From NCBI GenBank assembly GCA_008632985.1, contig QPGO01000066.1:141771-205770 (forward strand): a stretch of 64,000 nucleotides of DNA. The letters run 5' to 3'. A program made the translations under genes and the position numbers. The notes under the pieces were generated by a model, which did not search any database, was not told where the DNA came from, and saw only the letters and a program-made list of their open reading frames with translations. Shown here one piece after another: positions 1-64,000 of this stretch. Each line of letters opens with the position of its first letter. Position 1 is the first letter of the stretch. This stretch comes from Psammoneis japonica (lineage: Eukaryota).

Positions 1-3000
1 GGATGGATGCGTGGAGGAGCATCGCTCTTGCCATGTTGGAGACGGAGCGAATGCCGCGTTCTGCGACGCCGTTCTGATGGTGGGCGTTGGTTCCGCAAAA
101 ACGTAGACGTTGTTCGTGCTGTCGCATGTGTTGCACAAAAGCATTGGCCTTGAAAGCGCCAGAATCGGCAAGAAATTCTTGGATGATGACGCCGTGGTCC
201 ATCGCGTGCTTTTCAAACGCTTGCTTCGCTCGCACCGTTTCCACAGCAGAGAAACCAAGTTGGTGTTCAATGTGTGGGTAACCGGAGGCATGATCCACAA
301 AAATGCAGCCTCCTTTGTATTGCTGGGACGAGGCCTTCCCGCAGGAGTCGTAGGTTCGGCCGAGGAGACGGGATTCGAAGTGATCCACGCTGACGGCTTG
401 GCCTGGACGTAGATGCTCGGCTCGAAGAGCACCCTCACGCTCTGGAGTAGCCGCATGTTTGGCAGACTTGAGGGTTCGGCGATGTCCTTTGGCATGTTCG
501 CACACCTCGCACCGCGGAATGTCGCAACGCGAAGCATGCTTGAATTTGGGTCGGAGAAAAGGTTCGGCCCGAAGCAGGCCTTGGATGCGTGGCATGTTCA
601 GGTGACCAAACCTGAAGTGCCATTCTTGAAGGAGCTTCTGACCGGTGGTGAGGTTCTGGTTGTCCTCGTGCAACACAGACAGATTGACTTGAGGAGCGGG
701 TGCCACCCCGTTGGTCACAGACGCAACCGGCAAGTGATTTGACGCGTGCGCGACCTTGAGCGAACCGACGCCATCAACATGCACTCGAAATGAGTCCTCG
801 TCTCCCTCACATTTTCCTGTCACGCCATGTTCCTCACTGTAGAGGCGTTGTGGGGATAGAAGACATTGTCCGGCCTGAGGCACATGGTGCGCCATCGTCT
901 TGACGACGAGCTCAGAGCCGTCCTCGTCATGGAAAACCCAGGAGACGGGTCCGATGCCGGCGATGGTTAAGCCATTTGCTAGACCCCCCAGCTTCAATGG
1001 GCCATCAGGGATCGTCAGAGGTCCGACAAAGTTGTTTTCATTGTAAGTGATGGCTAAGGATGCGCCAGTGTCGCACATGACGGTGTGGCGCTCATGTGCT
1101 GGGCTCAGCAAAGCTTGCGGGTCGGCGGCGAGTTGTGCTAAAGAACGTTGGCCCGTCAATGCCTGCATAGAGGCATGAGCAGGACAGGCTTCGGTTCCGT
1201 CAGCAGCTGCCTGGAGAAGCTTCACAGGGTCTTGCCATGGAGTGGTGTCCACGAAACCAAACTTGGTGGACAGCTCGTCGAAACGAAAATAGTCCGGAGA
1301 GAGCTCCTCAACCGCATCAAAGCAGTGGCTCGGCTCGGTCGGGAGCGGGCCGAGGGCTTCCTCTGAATCACAGGTGTCGAAGTGGGACTCGGGGTCTTCT
1401 AGAGCTGGAGGGATGCAGCGGCCTGGGGAAGAGCATACGTCGTTCTCCCAGAGCTGCGTGAATTTCTTGCTCAGACAATGGTCCGGATCGCGCTCCACAA
1501 ATTCGGCAAGCACTTGTCGCGCCTTGATCTTGTTGTGTTCCACCAAACTGCCCGGATCTAACACCATCTTATCGTCTGGTTCTTCAATGATCGAGTAGAC
1601 CTGAGAGCTAGCTTTGGAGAAGCGAGAAGGGACATTGGAGAATGGATGCGTGGGAAGCTGACCGTTGAAAACAGACGCCCAGACCATGATAGCTCCAGTC
1701 AGCACCATCCAGGTAGAGGGGAAACCGTGAATGGTTGGGATGGATGCCTTACGGCGTATACGACGAGGTAAGACAGGAATCGGCGCACAGCAAATGTGTA
1801 GTAGCGTTTCCCAGAACATAGCAAACAGCCAGAAAACTCGGAGCTTCAAGAAGTTCCAGAAAAGCTCAAGACGAGAGCTCGGCGTTGCCTCCTCGACGCT
1901 ACAATCTACATCTTGGGGTTCGGGATCGTAAAATTCGAAACCGCGATGCTGGGTGCTTGGAGGTAAGTGCTCGTAGCTGTCTTCGAAAGGTAGGATGCTT
2001 GCCCCGGAAACGAGATCGTCTGACACATCGTCGGACAGACCTTCCACGTGAGTTGCGATCGTGTCATAAAACACGTCCGGATTTTGAATCTCGTGCATGG
2101 CATAGGCCGGAAATAGCTCGATAGCTGACGGTAGGGAGTCAAAAGAGGAGTGAGCGTCGGAGCACTCGGAGTAATCGTCAGCGTCTTCGGGGTCAACCGT
2201 TTCAACCAAGATGGGAGCGGGTTTGGCCACGGCAGTCTCCCTCTCGGCCGATGGAGCAGGAGTGAACGAGACGGTCGTAGTCACTGGAGTCGAACTCAAA
2301 GAGTCGTCCACAGGTGCACACCACATGCCGCAATAAACCAGCTCGTTAGGGTCAGAGGGTTCGTCTGTAGGCGGAGACGTCGTCTGCTCGGGAGGACCAA
2401 AAGGAATGCCCGAAGAGGGGTCCGACACAGCAGATAAATTTGCCGCAGCGGAGGTTTCGGTGTTGACAGACGGTTTCCCGGTGTGTTGAGCGGAGGAGTG
2501 GCCTTGACACATGCCCTTCTTGCCCGTTTCCTTGTTCACACACTTGTCGCACCAGTGCCAGGTCGTGCCTTTCTCGTCGGTGACAGTGGCACCTTTGTGA
2601 ACGAAACGCCAGGCCGGCTTGGGTGGTTTCTTGGAAGGGTTAGTCTTCCGGACGTCCGGAGGGTCATCCTTGGACTTGTCCGCCGTGCCCTTTTTGTCCT
2701 TCTTGCATTGCTCCTTGCAGGTGGGACACGTGCGTTTGGTGCACCCAACCTTGCCACAGCCGCAGCAATGCTTTTCCGAGTTGTCCTTGGCGAGGTTGGA
2801 TTCCGGGAGCTTGGCTGCTAAGGCAAGCCAATCTTCATTGCTAATGAGTTCGCCATGGGTCTTGGTGATCCAGCCAATGAGGCCAACAGGTCCAAGATCT
2901 GCATGGTCGGCATCCTTGGGGACTTCTGCCGGGTCACGCAAGCGACATTTGCGCTCCAAGCGCTTGACGGAGTCGAGCTTGGCAAAAACTTGACGATTGA

Positions 3001-3862
3001 AAAACTCGGAGGATGTCTTTGACACCTTAGATAAAACAGTAGACCCAGTTTCAACTGGTGACGCACAGTCCGTCTGCATGATCTTGAGCAGGCGTGGAGC
3101 TTCGGTTGCAAGCTCGGTGCAGTCCTCGCCAGGGTGGTTGTCCAGAGTTAAGTCGTTCAACTTTTCCTTGGCGGCCTTGACGTCAACCAGAGCACTGGCG
3201 TTGCAGGCATCCAGAGCCATCATAAATGAGACAGACCCCGGAAGATCCTTGCAGTTCTTCAAGTGATTGAACTTGGCTTCAATCTTTTCACGGAAGGTTT
3301 CGGTGACACGCGACTTGACGATGAGTTGTGACAAGCCGATGTCATCGATTTCATGCTGATCGTAGCCTTCGTCACCTGCAGCCGCCACACGGGTCTCATG
3401 TTCCTTCTCAAGGTCTTTGACAGTGAAGGCGTGAAGATGATCAAAAAGGTGCACGACCTTGCCGTCGACTTTCTTGAGATGGCAGAAAGTTTCTTGTCCG
3501 CGCGACTCGATCAAGTCCTGAATGGTCTTGACGAAGTGGTCTTTGTCCAGTTCAGCACTGGAACCGTTGGATAACTCAATCTGGCCGTTGAACTTGGATG
3601 TGGTTGCCGAAGCGAGTTGATCTCTGAGAGATCGCTCGATGGAGTCGACAGCTTTCGGATGGCGACGTTGCGAGGCAAAACGGCAGGTGCGGGTGTCGGT
3701 CTGCTCGTGCTTGTTGTTCAGAGCCGAACCACCCAGATGCACTCCATGAGAGTGGTGGACACCGCCGCGAAGCGGCGTGGGGATCGCAGGAGGGTTGGTC
3801 GAGGTTTGCATCTTGGCGAAGGCCTCAGCAAACATCTTGACGGTGTCAGGATCCATGGACAT
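1..3862 (-). CDS. Copia gag-pol polyprotein, at least 1287 codons, runs off the window
   Basis: Manual translation from ATG 3862 (MSMDPDTVKMF) stays open to position 2. It is absent from the ORF track because no stop occurs in the window. Motifs: zinc-knuckle-like CCGCGKVGCTKRTC (~2770-2730), aspartic protease CDTGAS (~1078-1061), GAG-pre-integrase WHFRFGH...CEVC (~620-495), integrase core SVDHFES...VDHASG...LADSG...NAHHQNGVAERGIR. Confidence 0.92.
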   Translation of the reverse strand, partial: MSMDPDTVKMFAEAFAKMQTSTNPPAIPTPLRGGVHHSHGVHLGGSALNNKHEQTDTRTCRFASQRRHPKAVDSIERSLRDQLASATTSKFNGQIELSNGSSAELDKDHFVKTIQDLIESRGQETFCHLKKVDGKVVHLFDHLHAFTVKDLEKEHETRVAAAGDEGYDQHEIDDIGLSQLIVKSRVTETFREKIEAKFNHLKNCKDLPGSVSFMMALDACNASALVDVKAAKEKLNDLTLDNHPGEDCTELATEAPRLLKIMQTDCASPVETGSTVLSKVSKTSSEFFNRQVFAKLDSVKRLERKCRLRDPAEVPKDADHADLGPVGLIGWITKTHGELISNEDWLALAAKLPESNLAKDNSEKHCCGCGKVGCTKRTCPTCKEQCKKDKKGTADKSKDDPPDVRKTNPSKKPPKPAWRFVHKGATVTDEKGTTWHWCDKCVNKETGKKGMCQGHSSAQHTGKPSVNTETSAAANLSAVSDPSSGIPFGPPEQTTSPPTDEPSDPNELVYCGMWCAPVDDSLSSTPVTTTVSFTPAPSAERETAVAKPAPILVETVDPEDADDYSECSDAHSSFDSLPSAIELFPAYAMHEIQNPDVFYDTIATHVEGLSDDVSDDLVSGASILPFEDSYEHLPPSTQHRGFEFYDPEPQDVDCSVEEATPSSRLELFWNFLKLRVFWLFAMFWETLLHICCAPIPVLPRRIRRKASIPTIHGFPSTWMVLTGAIMVWASVFNGQLPTHPFSNVPSRFSKASSQVYSIIEEPDDKMVLDPGSLVEHNKIKARQVLAEFVERDPDHCLSKKFTQLWENDVCSSPGRCIPPALEDPESHFDTCDSEEALGPLPTEPSHCFDAVEELSPDYFRFDELSTKFGFVDTTPWQDPVKLLQAAADGTEACPAHASMQALTGQRSLAQLAADPQALLSPAHERHTVMCDTGASLAITYNENNFVGPLTIPDGPLKLGGLANGLTIAGIGPVSWVFHDEDGSELVVKTMAHHVPQAGQCLLSPQRLYSEEHGVTGKCEGDEDSFRVHVDGVGSLKVAHASNHLPVASVTNGVAPAPQVNLSVLHEDNQNLTTGQKLLQEWHFRFGHLNMPRIQGLLRAEPFLRPKFKHASRCDIPRCEVCEHAKGHRRTLKSAKHAATPEREGALRAEHLRPGQAVSVDHFESRLLGRTYDSCGKASSQQYKGGCIFVDHASGYPHIEHQLGFSAVETVRAKQAFEKHAMDHGVIIQEFLADSGAFKANAFVQHMRQHEQRLRFCGTNAHHQNGVAERGIRSVSNMARAMLLHASI

Positions 3863-4163
3863 GGTTGTGGATGATTCGACATAGAGGATCGATTAGTGGG
3901 TAGGGATTGCGACACAGATGATCGCCGTTGGATTGCGACATAGAAGATTGCCGTTGGGTGGGATGTCGTCTGTAACGAGACGAACGAGTGGCAGCAACTC
4001 CGTTGCGAGTTGATGCCGGTGCGTGGATTGGGGTCGTAACCACTTGGGATACAACAATGCACTGTGTAGGATGGAGAGTTCAGGACTCTCTTGAGGTTGT
4101 ACAATACAACAGAGGATGATAAGAAGCAGGTTTGGGACAATAAGATACGCTAAAGATACGAAT

Positions 4164-4358
4164 TGTGAGAAGATCTCACGAGGGATTGGAGATGACATTA
4201 TGACCTAACGGTCGTGTGTGTCACTCCGATTACTATCGCTAGAAGACTCAACGGACATTTCTTCCGGAAGAAGAGATCCATGACCGGAAGCGTCATCCGT
4301 GAATCAGATTCGGTTGTTGACTCGTGACTGGGGGGGGGGCTTATTCCATTATCTCACA
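4164..4358 (-). repeat. 5' LTR of the copia element (195 bp)
   Basis: Perfect 7-bp terminal inverted repeat TGTGAGA (4164-4170) / TCTCACA (4352-4358), with canonical TG...CA ends, upstream of gag. The partner LTR and TSD are not visible. Confidence 0.75.
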
Positions 4359-4430
4359 CAACACCGCAAGGAGAGACCCATAATGATCTTGTGCAGATTG
4401 AAGTGAAGCAGCGAAGATCCTCTTTCAACC

Positions 4431-6822
4431 ATGCCTGACCAACCACAACAAGACAGCATTGCGGAAGACTTGCGATTGCAAGGAAACGATGCCTTTGGCA
4501 CACGCGATTGGGAACGGGCGGTGCAACTCTATCAAGAATCTGTGCGTGCATCTCCATCCGCCAAGGCGTACTCCAATTTGGCTGCAAGTCTATGCAAGTT
4601 GGGTCGTTATGATGAAGCAGAGTCACCAGCTGCTCGTGCTACCGCTCTAGAACCCAAGTGGGCCAAGGGATGGTGGCGACGGGGCAATGTGGCGGAGCTG
4701 CGCAAAATGTTTGGGCCGGCCTTGCAGTTTTATAACATTGCGCTTGAACTGCATCCGCAAGAACGGGCCTTTCAAAAGTCGGTCAAGGACATTCAGAAGC
4801 GTCTCAACATTGTTGACACCAAGAAGAAGAAGGGTCCCAATGGAGAATACGTGGTGCAAGACCTTCCCCATGCGGCGACCCGTGACGGCGTTGAAACCAA
4901 CCCTGCCGCCAAGGCGTGGTTTCGCATGCAAGATGAATTCGGTAGCCAAAACTCTTATACGTTGCGATCCCGTTACATGGCGACTGTAGAAGGCTCCTCT
5001 GAGATGATTCTTCAACGTCCCACATCGCAACAATATCTCTTTCAAGGATTTTCTCCATGGATTTGTGGATTAAAGTCGGCTGTGGGAGAACTCTCGTTGT
5101 GTCTGTCACCGGAGGCCACCATGCAGTGGAGGGCTCGAGTCGCACGCGGATTTGACTCTCAGGTATGTGTACACGGCTACCAGATCATCTGTCATAACAT
5201 TCAGTCATTTTTCGCTGACATTCTTTTTATTCTTTCTTGCTCCTTCAAAAAAAAAACAGGAAGAAGCCTATGGAACCGCAGAGGAAATGTTGGGAGGTTT
5301 TCCCACGGGTCAAGCAGCTGCAGAATTGTCATGTGGTATTGTTCACTTGGGTGGCTTGTACACGTCATTTGAAATGGGAGGCGGTCAAGGTCGTCGTCAA
5401 TTGTGCCCTCAACCCCAATTTTTGACGCGATACTTGGCCTACCAGCCCATTGCCGTTTTGTATAGTGTTGAGGGACTATTTCAAATGGCATGGAAACAGC
5501 ATGGATTTCAGAACGATAAGAATTTTCGATGCGCCAAGTCGGTTTTGGATGCCTCCAAAACATTCTACTCCAACATTGGGGCGCGTTATCCGCATACCAT
5601 TCCCAAGCCCAAACAAGACCCGTCTCCGCTCGAGATTGTTCAATACATCAAGCACAACTTGCACGGGTTCCAAAACGTGGGACAGGGGACTCCGTCAGTA
5701 CGTGTCCTTGCAGTATCGTGGGTCTATCTTATATGCCTGTACCTTGAAAATGTTTGGGGAATTTGGGCCGGCCTATCAAGTCGAAGAGTGGGCTCGCGAA
5801 TTCATAACGCTGGCTGACCAAGCATTCAATGTGTCGAAACAAGAGGCATTTGGTGAAAAAGGGAGTGCTTTTCGACTCGACTTTCGCATTGGCATGCACA
5901 TGTCGCAATTTCAAACACACAATGTATTGCGCGGCGAAAGCATCCATGGACCCTACTCGATGGAACAGTCATTGGATTTGTGCCTCGGTATTATTGAAAT
6001 GGCAATCAAGTGCAAGTGTACGGCGACAATGCCAGTTTCCCCGAGTATACTCGCGTTCAAAATGAAGTGGCTTGGCGTCGCAAGCCTTTGGCTCTGGCAC
6101 ATTCCGCCGTGGCGTCTCATCTCTCTACCATTAATGAGTTGTCGAATTTGGAGACGTTCAAAGAGGTTGCCGCTCATCACGGTTTCATTCCTGACGCGGA
6201 TGCTGATTGCGATCCCTTCGCCTTGATTGCTGAAAATTATCAGGTTGCTGCGACGAATGAACTCCCCGATGCCCCAGAGGCGGCGGTCTTTTGGTGGGCC
6301 CATGGTGCTAACATGGCCTTTGCGACTCCGACAAGTGCTTATACATTGGGCAACCTCCGAGCGGCCATCCAGTCAGCTCGAGCCGCCGAACAGGCTCGTG
6401 ACGTTTATCTTTTTGGGCCCAACCAACATGAAGGGGGCTCGTACGAAACTGTATGCAAACTTGTCGCAAGTCATTTTGAAGAAAAAGCCGACGACTTTGT
6501 GCTTCCCCAGGCAACGCTCGTTTCAGAGCCGGGTCAAAAGAAGTCCCTCAAGATTGGCGACGCTATAATTTGCCCCGACTTTGGTGCATACGAGCGAGCG
6601 GAACTCGAACGGTTGAAAAAGAACCCTTACGCCGACTTGTTGGATACAACCAAACTCGAAAAAGAGCACGGTGCCTCGTTTGAAGGAATCCCGAGTCTAG
6701 AGACTCTTTGCATTCGAGAATTGCACGTAGCAGGCTACGAGCATGCAAAAGGAGAAATGGATGGTGCTGTCATTCACTACAAGGCAGTGATGGCGGCAAA
6801 CGAGGAGGAAGCGAAGGAGTAA
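4431..6822 (+). CDS. TPR-domain protein with an unknown C-terminal region; one intron (5163-5259) and two apparent frameshifts (~5660, ~6010)
   Basis: N-terminal TPR triad (LRLQGNDAF...AYSNLAASLCKLGRYDEA...WAKGWWRRG). GTATGT...ACAG intron joins FDSQ to EEAYG. The protein-like reading passes from ORF 5152 to ORF 5450 to ORF 6010 with no intron signals at the switches. Confidence 0.7.
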
Positions 6823-7076
6823 AACGTACTCTATGGAATACTAGTATATTTTGAATGCTTTGATCATTAAGGAAAAGGCAACATAAGCATTTCAACTCTA
6901 ATATCATCTTGTCCGATCCATTGTGCCATTGTACAATTTCGCGCCGCCTTGACATGCATTGACAAGAATTGCAGGAGCTAGAACTCTCTCCATCATTGCA
7001 TAAGTTGCTGATCCGTTGCCACACACAACGATGAATTTTTGATGTGGTAACGTTAAAACTGATTCACGATAGAATA

Positions 7077-10000
7077 TCACTTATCTTCTGGTTTACTACT
7101 ACCAAAGTGCGTATTTTGGTGAATGCCCATGTTGGTGAGCAAGCCGTGAATATCGTTGGCCTTGTTTCCAATGTTGCCACGCGTTGGAAACGCAGAGCGA
7201 TAATCACGGGGGTCAATAGGAGCATTGGTGGGCGGTGACGTGGCGGTCGTTTGCATGCCGAGTAGATGTGATAGCTGTTCATAGGCCAAGAGCGTAATTC
7301 CAAATTGTGGAGAGGACCGAACGACACGCATAACACTGCCCTTGAAGAAGGCTATTATTGTACAACAAAACGACAGAAAATGCGTGGTGAGCTCTATTCA
7401 GAACAATTCGAATATGAGAGCCAAACACAAAAGACTTTACCTTGATAACCCTCATGTTTTAAAATCTTGACGGTACAGTCACGAATTCCAGAATAGGCAA
7501 GCTCGCCCTCACGCGTTACTACCTGAAGACGCGTCTTGATCACGTCCGCGGGAGTGGTCAAAAACGCGGCTAAAGTTTAGAGCGGGAGGAAGAAAATGAG
7601 ATAACATGATGAGACATTACCTGAAGACCTGACCGTTATCTTCAATACAAACTTACCCGGCACACCGGCCGCTGCTCCCGCGACGAGCAAGTTAGCGGCG
7701 GACGGCTTGTTGGACCCTTCCTTTTTCATGAGATAATCTTTGAACCATGCATAGGCAGGAAAGTAAATGGCAGAAAATGGAATGTCACGCAATAGACACG
7801 CTGCCGCGCCCTTGTAGAGCCCGACAAAACCCAGCTCGGAAACAACATTAAGTGCTGACTGGGGCTTGGGTACCTGTCTACCCTTTTCTTTTAAAAGGCG
7901 TGCCGTCTCGCCTTGTACTTGTAACCGGATCTTTGTAATTTCCAAGGGATTGGTCACCAGTACCTGGCAGGCTCCTGCACAACCACCGCTCAGTATTTGA
8001 AACCCAAGTCCAATCTGCTCCTTGCCTTGACTCGTCACGGTAAAGGCATCTCTCAACATTTGGTTCACAGTCAATTTAATTGCTTTTTCAGGCGCAACAC
8101 CTAGCAGCTGTGGCAAGAGCCCTCGATACATGCCAAAGAAGCCTTCCGTTCGTATTGTCTTGATCAAACAATCCATCGAGTTACTGTACATTCTTGTACC
8201 GTCTAACGCGACGCGCTGGTTTTGCATTCTCGTCTTCACCAAGTCGATCGGGTACACCGCCGCCGCCCCGATCCCCCCTGCAATGGCGCCTAGTGCAAAG
8301 CTTTCGATAAACTCTCTCACATACTCCAACAGTGACTTGTTGCTGTCTTTGGATTCCTGCGCCATATCAGGTATTGTTGTCCCCGATCGATAATCGGGTG
8401 GTGGTGCAAAGGTGAGCTTGCCGCCTCGTCCCGCCACAGCTTCGAGTCGTGGCGAAAATTCCACACCCACAACACTGGCTGTATCTTGCGGCGAAATAAA
8501 TCCATCTCCATCCAAATCAAACAATTGAAAAACAACATCGACTTGTCGTCGACTCAGCTTGCCACCCAATCCAATGACACGATTGGCAACCTTGAAATCA
8601 TCCGGAGAGACCGGACCACCTTTGATTTCACACGCGCGGTGCACCAAATTGCAAATACCCGGCAGCTGCGCCAATACTTCTTGAAAGGCTAAAAAATCAC
8701 CATAGGCAAACGAGCGTTCTCCCAATTTCTTGGATCTGCGTTCCATATTTAACAGGATGGATGCCGATGTGATTTTGGCTGCCAACTCTGGAGTCGAATC
8801 GGCATTGAGTTTATCCGCCTCGACCGCCAACCGCGCCGCCGATTCCGCCGCTTCGATTGGTTCTTGACAATACAGCGCTTCCAATCGATCCGCCACACCA
8901 CTGGGCAATCTCCATCCACAGGCCGTTTTCAAGACGCGGACGAAATGATCGGGCGCTAAATGTTCTTCTCCGTCAATCCCGTGCAAGTCAACTTGATGCA
9001 AAAAGGCTTGTCGTCCCATTTCCCGCTGCAGATCCGACAGAAATTGTGAAAAGGCGTGATGACGAATTGTGAGCGTCCCGTCCTTGCCAAAGTGGCGTTT
9101 CACAAATTCGGAATTGATATCAAAGTAGTTGATTTGTTCGTGGTGTTTTAAAAATTGCTGTATATATTATGCAAGAGACAAGTGAGTATAGCGGCAGCGT
9201 ATCAAAATAAGAGCGGTTGTCATTATTAATTCCGTACCTTGAAGTCTTCCAACGTGATATTTCCCGTTCTTGAGTGGTCCATGAGTAAGAATGCAACTTT
9301 AGACAAGAAAAGAAGAAGCAATAGTGAGTAATCTTCAAGGCTACAAAAAACCGCATTTCCAAAAAAATAACAACTCACTGTCCACTTCTGGATCGGGTCT
9401 TGCCATGAGCAAATGAAACAAGCAAAAGTCGGCCAAATTAATTTTTTGAACACCCTCTTGTTTGCGTAAAATATTGTACGTATTGGCAATCCGTACTCCC
9501 ACCATGGGATCGTTCCCCTCTATTCCATCCCGATCTTTACAACTCTGTACAAAATCATCCATGGTCATATAGGGTGCTTCATCGTCGTCTCCATCCTTTG
9601 AATGCTGCGCGTATTTGGAAAACATGCAAATCATATTGTGACTCGGCAAAACATAGGATCGAAACAAGTGTGCCGGAACGACCCAACACGTGAGGGCAGT
9701 CGAATCATTAGTTCCAACCGTTGCCGAGTGTTGACGATGAAACAAGAAACCTCCGTCACCAAAGAGCGTTCCCGGACCCAACGTGGCAATGTGAACACCA
9801 TCGTGCCACACGTCAGCCGATCCCGATGCTACCGCATAAATTAAACTTTCTTGTTGTACTTCATCATCCAAATGCTGTTGCATGTGCTTGTTATTGGATT
9901 CTAGCAATAATTCATCATCATCGGCATCGTCGGGTTCGACGAGTGTTTCATAAATAAACGAATCCCTCCGTTGCATTGTTGTAGATGTTGGTGGATACTC

Positions 10001-10243
10001 TCCGTCAATGGCACCCTCTTGAATAATCGTCGTATCGGGCTTGTACACTCGTAGTTCGGCAGCCTTGATGAAGCGCTCCACTTGTTCTTCATCCAAACAT
10101 GTAAAGTACGGATTGAGGTGTAGGGCCAATCGTAACAAATCTTGATCCTCTTGTGATTTTGGTTTGTTTTGCGGAATCAATTTTGTCGTTTCCGTCGTCA
10201 TGCGACGAATAATGGATTCTTCCTCGTCTTTTCGTAATGACAT
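7077..10243 (-). CDS. Ca-binding mitochondrial carrier (aralar/citrin, SLC25A12/13-like aspartate-glutamate carrier) with an N-terminal cyclic-nucleotide-binding domain; 5 exons
   Basis: Exons 10243-9379, 9296-9238, 9157-7657, 7569-7441, 7351-7077, all GT-AG and in phase. Three carrier signatures ([33 protein letters not shown]), EF-hands ([25 protein letters not shown]), cNMP-like segment (IIQEG...LGPGTLFGD...HSATV). Confidence 0.9.
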
Positions 10244-10635
10244 GATGATGTTTTGAGGTTTTTACACACAGAGAGATTGACGAGTAAAAGTATAGCTACA
10301 GTGAAAAAAAGGGGGAACGGGATAATAATGAAAAGCAAATGATTGAATACGGTGTATCGAGACAGTGGATGGAGAATGAGTGCATCATCCAGATGCGGTG
10401 CTGTGTGGTGTGTGGCTTCCGAAGAACACGCGACGCACGACACAAAAAATTTCGATAATTCAATATAGTATATGTATACGAATATAGCGGAATGTTGCGT
10501 ATCTTTACGAATATTAATTTATATTATGACTTGAGGAACATATCAAATTTTCGAAAAGACGCCTTCAACCGCGCGACATCATGGTCGAAGTTGATGCCCA
10601 TCGCAATTCATACACAGTATCCTGCTGCTGCGACC

Positions 10636-12208
10636 ATGAGGTTCTTCTCCGCGTTTCAAATGGCAGTCGCCATTATGGTGGTGTTGGCTCTACTACTACT
10701 ACCACCGCAGTCCAAGGCCGCAAAACCAGAAGATCTCTTCAGCCCTGTTGAACTCGATTCCATGATTGCGACTCGAGATCGTGCCCGAGAGGTCTTGAAG
10801 AAGAATAAATCCGCTCGTCGTCGGCCCCGCTTTGTTGGGGCTCCCAAGATCATGGGTATCCGTAGCACTACTCCACACGTTGGGTCTCCTGCGTCCCGTC
10901 TGGAAAGTGCTGACAGCAGGGTACGAACCGACAAAGACGAGCCTTTCAACACTGTTATCAACAAACTTCCAAACGAAAAAGACACAGGAATAAGCAAGGT
11001 TCATCTCCTTTTGTGTGCGACACTCTCGAGAGACCTTTACAAGGAAAAAAATACAATCAAGTTTGAAAACGATTTGAGACATGATACGGGACTAAAGGAT
11101 GTGGACGTTCGATTCTTGCACAGAGGCTTTACCATAACAGGTTTGCCTTCTGCTCTCAAGTTGCAAACGCCATTTGCTGCAGCCATTGATGGAGACACTT
11201 TAATCTTGGCTTGGCGGGGCACTGCAAGCTTTATGGATGTCATTGCGGATCTCAAGTTTGAACCGTGTTCTCCGTGGGCAAGTACTATGCCAGACCTTCA
11301 GGTCCAGAAAGCAATCTATGAGAAAGTTAAAAGGGACTTGGAACATCATGCGAAAGATATCCTCAGGTACGCTGTCACCGGCTACATGAAAGACAAGAAT
11401 GACCCCAGTATCCCTACGGACTCTGAAAAGAGTTGCGTACCTGTAAAGAGGATCATTCTTACCGGTCACTCTTTGGGTGGGGTAAGTGTTCCACATTTAG
11501 GATTATTGGTACCCATCGGCAGCATCATCGACCTCTCATATACCCGCACTCTCATTATGACGTCGGCAGGGCATTGCGCAAGTGGCTCATCTTGTGTTGA
11601 AACAACCAATAGATAGCAGCAGTGGACCGAGATCTTTGTTGGGCATTATAAATGACATTCTAGGGCGCAAGAAAGTAGAGCTCTCGGATCTCGCCTCTCA
11701 GCTCTCGGACAAAGGAGTAGATATACGCACAGTCGTATTCTCAGCTCCCATGTCGATTGCCGTGTCGGGTGATGACTCTGCACAAGTCGTCAAGTTCCTT
11801 CAAGATGAAATAGCACCCAAGATGTGCAACATTGTCTTCAGCACGGACGTGGTCCCTCATGGTTACGCCGACTTGAAGTTCATCAAAGCGTTCGCCGACG
11901 GACTCATTGACGATTTCGATGCCCTTGGGGAAGGTGTCGCACGAACCTTCCTCGAGTTTTTCTCGAGTATTATCGATAAGAGAAACGACGTGTTCGACCA
12001 ACTTACCAACTACCGTCACGTTGGTACAATTATTCATTACACCAAAAAAGGACCAGAATATCACTTGGACCTTCACGTAGACAAAGGCTTTGGATATGGC
12101 GGACTCCAAAAACACCAAGATCATCCCAAAGTTATTGAGACAGACGTGAAAACAGCTATATATGATCACAGCGATTGGTTAGGTCGCTTGCGCTTTCAAA
12201 ACCACTAA
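10636..12208 (+). CDS. Secreted class-3 (fungal-type) lipase; intron 11482-11569
   Basis: Signal peptide MRFFSAFQMAVAIMVVLALLLL; AWRGT oxyanion motif; GHSLGG nucleophile elbow followed by a GTAAGT...CAG intron; DVVP and YRHVG downstream. Confidence 0.88.
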
Positions 12209-12630
12209 GACGCTAATATATGTACCGTCGTGCTCCACTCGCAGCGCTTAATGCAGCCTTCTCCGACTATTTGCGTTAGCGAAATGCGGAGCACACATTC
12301 TCGTTGAACGCACGCAATATGTTTTGCCAACGAATACTTGGGCCAACATGCATAATATGGAATTACAGTAGCAAGAGTGCTTTGGTGTTCAACATACATA
12401 CAGTTTTAAAAAGATTAATTTCGAGATCCCTTGTCTCATACCAACCTATTTCGCAAGAAGAAAATTTAAAGAACGGATTGGACGTTCAGACGTTATTTTT
12501 TGAAAGGCATCGTGAATAAGCCACAGAGAACATGACGCACTGCACTGGACAGCAAGTGGTTCTTACACGCCCTCAGAATGAGAAATTTCGTGGGGATGTG
12601 GTTATTCGTGCATTTTATTCGGTGGTTGTC

Positions 12631-13226
12631 TCACACTACCCTGTTTTTGTTGTTGAAGTCTAACCATGGGCGCAAGCATTCCTTCAACAAATGGCGCAAT
12701 AAGCGAAGTGGAGAGTGCCAATTTGCGGAGGACAGTAAATCGGCACAATCTTTCTTTCGGCTGTCGCAACTCAGGCGACAATCATCGCTCAAAGACGACG
12801 TTGATGCAACTGCTTCGTCGTTCCGTAACGTGTCAAGAAAGATCCAGAACACTATCAAGAATACCATGCCAACGGCTACTCCCAAGATGAACGAATAAGC
12901 CAACAGTTTTTTGATCAGTTCACCAGCATCGTGGAACTCGTATCCGCTCATACAGATATAACCATACCCAAAAGGAGAGACCATTCCTCCACGAATGGCA
13001 ACATTCATCGACTCTGACGGATGCAATGATGAAGGATGACTCTTTTTGAAATCAAAGTGAGTCTTGAGAGAGTTGCGGCATTGAACTCGATACCTTCTAA
13101 GAGCAAGCATGCCTGGAGATCTGGGAGTGGCAAGCCGTTCGGGAACACGAATCGAGGCCGCTGAAACCATCAGCAACAACAGCAATGTGGCTTTGAGTTA
13201 AGGAGAAGAACAGAAAATCTCCTCAT
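12631..13226 (-). pseudogene. Copy A of a small signal-peptide/TM protein family (paralog of 18195-18938), frameshifted in the signal-peptide region
   Basis: ATG 13226 (MRRFSVLLL) matches the paralog start (MRRSFVFLL) but is out of frame with ORF 12631-13185. Shares its N-terminal region and C-terminus (DLLSSANWHSP.RLLRHLL.ECLRPWL) with the paralog. Confidence 0.6.
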
Positions 13227-13480
13227 GGTGGATGCTCTGCTGCCACAGTGACTCCTCCAGCGTCTTGATCACATCGAGCTGGGATTTTCGTGAGACACAA
13301 CATGATGCATGTTTGAAGCGGGACCAAGCGAAGAAACGCGCGTTGCTTGAGTCGTGTCATGTATCGTGTCGCGCATTACTGTGTATGATGTGTGTCGCTT
13401 CTTTCTGATGGTCGCCGTACAAAAAATCCAAAGAAAAAATGAGAAAGCAGTCTTCGCCGCCGCATGGTCCTCAAGCGATC

Positions 13481-14509
13481 ATGATGAAGCTCGTCCTCAC
13501 CACTTTAGCGATCTCCGTAGTCCTCACATTGGATGCTGCCTACCGACTCTGGAACGTTCGCAATGATGGTCAACTTGTTCCCTCTCCGATGAAGCACGTG
13601 CGTTGTGTTGACACCTGGGAGGACCTCCGAAGCAGAACTGCGAGCGCTAAGGAACATGATGTCGTCACGGTTTGTCATTTAGCGTCCTTAAAGGTTCCAG
13701 GTGGAGAAGGGCCAATCGTAGTTAAGGGGCTTGAGGCGCTCACGATTCAGTGCGCGGGTCAGTGTCTAATTGGTGGGGGTCGGACACAATTCGAGATTGA
13801 AGGGGTACGCAGCCTGACCTTCAAGGGCGTCGCGTTCCACGACGTTGTTGATACTCACGTAAAAATCAAGTTCCTGAAGAATATTGATCAAGCAGAAGTG
13901 AAATTCCAGGATTGCATGTTTTTCGGTAACTGGTATTCTCGCGGAAGTAATTACCCTAAGAACGCCGTCATCGCCTGCGAAAATGAAGAGCTCGGCATCG
14001 AAGCGTCCGGGCATGGTAAGGATGCAAGGCTCACCATTGAGAACTCAGACTTTACAAACAATAAGGTCCATGACTGTGTCATTTGTAATCGTGGCTGTGA
14101 CCTCAATGTGCACAGCACGTTATTCAAAAGCAATTACGCATTCTTTGACGGATGGAGCAGTGCCCTCATACGCAATTTCAGGAGCCTATGCGACATTGAT
14201 CTTGCTTGTGAGGCAAAGATGAAGGTTACTGACTCGTGTTTTATTCGAAATACTGGGAGTCTCACTCCTGCACTGTACGAGCAATGCATGGACTGTGTCG
14301 GAGCATCTCCTGGCATACAAGGGATCGCGGGTCGATACAACTTTCCTTGTAACGGGTTTTACTATCACAACTGGTCCTTCTATGACTGGAGTGAAGAAGA
14401 CAATTTTGAGAGGTCAGTCTTGCCGACATGCAAAGAATTTAATACTTTGGCGTGTGTGCGTTCTGAGCCACTTCACACTTTCAAGGATTTTGCTGGAAGT
14501 GTCGGGTAA
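13481..14509 (+). CDS. Secreted or membrane-anchored Cys/Asn-rich protein, probable right-handed parallel beta-helix (pectin-lyase-like fold)
   Basis: Hydrophobic N-terminus MMKLVLTTLAISVVLTL; repeated motifs FQDCMFFGN, IENSDFTNN, VHSTLFKSN, VTDSCFIRN. Confidence 0.7.
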   Translation: MMKLVLTTLAISVVLTLDAAYRLWNVRNDGQLVPSPMKHVRCVDTWEDLRSRTASAKEHDVVTVCHLASLKVPGGEGPIVVKGLEALTIQCAGQCLIGGGRTQFEIEGVRSLTFKGVAFHDVVDTHVKIKFLKNIDQAEVKFQDCMFFGNWYSRGSNYPKNAVIACENEELGIEASGHGKDARLTIENSDFTNNKVHDCVICNRGCDLNVHSTLFKSNYAFFDGWSSALIRNFRSLCDIDLACEAKMKVTDSCFIRNTGSLTPALYEQCMDCVGASPGIQGIAGRYNFPCNGFYYHNWSFYDWSEEDNFERSVLPTCKEFNTLACVRSEPLHTFKDFAGSVG

Positions 14510-16841
14510 AACAAGTCAGAAAACTGATGCTGTTGGGTACGACGTAGAATAATCCATATATTTCAGTCTATTCGCTTGTTTGTTTGATAGATTCTATCCT
14601 AAGTTTTGTAATTCAGTAGAATGATGCCATGCAACCTTCGTTTTTAATGCCAGTGACTCACAACACCGCACTGAAACTAAAAAGGCGCGCGTTTCGACAT
14701 GTGCACTGGAAACGGCAGAAAGAATCCAACAAATGCCTGTCACGTCATTGCATCTCGAAAACACAAGGAGAGATTTGAACAGCCAGACACGAGATGATGA
14801 TCCGAGGTGTAGAGAGAAGCACTCAAAGCCTCGTTTCACAGTGCTCATCACCAAATGGATGTACAGAAGAATGATGAATGGACCTTTGGTTGGAGTTCTT
14901 TGAAAGATTTCCAATTGAAAATCATTGAGCTCCAGGTCACCCATCAAGAAGACTTTTAAACAATGATGCATGGGTTTGCAGGGTTTCTGCAGAGTGTCAG
15001 TTCCAATGTGATGGTGTGATCTCTTTCCATTTTTTCTCCTGACTTTTTCTCGTCTTCAACAATTTGCAATTGACACAGCCAATCAGGAAAGGGCAGGGCT
15101 GCTCATCACCAATCAGAGCTCTCTGTCTGCCCTTTGACGTGACTGGCTTGCCAGCCATCCTTCCTGTCAACCTGGGTCCTTTTTCACCACATCCTTCATG
15201 CCCCCAACTTGCAATGTGTCATGCTTTGGCGCAGCTTGGATGTCACAAAAATGTTTGCTTTGCAGTTGATTTGCACTCTGCTGGTGTGGTTGACAGATGC
15301 AGCCAGCCAGCTGTGCAGCTTTGTCATGTCATGAGCAATCACCCTTCCACCTGCAGCAAACTTTGATGTTGCTTTTGCCCAAGACTGGGACACTTTGGAA
15401 CAGAAGCTGGCTTGATGCAGTGCCCATGTGAGCCAGACATGCCCCGGTCCCTCTCAGCACTCGTGCTGGAGACCTTTTCAAAGGCAACTTCTTTAGATTG
15501 CTCTTCACATTTGATTTTTTTAGCTCAAACTGGCAGGATCAGCTGGCAAAAAGCAAACAGAGAGGGTCATTCTGCCATTTGTGTCAGAGGTTCTTGTCTT
15601 CACTCTGGAAGGCAGGGTTGTTGTCTTTTTTCTTGTTGTGGCCTTGTCATGGAGAACATGGGCAGAGCCAGCAGCAGTGCTTGCCAGCTGATCTCTTTCC
15701 TCTAACTTGCTTTTGAGTGGCACAGGAATGGCTCCAGTTGGAGAGGAGTGGTGTTTGCACCTTTTCTGCTCATGACGGAAGGCAGCACCTTTGACAGTTT
15801 GGAAGCATTGATGCACTTGCAAACAGATCATGCAATTGCCCAGCCCTCACAACCATTTGACAAAACTTTAGGTTGATGGACCTCAGGTGCTGCCAGCCAC
15901 AATGCTTGCTGCTCAACAAGGCTCTGTGATGGCAAATTCCTCAGTGGCGTTTGTGCCAGTGGCAGTGACTCCTTGCTTGTCACTCACGATCACTGTCAGC
16001 AGCATTCTTGAGACAATGATGCTCAAAGCATGACATTTTCATGTTGGAAGATGCTAAGTCACCCTGATTGCCAGCACTGGAAAGAGCTTGCTTCTTCTCA
16101 TTCACAGTGCAGAACTCAGCAAGCAAGCTTGATGAACTCTGTGCACCAATCTTTCTCTGTCTTTTCCCATTTCCTTGCAGAGCTCAGACACCAGTGCTGC
16201 ATCAGAAAAGACAGCATGCTCCATGGCAACAATCAAAGATCACACAAACCTTTGTGCAGCCACATTCACTCCCCTTTGTGAGAGAGCCACGCTGCTGACG
16301 ATGTCACACCCACGCAGCTCATTCTCGGTGCAGTCAGCACTCTGTCTGCTCCAAGCCCTGGAGATGCTGTCCAACAAAGAACTCAAAACAAAAAGACAAA
16401 AAACAACAATGAGAGTGCCAGCAGCTTGGAAACATTCTGCACACAGCCAACAATGCCTGCTAGACTGCACATTTTGGTTTGAGGTTGGTTGGTCATGATG
16501 CTGTCACCAGACCTCTCACCAGCTCTTCACTCATGTTGAGATCCTCTAGAGCCAAGCTGACCAACCCAATGAAGACAAGCTCTGCAATGCACCATTGCCC
16601 ACCATGACCAATCCCACAGCTTTGCCAACATGGCCGTGAAGTGCGTGGCTGTCACACATGAGTGACCCCACCCCTGGATCTGCTGAGCACCATGTGATTG
16701 CTCCCCACCAACACTTTGATTTGTGTGGCAGTCCAGGCATGCACACAGAAGCCCAAAGTGCTTGCATGAAACTTGCATGAAACTCTAAGGGCAGATGTGT
16801 GGGATGTGCCAATTTCCACACATGAGATGCCCCGCCCCCAT

Positions 16842-17226
16842 GCTGGACAGCTTCAAAGCCACAAAAAACAACAATGAGGTGAGACATTAGATGAGTTTCT
16901 GACCATTGCAAGATGTCACAAAATCCTTGAAGTCATCCAAACCAACACTCAAGTTGACCATGATTTTTGAGCAGAGAGTGGCCAGTTGTTTGTCAGCTCT
17001 TGACCACTTTTTCACAAAGAGAGCAAGGCACCAAGCTGGACAGCTTCAAAGCCACAAAAAACAACAATGAGGTGAGACATGAGACAAGCTTCTGACCATT
17101 GCAAGATGTCACAAAATCCTTGAAGTCATCCAAACCAACACTCAAGTTGACCATGATTTTTGAGCAGAGAGTGGCCAGTTGTTTGTCAGCTCTTGACCAC
17201 TTTTTCACAAAGAGAGCAAGGCACCA
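16842..17226 (+). repeat. Tandem duplication, ~193-bp unit x2
   Basis: gctggacagcttcaaagccacaaaaaacaacaatgaggtgagacat...gagcaaggcaccaa starts at 16842 and at 17035. Confidence 0.9.
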
Positions 17227-17236
17227 AAAAACAAAA

Positions 17237-17690
17237 GATGACTCTGCACAAGTCATCAAGTTTCTTGAAGATAAAAGGGCGCCCAATCAATTGGTCAATC
17301 AACTCAACGATTGCTGGCCAGTGGCTTCAGCACAGATGTGGTCCCTCATGGTTGTGCTGACTTGAAGCTCATCAAAGCTTTCGCCAATGGACTCATTGAC
17401 GATTTTGATGCCTTTGGGGAAGGTGTCGCACAAACCTTCCTTGAGTTTTTCTCGAGTGCTGTCAAAAAGAGAAATGACATGTTCAGTCAACTTGCCAACT
17501 GCTGCCATGTTGGCACAATTTTTCATCACACCAAAAAAGGACCAGTGTGCATTGGACCTTCACGTTGACAAAGGCTTTGGATGTGGCAGACTCCAAAAAC
17601 ACCAAGATCACCCCAAAGTTGTCGAGACAGACGTGAAAACAGCTCTGCATGATCACAGCAAATGGTCGCTTGCGCTTTCAAAACCAATAA
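17237..17690 (+). pseudogene. Decayed copy of lipase exon 2 (source 11771-12210)
   Basis: Colinear alignment with the intact lipase; differences fall overwhelmingly at TpA and CpG. Confidence 0.92.
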
Positions 17691-18194
17691 AGACGCAAAT
17701 GTTTGGTGCTGCCATCTCTGGCTGTTTGCTCTAGCTAACACGCATGCTGTCGGATCACAGTAACAAGAGTGCTTGGTTGGTCAAGATACATCTAAAAGGT
17801 GTCTTTCGACATTTACAAGAGCTGCAGTCTCTACAAGAGCTGCAGTCTTACCCTCACTTATTCGGTTCGCCCCTTCTACTCAATCGTTTACACGACATGC
17901 TGTGAAACTGTTGGCTGTGCGTTTTTGGCTATATGGTTTTACTGGTCAACAAAGTCGCAGAAGTCTCGTCAACTTTTTTGCGGTGGAGAGTCCGCCTCCA
18001 TGGCTGAGTTAATCCTACGGCATTGTTATCTCATGAAGTTTCAGGCCCAATGTAGCCACGATATAGGAAAAACAGGGATAACGCAGCACTTAAAGTAGAA
18101 ACTGAATATGCTCTTTCACGCCCTCAACAAATGAAAAAAGAATTCGTGGACATGTGCCACTTTGGTTATTCGTTTATTCGAATCAGTGGTTATC

Positions 18195-18938
18195 TCACTG
18201 TTTGTTGTTGATGTTGTGCAACCAGGGGCGCAAGCATTCCGTCAACAAATGGCGCAACAAGCGAATTGGAGAATGCCAATTTGCAGAGGACAGTAAATCA
18301 TCGTCGTCTTCTTCTTTCTCTCCGATTTTTTGAGCATGGTTTCCAAGGTATAAACAAGCACCACCAAAGGTGTCACCAAAAACGGCCAAAGCTGAAAGGC
18401 CGCATTTACCTGAGCATGCTTTATAAAAACCGGCAATGGCTGCGGTGGTTCCACAAACGCTTCCCGTGCCATAGAAGATTCTTTCCATAACATTTTTTGT
18501 TTTCATACATTTGATAAATGAGACTCCTCCTATAGCTACCCCGCCAGCAGCCCATCCAAGATTCGCTCCAATTGCGAATTGTGGTGAACCAAATTTAGCA
18601 AGCACTTTTACAAAGTCCAACAATAATTTGATCTCTTCATAAGCTTCGTCTAACTCGGCCCTGCTCATACAGATGTAATCGGCGTCAGGAAAGATAATGT
18701 CTCCACCACGAAGGGTGACAATCTTCGACTCTGACGGGTGATGATGATGATGAAGGACGGTTGTTCTTTTTGAAGCGAAGCTGAGTATTGAGAGAGTTGC
18801 GGTGTTGAACTCGACGCTTTCCAGGAGCAAGCGTGATCTGGGAGCAGCAAGCCGTCCAGGAACACGAGTCGAGGCAGCTGAAAGCATCAGCAACAACAGA
18901 AGTGTGAGTTGAAGAAGAAAAACGAATGATCTTCTCAT
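18195..18938 (-). CDS. Copy B (intact, 247 aa) small signal-peptide protein with an LRGG motif and Gly/Ala-rich hydrophobic core
   Basis: Open ORF with signal peptide MRRSFVFLLQLTLLLLLMLSAAS and normal TA/CG content; paralogous to 12631-13226. Confidence 0.72.
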   Translation of the reverse strand: MRRSFVFLLQLTLLLLLMLSAASTRVPGRLAAPRSRLLLESVEFNTATLSILSFASKRTTVLHHHHHPSESKIVTLRGGDIIFPDADYICMSRAELDEAYEEIKLLLDFVKVLAKFGSPQFAIGANLGWAAGGVAIGGVSFIKCMKTKNVMERIFYGTGSVCGTTAAIAGFYKACSGKCGLSALAVFGDTFGGACLYLGNHAQKIGEKEEDDDDLLSSANWHSPIRLLRHLLTECLRPWLHNINNKQ

Positions 18939-19029
18939 GGTGTTGGTCGTTGCTCTGATGCCGCAGTGACTCCAACGTCTTCATCATATCGAGCTGGGGT
19001 TTTCGTGGGATGCACGATACGAATTTGAA

Positions 19030-22000
19030 CACGGTGGCTGTGGTGCTTCCTGGGCGAACGCATCTCCGAAGCAGCCAGCAGCCATGGCAGCTGTCGGTGC
19101 ATCTCGTTCATCAATTTGGTTTTCCTCGTATCTGTAGGCTTTTTAATGATGCTTTTTGGTGACTGTTGGTGCGCTTTCAGAAGCCGTGATCACCTGCAAA
19201 AATGGAAAGCTTTGCATCAAAGTGTCAGGGCAAGGCTTGCCATTGAGAACCCAGACTTTGCAAACAACAAGGTCCGTGACTGTGTCATTTGCAATCATGG
19301 CTGTGCCGTCAATGTGAGCAGCACGTTGTTCAAAAGCAATGGCGAGCTCTTTGACAGATGCGCGGAGCAGTCCCCTCCTCATGCACAGCTTCAGGAGCCT
19401 GTGTGATGTTGATCTTCCTTGCCTTCACCAGAAATGCCAGGAGTCTTGCTCCTGCACTCTGCAAGCAATGCTTGGAATGCATGGGAGCATTTCCTGACAT
19501 GCAAGGAATCACAAGTTGTTGCAACTTCCCATTCCATCACTGGAGTGTAGAAAGCCATTTGGAGAGAGGTCAGTCTTGCTGACACGCATGTCATTCGATG
19601 CTTCAGCATGCGTGCATTCTGAGCCACTTCACACTTTCAAGGATTTTGTTAAGTGCATTGCAGAATGATCCATGCATGCTTCAGAAGCGGCCTGCAGCCA
19701 TGGCAGGAGGTGTCGGCGCATCTCATTCATCAGCTTGGTTTTTCTTGCAGCTGCAGGCTTTAACGATGCTTTTTGGTGACTGTTGGTGTGCTTTCAGAAG
19801 CCGTGATCACCTGCAAAAATGAAAAGCTTTGCATCAAAGTGTCAGGGCAAGGCTTGTCATTGAGAACTCAGACTTTGCAAACAACAAGGTCCGTGACTGT
19901 GTCATTTGCAATCATGGCTGTGCCCTCAGTGTGAGCAGCACATTGTTCAAAAGCAGTGGCAAGCTCTTTGACAGATGCATGGAGCAGTGCCCTCACGCAC
20001 AGCTTCAGGAGCCTGTGTGATGTTGATCTTCCTTGCATTCACCAGAAATGCCAGGAGTCTTGCTCCTGCACTCTGCAAGCAATGCTTGGAATGCATGGGA
20101 GCATTTCCTGACACGCGAGGGATCACAAGTTGTTGCAACTTCCCTTGCAATGGGTTTTGCCATCACAGCTGGTCATTCCATCACTGCAGTGTAGAAAGCC
20201 ATTTGGAGAGGTCAGTCTTGCTGACATGCATGTCATTCGATGCTTCAGCATGCAAGCACTCTGAGCCACTTCACACTTTCAAGGATTTTGTCAAGTGCAT
20301 TGTAGATTGATCCATGTGTGCTTCAGTCTTTTTGTGCACTTGTTTAACAGAGTTTTGTGAATCAGCAGAATGATGCAATGCAACCTTTGTTTTGAATTCC
20401 AGTGAAAAACACCAAAAGTTTGTTTGAGCTCACCACACTTCCCCCAATCTGAAAGGGTGTGCTTTCTGACATGCACTGGAAATGGCAGAAAAATCCAACA
20501 AATGCTTGCCATGTTTGCTGCCATTGCATCTTGATTGCAAGGAGAGGCAAACACAAGATGACAACCCGAGGTGTGGAAAGAAGCACTCAAATCCTCATTT
20601 TGTCATGCTTGTCACCAAATGGATGGGCAGAAGAATGACGAATGGACCTTTGGTGAAAGAGTTTCAACTGAAAACTGTCAAACTCTGGGGCACCCATTGA
20701 GAGGATTTGTGTGATGCACAATTCCATGCAGTGTTTCTGCAGAGTCTGTTTCTCAATGCAATGATGTGATGGACTTCTGAACCCTGAATGTCTCTTTCCT
20801 TTCTTTCTCTTGACTTTCTTGACTTCTTTGATGACTTGCCATTGACACAGCCAGCACTTTGCTGATCAGATCTTTCTGTCTGCCCTTTCACATGCCTGAC
20901 TTGCCAGCTGTCCTGCCTGTCAATCTGGGCACTTTTTCATCACACCATTCATGCCTGTAACTTGTGTCTTCTGTCTTGAGTTGTTCACACTCTGCACACT
21001 TGGTGGTGACATTCATGTGATGCCATGTGGGTGGCTGTGTCACACAGTGCATCATGCAAAGTGCATGCAGGGCTGCGCCCTTCTTGTCCACACTTTGGCA
21101 CAGCTTGGTTGTCACAAAAAAATTGCTGCACACTCTGATTTGCATCCAGCAGGTGTGGTTGATGACACAGACAGCTGCTGTGGCTTTGTCTTGGCACAAG
21201 CAATCAACCTTGCACCTTTGGCAAACTTTGAGGTTGTTCCCACCAAGAGCTCCATCTGACACACCACCATGCCATCAAAGTGGACATGCTCTGGAGTGGA
21301 AGCTGGCCCAAAGTGGTGCACATGTGCTGAGCTGGACATGTCCAGAACACTCACAGCACACACATGCTGGAGAACTTTTTAATCTCTCTGAGTTGAGTGA
21401 CTTTTCCTCAGATTGCTCTCCATGCCTGGCTTCTCTGTGGCACAAATTGGCAGGATCAGCCAGCAAAAAAAAAAGTCTTGCTCTGTCATTTGAGCCCATG
21501 ACATGCCCAGCCAGGCTCTTGTCTTGACTCTGGGAAGACAGAATCATTGCTTGTTGTTCTCTTTTTGTGGCAGCCTTGTTGTGGAAAACTTGGGTGGAGC
21601 TGGCGGCAGTGCTCGCCAGCAGATCTTTTTCCTGACTTGATGATGAATGGCATGGGTGTGGCTCCAGCAAGCCAGAGGAGAGCAGCGCTTGTGCCTTTTC
21701 TGGCCCAGTTCACCCAGCTCAGGATGGAGGGCAAACAATTGTCTGCCTGCCAGAAATTTAGACTTTTCAGATGAGCCACAGCTTTCTGGCCCCATTGCAG
21801 TCAGTTGGTTGGCAGAAATGCTCTCCACAGCTGTTTCCTCCAGATTGCAGGGCTGCTGGAGTTGTTCCCACAGCACATCCAAACAAGTGCTGCTGTGGCC
21901 ATCCAATGCATCATTTTCTTCATCACATTTGCCACCATCCCCAACCTCCCAGACCCCTTGCATCTCAAGGACAAAGTCAATGGGTGCAAGCAAGTGATTT

Positions 22001-22600
22001 GGCTGGAGCAGCCACTCTCCTTTCATTGCAGCTTCTCATTGAACAGAATGGCCAATGATGTGATCTTCCATTGAACAAATCTTGCAAAGCACACGGGCTG
22101 TGCATCTCACAAATTCTTTGTCAACCATCACACGCAGTTGTGCTCTGTTGCACATGTTCATTTGCTCAGATGCTCTTTGCCCAAATGCTTTGATTTTTGT
22201 GGCAGCCCAGGTGCATGCACACAGAAGCAAGCTCAAAGTGCTGTGCAAAATTCCAAGGGCAGATGTGTGGGAGATGCCAAGCTCTGTGCATCAGGCACCA
22301 ACTTCAAAGCTGCAAAACCACAACGAGGTGAGATGATCTTCTCACCGCCCATTGCAAGATCTCATGTTGCAACAAAGTCCTCAAAGTCATCCCAGTCCCT
22401 GCTCAAGTTGACCATGCAACAGCTTTCCCACACTCTGGCCCAAACCATCCACAGCTTGTGTTTTGGGGATGATGCTTTCACACTCACCTGATGGCAGAGC
22501 TGGTTTCCGCAAGTTCCACCGCTCTTGTCACATAATGCGGCACTGTAACACCCAACACACATCCAGACAAGCAGATAAATGTGCCCGACAGTTGAGCATT
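19030..22600. other. TpA/CpG-depleted decayed domain D2
   Basis: TA nearly absent. Contains two decayed beta-helix gene fragments and the homolog of D1. Confidence 0.85.
19066..20300 (+). pseudogene. Two tandem (~620-bp) decayed copies of the 3' half of the beta-helix gene (source ~14024-14490)
   Basis: gcaaggctt...attgagaac.cagactttgcaaacaacaaggtcc...ctgagccacttcacactttcaaggattttg at ~19229-19648 and ~19847-20290; units start at ~19066 and ~19683. Confidence 0.9.
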
Positions 22601-22708
22601 CATCCCAACCATAGGGTCAGACCGTGCATCTCATGCAATCACGCACATCAAAACACAATAACACAACCATAAAAAGGATACTACAGCCGTCTCTGCAGCG
22701 CCTGTGAT

Positions 22709-24295
22709 ATGGCTATACTCTTTACGTCTTTCTTGTTCATGTCTGTGTATGCTTTAGCAGCCATTTCTACTGCTCAAATAAAATTTGCTTCTGCTCTATC
22801 GACACGAGGGGTGTTGTTTGGTTCTTCTTGCGTTCAAAGGATGATTCGTGCAGAACAAGTAATGTCGTCCCAATCAAGTAGTATTATTTCTTCCTCTTCT
22901 GCAGACAATTCAAACGACAATAATAATTTGATTCTAATTCTAGCAGGTCCAACCGGTTCTGGCAAGTCGGATGTTGCTGCACAATTGCGTTCAGACAACA
23001 ACAAAGACATGATGGTGATTTCAGCGGATTCCGTTCAAGCCTATCGAGGCGTTCAAATTGGTGCCAACAAACCGACACGAGACGAATTACAAGAAACGCC
23101 GCACTTGTTACTCGACATGGCATCACACGATGAACCGTACAATGCCGCCGAATGGAGAAGGGATGCACTGTATTGTATACAAGAATTGCTGCAAACACAA
23201 CAAAAACAAGAAAACGATGATTCGGCAGAAACCATAGAGGCAACATCGGAAGAACGGCGCAAAGCCATGGATGAAATTATTGCAGCTGCATCACGCGAAA
23301 ACGAGTCTAAAAATACAATACCCCTTGTTGTCGGAGGCACCATGATGTACATTCAATGGCTCTTGCATGGGTCTCCCGATGCCATGCGACCAACCAGTAA
23401 AGCCGTACAACAAGCTCGAGACGAAATTTCAAAATTTCAACAAGACAACAATGATTGGGACGGTGCTGTCAAGCATGTCGAGTCCATGGGTGAAGCCTTT
23501 GCGTCACGCATTACAACACTGAGTGGTCAAGATTGGTATCGATTGCGTCGAATACTTGAAGTGGCGTATACGGTTCGTCAGTCGGAGCAGGAATCAAATA
23601 ACAAGAGTCGAAAGCGATCCCTGGAAGAATCTCTGTACAGCGGGCAACGAGAGGGTGCCTTACAGGATGTGTTTCCAACCAGTGACATTCGCTGTTTCTT
23701 CTTGTGTCCCACGGATCGCATGCATCATTCAACTCTAGTGGATAAGCGTTGCGAAGCCATGATTCTTGGTGGTTTGTTGGAGGAAACCACGGAATTGTTC
23801 TGCAACGATGAGTTACCCGAAATGGCCAGCCGTGCCATTGGATACCGACAAACACTGGACTACCTGCAACGATCCGACTTTACACCAAACGATGCAGAGG
23901 CGTTGGAGTTGTACTTGGAACATTTTTGTACCGCGACACGACGATACGCCAAGAAGCAAATGCAGTGGTTTCGAAAAGAAGACGATTTTCTCTTTGTTCC
24001 AATCGACACGGCCAATAAGGACAAGGCAACTCGAGTACAAGAAGCGGCAGCGCTCATTACAAATGTTTGTCAATTAACGCGTGACCAATACAAGCAAGAG
24101 TTACTGTGCTCTACGGATAATAATGTATTTGCAAGAACCAAACAAGCAAACGAAGATCAGGGAAAGGGTATGAAGTTTTATCAGTACAAGAGTGATCGCA
24201 TCGTCAAGGGAACTCCCGAGTTTGACGACGTTTTGAAACGTGCCGACGAATGCACTCGGAGAATACAAGACAAGAAAAAGGATGCCAGTAAGTGA
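22709..24295 (+). CDS. miaA: tRNA dimethylallyltransferase (IPP transferase), with an organelle-targeting-like N-terminus
   Basis: P-loop AGPTGSGKS, ISADSVQAYRGVQIGANKP, PHLLLD, VVGGTMMY, AIGYRQ, TRRYAKKQMQWFR. Confidence 0.93.
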   Translation: MAILFTSFLFMSVYALAAISTAQIKFASALSTRGVLFGSSCVQRMIRAEQVMSSQSSSIISSSSADNSNDNNNLILILAGPTGSGKSDVAAQLRSDNNKDMMVISADSVQAYRGVQIGANKPTRDELQETPHLLLDMASHDEPYNAAEWRRDALYCIQELLQTQQKQENDDSAETIEATSEERRKAMDEIIAAASRENESKNTIPLVVGGTMMYIQWLLHGSPDAMRPTSKAVQQARDEISKFQQDNNDWDGAVKHVESMGEAFASRITTLSGQDWYRLRRILEVAYTVRQSEQESNNKSRKRSLEESLYSGQREGALQDVFPTSDIRCFFLCPTDRMHHSTLVDKRCEAMILGGLLEETTELFCNDELPEMASRAIGYRQTLDYLQRSDFTPNDAEALELYLEHFCTATRRYAKKQMQWFRKEDDFLFVPIDTANKDKATRVQEAAALITNVCQLTRDQYKQELLCSTDNNVFARTKQANEDQGKGMKFYQYKSDRIVKGTPEFDDVLKRADECTRRIQDKKKDASK

Positions 24296-24911
24296 CAAAG
24301 TCTACAGAAGTATGATACCAAAGACACAATGGACTACGTGGCTAGGATTGCCGGAACTACAAATTGGTATGATGAGATCACTGTGTCTAATTCATTATAT
24401 GTATCATGGCTGAAACGAACAAACCCACAATTTTATTCTCCTGTCGGACAACACAGTCTTTTCTATCATTAAAGCGGACTCCCTTTTGCTAAAAGACGAC
24501 AGCAACGAGAGGGGAAACGAGTGCGAAGACTGCTGTGCGACGGCATGGGCACAGCTAGTAGAGAGGGATCGTCGAAGAAAACCAACGGTATGGTTCTGTA
24601 TTTCAACGCTAAATCTTGCACCATTGTCAGTAAATGAAAGCTTATAAGCATTTGCAGAACCTAAATACAATGAGATTGCTCAGAAAACAGTAATACAACG
24701 GCTTTGTTGCAATGTTCGAAGAGGCGGTCTGTAGTCCCTCGGAACAGCCGACAGGACACCACTTGGGAAATCGATCGGATGTGTAATGGTACAGTTATTT
24801 CAATCATTAGCAAGGAGAGCTGACAGCGATTCTGTTCCGTGAGACACAAGCCCCCCCCCCCCCCAATCAAGGTGATGTGAGAAGAGGGCTCTCAGCCACT
24901 GAAGGTTGAGG

Positions 24912-27900
24912 CTAACGGATTATGCAGGGTGGTGGGACAACATCACAATACCTGTTCGATCCGGAAATGGCACCTGTGCAACACCCAGCGAGTCCTCCTG
25001 GACGGCCACTGCAACCTGAACCTCCACACGTTCCACAACTCGATAGACAACAAATATTACCCGTGCGAATTCCGCCATTAGCACATACATATACAGTAGG
25101 AAAGGGGGAAGGGGGAGGAGTTGGCTCATCAGTCGGCATTTTCGAAGGGACGGTCGACGGCTGCGACGACAAGGATGGCGCGTCACTTGGTGCTTTCGAG
25201 GGGACGGACGATGGCTGCGATGACAAAGATGGTGCATCACTTGGTGCTGTTGATAATGATGGATGGGAACTTGGGCCCTCGCTTGGGGCACTAGACGGCG
25301 AATTACTTGGAGCAACCGATGGTACTCCGCTTGGCGTCTTCGATGGAATGGACGACGGCTGCGACGATAAAGATGGTGCATCACTTGGTGCTGTCGACGG
25401 AAATGATGATGGATTAGAACTTGGGCTCTCGCTTGGGGCATCAGACGGCAAATTACTGGGAGCAACGGATGGCACTCCACTTGGCATGCTCGATGGAATG
25501 GATGAAGGAGAAGACGACGGGCCCAGTGATGGGACAATACTTGGTGAAGTCGATGGGGACTCTGAAGGCACGTCGCTCGGAGAGGATGAGGGAGTTATCG
25601 ATGGCGCACGGCTGGGGTCCCAGCTGGGGGAGACGGAAGGTAAATCACTGGGAGCTCCTGATGGAAATTCATTCAACGAAAAGCAAGAATCAACCAGCTC
25701 CCCGGTGAGACGTGAAAAGGTCCAACAATCACGGAAAGGATATCCTCCGTAGCCCGCGGCAGCATCGTACGGCTGAGCATCCAGCCAAATGCCGGCAACT
25801 TGGGCATCCGTGACTGGATCCAGCAAAGCCACATCAACTGGTGGAGTCGACCCAACCTGGATAGTGATTCCAGAGATAAGCCAACCGTCTTGACTAGACG
25901 CAGTCAAACGCACCCATTCGAATACAGAATCCATGTCGTCAGGCACAAAATAGTACGTTTTTGCATTGCCAAGTGGGGGGAGGCCTTCCAATGAAAATTG
26001 TGCTGAGGTTGGGAGTCCGTCACCATCCGCACCATAGAGCAAAAGCAGTGGTGCACCGTTGGAACCGGCATTTGCACTGCCATTGGAAGTTGAAACTGTC
26101 AAGCTAATTCCGGTCGGGTTGACACTCGGAAAAGCAGATGGCGACCGCGATGGTGTTGATGAGGGAGAAGAGGATGGCAAGTTACTCGGTGGCGTCGACG
26201 GTGACGATGAGGGAATAAAACTGGGGGGCTCGCTTGGGGCAAGAGATGGCACATTGCTCGGAGTGAATGACGGCACCCCGCTTGGCACACCGGACGGCGC
26301 CGACGATGGGCCCGATGATGGGACGACGCTTGGTAAAGTAGAAGGGGACTCTGAAGGCAAGTCGCTCGAAGAGGATGAGGGAGATGTCGACGGCGCACTG
26401 CTGGGGACAGCGCTGGGCGAAACAGAAGGCAACTGAGTGGGAGCTCCAGATGGAACCAGACTTGGCGTGTCAGATGGTGATTTGCTGGGTGCAACAGAAG
26501 GCATTCCCGAAGGAGCATCACTGGGAGCTGTAGATGGCGATGACGATGGCATGGAACTCGGAGCGTAGCTCGGATTGCTTGATGGAAAACTGCTTGGAGA
26601 ACCCGACGGGAATTCACTTGGCATGTACGAAGGCTGGGAGCTTGCAGATGGAACTCCGCTGGGTGAGACAGACGGCGCCTCTGTATCAAGGTATCCAAAG
26701 TACTCGATTTCGCTTAACTGGTGCTCGGTGCTTTCCACAGTGTCGTTAACGTAGTAACGAATGAACTTGTACGGTGCACTTTGCGAAGGCAAGGTGACTT
26801 TCACAACTTGCCGACGTTGAGTGAAGAAGTAACCACGCGTCGTATTGTCGTACTCATAAATATTGGTGAAGTCGGTTCCGTCGTTGGAGCCTTGAACATT
26901 GAAAACAGATGGATCACTTCCTGGTCGAGTGTTACCGCTCGTCAATGTGAACTCCGTGATGACAGCAGGGGCATTGAATTCAACGGCTATCCACACAGGA
27001 GGAGGGTCACAGCACCATTTCTTGTCCTCACCGCCAACCTCGTTGTCAAATACGTTGAAAGCTGACTTTCCAAATTGGCCACTGTTGAAACCTGGATTCA
27101 CACTAGACGATATATTGACCCAATTCCACGATCCGTCGAGCTCTTCTCCTTGCCCAGCGTTGCAATCATCTCCAGGGCATGTCAAATCACCACCCACAAG
27201 ATTGCCTTGACCTTGTCCAAGAATCGTGATCTCCGTTGCAGTTGGTGTTGCACTCGGGATTGATGAGGTTGTCGGTAGGCTGCTTGGATGGTCAGAAGGA
27301 AATGCACTCGGCGAAGTCGATGGGGATTCTGAAGGCACGCCGCTCGGAGAGGATGAGGGAGCTGACGACGGTGCACTGCTGGGGACACCGCTGGGTGAAA
27401 TAGAAGGCGAATCACTTGGAGCTCCAGATGGAACCTTACTTGGCATGTCGGAAGGCAGGACATTACTGGGAGGAGAGCTAGGGAATTCGCTGGGAACTGC
27501 CGACGGTATTTTGCTCGGCGACGGCGAAGGCTGAGAGCTGGCGTCTGAAGATGGGACTCCGCTCGGTGAGACACTCGGGACTGTACTGGGAGGAGAACTT
27601 GGGAATTCACTGGGAACTGCAGACGGTGTGTCGCTCGGCGACCGCGAAGGCTGAGAGCTGGGGTCTGCAGATGGAAATCCGCTAGGTGAGCCAGACGGCG
27701 CCTCCGTAACAAGGTATCCAAAGTACTCGATTTCGCTAAGTTGATGTTCAAGATTTGCATTGTCATTCGTTTCTGCGACGTAGTAACGAATGAACTTGTA
27801 CGGTGCACTCGGGAAAGTCAGGGTTACCTGGACAACTTGGCTACGAGCAGTGAAGAAAGGCGATCCACTGGATGCGGCGTTGTACGAAAAAATGTCGTTG

Positions 27901-30900
27901 TAGGTAATGCCATCATTGGAGCCTTGAATGCTGAAAATGGAGGGGTCTCGATTTGGACGATCCTCGCCAGCTGTAATCGTGAAATTTGTTATCACGGTAG
28001 GGGCGCTGAACTCAACTTCTAGCCACACTGGTGGCCCCTCACAACACCATTTTGCGGGTCTGTCGCCAACCTTGTTGTCAAACACGTTGAACGCAGACGT
28101 TCCGAAGGTTCCACTTTCGAAGCCGGGATTTGAGGAAGAGGATATATTGACCCAATTCCATGAACCCGCGAGCTCTTGACCTGCACCATCGTTGCAATCG
28201 TCCCCAGGACAGGTCAAGTCACCGCCAACAAGACTACCTGCTCCCGCACCAAGCACCGTGATCGTTGCAGTGGCACTCGGCGTTGCACTGGGAGTAGAAC
28301 TTGGGAATTCGCTGGGAATTGCCGACGGCATTTCACTCGGCGACGGCGAAGGCTGGGAGCTGGGGTCTGTAGATGGAACTCCGCTCGGTGAGGCAGACGG
28401 CGCCTCTGTATCAAGGTATCCAAAGTATTCGATTTCGTTCAACTGGTGCTCGGTGCCTTCCACAGTGTCGTTAACGTAGTAACGAATAAACTTGTACGGT
28501 GCACTAGGAAAAGGCAAGGTGACTTTCACAACTTGCCGACGTTGAGAGAAGAAGTCACCGCGCGTTGTGTTGTCGTACTCATAAATGTTTGTAAAGGCGT
28601 TGCCGTCGTTGGAGCCTTGGATACTGAAAACAGATGGATCCCTTCCTACTTGAGTGTTGCCGCTCGTCAGTGTGAACTCTGTTATAACAGCAGGGGCATT
28701 GAATTCGACGGCTATCCACACAGGAGGGGGGTCACAGCACCATTTCTTGTCCGTACCGCCAACCTCGTTGTCAAATACGTTGTACGCGGACTGTCCACCT
28801 TGGCCACTGTTAAAGCCAGGATTCACGCTAGACGATATATTGGCCCAATTCCACGATCCGTCGAGTTCTTCGCCTTGCCCAGCGTTACAATCGTCTCCAG
28901 GACAAGTCAAATCACCACCCACAAGATTGCCTTGGCCGAGAATCGTGATCTCCGTTGCAGTTGGTGTTGCGCTCGGGATAGATGATGCTGTCGGTAAGCT
29001 ACTTGGACGGTCAGAAGGAGATGCACTCGGCAAAGCGCTGGGCACAACGGACGGAGCCGACGACGGGCCCAGTGATGGGACAATACTTGGTGAAGTCGAT
29101 GGGGACTCTGAAGGCTCGCGGCTTGGAGAGGATGAGGGAGTTGTCGACGGCGCACTGCTGGGGACAGCGCTGGGAGAAACAGAAGGTAACTGAGTGGGAG
29201 CACCAGATGGAACTTGACTAGGCATGTCAGATGCTGATTCGCTGGGTGCAACAGAAGGCCTTCCCGAAGGAGCATCACTGGGAGCTGAGGATGGCGTTGA
29301 CGATGGCACGGAACTTGGGGCGTTGCTTGGATTGCCAGATGGAAAACCACTTGGAGCACCCGACGGGAACTCACTTGGTGTATTAGAAGGGGCGGACGAT
29401 GGCTGCGACGACGGCGCATCACTAGGTGCCGTCGACGGTGACGTTGATGGGTTGAAACTTGGAACCTTACTTGGGGCATCAGATGGCGAACCACTTGGAC
29501 CCAATGAAGGCACACCGCTTGGCACACCGGACGGGGCCGACGAGGGGTCCGATGAGGGGACAACACTCGGTGAAGTCGACGGAGACACTGAAGGCGCGTC
29601 GCTCGGAGACGATGATGGAGCTGTCGACGGCGCAGTACTGGGAACGCCGCTGGGTGAGACGGAAGGTAACTCACTGGGAGCTCTAGATGGATCCTTGCTT
29701 GGCATGTCAGAAGGCGATTCGCTAGGGGTAGTAGAAGGCATTCGAGAAGGAGCATCGCTGGGAACTGCGGATGGCGATGATGATGGCATGGAACTCGGAG
29801 CGTAGCTTGGGTTGCTAGATGGAAAACCACTTGGAGCACCCGACGGGAACTCACTTGGTGCGTTAGAAGGGGTGGATGATGGCTGCGACGACGGCGCATC
29901 ACTAGGTGCCGTCGACGGTGACCATGATGGTGTAAAACTTGGAACATCGCTTGGGGCATCAGATGGCGAACCACTTGGAGCCAATGAAGGCACCCCGCTT
30001 GGCACACCGGACGGGGCCGACGATGGGCCCGATGATGGGACAACACTTGGCGAGGCCGACGGAGACTCTGAAGGCGCGTCGCTCGGGGACGATGAGGGAG
30101 CTGTCGAAGGCGCATTACTGGGAACGCCGCTGGGTGAGACGGAAGGTAACTCACTGGGAGCTCCAGATGGAGCGTTGCTTGGCATGTGAGAAGGCGATTC
30201 GCTAGGGGTCGTAGAAGGCCTTTGGGAAGGAGCATCGCTGGGACCAGCGGATGGCGTTGACGATGGCAAGGAACTCGGGGCGTTGCTTGGATTGCTAGAC
30301 GGATAACCACTTGGAGCACCCGACGGGAACTCACTTGGTGTGTTAGAAGGGACGGACGATGGCTGCGACGACGGCGCATCACTAGGTGCCGTCGACGGTG
30401 ACGTTGATGGGTTGAAACTTGGAACCTTACTTGGGGCATCAGATGGCGAACCACTTGGACCCAATGAAGGCACACCGCTTGGCACACCGGACGGGGCCGA
30501 CGAGGGGTCCGATGAGGGGACAACACTCGGTGAAGTCGACGGAGACACTGAAGGCGCGTCGCTCGGAGACGATGATGGAGCTGTCGACGGCGCAGTACTG
30601 GGAACGCCGCTGGGTGAGACGGAAGGTAACTCACTGGGAGCTCCAGATGGAGCGTTGCTTGGCATGACAGAAGGCGATTCGCTAGGGGTAGTAGAAGGCA
30701 TTCGAGAAGGAGCATCGCTGGGAACTGCGGATGGCGATGATGATGGCATGGAACTCGGAGCGTAGCTTGGGTTGCTAGATGGAAAACCACTTGGAGCACC
30801 CGACGGGAACTCACTTGGTGCGTTAGAAGGGGTGGATGATGGCTGCGACGACGGCGCATCACTAGGTGCCGTCGACGGTGACCATGATGGTGTAAAACTT

Positions 30901-33900
30901 GGAACATCGCTTGGGGCATCAGATGGCGAACCACTTGGACCCAATGAAGGCACCCCGCTTGGCACACCGGACGGGGCCGACGATGGGCCCGATGATGGGA
31001 CAACACTTGGCGAGGCCGACGGAGACTCTGAAGGCGCGTCGCTCGGAGACGATGAGGGAGCTGTCGAAGGCGCATGACTGGGAACGCCGCTGGGTGAGAC
31101 GGAAGGTAACTCACTGGGAGCTCCAGATGGAGCGTTGCTTGGCATGTGAGAAGGCGATTCGCTAGGGGTCGTAGAAGGCCTTTGGGAAGGAGCATCGCTG
31201 GGACCAGCGGATGGCGTTGACGATGGCAAGGAACTCGGGGCGTTGCTTGGATTGCTAGACGGATAACCACTTGGAGCACCCGACGGGAACTCACTTGGTG
31301 TGTTAGAAGGGACGGACGATGGCTGCGACGACGGAGCATCACTAGGTGCCGTCGACGGTGACGATGATGGTGTAAAACTTGGAGCATCGCTTGGGGTATC
31401 TGATGGCGAACCACTTGGACCCAATGAAGGCACCCCGCTTGGCACACCGGACGGGGCCGACGATGGGCCCGATGATGGGACAACACTTGGCGAGGCCGAC
31501 GGAGACTCTGAAGGCGCGTCGCTCGGAGACGATGAGGGAGCTGTCGAAGGCGCATTACTGGGAACGCCGCTGGGTGAGACGGAAGGTAACTCACTGGGAG
31601 CTCCAGATGGAGCGTTGCTTGGCATGTCAGAAGGCGATTCGCTAGGGGTAGTAGAAGGCATTCGAGAAGGAGCATCGCTGGGAACTGCGGATGGCGATGA
31701 TGATGGCATGGAACTCGGAGCGTAGCTTGGGTTGCTAGACGGAAAACCACTTGGAGCACCCGACGGGAACTCACTTGGTGCGTTAGAAGGGGTGGATGAT
31801 GGCTGCGACGACGGCGCATCACTAGGTGCCGTCGACGGTGACCATGATGGTGTAAAACTTGGAACATCGCTTGGGGTATCTGATGGCGAACCACTTGGAC
31901 CCAATGAAGGCACCCCGCTTGGCACACCGGACGGGGCCGACGATGGGCCCGATGATGGGACAACACTTGGTGAGGCCGACGGAGACTCTGAAGGCGCATC
32001 GCTCGGAGACGATGAGGGAGCTGTCGACGGCGCAGTACTGGGAACGCCGCTGGGTGAGACGGAAGGTAACTCACTGGGAGCTCCAGATGGAGCGTTACTT
32101 GGCATGCGAGAAGGCGACTCGCTGGGGGTCGTAGAAGGCCTTTGGGAAGGAGCATCGCTGGGACCTTCGGATGGCGTTGACGATGGCACGGAACTCGGGG
32201 CGTTGCTAGGATTGCTAGACGGATAACCACTTGGAGAACCCGACGGAAACTCACTTGGTGTGTTAGAAGGGACGGACGATGGCTGCGACGACGGCGCATC
32301 ACTAGGTGCCGTCGACGGTGACCATGATGGTGTAAAACTTGGAACATCGCTTGGGGTATCTGATGGCGAACCACTTGGACCCAATGAAGGCACCCCGCTT
32401 GGCACACCGGACGGGGCCGACGATGGGCCCGATGATGGGACAACACTTGGTGAGGCCGATGGAGACACTGAAGGCGCGTCGCTCGGAGACGATGAGGGAG
32501 CTGTCGACGGCGCATTACTGGGAACGCCACTGGGTGAGACGGAAGGGAACTCACTGGGAGCTCCAGATGGAGCGTTGCTTGGCATGTCAGAAGGCGATTC
32601 GCTAGGGGCTGAAGAAGGCCTTCGGGAAGGAGCATCGCTGGGACCTGCGGATGGCGTTGACGATGGCACGGAACTCGGGGCGTTGCTTGGGTTGCTAGAT
32701 GGATAACCACTTGGAGCACCCGACGGGAACTCACTTGGTGTGTTAGAAGGGACGGACGATGGCTGCGACGACGGCGCATCACTAGGTGCCGTCGACGGCG
32801 ACGTTGATGGGTTGAAACTTGGAACCTCACTTGGGGCATCCGACGGTGAATCACTTGGAGCAAATGACGGGAACCCGCTTGGCAGACCGGACGGGGCCGA
32901 CGAGGGGTCCGATGACGGGACAACACTTGGTGAGGCCGACGGAGACTCTGAAGGCGCATCGCTCGGAGACGATGAGGGAGCTGTCGACGGCGCAGTACTG
33001 GGAACGCCGCTTGGTGAGACGGAAGGTAACTCACTGGGAGCTCCAGATGGAGCGTTGCTTGGCATGTCAGAAGGCGATTCGCTAGGGGTAGTAGAAGGCA
33101 TTCGAGAAGGAGCATCGCTGGGACCTTCGGATGGCGTTGACGATGGCACGGAGCTCGGGGCGTTGCTAGGATTGCTAGACGGATAACCACTTGGAGAACC
33201 CGACGGAAACTCACTTGGTGTGTTAGAAGGGACGGACGATGGCTGCGACGACGGCGCATCACTAGGTGCCGTCGACGGTGACGATGATGGTGTAAAACTT
33301 GGAACATCGCTTGGGGTATCTGATGGCGAACCACTTGGACCCAATGAAGGCACCCCGCTTGGCACACCGGATGGGGCCGACGATGGGCCCGATGATGGGA
33401 CAACGCTTGGTGAAGTCGACGGAGACAACGAAGGCGCGTCGCTCGGAGACGATGATGGAGCTGTCGACGGCGCAATGGTGGGAACGCCGCTGGGTGAGAC
33501 GGAAGGTAACTCACTGGGAGCTCCCGATGGAGCGTTGCTTGGCATTTCAGAAGGCGATTCGCTAGGGGCAGTAGAAGGCCTTCGGGAAGGAGCATCACTG
33601 GGACCTGCGGATGGCATTGATGATGGCTCGGAACTCGGGGCCTTGCTTGGATGGCTAGATGGAAAACCACTTGGAGCACCCGACGGGAACTCACTTGGCA
33701 CAACAGAAGGGACCGATGAAGGCATTGAGGTTGGCAACTCGCTCGGTGTCGTCGATGGTGATGCTGAGGGATTGAAACTTGGGTTGTTGCTTGGGCCATC
33801 TGAGGGCGAGTTACTTGGAGCAAATGATGGCACCCTGCTAGGCGGACCCGAAGGAGCAGACGATGGCTGAGATGATGGGACTATACTTGGCAAAGTCGTT

Positions 33901-36900
33901 GGGGACTCTGAAGGCACTTCGCTCGGAGAGGATGAGGGAGATGCCGAAGGCGCACGGCTCGGAACACCACTGGGTGAAAGAGAAGGTGCGTCACTTGGGG
34001 CTCCAGATGGAGCCTTACTGGGTATGTCAGAAAACAAATCACTTGGAGCAGTCGAAGGTGTCATAGAGGGTAATCCGGAAGCTACATCAGACGGGTTTTC
34101 TGAGGGCACAATTGAAGGCGCCACCGATGGCACTACACTGGGCTCAATTGAAGGTGTTGAGGAAGGCACATCACTAGGAGCTTCACTAGGAAATGCAGAA
34201 GGCGTGCTTGAGGGAAAAGTAGAAGGTGTCAATGATGGCGCAATGCTCGGATCAGTCGATGGAATCGCCGACGGTACGTTACTGTGCGCATCACTCGGAA
34301 CAGATGACGGTGAGGTCGATGGAACCGATGATGGTGTCAGCGACGGAGCATCACTCGGTTGAGCGGATGGTCGATTCGATAGAACCTCACTTGGCGCAGC
34401 ACTCGGAGTCAAGGAAGGGACATTGCTCGGCTGAGTGGAGGGATTATTCGACGGAACTTTACTCGGCCTTGCACTGGGTTTCGAAGATGGCGCATCACTA
34501 GGCCCTGATGATGGGGGAGTCGATGGCACATCACTGGGAGAAGCGCTTGGAACTGAAGACGGAGTTGTTGAGGGCACTGTTGAAGGATGTAAGGATGGAG
34601 CATCGCTCGGTTCTGCGGATGGAGAGGAAGAAGGTACATCACTTGGACCAGAACTTGGCGTTAACGACGGCACATTGCTAGGTTGGGACGACGGACTTGT
34701 AGAAGGCACATCACTGGGGGCTGTACTCGGAACGGCGGATGGAACGGAAGAGGGTGCGGTGGAAGGAGTAAAAGATGGGAAATCGCTTGGCTCTGAAGAT
34801 GGAGGTTCGCTGGGAGTCGTACTCGGAGCCGTTGAAGGTGATGGAGAGGGCACTGTTGAAGGATTAAGTGATGGGACATCACTTGGTGCTGCTGAAGGTG
34901 ATGTTGAAGGCACATCACTTGGAGCAGCACTCGGGGTTGCAGATGGTGTCAGGGAAGGGAGCTCACTTGGCTCAGATGACGGCGTTGCTGATGGGACATC
35001 GCTAGGAATCATACTCGGAACCGTCGAAGGTGTTGAAGAGGGCAATGTCGAAGGTGTAAAAGAAGGCACTTCACTCGGTTCAGATGAAGGAGCAGTCGAT
35101 GGTGTCACACTCGGAGTTGCGCTTGGAATGGAAGATGGAATTGTTGATGGTGTGGCTGAAGGTGTAAGAGACGGGCCGTCACTTGGCTCGGATGACGGAG
35201 ATTTTGATGGCAAATCAGTGGGAGCCGCACTCGGCACTTCGGATGGCGTTGCAGAGGGTTCCGTTGACGGTGCCACGGAAGGGATATTACTCGGTGTGAC
35301 TGAAGGAGTTGCTGAAGGTACACTAGTGGGCGCCGCACTTGGGGTGCTTGAGGGCACAGCTGAAGGCGACAAAGACGGCTCATTGCTTGGCTCAGAGGAT
35401 GGAACAATCGAAGGTAGAGCACTGGGACTCAAACTCGTTACTGCGGATGGAGTTGTAGAGGGTGCCGCTGACGGAGTACGGGATGGGACCTTACTTGGCG
35501 TAAATGACGGAGCTGCTGAAGGGACCTCAGTAGGGGCTGCACTCGGATCCGTTGAAGGCACGGATGAGGGTGCCGTTGAAGTTGTCAAAGATGGCATAAA
35601 GCTAGGCTCAGCGGACGGAGTAGCCGATGGTGTGTCACTGGGATTCTCTATCGGAACTGCAGATGGCATTATGGAGGGTGCGGCTGACGTGGAAGGGGCA
35701 CTGGGTGAGATGGAAGGTAGATCACTAGGAACTTTGCTCGGTGAATCAGAAGGCAAATCACTTGGAGCCATCGAAGGTGCACCGCTGGGGCCTTTGGACA
35801 GTGACGACGTATTACTAGGAGCACCTGACAGCAACTCACTCGGGGTACCAGAAGGCGCCGCCGAGGGATCTGCCGAGGGCACATCACTTGGCGCAATCGA
35901 AGCTGATGATGACGGGTTGAAACTTGGGACCTCACTTGGAGCATCAGAAAGCGAAGTACTCGGAGCAACCGTTGGCACCAAGCTTGGCATATTGGAAGGC
36001 GGAGAAGAGGGGTGTGATGATGGCACATCGCTTGGTGCATAAGAGGGTATTTCCGAAGGCAAACCACTGGGAACACCAATCAAGACAGTCGAAGGTGATC
36101 CGGAAGGGGCATCACTGAGGCCTGTAGTTGGTGAAGATGAGGGCACTGAACTCGGGATAGTTGGCGCGATAGATGGCAATTGACTAGAAGCACCTGAAGG
36201 GATCTCGCTTGGTACACCAGAAGGCGGGGCCGAGGGCTCAGACGAGGGCAAAATACTTTGTGAAGTTGAAGGTGCTCCGGACGGAACATCGCTGGGGGGA
36301 GTCGAAAGTGACAATGATGGTAATTCACTCGGGATGTTGCTTGGCGCATCGGACCGTGAAGAACTGGGAGCAACTGATGGCACCCGACTTGGCACAGCAG
36401 ACGGAGCACCAGAAGGCTCGTCGCTGGGGTCTGAGCTAGGGGCTTCACTTGGTGTACCGCCCGAAGCAGAAGATGGTGCCGTCGAGGGAGCTGACGAAGG
36501 CACGAGTCCTGTTGGCGATTGACTGGACACAACAGAAGGAGCGTCGGACGGCGCAATAGATGAAGTCGATGTCGGCACGTCACTGGGAACCCCGGATGGG
36601 GACAAAGACGGCGTGACACTAAATTCGCCTGTAGGAGATTGACTTGGTACAGATGATGGAGCTTCAGAAGGTTTGTCACTTTGCGAAGTCGAAGGTGATC
36701 CGGAAGGGGCATCACTGAGGCCTGTAGATGGTGAAGACGAGGGCACTGAACTCGAGATAGTTGGCGCGATAGACGGCAATTGACTAGAAGTACCTGAAGG
36801 GATCTCGCTTGGTACACCAGAAGGTGGGGCCGAGGGCAAAATACTTTGTGAAGTTGAAGGCGCTCCGGACGGAACATCGCTGGGAGGAGTCGAAAGTGAC

Positions 36901-39900
36901 AATGATGGCAATTCACTCGGGATGTCGCTTGGTGCATCGAACCGTGAAGAACTGGGAGCAACTGATGGCACCCGACTTGGCACAGCAGACGGAGCACCAG
37001 AAGGCTCGTCGCTGGGGTCTGAGCTAGGAGCTTCACTTGGTGTACCGCCCGAAGCAGGAGATGGTGCCGTCGAGGGAGCTGACGAAGGCACAAGTCCTGT
37101 TGGCGATTGACTAGACACAACAGAAGGAGCGTCGGACAGCGCAGTAGATGACGCAGATGTCGGCACGTCACTGGGAACCGCGGATGGGGACAAAGACGGC
37201 GCGACACTAAATTCGACTGTAGGAGATTGACTTGGTACAGATGATGGAGCTTCAGAAGGTTTGTCACTTTGCGAAGTCGAAGGTGATCCGGAAGGGGCAT
37301 CACTGAGGCCTCTAGTTGGTGAAGACGAGGGCACTGAACTCGGGATAGTTGGCGCGATAGATGGCAATTGACTAGAAGCACCTGAAGGGATCTCGCTTGG
37401 TACACCAGAAGGCGGGGACGAGGGCTCAGACGAGGGCAAAATACTTTGTGAAGTTGAAGGTTCTCCGGTCGGAACATTGCTGGGAGGAGTTGAAAGTGAC
37501 AGTGATGGCAATTCACTCGGGATGTTGCTTGGTGCATCGGACCGTGAAGAACTGGGAGCAACTGATGGCACCCGACTTGGCACAGCAGACGGAGCACTAG
37601 AAGGCTCGTCGCTGGGGTCTGAGCTAGGAGCTTCACTTGGTGCACCGCCCGAAGCAGAAGATGGTGCCGTCGAGGGAGCTGACGAAGGCACAAGTCCTGT
37701 TGGCGATTGACTAGACACAACAGAAGGAGCGTCGGACGGCGCAATAGATGACGCAGATGTCGGCACGTCACTGGGAACCGCGGATGGGGACAAAGACGGC
37801 GCGACACTAAATTCGACTGTAGGAGATTGACTTGGTACAGATGATGGAGCTTCAGAAGGTTTGTCACTTTGCGAAGTCGAAGGTGATCCGGAAGGGGCAT
37901 CACTGAGGCCTCTAGTTGGTGAAGACGAGGGCACTGAACTCGGGATAGTTGGCGCGATAGATGGCAATTGACTAGAAGCACCTGAAGGGATCTCGCTTGG
38001 TACACCAGAAGGCGGGGCCGAGGGCTCAGACGAGGGCAAAATACTTTGTGAAGTTGAAGGTTCTCCGGTCGGAACATTGCTGGGAGGAGTTGAAAGTGAC
38101 AGTGATGGCAATTCACTCGGGATGTTGCTTGGTGCATCGGACCGTGAAGAACTGGGAGCAACTGATGGCACCCGACTTGGCACAGCAGACGGAGCACCAG
38201 AAGGCTCGTCGCTGGGGTCTGAGCTAGGAGCTTCACTTGGTGTACCGCCCGAAGCAGAAGATGGTGCCGTCGAGGGAGCTGACGAAGGCACAAGTCCTGT
38301 TGGCGATTGACTGGGCGCAAACGAAGGAGCGTCGGACGGCGCAATAGATGAAGTCGATGTCGGCACGTCACTGGGAACCCCGGATGGGGACAAAGACGGC
38401 GCGACACTAAATTCGCCTGTAGGAGATTGACTTGGTACTGATGATGGAGCTTCAGAAGGTTTGTCACTTGGCGAAGTCGAAGGTGATCCGGAAGGGGCAT
38501 CACTGAGGCCTGTAGATGGTGAAGACGAGGGCACTGAACTCGAGATAGTTGGCGCGATAGACGGCAATTGACTAGAAGTACCTGAAGGGATCTCGCTTGG
38601 TACACCAGAAGGTGGGGCCGAGGGCAAAATACTTTGTGAAGTTGAAGGTGCTCCGGACGGAACATCGCTGGGAGGAGTTGAAAGTGACAATGATGGCAAT
38701 TCACTCGGGATGTCGCTTGGTGCATCGGACCGTGAAGAACTGGGAGCAACTGATGGCACCCGACTTGGCACAGCAGACGGAGCACCAGAAGGCTCGTCGC
38801 TGGGGTCTGAGCTAGGAGCTTCACTTGGTGTACCGCCTGAAGCAGAAGACGGTGCCGTCGAGGGAGCTGACGAAGGCACAAATCCTGTTGGCGATTGACT
38901 AGACCTAGCAGAAGGAGAGCCGGAGGGCGTAGTAGATGACGTCAATGTCGGCACGTCACTGGGAACCGCGGATGGAGAAAAAGACGGCGCGACACTAGAT
39001 TCGCCGGATGGAGAGTGACTTGGAACAGCAGACGGAGCACTAAAAGTTCCGTCACTGGGCGTTCCGCTTGGAGCTTCGCTTTGCGTACCGCTAGAATCAG
39101 ATGATGGAACTGCCGACGGTGCTGACGAAGGAACAGTTCCTGTGGGTGTCTGAGTTGGCGCATCAGAAGGAGCATCGGATGTCGTACTAGATGACGATGT
39201 CGGCACGACACTGGGAACCGCGGTTGGTTCGCCTGTCGGGGATTGACTTGGAACAGCAGAGCCAAAAATTCCGTCACTGGGCATTCCGCTCGGAGCTTCA
39301 CTTGGTACACCGCCCGAAACAGTTGATGGAGCCGTCGAGGGTGCTACCGAAGGCACAAGTCCCGTCGGTGTCAGAGTTGGTACAACAGAAGGAGCGTCGG
39401 ATGGCGCAGTAGATGGCACTGTTATCGGCACGTCACTGGGTACCGATGATGGGTGCACAGACGAAGCGACACTAGCTTCGCCGGAAGGAGATTGACTTGG
39501 GAATGCAGAAGAAGCATTCGAAGGTTCGGGGCTTGGAGCTCCACTCGGTTCGTCACCCGAAACCGTGGTTGGGATTGCCGAGGGAGCTGACACGGGCAGC
39601 GCTCCTGTTGGTGCAGAGCTAGGTACTTCAGTCAGTCCTGTTGGAGACCTAGATGGAACCGAAGAAGGCACGCCACCAGTGGTCGATGGAGACTCTGAGG
39701 CTGGTAAAAGTGGAGCAGGTAGGGTTGCCGACGTTGGATCAGGTGTCGGCGGTAGAGTTGGGTTCAGTGCTGGCGGCGGTGTCGCATTCGGTGACGGTGG
39801 TAGAGTTGGATTAGGAGATGACGGCGGTGTTGGATTAATGGTAGGTGGCGGTGTTGCTGGGGGTGTTGGAAATGGCGTTGGTGGTGGAGATGGATTCGGT

Positions 39901-42329
39901 GATGGAGGCGGAATGGGATTGAGTGTAGGAGGCGGAATAGGATTTTGTGACGGCGGTGGTGTGGGAGGCGTTGTTGGATTTGGTGTAGGAGGTGGAGATG
40001 GCTCCGGCGAAGGCGGTGGTGTCGGATTTATTATGGGAGGCGGAGTGGGTTGTGGTGATGGCAGTGGCGTGGGAGGCAATGTTGGATTTGGAGTCGGGGG
40101 CGGAGTTGGATTTGGAGTGGGTGGCGGAGTAGGATTTGGAGTCGGGGGCAGCGTTGGATCAGCTGTAGGTGGCGGAGTCGGATTCTGTGATGGCTGCAAA
40201 GTAGGCGGCAGACTTGGCTTTGGCGTTGGTGAGTTTGTGGGACTCCGCGTAGGTGAGTCTGTTGGTTTTGGCGTTGGAGCTGCAGTCGGTGGTGGCGTCT
40301 CTGGTGCTACCGGCGGCGGGGTGGGGGTCGCTGCGGGCGGAGACGTTGTTGGAGGCCCTGTGCTGGGCTCTCCAGGAGCCAATGTTGAACCTGCCGGTGC
40401 AGGACTATTTGGCTGTGATGTCGAGCTTGTACTCGGGGGCGAACTCGTTGGACTCGGGGGCGAAGTCGATGGAGGTCCACCTGGAGCCGGCGTAGAATCT
40501 GATGGTGGAGAATTATTTGGCTGCGGAGGCGCGGGCGAATTTGGTGAAGGTTCACCTGGAGTTGGCGTAGAGTCTGATGGTGGAAGACTGTTGGGCGGTG
40601 TCGTAGAGGGCGACGGCGGCAGCATATTCGTTGGAGTTTCGGCTGGAGCCGATGTCGAATCTGTCGGAAGACTGTTTGGCGGTGGTGTGGACGGGGGAGA
40701 CGTGGGATTCACTGGAGGATCGCCTGGAGTCGGTGTAGAGCCTGGAGTTGGTGCCACAGTACTTGACTGCGGTGTAGAGGGAGAAGATGAAGGAGAAGAA
40801 GACGGAGAAGACGAAGGAGAAGATGAGGGAGAAGACGAAGGAGAACTCGACGGCGAACTCGATGGGGCTGGCTGACTAGGGTTCTGGTCGGCCACTCTGA
40901 TGATTTCGGCTTCGACCCCGTTCGTATCAATCACATACAACTCTGAGATAGCTTGGAACTCGTCAAGTCCAAGTTCAAGGAACTTGAAATTCAGTTGTGG
41001 CATAAACTCGGAAGCAGAAAATGTCGTGGATCGTATTTCGAATTCTTCTTCAGTTCTCCTGTGAAGACCACCTTCGGGATCGGGAGAAGAATGCTTGCGT
41101 TCAAAAAGGTTTTTCTTCCCACTCCTAGCTTCGCTCGTTTTATTTTCGATTCCAGAGTTAAACATGGGTTCAATTGGAGAGCACCCATTGCAAAGAACAT
41201 CCGCTGTCCAATCTGTATCCATGAATGGAACTGTCCCGTCGCCACCTAGGAGCAGTTCATAGTTCACAAGCTGAACGTTGCTGATGCTACGCTCGAAAAT
41301 GTCTCTGCAGCCTCCAGAGAGGTTGTTGTAAGCTTCTTCAAACGTAGTTTCCACGAGCTCCTTTTCTTCAAGAGTAAATGGTCTCGTGAGTCCTTCGAGA
41401 AAGAGCGATAAGCGGCCTTGGTGCTGCGTTCGATTCAAGTCGCATTGCAAGCCTTCGAAACCGGTAGTATTAGCTGCTGCACTTTTTCTATTCTCGGATA
41501 CAACCACCCCCGACGAGACAGAGGCGGCGACAATAGCCGTTGTAGCTACCACTGACGCCACAACGGCACCTATTCCAACCCCCAAGCCTGTGGCCGTTGC
41601 TGCTCCGGCTGCAGCAGCCGCCGTCGCAGCTGCCGCGGTGGCAGTGTTTGCAGCGGCCTGTACCGCCATTTGTTGAGCGACAGCCTGCATGCTGCGGTTG
41701 TTGGGAAGAGCACAAGAAGGATACGCATGAGATGAATGTTAGCTCAAGTCATTCATAACAACGAACATATCATGTTGAAAAAACAGAACTTACACTGGCG
41801 GCACGGTACCAGCTCCTCCTCCGCCTCCTCCTTGTCCCTGTGGTGCAGCCGAGCTGGAGGGGTCTGTTTGAGCCATGCTGTCCACCTGACCTGCACCAGC
41901 ATCGTCGTCGTCGTCCGTCTGGTCGATGGACTTTTTCAACTTGGATGCTGCTAAGGCAACCGCTCCCAACCCAGCTACACCTGCACCGCCGAAAACGACT
42001 GCCTTTTTCATATCAAAGCCGTCTTTTTCTTCATCTTCTTCATCCTCCTCTTTATCGGTGTCATTCTCCTCCTCTTCGTTCGATTCATCGCTCAAATCGG
42101 GTTCGCTGTTGTCGTTGCTTCTGTTTCAAGGTTGCGTAGAATAAGAATGATCAAGACGGAATTTTAAGTTTTTGCGACACTCAATTGGGCATGGATGACA
42201 TATATGTGGAACTTACCCCTCAGAAATTCCCGATGCATCGTCGGAAGCTACATCGTCTGAACTCACGGCATCATCAGAACCTTCAGAGGAAACGTAGCTG
42301 CTCTCAGCGGATGGATGTTTGTCTTCCAT
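24912..42329 (-). CDS. Giant (~5,739 aa) mucin-like type II membrane/extracellular protein; exons 42329-42217, 42120-41794, 41691-24912
   Basis: Two in-phase GTAAGT...CAG introns join ORFs 42213-42404 and 41790-42095 to the 5592-aa ORF. Order: acidic N-terminus, TM segment ([24 protein letters not shown]), Cys-containing globular domain, Pro-rich stalk, >3,500 aa of xPSx repeats, three F5/8-type-C/discoidin-like domains (~28950-28410, ~28265-27710, ~27230-26690), PLAT-like domain (~26100-25690), C-terminal Cys-rich module. Confidence 0.88.
29050..33850 (-). repeat. Coding tandem array, 480-nt (160-aa) unit x ~10
   Basis: gga(a/t)aaccacttggag recurs at 29341, 29821, 30301, 30781, 31261, 31741, 32221, 32701, 33181 and 33661. 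Confidence 0.92.
36085..39000 (-). repeat. Coding tandem array, 588/600-nt (196/200-aa) unit x ~5
   Basis: gaaggtgatccggaaggggcatcactgagg at 36091, 36691, 37279, 37879 and 38479; units differ by a 12-nt SSEP indel. Confidence 0.9.
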
Positions 42330-42806
42330 GTTGATGATAAATGGTTTAGTACGGTATAAGTTCGTTGCGTTTGTTATTTGGTCTGTCAATAAAACCAATG
42401 TCACGGCTGTTGCAAGTCAAAGAAGGACGCTTTTATTGGTTCGTCTTTTTTGGCGGGAAGAGACCGGCGGTGCACGTCAGCCAATAAATCGAAATTTTGG
42501 TCGTCAATGATTTCAGTTCAAAAATGACCTTTAGACAAAAAAGACATTCTTACATAATGTTCAATGCAAGACACACGTAGACAATACATAATGTCATAAC
42601 AGAAATATTTGATTATTGGGAAGTCTTTGTATTTATCTTTCCTACGTAATCCGTTACTTCATTTAGATTCTAATCGTAAATTTTCAGCTAACACATAACA
42701 TCTGTGTCGGCAGTATCAATCTCTTTGTCCTATATTTGTCTGGTGCTCCTGCGTGGGTGGCGTGGGACAATCTGTGTTTTACAGCACTCACTTTTCTACG
42801 TAAGCA

Positions 42807-43814
42807 CCCACTAGCAACCCCTACGTGTGTTTCTACGCGTGCTCTCGTACTGATGTCGCCCTTTTCAGACGGCGTTTCGCTGAGTCCCCTGTCAACCTTT
42901 TGGCCCCTTCTACCATTGGTACACCCTTTTATCTCCATGATGTGCAATAATTTTCAGTGGAAAACGACTGGCGTCGACACTTCATGGTTCGTATGCTTGT
43001 TGTCTTATTTGGTAATTTTTTGCGGATTCGGTGCGATTTCTACACAGAATCCAGTGCAAGTTCTACGCGCTTCAGAAATGCATGTCGACAGTCATTACGT
43101 CTCCGATACGATCAACTTCCATCCTTGCCCGAAAGCCCCCAACAATTTCTTTTACTCCTGCTGGCTGCTCAAGTTCTTCACCTCATGTGGTGAAAGTGCT
43201 GTCCCTGTTGTGGCGCCTGCGAGTGTTCGCATGGACAAACCATCGGCACCATCTGACGACCGTCCATTTGCTGCGCGGATCGGCTTTTCCACGCAAGATT
43301 CAGTGTCAATTCTACGTGAGAATAACATTTCTTCCGACGACCTTCTCGTCACATCACCAAGACTTCCTGTTTCATCCTTGCAAGTCACGAACATCCCCTT
43401 TTCTGCTTGCTGGCCCACCAAGATCACCGTTCCGAGCAGTGAACTGCACATTGTTGTTCTGGTTCATGCAACTGTGAAATTCAATCAGTCTTTGTTGAAG
43501 ACAAGATTCTCCCTCAGAGGCAAAGATTTTCTCTCAGAGCATGCGCTGACTTTGAATTCTCTACTTAACTTGATTGTCCTTTGCTGTGGTGGTTTGGGTG
43601 CCTTGCATCCTCTCCGAAAGAAAGCAACAATCTCACTCTGGTGCAATTTTTCCTTGACCTTTTATCACTGGTGCGCGTCGCTGCAAAGCGGCACGTTGAC
43701 CGACTGATCGCATGACATTCTGCCGCACTCTCCTCGCAGGGTGCGCTGGAAGTGTGGGTCAGCCGGCGCCGGTGTTGCTGGGCAAAGGTGCAACAGCACT
43801 TAAAATTGGGTTTT
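42807..43814 (+). repeat. Left arm of a ~1-kb inverted repeat (partner 48899-49800)
   Basis: cccactagcaacccctacgtgtgtttctacgcgtgctctcgtactgatg...ggcaaaggtgcaacagcacttaaaattggg matches the reverse complement of 48899-49800. Confidence 0.85.
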
Positions 43815-45194
43815 GGTTTTTTGTGTTTTGCAACACTCTGCCCACCCACCTGCCGGCACATCACAGAAGTGCTGGGTTGTCTGCATGTCACAGCAAAAGA
43901 AAAAGTGTCACCCATCCACTGCATTGTGGCAGGGCCCCCTGCTTTGGGGTTTTTGATCGTCAAGGAAGTGGTCAGCCCAAGATGGAGGACGAAGACAAGG
44001 AAAAATCTTTGCACTAAGATTTGCGCAGTGTTCTGCGTAGAATGTGATGTCAGCTGTCCCGCTGCGCATGCATTTGGCGCGTGACATCCAGCAACATGCC
44101 GCACCATCACGACACGGAACTAACACAACTCATCGTGATGGCCATTGTCGAACAATGGACAATGCGGTTGGCCAGAGAAAGCTCAAGGAGCTCCTCGTTG
44201 ACAAGTGAAACTGTTCAATGTCTCTTCTCCCAACTTGAGCTGGCTGTGAACTTGATTGGAGACAACATGCTGGAAGAGAACATGGAAGCATCTTGTCTCT
44301 TTGTCCTCAAGAATGTGGTGCCCAACGGCGTCTGCCTTGCTCGTTGAATGCAGTGTGTTGAAGTGTGTCAGTGGCCACAGGCTCTGGACAAGTCATCGAC
44401 CGCTGGCAGCAGATGAAAGGATCATGTTGGTTGTTGCTGCGCAGCAAATCACGGCAGTTGATTTTTCCTCATCTGGTTTCCTCATCTTTCCTCATCTGAG
44501 GAAATTCAGGGTCGAGTGCCGATGTGCAATGTACAAACGTCAGCGCAACGCACATCTGACAAAAGTGTTTTTGCTGAAGGACATCAGCCACATCAGGCAA
44601 ATGACTTTTCACAACAATGGAACTCCATGCACTGGTCAGATTGACCAAATTGAGCAACTCATGGATTGACGTGTTCCAGCGCACGTGAACCAAATCGTGC
44701 ACAAAAACAACATTTGCGTGATTTTTGCGCGGTCCCTGACTTTTTCACCACCAAAAGCACAGATTCACATGAATGCACATGTTTTGCAACACTGACAAGA
44801 CTCGTGTGAGTGTTGCGATGTCATTGTGTCATTGTGCTGTCTGTGTTTTACATTGCGTTAAAAGATTTGTAACACAACGGATGATTTTCGGCGAAAACAT
44901 TGCCTTCATTTCGATGTCACCCAAACACATCTTTCTACGATGCCACTTGATGGGTTTTCCACCTGCAAAGAAATCTCAGCATGAATCCACCACTGACGCA
45001 CAATCAGCGCTGAGTCCACTGAGGAAGTTTGTGACACACATCCCATGAGGACTTGAGTGCCCCTCAAAAAACTGTTCAAATGTTCACACTCTAGAAGCCC
45101 ATTGCAGTCAATCCATCTGAGTGTTTCATGTGAAAATGCTCCACACACTAAAAGATGCATAAATTGTGTTCAAAATCGATTGTCGTTTTGTGCG

Positions 45195-46952
45195 TCACCT
45201 GGGACTGGAACACGTCGATTCTGGCTTCTCACTCACTCGCTCGCTCTGATGACACTCGGGGCAGGACAGCTCACCTTCCTTTCCTTTCATCTGGGAATGT
45301 TTGCCTCCTTTCATTTTGGATTTTCCTTTGAGCACGCGGTGCTTGCTGCCCTTGCTGCTCTTGCCACCCTTGGGGCTGTTGCTGCCACCGCTGTGGCTCT
45401 TGCTGCTGCTCTTGCCTTTGCCCATGTCGCTGGCCTTGCTGACAATTTCACAGACAGTGGTGGATCCACTGATTTCATTGGCCACCAACAGGACCAGACT
45501 CTTGATGGGGCTCTGGTCCTCTGGGATGAACTTTGTTCCTTTTGGGCCCAAATCACCGGAAGTTCCACCCTCCGTGATTTCTTTAGCGTCACCCACGAAG
45601 CTGCAATTGTTGATGCAATCAACAAAAAAATGATTGGGCAGGTGTTGTCACGTCGCAGACAATGACACCACCAATGCATTCAAGTCCAATGAAGGCACAG
45701 ATGCAACCGCAAACCTTGCCAATGGCCCAAAGCTTCTGGTTCTGGACCCTTCGCATCTGAGCGAGAGTCAAAACTTTCGTGTTCGCCATTGTCTGAGTTG
45801 AGCTTGGAAGGAAGAGCCATTGAAGTTTTTTGTTCAAACTCATCAGCAGAATCACACACTGACATGCCTTCCTTGTCACAAACAGAGAAGGGTCATCCAC
45901 CACAGCACATGATGTTGACACTCTCACCATCCGCATTGAGTCCATCAATCCTGGACATTTCAAGGAGTCCCAGCACTTTGTCTTTCTGCAGGGTTTCTGC
46001 ATCAGGGAAGACCTCTTTGTTTGATGCAAGGTTGCTGATGCACACTTCGTCCCAATCATGGGTGTCACCTTTGTTGGCTGCAGTGCAGCAGAGCTTCCCA
46101 TCTGCAGCTTCAAAGGCAGCAATGGTGTCGGGCATTTTCGCACCAAACAGGTTGGGAAGCACGCAGAATGCAATGGAGGAATCCTTGTCACTTGCATCAA
46201 GAGGAATCTTGGAATGATCTTGGAGGCCCATGGGGCAGATTTCCATGACCTCCTTCTCGGCAATGTTGATTTTGGTGACAGCATTGTTTTCCTAGAGTGC
46301 CACAAAGGCATGCTTTGAATCCGGGCTGATGGCAATGTGCTCCGGTTCAAAGTCTTTAGAAGCGGTCTTGTTCATGTCATCAAGCAGGCTGCAGGATCGG
46401 CAATTGCCGAATCAGCACCATCGGAGACATCAACAATTGCGGCAGATCCATCTGGGTCAGGGCTTGTGGGAACTTCATTGTTGTTAGCTGGCTCACCCTT
46501 GTTGGCTGTCAGAATGTGCTTGTGGTCAGGAGTGACTGTCAACATGTCTGGCAATGCACCTGCTGTGACAGCACCCATTTCAGACCACATCTTGTCTGTG
46601 TGCACGAAAAAGGCCACCATTCCTGGGTCGGTCACCTCCTCATTTTTATGGTGGAAGCTGCAGCTGCTCCACTCTCCAGCACAATTGCAGCCAAAGCAAC
46701 CTCACATCCAGAAGGAATGGTCAGAAAGGTCTTAAGAACCGGACTCATTGGATCTTCAATGTTGACCACATCAATGCGACCATCAAAGGCATTGGCAATG
46801 TGCGCCGACATGGTGCAGGGGTCGTGGTCAACAATCTCAGCCCCTTCCTCATCAAAAACCATGGTCTTGCAAGTGCCCAGCTGTTTGAGGGTGATGGCAG
46901 AGTGTGTTGCCAAGGGCATCAACACACTGGTGGCAAAGAAAGAGAAACACAT
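45195..46952 (-). pseudogene. Decayed choice-of-anchor I family (alkaline-phosphatase-like) secreted protein with a Lys/Ser/Gly-rich tail
   Basis: Motifs spread over broken frames: LGTCKT.VFDEEGAEIVDHDP, VTAGALPDMLTVTPD.KHILTANKGEP, MPDTIAAF...ANKGD, FDSRSDAKGPEPE, AFIGLECIGGVIVCDVT, GDLGPKG..FIP..QSP...LLVANEISGSTTVCEI, then GKGKSSSKS...GGKSSKGSK. Confidence 0.85.
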
Positions 46953-48898
46953 GGAGATTGCTCAGAGTTTTCAAATTGTGAGCAATTCGAGGGTCGTGTT
47001 GTGTTGCAGCAATGTCCAATCTTGTGATGATGATGCTTGTTTGCATTGAGTGGAATTTTTCCTATAGAGTGAAACATTGTGTTTTCTAAAACAGCTCCAA
47101 ACATTGTTTCATCACACAAGAACAATGGGAAATGCAATGTGCAGACATGAGAGCACAATTCAAACAGCTCAACTTTTTGAATGCAGCGCCTGTGTGCTGC
47201 GCAGTTCAAGGAGAACGACAATGCTTTTGGAAGTTGCCCAATCTCTCACGTCTTTTTCATCTCCCCTGCTGTCATGTCACCATGACAATTGCAAAGGACT
47301 GAGACAAAAAGAGGGTTGTTTTGCATTTTTTGTCATTTCTGAGTCTCATTGGCGAGTGTGTGGTTTTGATGCATTCCAGGCTTGTTTTCTGGAAAGGCAA
47401 CTTAGAAGCAAGGTTTTGCCCATGCACAATGCATCAGAGACATGCACCTTGCTTGCTGTGATGGATGGCAGCATGTTCAATGCATGGGAGGCTTCCATTG
47501 ATCCAACTTGGAGCAAAACATTTTCTCTGTGTGCTTTTTGTGTGTGTTGGTGAGAGAGTGTTGCGGAGAGCCGCAATGCAGCTGAGCTTCCATGCAAGTG
47601 TTGCAGGTGTGTCAAACCAACTTTTCTGGGGTCTTGGTCTTGTCTGCCATTTGAGTGATGCTGCACTGTTTGTTCTGTTGAGTCACACAGTTGGCCACTT
47701 TTGGGTTGGGAGCACACCCCACTTTTGTCATGCTTCAGAGAGCTTGCTGCTCGTGATTGTGCATTGAACAACCTTGTGATTGTGTGTTGAAAAACCTTTC
47801 TGATGAGGGCACTCACATGGCTCACCTTTGCTGCATCTCATGACATGCAAAGGACTCATGGATGAGGTGTTTCAACAGATGCAGTTGCCCCACATGAGAG
47901 TGGCTGCTGCTGCCTGCTGCCAGAGACTCAAGCTCTTGGCTGGGCAACAAAATGCCCAAGACAACAATCCACTCTCCAACTGAGCTCTTCAACAGCATGC
48001 CTCATGTGTCATCTTTGGTCTGAAGTTGGTGAGAAAGGCTTTTCTCCAGCAAGCTGGGTGCTTGGCCAACTCACATTGTTGCAACAAGCAGCAACTCAAA
48101 ACATTGCACCTTGTCTGGACATGCCTGCAGTGGCATTTAAGAGTTGCAAACTTTGAAGCTTGCCTTCAAAAGTGTCAGATTTGCCAGCTCATCATTGGAG
48201 TCCATGGAGCTTGCCAGTGCAGTCAGCTCCAGCAGCCTGCAGGCCTCTGTTTTGGCTGGCTGAAAATGGGCCAAGGCCAACCCTGGCTGAGTGAGAGGAA
48301 AAAATGAAAGAGAGCCAGCCCCAACTTGTTTTTTCATTTTGGCATTTTGGCATTTTGGCAACCCAGAGCCCGCCCAAAAATGAAAAAGCCATGTGGACAA
48401 ATGTCCTGGATTTTGCACAAACATTTCAGGAGACAATCTTGCCCCCCCCCAGCTTCCCTGGATGGACTCTTCCCAACTTCTCTGGTGTCTGTGCATCCTT
48501 TGTGATTGGACTGACATGCTCTCCAGCTTCTGCTGGCCAACCTTCTCCCCTCCTGTGCTGTTGTGGCCTGGAAACAACTCCCTTCTGGGATCCTCCCACA
48601 CCACCCCTCCACCCATCAACCCTTTGGCCACATTGCTGCTTGCTGGCCATTTCTGTGCCAAACTGTTGCTCTTGCTTTTCTCATCTGTCTGCCTCCACCA
48701 CTGTTCTTCTGTGCCTTTTTTCTGCCTTCTCTGCACAAATGTGCACAAAGCCACAGCAGAGAGAGCCCCCACTTTCAAAGTGAGAGCTGTTGAATTGAAC
48801 CCCAATGGATTGGAGACACAATGTGAGATCAGCACAATGTGCTTTGGTGTTCTGAACAAGTGCATGCTCTGCTGGAACAAAACTCAATTGGGGAGAAT

Positions 48899-49800
48899 CA
48901 AACCCAAATTTAAGTGCTGTTGCACCTTTGCCCAGCAACACAGCACAGGCTGACTCACACTCCCAGCAAACCCGCCCCACTGGGGGTGTCACAGAAGTTC
49001 ATGCAATCAGCAGCTGCTTGGCGTGTGTGCCACTTTGCAGTGGCGCACACCAGAGACAACTGGTTTAATTGAAGCAGCACAAAAATGAGATTTTTGCTTT
49101 CATTTGGAGAGGATGCAGAGCACCCCAACTAACTGGGTTTCACATTTGCGTGCACAGGAACAAAAACAAACCATTTGCAGAGAGAAGAGGGGGTGTCCAG
49201 GGCTTTGACATGTGAAGCTGGGAGCCTTGATGACATGATGAGAAGGATGTTGAAAGAAACATTGTTTTCACACACAATTGACACTGAATCTTGCACAGAA
49301 ATGCTGACCCACAAAGCAAATGGATGGTCATCAAGTGATGCCGGTGGTTTGTCCAAACAAAAACACTTGCAAGCACCACATCAAGGACAGAAATTTCTTC
49401 ACATGAGGCAAAGGACTTGAGTGGCTGGCAGGAGAAAAAGAAATTGTTGTGGGCTGACAGGTGTGAATGGAAGATGATTGCATCAAAGACATCATGATCA
49501 TTGGTGGGTGTTTCTGAAGAGCACAGAATTTGCACTGGATCCTGTGCAGAAAATGTGCCGAATCTGCAAAAAATTGCCAAACATGACAACAAGCATGCGA
49601 GCCACAAGGCATCAATGTGATGCAACGCCAGTCATTTTCTGCTGAAAATCATTGTGCATCATGCTGAAACAAAGGTGTGCCAATGACAGAAGTGGCCAAA
49701 AGGGTGTCGGGGGCCCCAGCGAAATGCCGTCTAAAAACTGAAAACAGCTTCATCAGTGCAAGAGCACGCATGGAAACACACGTGGGGGCTGCCAGTGGGG
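48899..49800 (-). repeat. Right arm of the inverted repeat, heavily TpA/CpG-decayed
   Basis: Reverse-complement homolog of 42807-43814 with an internal deletion. The ORF track shows the shared peptides (WFVCLLSYLVIFCGFG vs WLACLLSCLAIFCRFG). Confidence 0.85.
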
Positions 49801-50215
49801 GGTGGCTGACGTCAGGAAGTGATGAGCCTCATGAAAAAGATGTCATGATGTTGGTTGCAAATAAAGATGTTGCATCTGGCAAGTGGACCATGTTCTTCAA
49901 TGACCTGGTGACTGTGGCAAGTGTGGTGAATTTGTTCTTTGATGCTGGGCAGGAGGCGACCAGGCCAGAGAAATTGAAAAGCAATCAGATGAGGCGACAG
50001 TGAAGCAAGTTTTGGGAAATCTTCCATATTTAGAGAAAATGTGTGAGAGCCTTTGCAGCATTTGATTTTCAGATTGCAGTGGAGGGCACAGGCCAATCTT
50101 TGTTGATGTTTCTCCCAGAGCGCAATACGAGATGGTTTCTTGATTCTAAAAATGATTGTGGCTGGACGTTGACACACTTGTATAGACATTCGACTGTAAG
50201 AATGTGAAAGCCTTT

Positions 50216-53023
50216 CTACAGTCCTGCTGTTTTAAACAAAGGGTGTCTCACCGGCCCCATGAGAGTGCCAATGTTGTGTGTGCTTCTAACGCTCCCCTGC
50301 GCCTCCACGGCATAGTCTGTCGAACTCCCGAAAAAGTTGACTGGCCTGCCAGCCGTAGATCCCGCAATGGACAAGACGGAAGACTCGGATTTATCCACCG
50401 TGGTTGGGATTGTCACTCTCACAGGCGCGAAACCTGGAGATCGAGCTTCTACAATTATATCACTCACGTCAAAATACTTCGCAACATCTTGTTCGGAAAG
50501 CGCACTCATGGGACCATCAACATCGATTTGCTGCAGCGTAGCTCTCTCCCTCTCCGATCGTCCTGCAACTGACGTGACCCGAATCATGGCCCTGACCAAG
50601 CCGTGGTACGCAGAATGCCAAGGAGCATTGTTGGGTTCGTGACAATGAGCATCACCATTTCCCGTACCCTGAATAATGCCTGGACCGCTAATGACCTGAA
50701 ACGTTACATTGTTTGTTGCCATAATCAAGAGTCGATCGTTTTCATCCAGCATGGAAACTCTCAACAAGGCAGCATCTTGACCATCCAAAAGCAAAGCCTT
50801 GCCAGTTCCTGTTTCTTCCGACGGTGCATCAATGCTAATCGCAAGTCTACTCGCTTTGGAATTGGTGAATCGATCGTCTTGGGCGAGCTTGTCTCCAATC
50901 TCGTCGTGGGCAACCGCCGTCAGTCGACCAGCCTCCCACGGCACGCTGGTCCACTCGGCATAGGACCCTGGTCCTTTTGCCATTGGAACGACAGGTTTGG
51001 ATCCTTGAGATTTGCCATTGACTAGTAACTCAATAAATGGAGCATCCGAGTACGCATGAATGACCCGCGTAGTGTTTCCCATGGTTTCATTCCAAGTATC
51101 GGGAGATTCCCACGACTCGACAATGTGCACTTCGTGCTTGCCATGGGTGAAAAATGTCTTGTCATATCGTCCGTCTGGGATGGGTAGGAGCCATTGTGTT
51201 TGGAACCAAAAGGCGGCAGATTTGGGGAAGCCGCAAAGGTCAAACTGACCGTAGGTACTTGACACTTCAAAACCGCCCACGGGTGGTTCGCCATAGTAGT
51301 CAAAGAGCGTCCAAACCATGGTACCGACCGCATAATCGACTCCGTCCGAGGCATTCACTGCATTTTCGAGACACCGAGCATTAAAGGACGTTTGCGTGCA
51401 CGCGTCATGTGGATTATCCCTCTTGGTTTCACAGCCCACGTCTTCGGACCTCATGGTGTTGCAAGAACAACATTCCGACATGTATATAGGCTTGCGCGGG
51501 AGTGCCTTGTGACAGTCATCCAGGTTCTCTCGAGTTCGATGAGAAAATCCCTGAACGTCAATCAAATTGGAAAGCAAATCATTAAAGGTAAACATGTTGG
51601 CCAACGTTGGTCTCGTTCCATCTTCAAAATAAGTTATATTTTGAAAGGCCGGTCCTCCTTTCTGACGTTCTTTGCCTTGACAATCCATCTCATTACAAAA
51701 GGACCAAATCATGACAGACGCATGATTCCGATCTCGCTTGACCAAGGCGCCCATGTTCTCCACATATGCCGCATTGTCGTTGAATAGTCGATTCTCATCC
51801 ATGACGACAATGCCGAGTCGATCGTAAATATCCAGCATGATGGGCGATGGTGGGTTGTGTGACATGCGTCGTGCATTGCCACCGATTGACCGTAACGCTT
51901 GGGCACGAAACAGCTTGATGCGATCTGGTACCGCCATGCCCACCACGGCAAAATTGTTGTGGTCGCAAAAACCACGAACCTTGTAATGCTGGCCATTGAG
52001 AAAGAAACCACGATTGGCATCGTAGCGCTGTGTTCGAAAGCCGTGTGTGACTGTAACCGAATCCAAAACATTTGAATCGTCGCTGCAGTTCAACACCTTG
52101 GCCGAAACGGAATAAAGAGTAGGGCTTGCCGAGCTCCACAAGAGTGGGCTCTTGATTTTCATTTTTCCGGTTACTGTGGTAGACGAGCCTTGCACAGCAG
52201 CTGAAAGCAACGTCTTGATTACTCTTGTGCTCGTAGCGGATGTACCGTTGGGATGTTGTAAACTAAAACCGACGCAGACGTGTGTTTGTTTGTTTGATTG
52301 GTTTTCAATCGTAACTCGAACATTCACAATGGCTTGCTTTTTCGTAATGTTGCTGCTGTACGCAAACAACCCATCCGGTTCAATATGAATCTTGTGCGTC
52401 TTGATCAAATTGACGGATCTATACAAGCCACCGCCTTCATACCACCATCCCGATCCACGCTCTCGACCACCTTGATCCCCATTGTCTGGATCACAATAAA
52501 CGGCGACGACATTCGTTGAGCTTCTTCCAAACGTAACCTTGTCGTCCAGTCGGACACGAAACGGTGTATATCCACATTCATGGTTGTGTACCTTGGCACC
52601 ATTCAAGTACACCGTCGTATTGCGAAAGGCTCCTTCAAAGTCAAGCCACACACTAGACGAGTTCCACGTTTGTGGTAGCGTAAACGTTTTGCGATACCAC
52701 AGTACATGCCGAGGAATGTAGGACTTTCCCGAACACCCATTCGGACACGCCTTTTCCGAGGGTGCACTTGCAATCAAACCATCATGAGGAAGTGTCACGG
52801 GAATCCAATCATGAGCGGAGTAATTGAATTGAGCTTCGTTTGGAAAGTCTCCCGGATCCGTGTCAATGGGTGGTTCGTCGTCGGGCAATGCCCACTCCGT
52901 CAAGCCGGTTCGATGGTGCCAACCAAAATCAAATGAAAAGGACTCGCGATCGGCATGAACTTGATGTAGAGACGAAAGGAGTAGCGATGCTACAGAGAGC
53001 AGCAAGCAGAAGAACGACGCCAT
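50216..53023 (-). CDS. Secreted glycoside hydrolase family 2 (beta-galactosidase-like), 935 aa
   Basis: Signal peptide; WYRKTF, LDFEG, HECGYTPF, WWYEGGGLYR, GFFLNG, RMSHNP, DRLGIVVMDE, RDRNHASVMIWSFCNE (acid/base Glu), SEC (nucleophile region), WTLFDYYGEP. Confidence 0.93.
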   Translation of the reverse strand: MASFFCLLLSVASLLLSSLHQVHADRESFSFDFGWHHRTGLTEWALPDDEPPIDTDPGDFPNEAQFNYSAHDWIPVTLPHDGLIASAPSEKACPNGCSGKSYIPRHVLWYRKTFTLPQTWNSSSVWLDFEGAFRNTTVYLNGAKVHNHECGYTPFRVRLDDKVTFGRSSTNVVAVYCDPDNGDQGGRERGSGWWYEGGGLYRSVNLIKTHKIHIEPDGLFAYSSNITKKQAIVNVRVTIENQSNKQTHVCVGFSLQHPNGTSATSTRVIKTLLSAAVQGSSTTVTGKMKIKSPLLWSSASPTLYSVSAKVLNCSDDSNVLDSVTVTHGFRTQRYDANRGFFLNGQHYKVRGFCDHNNFAVVGMAVPDRIKLFRAQALRSIGGNARRMSHNPPSPIMLDIYDRLGIVVMDENRLFNDNAAYVENMGALVKRDRNHASVMIWSFCNEMDCQGKERQKGGPAFQNITYFEDGTRPTLANMFTFNDLLSNLIDVQGFSHRTRENLDDCHKALPRKPIYMSECCSCNTMRSEDVGCETKRDNPHDACTQTSFNARCLENAVNASDGVDYAVGTMVWTLFDYYGEPPVGGFEVSSTYGQFDLCGFPKSAAFWFQTQWLLPIPDGRYDKTFFTHGKHEVHIVESWESPDTWNETMGNTTRVIHAYSDAPFIELLVNGKSQGSKPVVPMAKGPGSYAEWTSVPWEAGRLTAVAHDEIGDKLAQDDRFTNSKASRLAISIDAPSEETGTGKALLLDGQDAALLRVSMLDENDRLLIMATNNVTFQVISGPGIIQGTGNGDAHCHEPNNAPWHSAYHGLVRAMIRVTSVAGRSERERATLQQIDVDGPMSALSEQDVAKYFDVSDIIVEARSPGFAPVRVTIPTTVDKSESSVLSIAGSTAGRPVNFFGSSTDYAVEAQGSVRSTHNIGTLMGPVRHPLFKTAGL

Positions 53024-53166
53024 GGTTGAAAGAGATGTCAGCGAAAGATACCAACACTCTGCTTAAAAAATTAGAAACACCATACGGAGCTGAAGAATCT
53101 AAAATGATGGGTATCTTTCACATACTGTAATATTAAATTTCAACAAATGCACGACTTCATTCTTTT

Positions 53167-54622
53167 ATGCAGCATAAAAATTTCGAAATCCAACGGAAAA
53201 CATCATTTCCGACCGAAATGCCGCAACAACTCAAAATTCTAAAGAAATTATCCACCGCATTGAAAACGACGACAGGACCAACAACAACTCGACAAAGCAA
53301 GACAAGACGAGCAATAGACATCATGAAAGAGACAACAAAGTCCAAGAACAACAAGTGTCTAAACAGAAAGGAAGCTGACCTAAAGAAGAAACTTCCGCGA
53401 TGGATCCTCTTTTTATACGTGTTGGTCTTTTTTGCCCGCTCCTTTCTCATTGAACTCCAACTGCCGTACACGCAAGACAGGTGTGAGTCAACAGACTGTG
53501 AATCTTCCAGTCCACCGCCTTCAGATATTCCTTTTACATTTTCGGCTTGTATCATTGTCAAGGACGCCAATCGGCTTTTACCAGAATGGATTGCCTACCA
53601 TTATGAAGTCTTGCCACTCCGTCACTTGATTGTAGCTATCGATCCCTACAGCGAAAATTCGCCAAGAAACATCCTCGAAAAGTTTCGGACATTGCCCAAC
53701 ATGACGATTGAGCTATGGCGTGACGAGGACTATTTACCAAAGGGTCGGTTTTACACAGCTGGAGCAGACAAGACGGAGCGACATCGCTTGCATCAGCTTC
53801 GACAACCAAAATTTATGAGCGCATGCCTTGAATCTTTAAAACAGAAAAACAAGACGTGGACCATATTGACAGATCCAGATGAGTACTTGACCTTTAATAA
53901 TTATATACAAGGTGAAGCAGCCGAACCGTGGTGCTTTTTGGGCAAACGAAATAGCAAGGAAAGCGCCGAATGCCGTGCAAAGTACCATGACGACATTGCC
54001 AAGGGAGTACACCCACGATCCAGAGTACCAGCTATTGGAAAAGCTACAGTGGCACATTATATGGCAAGCGAAATGAATCGTACCGATAGTTATTATCATT
54101 TTGACAAGCCATGCATGGTTCTTCCCCGTTTGTTCTTTTCAAACAAGGAGAGCCTGACGAATCAAACACACGCTCAAGTCCCAGACGGATTTGACCAGAA
54201 TACCTTCTTTACGCTCCGGTTTCGTCATCACCAGGCACATCAAAATCACTTTCCAGGAAAAGTTATAGCGGATGCTTCGAGATATGATGGAAGCAAAGTC
54301 ATGTCTCCTCACTTTCTGAATCGAGACTTGTGCATTCCGAATGCTGCGTACGTGTCGTATGCACAGGCCGTTCTACGAGTCCATCACTATATTGGCCCAC
54401 GAGACCTATACGTGAGCACCAAACCCAATCAGGATTATAAATTTCGAGAAGACATGGTGGGAGAAATTCGAGGGACAAACGATGACGTGCGAGGCTGGCT
54501 GGTGGCTGGACTCGTTTGTCAGACGTGTAGGCAAGAAGAAGGCCTTTGAGCTGACCGAGGGGCTACAAACCAGTGCTGTGGAAGAAATGGTAATACGAAA
54601 CAACCACACAAGAAAGATATGA
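53167..54622 (+). CDS. Type II membrane glycosyltransferase (GT-A fold, GT92/GT2-like); a 7-bp duplication frameshifts the last ~37 codons
   Basis: TM WILFLYVLVFFA; SACIIVKD, LPEWIAYH, DPDEY (DxD), VHHYIG. The ORF as assembled stops at 54549; deleting one TGGCTGG copy restores the frame to TGA 54620-54622. Confidence 0.75.
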
Positions 54623-54980
54623 TAGTGAGCCACTCACCGCAATGACAGACAGATGGGGTCAAAGCGAAATGTGTTGCGGTGGACGGAGGTTTATCATTAG
54701 GGATCATGAACATCTTTCACGAATATGGATCGCTAACATGGAACAGGTCTTTAGCTGTACCCGGGGTTCTTCTTTTTATTGTAGCAGCAGTTATCTCATG
54801 GACAGCTAGCACCGAAAACCTTTAGGGTACGGCATGTTCAAAGCCACGCCGGCACTCTGCTCTTTGTCTCGGTCCGTTCGTCTGCGCAGCTCCAAAACAA
54901 CAAAAAACTCCAAAACTCCGCAAATACGGTGCGCTCCAAAACCCGCAAATCCGCAAAACCAAAAACAACTTGTGTCCACC

Positions 54981-56180
54981 ATGGCGGAAGAAGAGCACAT
55001 CGTAGCTTCTGGCGTTTTTCAGAATGACAAAGTGCTGTCTCCAAAGCACACCATCTGTGTCAGCTTCAAAGACTTTGAAAATCTTCCGCATCAACGCGGA
55101 GAGCATGCCTTCTCTCTGCCACTCTCTTGCCACGGGCATTTGTGGCAGATCTGGCTGTTTCCTCGTGGTCATGCAAAGTCAAGTGAGGACGTGGTTCATA
55201 TCTCTGTGTACTTAGGTCAAACCAAAGTAGATGGTCGTGAACCTGTTGAGGCGAGATTCTTTGTGCGAGCAGGAGGGGTGAAGATGTCGGGCAAGCTTGA
55301 AACCGAAGAGGAGAAAACTGGGAGGCATGATTTTGCGACACGGGATTCTGTGCTCGATCCAGAGAATGGATTTCTGGAGAATGGCACTCTTGTGATAAAA
55401 GCAGACATTCAGATTGTTCTTGCCATGCCTGAGATTTGGCACCCCAAAAGCACCTTACATGGGGACTTGTCTGATTTGCTCAAGACAACGAAGTATTCGG
55501 ACGTTTCCTTTTCTGTTGGTGGTGAAAGTTTTCAGGCGCATAAAAACATTCTTGCCCAGCGGGCTCCAGGGTTTGCTGAAATATTTGAGTGTGAATCCCA
55601 CAGAGAGAAGACTACAATCGTGATTGATGATGTTGACCCATCCATCTTTTCCTCGTTTCTTCGGCATGCCTACGTTGATGAGCTTCCCACGGACACCGAC
55701 ATGGACGATAAAGACTCAATGGCGTTGCTTGCTTTTGCTGACAAGTATAACTGTGTTAGTCTCAAGCTTCGTGTAGAAGCCAAGATGGTTGAATTGGCCA
55801 TCACGGTCGACAGCGTTGTCGACTTGCTCCTATTCGCGGAACGTAAGAACTGCGCCCTTCTCAAGGAAGCTGCGCTAGCCTTTTTTGCTTCCCACAGCGA
55901 GGCAGTGAGAAAGTCAGAGGCTTTTCTGTCGTTAGATTCTCCCAAGTTGCTCCGCGAGTTGGTGGCGGCTGCATGTGAGCCCGCGGCTTTGGACCAAGAC
56001 GAGGACAATTTCGAAAACATGAGTGTAGCTAGGATGCGCAGAAAGCTCGAGGAAGCGGAACTCAATCCCGACGGCACTCGGGAAAGTCTTGTAAAGCGTC
56101 TCAAGACGGCATCTACTGCCAATGATGATGGCGCTAGCCATGGACAGAGTGAAAACCCCAGCGGCGATGGCGCCGAATAG
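54981..56180 (+). CDS. MATH-BTB/POZ (SPOP-like) protein with a C-terminal SAP motif
   Basis: MATH (HGHLWQIWLFPRG...ISVYL...NGTLVIKADI), BTB (SDVSFSVGGESFQAHKNILA...IDDVDPSIF...FADKY), SAP (MSVARMRRKLEEAELNPDGTRESLVKRL). Confidence 0.9.
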   Translation: MAEEEHIVASGVFQNDKVLSPKHTICVSFKDFENLPHQRGEHAFSLPLSCHGHLWQIWLFPRGHAKSSEDVVHISVYLGQTKVDGREPVEARFFVRAGGVKMSGKLETEEEKTGRHDFATRDSVLDPENGFLENGTLVIKADIQIVLAMPEIWHPKSTLHGDLSDLLKTTKYSDVSFSVGGESFQAHKNILAQRAPGFAEIFECESHREKTTIVIDDVDPSIFSSFLRHAYVDELPTDTDMDDKDSMALLAFADKYNCVSLKLRVEAKMVELAITVDSVVDLLLFAERKNCALLKEAALAFFASHSEAVRKSEAFLSLDSPKLLRELVAAACEPAALDQDEDNFENMSVARMRRKLEEAELNPDGTRESLVKRLKTASTANDDGASHGQSENPSGDGAE

Positions 56181-56239
56181 GTCCGATGCAGCATGAAGAA
56201 GTTCCCGCAGTATAGCTCAACAATAACTGCCAACGATTG

Positions 56240-56405
56240 AATTGCTGCTTAGAGTTTATGTGTCTTTTACAGAACCTAGTAAAGGAGTCTATATTCGATG
56301 TATTTTAAGATACGCCGAGATTCTCTTTTTTGAGTATATCGCTATAATAAGGTTCGGCGGCAATGGTCTATTCGCGAGATTCGGTCGACACGTAAATACT
56401 GTGCT
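56240..56405 (+). repeat. Short dispersed repeat, second copy at ~60955-61110
   Basis: tgctgcttagagtttatgtgtcttttacag and ccgagattctctttttt occur at both sites. Confidence 0.8.
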
Positions 56406-56698
56406 AGGACCGCAAGAGATCGAATCTTTCTACACTAAAGAGAAAGAGAGAAACCGAGAAACGGTGGAAGGCATGTTTAAGAGAGGAGTAGCAAGGCTCT
56501 GGAGACCAAGATATCTTTCTAAATAATGCGTTTCTCTGCAGCTACGTTATTCAAGTAGCAATAATATAATTCGACTCGTAATTGAATTCAAATAACACAG
56601 TCTCTACAACATGCTTTTCCCGATATTCCATCTAAAGCTGCTCATGAACATCAATATTGCGCACCATTCTCACCCATTTTTCTTTGGTTTTCACTCTC

Positions 56699-57775
56699 TT
56701 ACGTGACTTGATATTGCGGTCCACCACCACCTCCCGGCACCGTCCACTGAATGTACTCGTGAGGCATCTTAATGCTGCAGCATTTGCAATAAATGCAATT
56801 CTGTCCATTAATCACCAACTTCTTGTCGTCGGGATATTCGTAGACGCCCGTAGGACAAAAGCGTTGTTTGGGCGCACCAAAGACTTGCATGGACACATCT
56901 CGGGGTATAATTGGCCAAATCGGGCTTGATTTGCAAAATGGCAGGGTTGACGTGGCACGTCCCGCTGCGTTGCAAATTGGTCAACAAGTCAAAGGTCAGT
57001 ACATTGTTGGGAGGTGGATACGAAATGGGTTCAAAGTGCCGTGCTTCGAGGGTCGTGTCGGCATCGCTTATCGTCGTGTGAGATATAGGTAAAGGGTTCG
57101 CTACCCTTGGTAATGTGTGCCGCCAATCCCGAAAACATAAGGCCACCCATGACGCCCCACTTTTGAAGGGCGGCATGACAATTGCAAACTTGATACAATT
57201 CGTCGTATATCCACGAGCTGTACACTTGTTTGTAATAGTCTGTAATTTCCACCTCATCGCATGAAACTCTCTAGTCTCGTCGTAACAAATCGTCACCATG
57301 CCCAAGACAGGATCGAAAAACACGAAGAAAATGCCCAACAAAGGCTGTATCATCGAATTCCAATACACCACTTGCAGCCACAGGTTCTACTTTGCTACTT
57401 TCGTTCATTTATGCCTCGTACGTCGCAAGCATTCCGGATTTCATGGCCGTGTGGGTTCCCGTGATTTTGACGGCATTTCAAAATCCCACACTGCATCCAA
57501 TCAGTGCACCACCCGGAATGGTCAATTATGGAATGGCATGATAGCCACCTTCATTCAAAACGCGTGTACCGTACGCAATGCTAGTGGCCTTTTCCAAATA
57601 CTTTGCGATGGAGGGATGCGTTTTCCATTGTTGAGATTCTTGATAGGGATTCAAATAGGGATTGGCATGACCCAAACCCACAACCAAACCAACTAAAATT
57701 AAATTGGGTTCTTGATGATAGAGGAACGATCCGCCATAGACTTTATCCGTGAGTTTGGATTAAAGCGGAAATCCG
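56699..57775 (-). pseudogene. ETFDH: 5'-truncated, frameshifted ETF-ubiquinone oxidoreductase (ETF-QO) fragment
   Basis: YGGSFLYHQ...NPYLNPYQE...[10 protein letters not shown]...GTHTAMKSGMLA, LTFDLLTNLQRSGT, and the 4Fe-4S C-terminus RFCPTGVYEY...NCIYCKCCSIK...WTVPGGGGGPQY; in-frame stops and frame switches. Confidence 0.88.
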
Positions 57776-57985
57776 GATCCGTTGCAATTTGCAATGGGTG
57801 CGGGGCTCGTCGTCTGGCAATGCCCATTCTGTCAAGTAGCCTGTCCGATGGTGCAAACCAAAATCAAACGAAAAGATATCTTGTGGTCGGCATGGACTTC
57901 AGTTAGAGATGAAAGGAGTATAGCGATGCTACTGAGAGCACCAAGCAGAAGAACGACGCCATGGTTGAAAGAGATGTGAGATGAC
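57772..57985 (-). pseudogene. Duplicated 5' end (leader and signal peptide) of the GH2 gene
   Basis: gcagaagaacgacgccatggttgaaagagatgt and cgatggtgc.aaccaaaatcaaa.gaaaag match 52852-53040. Confidence 0.85.
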
Positions 57986-57989
57986 AGCG

Positions 57990-59030
57990 AACAGCGGAAA
58001 GATGAAAATTCCAAAATTCAATACACTCCTCGGGGATGTAGAATCTGAAATGATGGCGGTATCTTTCGGTAACCTCTTCTCGGGAGACGGACAGACACCG
58101 GCGGACACCAAGACTTGTAACACAGGCTCTTCATCAGAGAGGACAAAGTACTCACCAGTCAAGTCAATCTCAAGCAACAGCTATATTTGCTCTGGCCCTT
58201 GCTGTAGGAGACGGGTCATACTTTTCTTTGTTTCTTTACGTGGCCGTCGCTGCATGATGCGTGCCTCAACTTCTTGAAGACCGCTTGCACTTCTGGTGAG
58301 TTGCGCTGGGCTGTTCAACGTGCATGGCAATCAATGATCTGCCTTGTACTCACCATTGTTTTTGTTGCATTGTACACAGGTGTTGTCAGCCGACGCGTCA
58401 GCTAAGGCGCTCGCCAACTCCTCCTTCTCCGCCACAATTGACTTCAGTGAGGAGATGGCGGAATCTTTGCAAACGATGAACCTGGACCAACACATTCTCT
58501 CCAATGTCAGGTCAGATAGAACTGATGCTAGTTTACGTGGACTAGATTTTTGGCTCTTGATTAAGTCTTCAAAGTGTCTGATCATAGTCTCGTGGGGGTC
58601 AGCAGCCACTCGGCTGAACATTTTTCTGGAGAAACGGCGGCCACGCGGCTTGATGATGACGAGCTTTCATCAGGAGACAATGTAGTTTCTTCTTCATCAT
58701 TGTTAGTAGAATGTAAAGCTAACTTTTTATTTCATTGGGTTTTATATGTCTCGAAACTCGGTCGTCACGAACGACTTGGAATTCACTGGCACAAGTGCAC
58801 GACTCCTCCTTTGCGTGCTCGGGAACGATTGCAACAATGATTGCGCCATAAAGATCACTGGTCTTGAGCTGACTGCGAGTCTCCTCAATCTTTTTCCTGG
58901 TGCATTGTCCACATGCATGAAGAAAGGAGTCGTGGTCAACGTGAAGCAACGTTCTGAAAAGAAGTTCATCGGGCGCCACCTTGGCACTCTTCACACATCA
59001 TTGTGTTGCACCATCCAGAATTTTTCTCTG
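57990..59030 (-). pseudogene. Fragmented, partly TA-poor coding remnant of unknown family
   Basis: Colinear protein-like minus-strand ORF pieces (58719-58994, 58331-58621, 57929-58177) separated by stops or frameshifts; no recognisable motif. Confidence 0.3.
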
Positions 59031-59666
59031 GGGAAGCACCCTTCTAGACATCCACTAGTTTTATTAAACTGTTAAATGAATGCATTAGCGATTGACAAAA
59101 CCTCTGACGGTGAGGTTTTTGGCTGACTCGTACTCTGTCGGAGGCAGCAAACAATGCACAAAGTGAGGTGAGTCATTCAAAAAATGTAGAAATGGCAACT
59201 TAAATCGAGTTTGGGAAGCGGAATCGCCATTCAGGGATCTTCTTATGGGTATAAGTAAGACATTCATGCCCCAATTCCGCTTCCCATGTCAACATTGACG
59301 CCACCGCAACCGACAGACTCACCATGGTGGGATGGAGTGTTTCGCCGTGCAAAAAGCACGGGAGTGTCGGAAGGGTGGACGAACACCGAGCAGAATATTT
59401 GAGTCGAAGTATTCGAGCTATAAGGTCCCTTCACGTAGGCCTTTCACGTGGTGTGATACAGTAGATGCATGATCGATACGGTACGTACATGGATGGCGTA
59501 GAAGTGTACTGTGTGTATGTACGGTATGCCGTGCCGAAACAAGCAAAACAAGCGCTACCGGCTACCGGCACTGTACTGTTGCTATTTGCTATTTGTATTT
59601 TGCTGTTCGTTTGCTGTGTTGATTCAATTGAATCCATACCGGTATTGTCAAACCCACATTACAATC

Positions 59667-60605
59667 ATGACGACGTCTCCTAACAAACGTGTAAGGTTAG
59701 CTTGTTGCGGTGATGGCGAAAGCGCAGCACTCAAACTGGTCTGTGAGAGCGGCTTTTTGAACACCAAAACTCTGGGCCGTTTGCTCCTAATCACCAACAA
59801 ACGCTTGACGCATGACATGTTTGGCAGTAATCCTCAAGACGTTTGGCGGTGCATGTGTGCCAATGAATGGAGCTTGGATGACGTGCAGCTTGCCACCATT
59901 TCCACAGGCATGACCATGGAGGAAACTTTCCTCAAGCTTTTGGTGCCTTCTGTTGTGGGAATCAACTCGTGGGCGGGAGAAGAATTCTCGTTGCGCCCGC
60001 TGAGGTATTCTCCAGACGATTATCTGTTTGTTTTTAAGTTTGAGTATACCTCAGATCCAAATGACGAGGATATTTTTTACCACAAGGTTGTTCCCGGCAA
60101 AGAGCTCTCACAGTTCTTCACCAAGGGCAAGGCGCGAATGCTCTTTGATGAACCAATTCTAGAAATTTTATTCGGCAAACTTAGCTTCATTGAGATCCGT
60201 TGGACCGCACATGTGCAACTAGTTCGAATCCCTGATGGAAAGATTATTCATGATTTTGCGCTTTTCGACGCTGAAGAATCACTGAACTTCGACGATCCGG
60301 ATTTGTGTGAGAGGAACCTATTGTTAAAACCAAACTATCGGAAAAAGACGCTGAGCTACGACTACGGATTTCATCTTATGCGAACAGTCTATCCTGAATA
60401 CAGTGAACTTCTATTTGATGTAGAACTTATTTGTCGCATGGAAGCTGTCAATGAATGTTTGAACAAGGTTACAGTGTTTGGTTTCAAGCTTGTCACGATG
60501 CTAGAGTCAATGGGTAATGGAACAGTACTTGATTCAGATTCTCTTGTGGAGAACAACATTTCTTTTGCTCATTTTTTGGAAGCCTTGTCTGCTTGGGACT
60601 CGTGA
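59667..60605 (+). CDS. Hypothetical protein with an F-box-like N-terminal helix region (312 aa from ATG 59667)
   Basis: Long ORF with normal composition; ALKLVCESGFLNTKTLGRLLLITNK...VWRCMC resembles F-box-like starts. Confidence 0.65.
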   Translation: MTTSPNKRVRLACCGDGESAALKLVCESGFLNTKTLGRLLLITNKRLTHDMFGSNPQDVWRCMCANEWSLDDVQLATISTGMTMEETFLKLLVPSVVGINSWAGEEFSLRPLRYSPDDYLFVFKFEYTSDPNDEDIFYHKVVPGKELSQFFTKGKARMLFDEPILEILFGKLSFIEIRWTAHVQLVRIPDGKIIHDFALFDAEESLNFDDPDLCERNLLLKPNYRKKTLSYDYGFHLMRTVYPEYSELLFDVELICRMEAVNECLNKVTVFGFKLVTMLESMGNGTVLDSDSLVENNISFAHFLEALSAWDS

Positions 60606-61059
60606 TTTGGAGACATGGTCATTTTGATGGAACCATTCTCGAAGGTGTCGCGATGAGGATTAGATTACGAACAAACTATAGCATTTAGGACAGTGCCGTT
60701 GCTCACCTCAACACAGCAAGCACACACTCCACTATTCAGAAACTTGAGCACCATCTAAGCAGCCGTATGGGATCATCAAGCATTGGCATTGCGTCCACGT
60801 TCACATCACCGACTCCAGCAATCCTTCCGTTTGACAACAACAAAATGGGCCATTCAAAAATACATCGGAGTCAGCCATGCCCTTCAAAGGATCAGAACCC
60901 ACCTGACTCAATCATTGCCGGTGTGTAACTCAATGACAATTGACAATGCTTGACCTGCTGCTTAGAGTTTATGTGTCTTTTACAGGGTGCATTAAAGGAA
61001 TCTACATTTGATGTAAACGACCCGAGATTCTCTTTTTTTTGTCGATCGCCAAGGCTCGG

Positions 61060-62781
61060 CGGGTCTGTTCACAAGGTTCAATGGGCACAAATGCTGCACA
61101 TGTGTGCATGCATGCATGCTGTGTAAATGCATGTTGTGCTTAATCCACCTGAGCTGCAAGCAGTCCACAACTTAGATTCCCAAATTGAGTGTCCAAGACT
61201 TGGGGACATCTGACTTGTGAAGGATCCAGGTCGGCATTCCTTGTGCCTGCATGGCATGAAAGACTGTGGCCGTCATTTTCTGGTGGTGCATCATGTGCAA
61301 TTTGATTCAGCACTTGGTCCAAAACAGAGTGAGGAACAACCACAGAGATGGCTTGCTGCCAAGCATTGTGTTTGGCAGCTTTCAGTGCCACAGAAATGAG
61401 CTCTGAAGGAGCTGGTGACTTGTTTGTCAAAGTGACACGAGCAACTGGCATTGCAGGAATGTGCTTCTTGTGGCAGAGGAACCAAGAGCTCAGCAACTGC
61501 CTGGCCCAACTGCATTTCTTTGCAGTGGTTGACATGCTGATTCCCCTGCATTGTGTTCAACGTCTTCAAAGACTGCAGAGATGCAATGCACATCAAAATC
61601 AAGGTCTTCCAGGTGAAGGAGCTTGTCCCCAGTGGGAGCGGCACACACAATGCATCTTGGACAATTTGGTTGAATGAACAAACAGAGCTGAAAGTCATGT
61701 GAGAGATCTTCAGGAAATCAATGAAGCCATTGCAAGAAAAAGAGTGGAGGGACTTTCATGTCATTTGGTGTCATGGAAAGATTGCACTCTTTGCTTGCTT
61801 GGCAAGTCTGCGGCTTTTGCAAGCAACCCCGCTTGCTGATTCAGTCAATGGGCAAGGCACCAAAGCACTTTGAGCTGATTCTAACAACTTTGCAACAGTG
61901 GCTTGCCTGTTCACAAAGGGGCTTGCAATCTTGTTGCTTGAGCACAATGCTGTGTCTCTGTGCCCCCCCACAGGGGGTGCAAGAAAAATCAAGATTTTCA
62001 AATTTCCTTGCTGTTCTTTCCACTTTTTCAAACACCGTGCAGTGCCTCTTTTGTTGTGCAGCCTTGCAGAGCAAAGCATGATGCCAATTGCAAGACAAAA
62101 CTGCCCTGTGTCACTCTCTGAATCTTTTCTCCTTCAGTGGCAGCTCATGCTCCTGGGTGCGCACTCTGGTTGGTTGCAGAGCAAACCACAAGCACCAAAC
62201 CTCAAGATGCAGCTCACAATGTTGAAGGGCCCAGAGCCAGAGCTTTGACCAGAGAGTTGCAAAGGGTGGCCAGAATGAGCCACAAGCAAAACTTGCTCTT
62301 TTGTTGGCTCATTGACATGCAGCGCAACATTGACAAAAGAAAGGATTGAAATTGCAACAGCTTTGGAGAGGCTTGCAGCTGCACATGAGTGCATTCCAGA
62401 ATCAGTGACAATGCGCTCCAGCTCTGGGCACGACTCTGTGTGACAGCAAACTTCGTTGCACAAGAGTGCAAGGTGGCACAGGTGCAAAAATGAGCCAGAC
62501 CTCATGTGTGCAGAACTCAGTGTGTTTTCTGCACAAATCACCAAAGTCACCTTGCCAACTTCAATCCTCTCCAACAAGATGGAAACATGGACAACTCACA
62601 TGATGATGACAAAGAGTTTGGAGTGCTTGTTTGGACTCCCCTTGACTTGTTTGTGGAGAAAAGCTGAATGTTTTCAAGCATTTATGAAGACAGTGCACAC
62701 CAAGTCCAATCCAAAAGGTGCCAAAATTGCAACCTTGGAGCTTTGCAGAGCTGCACCAAATGACAAATGTGTGTGAACATG

Positions 62782-62814
<33 letters not shown>

Positions 62815-64000
62815 CAAACAAGTCAACAGGAGTGCAAGCAAGCAGCCCAACCAAGCACCACTTTGTTGTGTGAAATGTTCAAGTTCACATCATCTGGGAG
62901 AGGGTTTGAGTTGGCAAAGTGACTTTGGAAATTTGTGCAGCAAACATGCCGAGTTCTGTGCATGTGGAATCTGGCCCATTTTTGTGCCCGTGCTGCCTTG
63001 ACCAACTGAAACACTTGTCTTGAACATCAAACAAATGACCAAGTTTGCAGTGCAGTGCACATTGTGTCTGTCCATGCTTGAAGTTTTTGAACACCCACCC
63101 ACCCCACACCTTTCTTAAATGACCAAGAGAGGTGCAGAAGAAAAACATTGACAGTTGTGGTTGAGCGGATCACCCAAAAATTGCACCACAAAATGGTGCA
63201 AAATTCCACCAAAAACATGCGGAAATGTGTGTGCATGACATGTGGCATGATCCCAAAAGTTGTCAATGTCACAGCTCAGCGGCACAAGGTCCCACCTGCA
63301 TCTGCTCCAGTGAGCTGGAATGTGTGTAAAATGCTCGGGGCACAGACCACTGTCTCCCTCTCTGGCCTCCGATCTGTGCCGCACAATTGCACAGCCAAGA
63401 CGGCTGCTGCCCTCTGCCACTCTCTGACTCTTCTCTCCTCTGGTGGTGGCTGATGCTCCTGGCTGAGCACTGTGGTTGGTTGTGGCACAAGCCACAAGCA
63501 CCAGACCCAAGATGCCAGCTTCAAGCTTCGTTGTGAAAATCCAATGCACTCTTTGGGGAAAGAATTTCAAATGACAGGTGTCATCACATTCGATGAGATC
63601 TGCTCAGGTGATCAACAGCCACAGCCGCACAGACATGCAGCACGCACCACAAAATGGCTGAAACATCAAGGAAGAAGCACTGCAGGGCCCTGTCCAACAA
63701 GCAGACTGCTCTGCCAGATGAGTGTGCAGCCATGGGTGGGGATGTGGCACAAATCACATGGAAACAAATTTCCGTGGATCGAAACAAGAGTCGCCTCAGT
63801 TGACAGAGGGTGTTCAGAGGTGTTTGGAATGGGGGGCAACTTTTTCATTGGCCTTGCATTTGTCAACATTGATGGTGATGAAGTGACTGCCATTTTGCTG
63901 CACTTTGCTGTGCAATCATGACTGAAAACATTTCGATTTTTCAAAAATCCTGCTGTCACTTGTTTGTGGTTGTGGAGGGCCACTGCTGCTTTTGTGATGC
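61060..64000. other. TpA/CpG-depleted decayed domain D4 (probable transposon remnants), runs off the window
   Basis: TA nearly absent, TG/CA excess, internal inverted repeat. Confidence 0.8.
62785..62812 (+). repeat. (TC)14 microsatellite
   Basis: Direct reading. Confidence 0.9.

Follow-up and report, generated by a model that had tools for sequence, protein, structure and literature searches.

In fungi, RIP converts CpA to TpA, raising TA content and making stop codons. Repeats treated in this way are full of transitions at one dinucleotide, and the duplicates described here differ from each other mostly in the same manner. In the element described here, however, TA is destroyed and no stops are made. 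The APOBEC3 and ADAR enzymes of animals are strand-specific, giving G to A or A to G on the plus strand, and are linked either to reverse transcription or to double-stranded RNA. They leave clustered, deaminase-type transitions with a neighbour-base preference in retroelements, as is the case for our element, yet in the DNA analyzed here both strands are hit and non-retroelement DNA is hit as well.

TpA-directed hypermutation has been reported once so far, in a 2026 preprint on one alga and its integrated viruses. According to that preprint, de novo mutations in mutation-accumulation lines of Bigelowiella natans occur only at TpA (to TpG or CpA), in integrated viral DNA (Mettrop et al., bioRxiv 10.64898/2026.01.13.699255, 2026). 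In the same preprint, reverse transcriptase and DDE domains are over-represented among TpA-poor coding sequences, the mutation opposes the usual GC to AT bias, and an ADAT2/TadA-type adenine deaminase is named as the proposed enzyme; the words diatom, CpG and flanking are absent from its text (bioRxiv 10.64898/2026.01.13.699255). Literature searches for TpA hypermutation in diatoms gave no such report among the matches listed, in which the B. natans preprint was the sole TpA match. Additionally, diatom genomes code for DNMT4 enzymes, which are relatives of fungal RID and have no known function (PMC9998398); as a link to a RID-like system they are a lead only.

The DNA analyzed here (the window) is a stretch of 64,000 nucleotides from the diatom Psammoneis japonica (contig QPGO01000066.1, positions 141,771 to 205,770), one end of which carries part of an LTR retrotransposon. 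B. natans resembles the family found in this window in that TpA becomes TpG or CpA, on either strand, in a regional and patchy way and against the usual GC to AT bias. However, B. natans is a chlorarachniophyte (Rhizaria) with giant-virus and virophage insertions, while the diatom data concern duplicated segments and a family of LTR retrotransposons. Events in B. natans were measured de novo in mutation-accumulation lines, whereas the diatom process is inferred from the comparison of copies. Unlike in B. natans, some blocks of the diatom window have lost CpG too, and the surviving TA is biased towards YTA.

Structure of the element and distribution of its TA

A single frame of 1287 codons (1287 aa), cut off at the window start, contains no stops, versus 28–55 in the other five frames (Table 1). 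Gag is followed by a protease with the D-T-G motif and then by integrase, the same gene order as in diatom Ty1/copia elements; the closest known elements are presumably those of the diatom 'CoDi' groups. Among 8000 scored candidates, 228 proteins matched as copia-type polyproteins at E<=1e-3, the best with E=2.6e-151 and 59% identity. Over the protease-integrase part, identity to copia-type polyproteins from Fragilaria crotonensis and environmental contigs was 43–61% (best BLASTP segment, 120 listed hits). Homologs carrying PF07727, PF13976 and PF22936 include F. crotonensis proteins, and the RT domain PF07727 is located downstream in copia-type homologs. Pfam gave weak hits in the window protein itself, none of which reached the cut-off (gag_pre-integrs, E=1.2e-4; Pol_BBD, E=0.006). 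A tblastn search with the protein of the element and 10 homologs as queries found no further copia copies in the window beyond 1–3900. A 5' LTR at the element start is read from doubled word depth, which is ~6900 at 3970–4263 versus ~1000–3800 within the element, together with loose ends at 4329; its limits and those of the leader are approximate because the 3' LTR is outside the window.

Table 1. Parts of the retrotransposon within the window (o/e, observed/expected ratio).
Feature	Positions	Strand	Basis and composition
Gag-protease-integrase frame of a Ty1/copia-type LTR retrotransposon	2..3862	-	ORF list, stop counts, homology; reverse transcriptase beyond window start
TA-poor patch 1, covering gag	2301..3862	-	14 TA, o/e 0.18; CG o/e 0.88; Poisson p=2e-6 versus host-gene rate
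Little-affected stretch, gag to protease	1400..2300	-	28 TA, o/e 0.57, equal to host rate
TA-poor patch 2, protease and integrase	1..1399	-	15 TA, o/e 0.23; CG o/e 0.97; p=4e-4
5' untranslated leader and 5' LTR, limits approximate	3863..4329	-	Word depth, loose ends; TA o/e 0.64, not depleted

Across 1–3862 the TA o/e is 0.29. Host genes of the window have a TA o/e of 0.503 (811 observed, 1612 expected), a rate at which 97.6 TA would be expected in the element against the 57 counted (Poisson p=6e-6). The depletion is regional, with two patches at o/e ~0.2 located beside stretches at 0.5–0.64 and host genes at 0.50. The preliminary description of this locus had called the frame open and CpG-rich, with one Tyr in its first ~505 codons, about a dozen TA in 2400–3860 and a less affected interval at ~1400–2300. 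All of this was borne out by counting: there are 0 stops and a CG o/e of 0.95 over the gag-protease-integrase part spanned by the window, one Tyr in aa 1–505, 11 TA in 2400–3860 (o/e 0.15), and 28 TA in 1400–2300 against 24.5 expected at the host rate, which sets this interval apart from its flanks (binomial p=9e-5). Its further proposal, that TpA to CpA/TpG change is independent of CpG decay, is supported here, as the element shows no decay of CpG by 5-methylcytosine (CG o/e 0.95). Fungal RIP was rejected as an explanation, given the depletion of TA (o/e 0.29) and the lack of stops.

Surviving TA in the element has the coding-strand context YTA in 49 of 57 cases, versus 441 of 810 in host genes, a strand asymmetry that a symmetric DNA-level process would not predict. 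RCA/YCA and RTG/YTG ratios, used as a test of direction, gave weak shifts (p=0.04 and 0.012).

Tyrosine columns and differences between copies

Tyr makes up 1.09% of the element's protein; in 120 relatives the median is 3.0% and the lowest value 1.71%. His (4.9% versus 3.36%) and Cys (2.95% versus 1.78%) are raised. At 11 columns with conserved Tyr among 60 homologs, the window copy keeps one and otherwise has His (4), Cys (2), Phe (3) or Ser (1); the homologs themselves retain Tyr at these columns with a median of 0.88 and a minimum of 0.68. Across 67 related loci, Tyr retention is 0.22–1.0, versus 0.11 in the window copy. The loss is specific to Tyr: at other conserved columns the window copy retains 223 of 257 residues (86.8%; homolog median 90.6%, range 73–98%), which is normal for the family. 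The preliminary description had left open that relatives might be equally poor in Tyr and TA. They are not: Tyr persists in the 60 homologs, and TA o/e among 37 related loci has a median of 0.63 (minimum 0.31), versus 0.24 for the window copy. The six motifs in which it had read His, Cys or Pro in place of Tyr or Leu are all present in the translation, and all fall on such columns.

Twelve Tyr replacements were identified in all. Both directions of change are seen on the coding strand, with His at five columns and Cys at three; the other four are transversions (Phe three times, TTY; Ser once, TCT), so the change is not purely TpA to CpA/TpG. Phe is the commonest natural substitute for Tyr among relatives; in the window copy it occupies two Tyr columns that rank among the most conserved (59/60 and 35/36). 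In patch 2, Tyr is replaced by His at aa992 (Tyr in 60/60 relatives), aa993 (43/60), aa1039 and aa1123 (36/60) and by Cys at aa1174 (33/60). At aa1196, where relatives have L, V, I or M, the window copy reads CCA and another copy of the family CTG.

Copies of the family were compared in 827 contigs of one sequencing run (X1), which may be the sample behind the window assembly, aligned at >=80% likeness. Two further runs (X2 and X3) gave no aligned contigs, which does not speak for absence of the family there. The X1 contigs reveal a multi-copy family in which differences between copies are centred on TA. Transitions, C to T and G to A among them, make up 69 of 74 variant places. Dinucleotides were tallied for 40 of the 74 variant rows, corresponding to 33 sites. 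Single transitions made or broke TA in 12 of 23 cases, versus 18.6% expected (p=3e-4), and touched CG in 6 of 23, versus 28.9% expected. Seven adjacent TG/CA double differences were also found, three of them on codons that are Tyr in relatives: aa52 (21/21), aa243 (25/28) and aa320 (27/31). At each of the three the window copy has His (CAY) and other copies have Cys (TGY); these doubles, like the CCA/CTG difference at aa1196, are separate resolutions of one ancestral TA. At aa929 the window copy has ATG and the others ATA at depth 3234/3538, relatives having Ile in 55/57, which points to a TA loss private to the window copy, with polarity here and elsewhere taken from relatives' proteins and not from a tree of the copies. 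Conversely, TA at positions 1690, 1820, 1900 and 1907 is kept in the window copy and lost in other copies. Seven Tyr to His/Cys sites (aa 266, 452, 992, 993, 1039, 1123 and 1174) had no alternative letter among the 40 of 74 rows; as this applies to most such sites, these changes may have become fixed in the family long ago.

That neutral decay, a general under-representation of TpA, or an assembly or base-calling artefact lies behind these patterns is extremely improbable. Although host genes of the window are already low (TA o/e 0.50), the element is significantly below their rate (p=6e-6), its loss is Tyr-specific, and its frame is open with CpG intact. Contigs of the run repeat the TA-poor stretches with 0–1 differences; an assembly artefact was rejected on these grounds.

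Duplicated DNA outside the element was changed likewise. In an inverted-repeat arm of non-copia DNA all 18 of 18 TA are changed (TG 8, CA 7, TT 2, GA 1), and of 30 TA in a tandem pair, also non-copia, one is kept (TG 14, CA 8, CG 3, other 4). Among tandem duplicates, no neighbour-base preference of TA loss was found, 31 of 46 TA with a 5' purine and 26 of 38 with a 5' pyrimidine being changed. In other blocks of the window both TA and CG are lost, and it is these blocks, not the element, whose CG o/e (0.03–0.3) fits CpG decay by 5-methylcytosine. A Pfam search of 95 open frames in the TA/CG-free blocks gave choice-of-anchor I fragments only and no transposon domains.

These duplicates bear on the idea that an enzyme resembling ADAR acts on the RNA of the element, editing A that follows U, and that retrotransposition then fixes the edits. 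The target is indeed a retroelement, A to G with a 5' T is seen, and the context of surviving TA is strand-asymmetric. However, such editing predicts A to G on the coding strand only, while T to C (His, at 5 columns) matches or exceeds A to G (Cys, at 3 columns) in frequency, and the duplicated non-retroelement DNA was converted likewise. ADARs are not known outside animals, which also counts against this idea, and we regard it as very unlikely. ADAR-type editing as such was rejected, both strands and non-retroelement DNA being affected.

Age of the TA loss and state of the element

High-depth contigs (word depth 725–909) differ from the TA-poor parts of the window copy at 0, 1, 1 and 5 positions; diverged single copies have a word depth of ~30–60. 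Since abundant, near-identical copies have the TA-poor sequence in common, most of the erosion is older than the last amplification. Judging from these alignments, most TA loss in the window copy was probably inherited from a recent family master, with some events private to it. The view in the preliminary description that the element was caught at an early stage and crippled is thus only partly supported, and the early stage is not supported as stated. Its expectation of missense change without stops holds (0 stops; Tyr to His/Cys, Ile to Met, Leu to Pro). The claim that this cripples the element is likewise not supported as stated, as columns invariant across 15 relatives are all intact, among them the D-T-G of the protease, the H..H..C..C finger and the D, D and E positions. 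What stands of that interpretation is a recurrent, patchy TpA process.

An intact, abundant element could also reflect selection, if an active lineage avoids TA (UA in RNA), for instance to evade a nuclease that cuts at UA or a host factor directed at TA, making low TA and Tyr an adapted family trait. The TA-poor state in abundant near-identical copies (0–5 differences), the open frame with its family-invariant residues, the normal retention of non-Tyr conserved columns, the conservative Tyr to Phe changes at the 59/60 and 35/36 columns, and the coding-strand-specific context of survivors (YTA 49/57), expected if RNA matters, all fit such selection. However, inserted copies are not under selection for expression, yet they differ mostly at TA, including His versus Cys at one ancestral Tyr codon and Ile to Met at a conserved site. 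TA to TG/CA change is also present in non-coding or pseudogene duplicates of the window, and the leader and LTR, which are in the RNA too, are undepleted. Selection on its own is thus unlikely, but it may be compatible with a mutational process, in the form of mutation pressure filtered by selection.

A probable TpA-directed process in a diatom copia family

We consider it probable that a multi-copy diatom copia family has been the repeated target of transitions directed at TpA at the level of DNA. On the evidence of the copies, recurrent change of TpA to CpA/TpG does take place in this family, in patches and, in this element, without a link to loss of CpG. T to C or A to G at TpA would yield CpA or TpG; TAY Tyr codons would become CAY (His) or TGY (Cys), ATA (Ile) would become ATG (Met), and CTA/TTA (Leu) would become CCA/TCA or CTG/TTG. 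TAA and TAG would be removed and, because TpA transitions cannot make stops from sense codons, the frame would stay open. The process would act patchily and separately in different copies, without CpG decay in this copia family. Candidate agents would be a thymine-modifying enzyme or, by analogy with B. natans, an adenine deaminase of ADAT2/TadA type. The process may be a defence aimed at repeats, with targeting by repeat or foreign status, and may also have made the TA- and CG-free blocks of the window.

The element's most abundant part is its LTR, and this is undepleted (TA o/e 0.64 with the leader), an observation that counts against the proposed process.

A more tentative extension, possible though doubtful, is that diatoms have TpA hypermutation of their own and that the copia family survived it by shedding its targets. 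The system may be like that of the chlorarachniophyte and perhaps old within the SAR group, and the TpA process together with CpG decay may grind repeats and dead duplicates into sequence without TA or CG. The lineage may then not be dying, having shed nearly all targets, conserved Tyr included, while keeping its frame and catalytic residues, and may afterwards have multiplied to tens of copies. The coding-strand bias (RTA lost, YTA kept) would then hint at action on a single-stranded intermediate.

Because the process would be unable to create stops, eroded elements would pass as intact in annotation pipelines, and care should also be taken with TA-free DNA, which yields long spurious open frames. 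If the TpA-directed process is true, the family would be a ready test system, since it has many copies and the differences among them lend themselves to polarisation and dating, and the signature would reach a further, major group of phytoplankton, the diatoms, as well as transposons.

Base composition and coding capacity of the element

The element shares the gag, protease, integrase gene order of Ty1/copia. Its frame has no stops over 2-3862, versus 28-55 in the five other frames; the reverse transcriptase falls beyond the window start and the 3' LTR is not within the window. Among 8000 scored candidates, 228 proteins matched the protease-integrase part at E<=1e-3, the best at E=2.6e-151 with 59% identity, and the named matches come from the diatom Fragilaria crotonensis, where they are annotated as hypothetical proteins. 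Copia-type domains (PF13976, PF22936, PF07727) are present in the matched proteins; a Pfam run on the element's own protein gave sub-threshold matches only. In an alignment with 15 relatives every invariant column is intact in the element, including D-T-G-A-S, H..FGH, C..C, DHFE, VD and AER, which we take to be protease and integrase motifs.

Within 1-3862 the element contains 57 TA dinucleotides, an observed/expected ratio (o/e) of 0.29, while its CG o/e is 0.95. At the pooled rate of the window's host genes (TA o/e 0.503), 97.6 TA would be expected (Poisson p=6e-6). Only 11 TA are found in 2400-3860, and 1400-2300 differs in TA from its flanks (p=9e-5), the patchiness that the preliminary description had proposed. 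Its observations on the open frame, TA, CpG, tyrosine and motifs were borne out in all details. The adjoining host genes are ordinary (TPR, mitochondrial carrier, IPP transferase, glycoside hydrolase 2, BTB-MATH). Across the window the host genes themselves reach a TA o/e of only 0.50 (811 observed, 1612 expected), with CG near 1.0; the TA-removing pressure may leak genome-wide.

Features of the element and of the remaining window (aa, codon position in the element's frame)
Feature	Position	Strand	Details
gag-protease-integrase open frame	2-3862	-	1287 codons, continues past window start
Protease-integrase	1-1399		TA o/e 0.23
Stretch between gag and protease	1400-2300		TA o/e 0.57
gag	2301-3862		TA o/e 0.18
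Leader and probable 5' LTR	3863-4329		upstream of frame; TA o/e 0.64; word depth doubled at 3970-4263; loose contig ends at 4329
His/Cys double sites	aa52, aa243, aa320		Tyr in 21/21, 25/28 and 27/31 relatives
Double site	aa1196		Pro CCA in element, Leu CTG in others; Leu/Val/Ile/Met column
Border double sites fitting ancestral T-A across codons	aa939, aa219		Thr in 41/58 and 23/31 relatives
Border double site	aa1198		Ile in element, Val in other copies; Val in 52/60 relatives
Tandem duplication, ~5.5 kb	11771-16962, 17237-22416		identity 66-80%
TA- and CG-poor blocks	~15000-17500, 19000-22500, 43000-50000, 61000-64000		TA, CG o/e ~0.01-0.3
Inverted repeat arms	42807-43374, 49213-49799		flank largest TA/CG-free block
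Choice-of-anchor I gene fragments (PF22494)	45198-46701	-	E=3.9e-13, 6.4e-9, 0.0076; differing frames, inside TA/CG-free block

Tyrosine replacement compared with related loci

A single tyrosine occurs among the first 505 codons. Overall the element's Tyr content is 1.09%, versus a median of 3.0% (minimum 1.71%) across 120 relatives, while His (4.9% versus 3.36%) and Cys (2.95% versus 1.78%) are raised. When the frame was aligned with 60 homologs, 14 columns carried Tyr in at least half of them; here the element has Tyr at 2, His at 5, Cys at 3, Phe at 3 and Ser at 1. The Phe and Ser replacements require transversions, and Phe is the usual natural replacement of Tyr in relatives. At the 11 columns where 70% or more of the homologs carry Tyr, the element keeps it at 1, and a leave-one-out comparison gives the homologs a median Tyr retention of 88% at conserved-Tyr columns (minimum 68%). 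Other conserved columns are kept at 223 of 257 (86.8%), within the homolog range of 73-98%, so that Tyr has been lost specifically rather than through general decay. Each of the six motifs quoted in the preliminary description lies on a column where relatives carry a conserved Tyr or Leu.

We also took 80 related loci from metagenome contigs. For 37 of them, whose integrase match is long, the median TA o/e in the matched part is 0.63 (minimum 0.31; element 0.24). At least 8 conserved-Tyr positions could be scored in 67 loci; their Tyr retention is 0.22-1.0 (element 0.11), and none of these 67 has a His/Cys-dominated profile. The alternative that relatives carry the same low TA content and His/Cys residues thus fails for the relatives; for the family's own recent master it holds only in part. 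One related copia locus from a public contig, L001 (1620-2807), is low in TA (o/e 0.31 in its integrase part, 0.46 overall) and has a CG o/e of 1.1-1.2. It retains 23 of 26 conserved tyrosines, so that TA is avoided there without Tyr loss.

Differences between family copies

For copy comparison, 827 contigs of X1, a sequencing run containing 0.61 of the sampled words from 1-4400, were aligned to the element stretch at 80% likeness. Summed word depth is ~800-7000 over the element versus ~30-60 for diverged single contigs, which points to a family with tens of copies. Transitions account for 69 of 74 variant places. Context counts rest on 40 of the 74 variant rows (33 sites). In this set a TA is created or destroyed by 12 of the 23 single transitions (18.6% expected, p=3e-4), and 6 of 23 touch CpG (28.9% expected), giving no CpG excess. 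At six of the twelve the element has CA/TG and other copies TA, with TA making up most of the depth at 1076 and the whole of it at 3512; at the remaining six TA is retained in the element and other copies have CA/TG.

At seven sites two adjacent bases differ together, one copy having TG and another CA. Three of these sites encode His (CAY) in the element and Cys (TGY) elsewhere in the family, at columns that are Tyr in relatives; three others span codon borders, among which aa1198 lacks outgroup support for an ancestral TA because relatives favour Val. At aa929 the element has Met (ATG) and most copies Ile (ATA); the residue is Ile in 55 of 57 relatives. The simplest reading is that single ancestral TA dinucleotides turned into CA in some copies and, independently, into TG in others, with private losses in addition. 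Selection on a family consensus cannot yield such a pattern, but recurrent mutation at TpA can. Support is good for the core inference of the preliminary description, a missense-making process that is directed at TpA and does not depend on CpG decay.

High-depth contigs (725-909) differ from the element at 0 places in 352-574, 1 in 2173-2461, 1 in 2510-2721 and 5 in 2744-3022, so the abundant copies carry its TA-poor sequence. At the Tyr-to-His/Cys sites 266, 452, 992, 993, 1039, 1123 and 1174 the 40 counted rows contain no alternative letter. Thus the bulk of TA erosion is older than the family's last amplification, and the eroded version itself multiplied. Taken with the intact invariant residues, these data support neither the proposal that the element is crippled nor the proposal that its insertion was caught early.

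TA loss elsewhere in the window and its likely process

The four TA- and CG-poor blocks have CA/TG o/e of ~1.5-2.2 and are complex and non-repetitive in sequence. Among 128 bins of 500 bases, 27 are low in both TA and CG, 10 are low in TA with CG kept, and none is low in CG with TA kept, counts that fit the earlier view of TA loss before, or faster than, CG loss. The left inverted repeat arm is normal, with 18 TA and 36 CG. In the right arm these TA read TG (8), CA (7), TT (2) and GA (1), with none kept, and the CG read TG (15), CA (11), CG (8) and others (2). In the tandem duplication, portions of either copy are converted from TA and from CG to TG/CA. Between 13959-15211 and 19796-20964, 30 TA became TG (14), CA (8), CG (3) or other (4), with 1 kept, and 38 CG became CA (16), TG (13) or other (7), with 2 kept; CA and TG are exchanged at 14/102 and 8/95 sites. 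The choice-of-anchor I fragments are a dead gene, not a transposon, and their position inside a TA/CG-free block argues that TA loss is not tied to reverse transcription. Separately, a single uninterrupted frame of 5608 codons spans 24915-41738 (-); it contains numerous tandem repeats of ~480 and 600 bases (identity 78-95%), and further long frames overlap it on the opposite strand.

Of the 57 TA that survive in the element, 49 have a pyrimidine immediately 5' on the coding strand (YTA), versus 441 of 810 (~54%) in host genes (p=1.4e-6); the YTA fraction in 78 related loci has a median of 0.54 and a maximum of 0.69. Split by codon phase, the bias reaches significance at 1-2 and 2-3, and phase 3-1 leans the same way (p=0.15). 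The 3' neighbour of surviving TA in the element has no effect, and the tandem duplicates have no pyrimidine preference at TA. The YTA bias is not expected from a process that acts symmetrically on double-stranded DNA; it could reflect action on a single-stranded intermediate or RNA-level selection.

The element's signature is the same in kind as TpA hypermutation in Bigelowiella natans. According to a 2026 preprint, mutation-accumulation lines of that alga acquired de novo mutations at ~1000-fold the base rate, all of them at TpA and yielding TpG or CpA; these are confined to some lines and sit in an integrated giant virus and a virophage. Reverse transcriptase and DDE domains are over-represented among its TpA-poor coding sequences, and an ADAT2-like DNA adenine deaminase is proposed (bioRxiv 10.64898/2026.01.13.699255). 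The words diatom, CpG and flanking are absent from the preprint text, and we found no diatom report of TpA hypermutation in the literature searched. A TpA-directed process of the B. natans type acting on the diatom element would best explain its TA loss, presumably with an enzyme behind the TpA change. Diatoms encode DNMT4 enzymes akin to RID, the fungal RIP enzyme, with function given as unknown (PMC9998398); these are a lead for the CpG side alone. The element is probably a further case of the recently described TpA hypermutation, a finding that would matter if the TpA process proves general in diatoms.

What the first reader, a model, noticed from the sequence alone, without database searches (positions are those of the whole stretch)
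14950..22600. Domain-targeted TpA-erasing mutator (reverse-RIP-like) acting on silent repeats and duplicated genes
Seen: intact source and decayed copy are both in the window. Hand alignment of lipase 11836-12175 against copy 17326-17662 shows all 16 TpA lost (9 to TG, 3 to CA, 4 by transversion) and 18 of 24 CpG lost (17 to TG/CA), with few changes elsewhere. Example: acttaccaactaccgtcacgttggtacaattattcattac -> acttgccaactgctgccatgttggcacaatttttcatcac. The beta-helix copies show the same (tttacaaacaataagg -> tttgcaaacaacaagg), as do domains D3 and D4. Established: CpG->TpG is expected from 5mC deamination (diatom repeats are CG-methylated by DNMT5), and fungal RIP converts CpA->TpA and so creates TpA. 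Neither explains TpA loss, which here is more complete than CpG loss and runs opposite to RIP. Inference: an undescribed process mutates TpA in silenced chromatin, for example a base modification or deamination at TpA, or error-prone repair. It converts Tyr codons to His/Cys and removes TAA/TAG stops, and may serve as genome defence.
Basis: partly seen in the sequence, partly recalled or inferred. Interest (0 to 1): 0.92.

Follow-up and report, generated by a model that had tools for sequence, protein, structure and literature searches.

The report
TpA-erasing hypermutation domains in a diatom
Several blocks of this diatom's DNA have had nearly every TA and most CG dinucleotides converted to TG or CA, the long-term footprint of a TA-specific mutation process so far reported only once, in 2026, in an unrelated alga.

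Summary
Four domains (about 14.8-17.2, 19.1-22.5, 45.6-49.9 and 61-64 kb; 13.1 kb) hold 48 TpA against 888 expected and 138 CpG against 754 expected, with TG/CA at about 1.8 times expectation. Genes and inter-ORF spacers nearby are normal.

Three independent in-window duplications show the direction. Of 66 source TpA, 1 survives, and most became TG or CA. Twenty outgroup lipases confirm that the TA state is ancestral.

The hit adenine prefers a 3' pyrimidine (T-A-Y), and surviving TpA are mostly YTAR. A Copia element shows TpA loss with CpG intact, so the two arms are separable.

The process is not homology-triggered like RIP, not RNA-level and not a genome-wide neutral bias.

It is no longer undescribed. 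A 2026 bioRxiv preprint shows TpA->TpG/CpA hypermutation of silent viral inserts in mutation-accumulation lines of the chlorarachniophyte Bigelowiella natans.

This window is from a diatom. It adds a second lineage, saturation, host pseudogenes as targets, a CpG arm (probably 5mC decay) and a flank preference. Enzyme, chromatin state and defence role remain untested.

The parts
14800..17230 (.). Depleted domain D1. It begins about 300 bp after the stop of the 13439-14509 gene. No recognisable coding content.
   Evidence: TA 12 obs/166 exp and CG 17/137, with TG 1.80 and CA 1.76. Of the 15 six-frame ORFs from 14600-17400, 2 have only sub-cutoff Pfam matches and none reaches a curated cutoff. 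Paralogous to 21093-22416.
17237..17700 (+). Decayed copy of the 3' end of the class-3 lipase gene (source 11771-12217).
   Evidence: 86% identity. 18 source TA, 0 kept (9 TG, 3 CA). 28 CG, 9 kept (18 TG/CA). Frame broken. 20 outgroup lipases side with the intact copy at Tyr95/144/153/194.
17701..19100 (-). Normal-composition island between D1 and D2, holding ORF 18195-18980, the paralogue of 12631-13197.
   Evidence: TA o/e 0.51 and CG 0.85. The same-age duplicate pair shows no net loss: TA 6 vs 4 and 7 vs 8, CG 8 vs 8 and 16 vs 19.
19101..22500 (.). Depleted domain D2. It holds two tandem decayed copies of the 13439-14509 gene (19179-19648 and 19796-20964) and a copy of part of D1 (21093-22416). 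It ends about 200 bp before the tRNA isopentenyltransferase gene (22709-24295).
   Evidence: TA 12/229 and CG 33/195. For 13959-15211 vs 19796-20964: 30 TA with 1 kept (14 TG, 8 CA), and 37 CG with 2 kept. The two copies share their losses. D1-vs-D2 pairs show 21 TG<->CA double differences.
11771..14950 (+). Source unit of the ~5.4-kb tandem segmental duplication: lipase 3' end, ORF 12631-13197 (minus strand) and ORF 13439-14509. Composition is normal.
   Evidence: Self-BLAST collinear blocks. Region 4000-14500 has TA o/e 0.57 and CG 1.03. Lipase_3 Pfam hit on the upstream exon.
42807..43813 (+). Source of an inverted duplication (ORF 42667-43707).
   Evidence: Self-BLAST against 49799-48900. 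tblastn of the ORF against the copy.
43700..45600 (.). Intermediate zone: TpA nearly gone, CpG only partly lost.
   Evidence: TA 13/121 (0.11) and CG 69/116 (0.60). Surviving TA are 7 of 13 YTAR.
45601..49900 (.). Depleted domain D3. It holds a frameshifted remnant of a choice-of-anchor-I domain gene (45896-46701, minus strand) and the decayed inverted copy 48900-49799.
   Evidence: TA 15/290 and CG 52/248. PF22494 hits at 3.9e-13 and 6.4e-9 in two frames. Inverted pair: 18 TA with 0 kept (8 TG, 7 CA), and 35 CG with 8 kept.
61000..64000 (.). Depleted domain D4, which runs off the window end.
   Evidence: TA 9/203 and CG 36/173. No Pfam hit in its 22 six-frame ORFs.
2..3892 (-). Copia-type retroelement ORF (1297 codons, runs off the window) with TpA loss but intact CpG.
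   Evidence: gag_pre-integrase and Pol_BBD matches, both below Pfam's curated cutoffs, and 258 Copia relatives at E<=0.001. TA 58/196 (0.30) and CG 279/292 (0.96). Of 12 Tyr columns conserved in 18 homologues, 2 are kept, 4 are His and 2 are Cys; other conserved residues are kept at 40-100%. RTAY sites are 4 of 58 against 300 of 889 in normal DNA, p=3.8e-6.

Best explanation
A DNA-level, regionally targeted mutational process converts adenine to guanine at 5'-TpA-3' on either strand, so TpA becomes TpG or CpA. It strongly prefers T-A-Y. In pseudogenic domains and in one transposon of this diatom it has run to near saturation. Flanking genes and their spacers are spared.

A second, slower arm removes CpG in the same domains (CpG->TpG/CpA). 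This is most simply the deamination of 5-methylcytosine, because diatom repeats are CG-methylated.

The TpA arm is the same kind of process that mutation-accumulation lines revealed in Bigelowiella natans (bioRxiv 10.64898/2026.01.13.699255). The most likely chemistry is enzymatic deamination of adenine to hypoxanthine in DNA by a TadA/ADAT2-like deaminase recruited to silent chromatin. Inosine is then read as G at replication. Because TA->TG/CA cannot make a stop codon and destroys TAA and TAG, hit sequences keep long open frames while their proteins are ruined (Tyr->His/Cys).

Shown here: the spectrum, the polarity, the flank preference, the confinement to regions, the separability of the two arms and the independence from duplication.

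Inferred: adenine rather than thymine as the attacked base, the enzyme, targeting by chromatin state, 5mC as the cause of the CpG arm, and any defence role.
For: - Spectrum: A in TpA shows 55 transitions in 117 sites, about one hit per dinucleotide. Other A show 63 in 766. C in CpG shows 60 in 161, other C 40 in 588.
- Three independent normal-to-depleted pairs: TA kept 0/18, 1/30 and 0/18; CG kept 9/28, 2/37 and 8/35.
- Asymmetry: the lipase copy gained 1 TA from TG/CA and lost 12 to TG/CA.
- Polarity: at 32 amino-acid differences, the residues of 20 outgroup homologues match the intact lipase 225 times and the copy 31 times. Four Tyr positions that are Y in 16-17 of 20 homologues are Cys or His in the copy.
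- Action after the duplication, independently in each copy: 21 TG<->CA double differences between D1 and D2 paralogues.
- Regional confinement: TA o/e by codon phase in 11 ordinary ORFs is 0.44/0.55/0.57, with CG at 1.19/1.06/0.88. In 8645 bp of inter-ORF spacers outside the domains, TA is 0.62 and CG 0.93. The domains have TA 0.054.
- Not triggered by homology: only one copy of each pair is hit, and the 12561-13295 / 18112-19010 pair is untouched in both copies.
- Flank preference: the mutated A has a 3' C or T in 36 of 48 events, p=7e-4. Surviving TA are YTAR in 31 of 48, against 135 of 889 in normal DNA. RTAY survivors are 2 of 48 against 300 of 889; chi-square p=8e-18.
- Separable arms: the Copia ORF has TA 0.30, CG 0.96 and Tyr-specific loss.
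- Both strands are hit with no strand runs: 27 runs observed against 25.1 expected.
- Precedent: in B. natans, 230 of 231 de novo mutations in two silent viral regions are A->G or T->C and lie on TpA, at about 6e-7 per site per generation. [quoted passage not shown]
- Bacterial TadA edits within UACG, that is U at -1 and C at +1 (review PMC10027721, passages read). This fits the T-A-C preference found here.
- Loss of DNMT5a removes methylation and de-represses transposons in the diatom P. tricornutum (PMC9998398, abstract and passages).
Against: - No chromatin, methylation or expression data exist for this organism here, so 'silent chromatin' is assumed.
- TpA is its own reverse complement, so sequence alone cannot tell whether A or T is the attacked base.
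- No deaminase gene could be sought, because no genome is held.
- The identifiable content of the domains is host-type pseudogenes and not virus: no viral or transposon domain in 97 six-frame ORFs. The parallel with 'foreign DNA' targeting in B. natans is therefore incomplete.
- B. natans shows no C->T arm, and the preprint text does not mention CpG.
- TAT is also favoured here (14 of 48), and no G enrichment is seen at +2, so the match to TadA's UACG is partial.
- About 130 kb of diatom-like metagenome contigs showed no such domain, so generality among diatoms is not shown.
Confidence: 0.6

Rival explanations
1. The attacked base is thymine, not adenine. A TET/JBP-type enzyme modifies T in R-T-A (for example to 5-hydroxymethyluracil). 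Mispairing or faulty repair then gives T->C, which on the other strand reads as A->G at T-A-Y.
For: TpA is palindromic, so every observation fits equally well as T->C at R-T-A. A preference of 5-hydroxymethyluracil for TpA and TpC in dinoflagellate DNA is recalled, not checked in any call.
Against: No such modification is known to me in diatoms (recalled). The -1 U / +1 C preference matches a known adenine deaminase motif. The authors of the only experimental study favour adenine deamination.
Confidence: 0.12
2. One bifunctional deaminase makes both arms, deaminating A at TpA and C at CpG in the same domains, without any role for 5-methylcytosine.
For: The two arms share domain borders in D1, D2, D3 and D4. 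The preprint cites ADAT2 enzymes of amphioxus and Trypanosoma as acting on both A and C in DNA.
Against: The Copia ORF has lost TpA with CpG at 0.96. The lipase copy lost 18/18 TA but only 19/28 CG. In B. natans, 230 of 231 mutations are AT->GC. CG methylation of diatom transposons is established.
Confidence: 0.08
3. There is no targeting. TpA and CpG are hypermutable everywhere in this genome, and the domains are simply DNA without selection that has reached mutational equilibrium.
For: The domains fill the space between apparently functional genes, and their recognisable content is pseudogenes. TA o/e is rather low even in genes, at 0.44-0.57.
Against: Weakly constrained positions are not at equilibrium. 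TA at the codon 3|1 boundary is 0.57, and 8645 bp of spacers are at TA 0.62 and CG 0.93, against 0.054 and 0.18 in the domains. Borders are sharp: TA-free DNA up to 17700 gives way to TA 27/38 in 17701-18194.
Confidence: 0.07
4. The changes were made in RNA by A-to-I editing at UpA, and were fixed when edited transcripts were reverse-transcribed and inserted.
For: One target is a retroelement. UpA is a favoured context of known RNA-editing deaminases.
Against: The affected copies are collinear multi-gene segmental duplications that include spacers and genes on both strands. A->G changes lie on both strands, interleaved: 30 TG against 18 CA, and 27 runs against 25.1 expected. Paralogous domains diverged after duplication in place.
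Confidence: 0.02
5. The pattern is an assembly, polishing or sequencing artefact.
For: None was found.
Against: Logan contigs of DNA run X1 match the domains with 0-1 differences at even depth of about 57-67, though X1 may be the assembly's own sample. The changes are biologically coherent: frame decay, Tyr->His/Cys, sharp borders at genes.
Confidence: 0.01

Closest known systems
TpA-specific hypermutation of integrated viral DNA in Bigelowiella natans (Mettrop et al., bioRxiv 10.64898/2026.01.13.699255; Results and Discussion read, supplements closed)
   Same: A->G / T->C transitions confined to TpA. The products are TpG and CpA. [quoted passage not shown] It is not dependent on copy number.
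   Different: The lineage differs: diatom (stramenopile) against chlorarachniophyte (rhizarian). Here the signal is an evolutionary footprint at saturation (TA o/e 0.05, against Rho 0.45 for their NCLDV region), not a measured rate. The recognisable targets are host-gene pseudocopies and a Copia, not viral inserts. CpG is co-depleted; the preprint text never mentions CpG. A 3' pyrimidine preference is seen here and is not stated in the preprint text.
Repeat-induced point mutation (RIP) of ascomycete fungi
   Same: Irreversible, context-specific transition mutagenesis that destroys non-essential or selfish DNA and leaves a dinucleotide signature in blocks.
   Different: RIP makes C->T at CpA and so creates TpA and lowers GC. 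Here TpA is destroyed and GC is unchanged. RIP is triggered by duplication and hits both copies. Here one copy of each pair is spared and one pair is untouched.
CpG decay by 5-methylcytosine deamination in methylated DNA (DNMT5-methylated diatom transposons: PMC9998398, abstract and passages)
   Same: CpG->TpG/CpA at about 12 times the rate of other C, confined to the domains.
   Different: It explains only the CpG arm. Methylation of these domains was not measured. TpA loss is faster and can occur without it (Copia).
TadA/ADAT adenosine deaminases and their editing motif (review PMC10027721, passages read)
   Same: Deamination of A preceded by U/T. Bacterial TadA sites are UACG, matching the -1 T and +1 C preference here (22 of 48 events).
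   Different: These enzymes act on tRNA and mRNA hairpin loops. Here +1 T is also favoured and +2 G is not enriched. Fungal ADAT-type mRNA editing prefers A/G at +1, the opposite of what is seen here. No enzyme was examined.

Membership tests
TpA-targeted A:T->G:C hypermutation (B. natans type) | Mutations are A->G / T->C transitions that fall on TpA dinucleotides | tested here: met
   48 of 64 source TpA in three independent pairs became TG or CA, and 1 was kept. The transition rate at A in TpA is 0.47, against 0.08 at other A.
TpA-targeted A:T->G:C hypermutation (B. natans type) | [quoted passage not shown] | tested here: met
   Windows 15001-18000, 19001-23000, 44001-50000 and 61001-64000 satisfy both thresholds.
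TpA-targeted A:T->G:C hypermutation (B. natans type) | Confined to particular regions while the rest of the genome has an ordinary spectrum | tested here: met
   Within this window only: genes and spacers have TA 0.44-0.62 and CG 0.88-1.19, against 0.054 and 0.18 in the domains.
TpA-targeted A:T->G:C hypermutation (B. natans type) | Targets are foreign (viral or transposon) and transcriptionally silent DNA | tested here: inconclusive
   One Copia element is hit. The domains hold host-type pseudogenes and no viral or transposon Pfam domain in 97 ORFs. Expression could not be assessed.
TpA-targeted A:T->G:C hypermutation (B. natans type) | TpA changes occur without an accompanying G:C->A:T arm | tested here: inconclusive
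   In the domains CpG is also lost. In the Copia ORF the TpA arm stands alone, with CG at 0.96. The arms look separable, but the enzyme basis is unknown.
TpA-targeted A:T->G:C hypermutation (B. natans type) | De novo rate of about 1e-7 to 1e-6 per site per generation, active only in some lines | not testable with these tools
   This needs mutation-accumulation lines or population data for this diatom.
Fungal RIP | C->T transitions (mainly CpA->TpA) that raise TpA and AT content | tested here: not met
   TpA falls to 0.054 of expectation. GC is 0.48 in the domains and 0.47 outside.
Fungal RIP | Triggered by sequence duplication, with both copies mutated | tested here: not met
   The source copies 11771-14950 and 42807-43374 are normal while their duplicates are mutated. 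The duplicate pair 12561-13295 / 18112-19010 is unaffected in both copies.
5mC-driven CpG decay | C->T specifically at CpG | tested here: met
   60 transitions at 161 C/G sites in CpG, against 40 at 588 elsewhere.
5mC-driven CpG decay | The affected DNA is cytosine-methylated | not testable with these tools
   No methylation data are available. It is known for transposons of other diatoms.
ADAR-type RNA hyperediting fixed by retrocopying | A->G on the transcript strand only, in copies made through RNA | tested here: not met
   Both strands are hit and interleaved. The copies are collinear genomic duplications that include spacers.

The most novel reading that the evidence does not exclude
Diatoms and chlorarachniophytes share an ancient, chromatin-guided DNA adenine deaminase system that reads T-A-Y and permanently erases it from any DNA the cell has silenced: transposons, viral inserts and dead gene copies. 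It works alongside cytosine methylation. It would be a RIP-like genome defence of the SAR supergroup built on A-to-I chemistry in DNA, and a natural double-stranded-DNA adenine editor.
Probability: 0.3. Interest if true: 0.88.

Novelty: new member of a known kind. Interest (0 to 1): 0.68.

Why it matters
Natural, targeted A-to-G mutagenesis of genomic DNA was unknown until a single 2026 preprint. This window shows the same signature in diatoms, a different and ecologically dominant lineage, and shows where the process ends. Kilobase domains are left with about 5% of expected TpA. Tyr codons are rewritten to His or Cys, and TAA/TAG stops are erased, so dead DNA looks like long open reading frames, which is a trap for gene prediction.

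The window gives a testable motif (T-A-Y; survivors are YTAR). It shows that host pseudogenes, not only foreign DNA, are targets. It also shows that the TpA arm acts faster than CpG decay and independently of it.

Because the two arms cancel in GC content, GC-based or RIP-index scans would miss such domains. If the enzyme is found, it would be a natural DNA adenine deaminase of interest for base editing.

Tried and rejected
- Whole genome: none is held, so no genome-wide scan and no deaminase search was possible.
- Earlier scan notes: none for this genome, and none relevant by words. The TpA hits concerned phages.
- Exact protein look-up of four ORFs: none is in the collection.
- Transposon or viral remnants in the domains: 21 and then 97 six-frame ORFs were scanned against Pfam. 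Only choice_anch_I fragments passed a curated cutoff.
- PDB sequence search with one choice_anch_I fragment: no match.
- Other diatoms: 80 metagenome loci around isopentenyltransferase relatives were fetched. 20 of them look eukaryotic (about 130 kb) and the rest bacterial. 0 of 1598 windows are depleted. These short, gene-dense contigs cannot show absence in other diatoms.
- Copia relatives in viral contigs: none.
- Expression: no RNA holder is listed. Contigs of run X2 cover only 13500-14536, 18220-18999 and 22673-23400, and nothing in D1 or D2. A part without cover is not evidence, so it is recorded here only.
- Strand-coordinated bursts: the runs test is negative.
- TG-versus-CA product bias: 30 against 18, p=0.11, not significant.
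- The two tandem copies at 19179 and 19796 share their losses. They were counted as one event, and only 19796-20720 entered the polarised counts.
- The site-level counts do include both of those copies, which inflates n but not the pattern.
- Rejected readings: RIP, RNA editing with retrocopying, genome-wide neutral equilibrium, and artefact. See the rival explanations.
Full report
**What is there**

A 1-kb dinucleotide profile of the window shows four blocks in which TpA and CpG are almost absent and TpG/CpA are nearly doubled. Refined borders and totals are:
- D1 14800-17230: TA 12 observed / 166 expected, CG 17/137.
- D2 19101-22500: TA 12/229, CG 33/195.
- D3 45601-49900: TA 15/290, CG 52/248.
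- D4 61000-64000, running off the window: TA 9/203, CG 36/173.

Together this is 48 TpA against 888 expected (0.054) and 138 CpG against 754 (0.18), with TG and CA at 1.76-1.93. Two 10.5-11 kb stretches of ordinary genes have TA at 0.57 and 0.54 and CG at 1.03 and 0.96.

GC content is the same inside the domains (0.48) and outside (0.47), because the two conversions cancel. The GC profile therefore does not show the domains.

In 80 loci fetched from metagenomes, none of 1598 1-kb windows comes near this state. Contigs built by Logan from DNA run X1 match the window across the domains with 0-1 differences. X1 may be the assembly's own sample, so this argues against a consensus artefact but is not independent material.

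Of the 49 differences, 34 sit in the 80 of 340 columns that belong to source TA/CG. The quoted strings occur where stated.

**Anatomy**

Self-BLAST shows a ~5.4-kb tandem segmental duplication, with unit A at 11771-16962 and unit B at 17237-22416. A second, inverted duplication pairs 42807-43813 with 49799-48900.

Unit A carries the 3' end of a class-3 lipase gene, a minus-strand ORF (12631-13197) and a 356-codon ORF (13439-14509). All of these have normal composition, and they are followed by D1.

In unit B the lipase piece (17237-17700) and two tandem copies of the 356-codon gene (19179-19648 and 19796-20964) are decayed. The copy of the minus-strand ORF (18195-18980) sits in a normal-composition island (17701-19100; TA 0.51, CG 0.85). 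The copy of D1 forms the rest of D2.

D2 ends about 200 bp before a tRNA isopentenyltransferase gene.

D3 holds a frameshifted remnant of a choice-of-anchor-I domain gene. Among 97 six-frame ORFs of the domains, no transposon or viral domain was found.

**Direction and spectrum**

In three independent normal-to-depleted pairs, source TpA survive in 0 of 18, 1 of 30 and 0 of 18 cases. Source CpG survive in 9 of 28, 2 of 37 and 8 of 35 cases. The great majority of losses are single transitions to TG or CA.

Per site, A in TpA shows 55 transitions in 117, which is about one hit per dinucleotide: the first hit destroys the context for the second. Other A show 63 in 766. C in CpG shows 60 in 161, and other C 40 in 588. 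That count includes both tandem copies at 19179 and 19796, which share their losses. The polarised counts below use only one of them.

The reverse change is rare. The lipase copy gained 1 TA from TG/CA and lost 12 to TG/CA.

Polarity was checked with an outgroup. I aligned 20 distant lipase homologues from a library-wide search. At the 32 amino-acid differences between the intact gene and its copy, the homologues' residues match the intact gene 225 times and the copy 31 times. At Tyr95, 144, 153 and 194, 16-17 of 20 homologues have Tyr, while the copy has Cys, Cys, His and His. The TA-rich state is therefore ancestral.

Between the two depleted paralogues (D1 against D2) there are 21 TG<->CA double differences. 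This is expected if an ancestral TA or CG was resolved independently in each copy, so the process acted in place after the duplication.

**It is regional and not triggered by duplication**

In 11 ordinary ORFs, TA o/e by codon phase is 0.44/0.55/0.57. That includes the nearly free 3|1 boundary. CG by phase is 1.19/1.06/0.88.

In 8645 bp of inter-ORF spacers outside the domains, TA is 0.62 and CG 0.93. Unconstrained DNA next to active genes is thus ten-fold richer in TpA than the domains. This argues against a genome-wide neutral bias.

Only one member of each duplicate pair is mutated. The same-age pair 12561-13295 / 18112-19010 shows no net loss in either copy: TA 6 vs 4 and 7 vs 8, CG 8 vs 8 and 16 vs 19. 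That is unlike RIP.

**A flank preference**

Of 48 polarised TA->TG/CA events, the mutated A is followed by C in 22, T in 14, A in 6 and G in 6. That is 36 of 48 pyrimidines, p=7e-4.

The survivors give independent support. The 48 TpA that remain in the domains are YTAR in 31 cases (TTAA, CTAA/TTAG, CTAG), against 135 of 889 in normal DNA. RTAY sites, which have a favoured A on both strands, are 2 of 48 against 300 of 889 (chi-square p=8e-18).

The target is therefore best written T-A-Y.

Changes lie on both strands without runs: 27 runs observed, 25.1 expected. The TG:CA ratio of 30:18 is not significantly skewed (p=0.11).

**The two arms are separable**

The Copia-type ORF at 2-3892 has relatives that are 2100-2250-residue polyproteins, including some from Fragilaria crotonensis. 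It has TA 58/196 (0.30) but CG 279/292 (0.96).

Of 12 Tyr columns conserved in at least 70% of 18 homologues, it keeps 2. Four are His and 2 are Cys. Other conserved residues are mostly kept, ranging from Ile 40% and Met 50% up to Trp 100%.

Its RTAY sites are 4 of 58, against 300 of 889 in normal DNA (p=3.8e-6).

The zone 43700-45600 is intermediate, with TA 0.11 and CG 0.60. In every pair, TpA loss is more complete than CpG loss.

**Consequences**

TA->TG/CA cannot create a stop codon, and it destroys TAA and TAG. In D1, TAA plus TAG words on both strands number 21, against 143 TGA. Long ORFs are common in the domains, and the 1297-codon Copia frame is open even though its conserved tyrosines are gone.

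**Organism**

The isopentenyltransferase's best named relatives, at about 50% identity, are from Seminavis, Cylindrotheca, Pseudo-nitzschia, Nitzschia, Amphora and Mayamaea. The Copia's named relatives are from Fragilaria. The window therefore comes from a diatom without a close sequenced relative in these collections. It is not Bigelowiella.

**Comparison with what is known**

Full-text searches for this signature in diatoms found nothing.

One paper describes the TpA arm: bioRxiv 10.64898/2026.01.13.699255, found. I read the abstract, Results and Discussion. Its supplements are closed.

In 15 mutation-accumulation lines of B. natans, 231 of 302 nuclear mutations fall in two integrated viral regions. 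Of those 231, 230 are A->G or T->C and lie on TpA, at about 6e-7 per site per generation, and only in some lines. [quoted passage not shown] An ADAT2-like deaminase is proposed.

The preprint text mentions neither CpG nor a flank preference.

The present window meets its cluster definition and its spectrum. It differs in five ways:
- the lineage;
- the degree of depletion (0.05, against Rho 0.45 for their NCLDV region);
- the recognisable targets;
- the presence of a CpG arm;
- the T-A-Y refinement.

The CpG arm is what 5mC deamination would give. DNMT5a-dependent methylation silences transposons in P. tricornutum, and RID-related DNMT4 genes of unknown function occur in many diatoms (PMC9998398, passages).

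The -1 T / +1 C preference resembles the UACG motif of bacterial TadA. It is unlike fungal ADAT-type mRNA editing, which favours A/G at +1 (PMC10027721, passages). That ADAR prefers a 3' G is recalled, not checked in any call.

**Verdict**

It is no longer undescribed, and its link to silencing, its enzyme and its function were not testable here.

I file it as a new member, in diatoms, of the kind first reported for B. natans. The added features are worth following up.

Noticed in passing
window 24912-41738 (minus strand): A single stop-free frame of 5608 codons built from long tandem repeats: 480-bp units at 83-93% identity over 29.0-34.1 kb and 600-bp units at 90-95% over 36.1-39.1 kb. GC is 0.53-0.61 with strong GC skew. 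It is probably a giant repetitive surface or matrix protein gene.
   Followed up: no
window 16838-17034 and 17031-17227: A 197-bp tandem duplication at 97.5% identity at the edge of D1. It is far younger than the 5.4-kb duplication around it.
   Followed up: no
proteins P0294, P0298, P0299 (Copia relatives from ENA assemblies): Their Tyr content is only 0.7-1.1%. They keep 7-12 of 26 conserved Tyr columns (2-6 changed to His/Cys), while other conserved columns are kept at about 70%. They may be TpA-hypermutated copies in other organisms, but their DNA could not be fetched.
   Followed up: partly
window 45896-46701 (minus strand): A frameshifted remnant of a choice-of-anchor-I (PF22494) gene inside D3, with no intact paralogue in the window.
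   Followed up: partly
whole window; loci L001-L020: Ordinary genes here have TA o/e of 0.44-0.57. The diatom-like metagenome loci lie mostly at 0.55-0.88. A low-level genome-wide leak of the TpA process is possible but unproven.
   Followed up: no
window 13439-14509: This 356-codon ORF, the source of the decayed copies in D2, has no Pfam family and only one relative (52% identity) among 5.8 billion clustered proteins.
   Followed up: no
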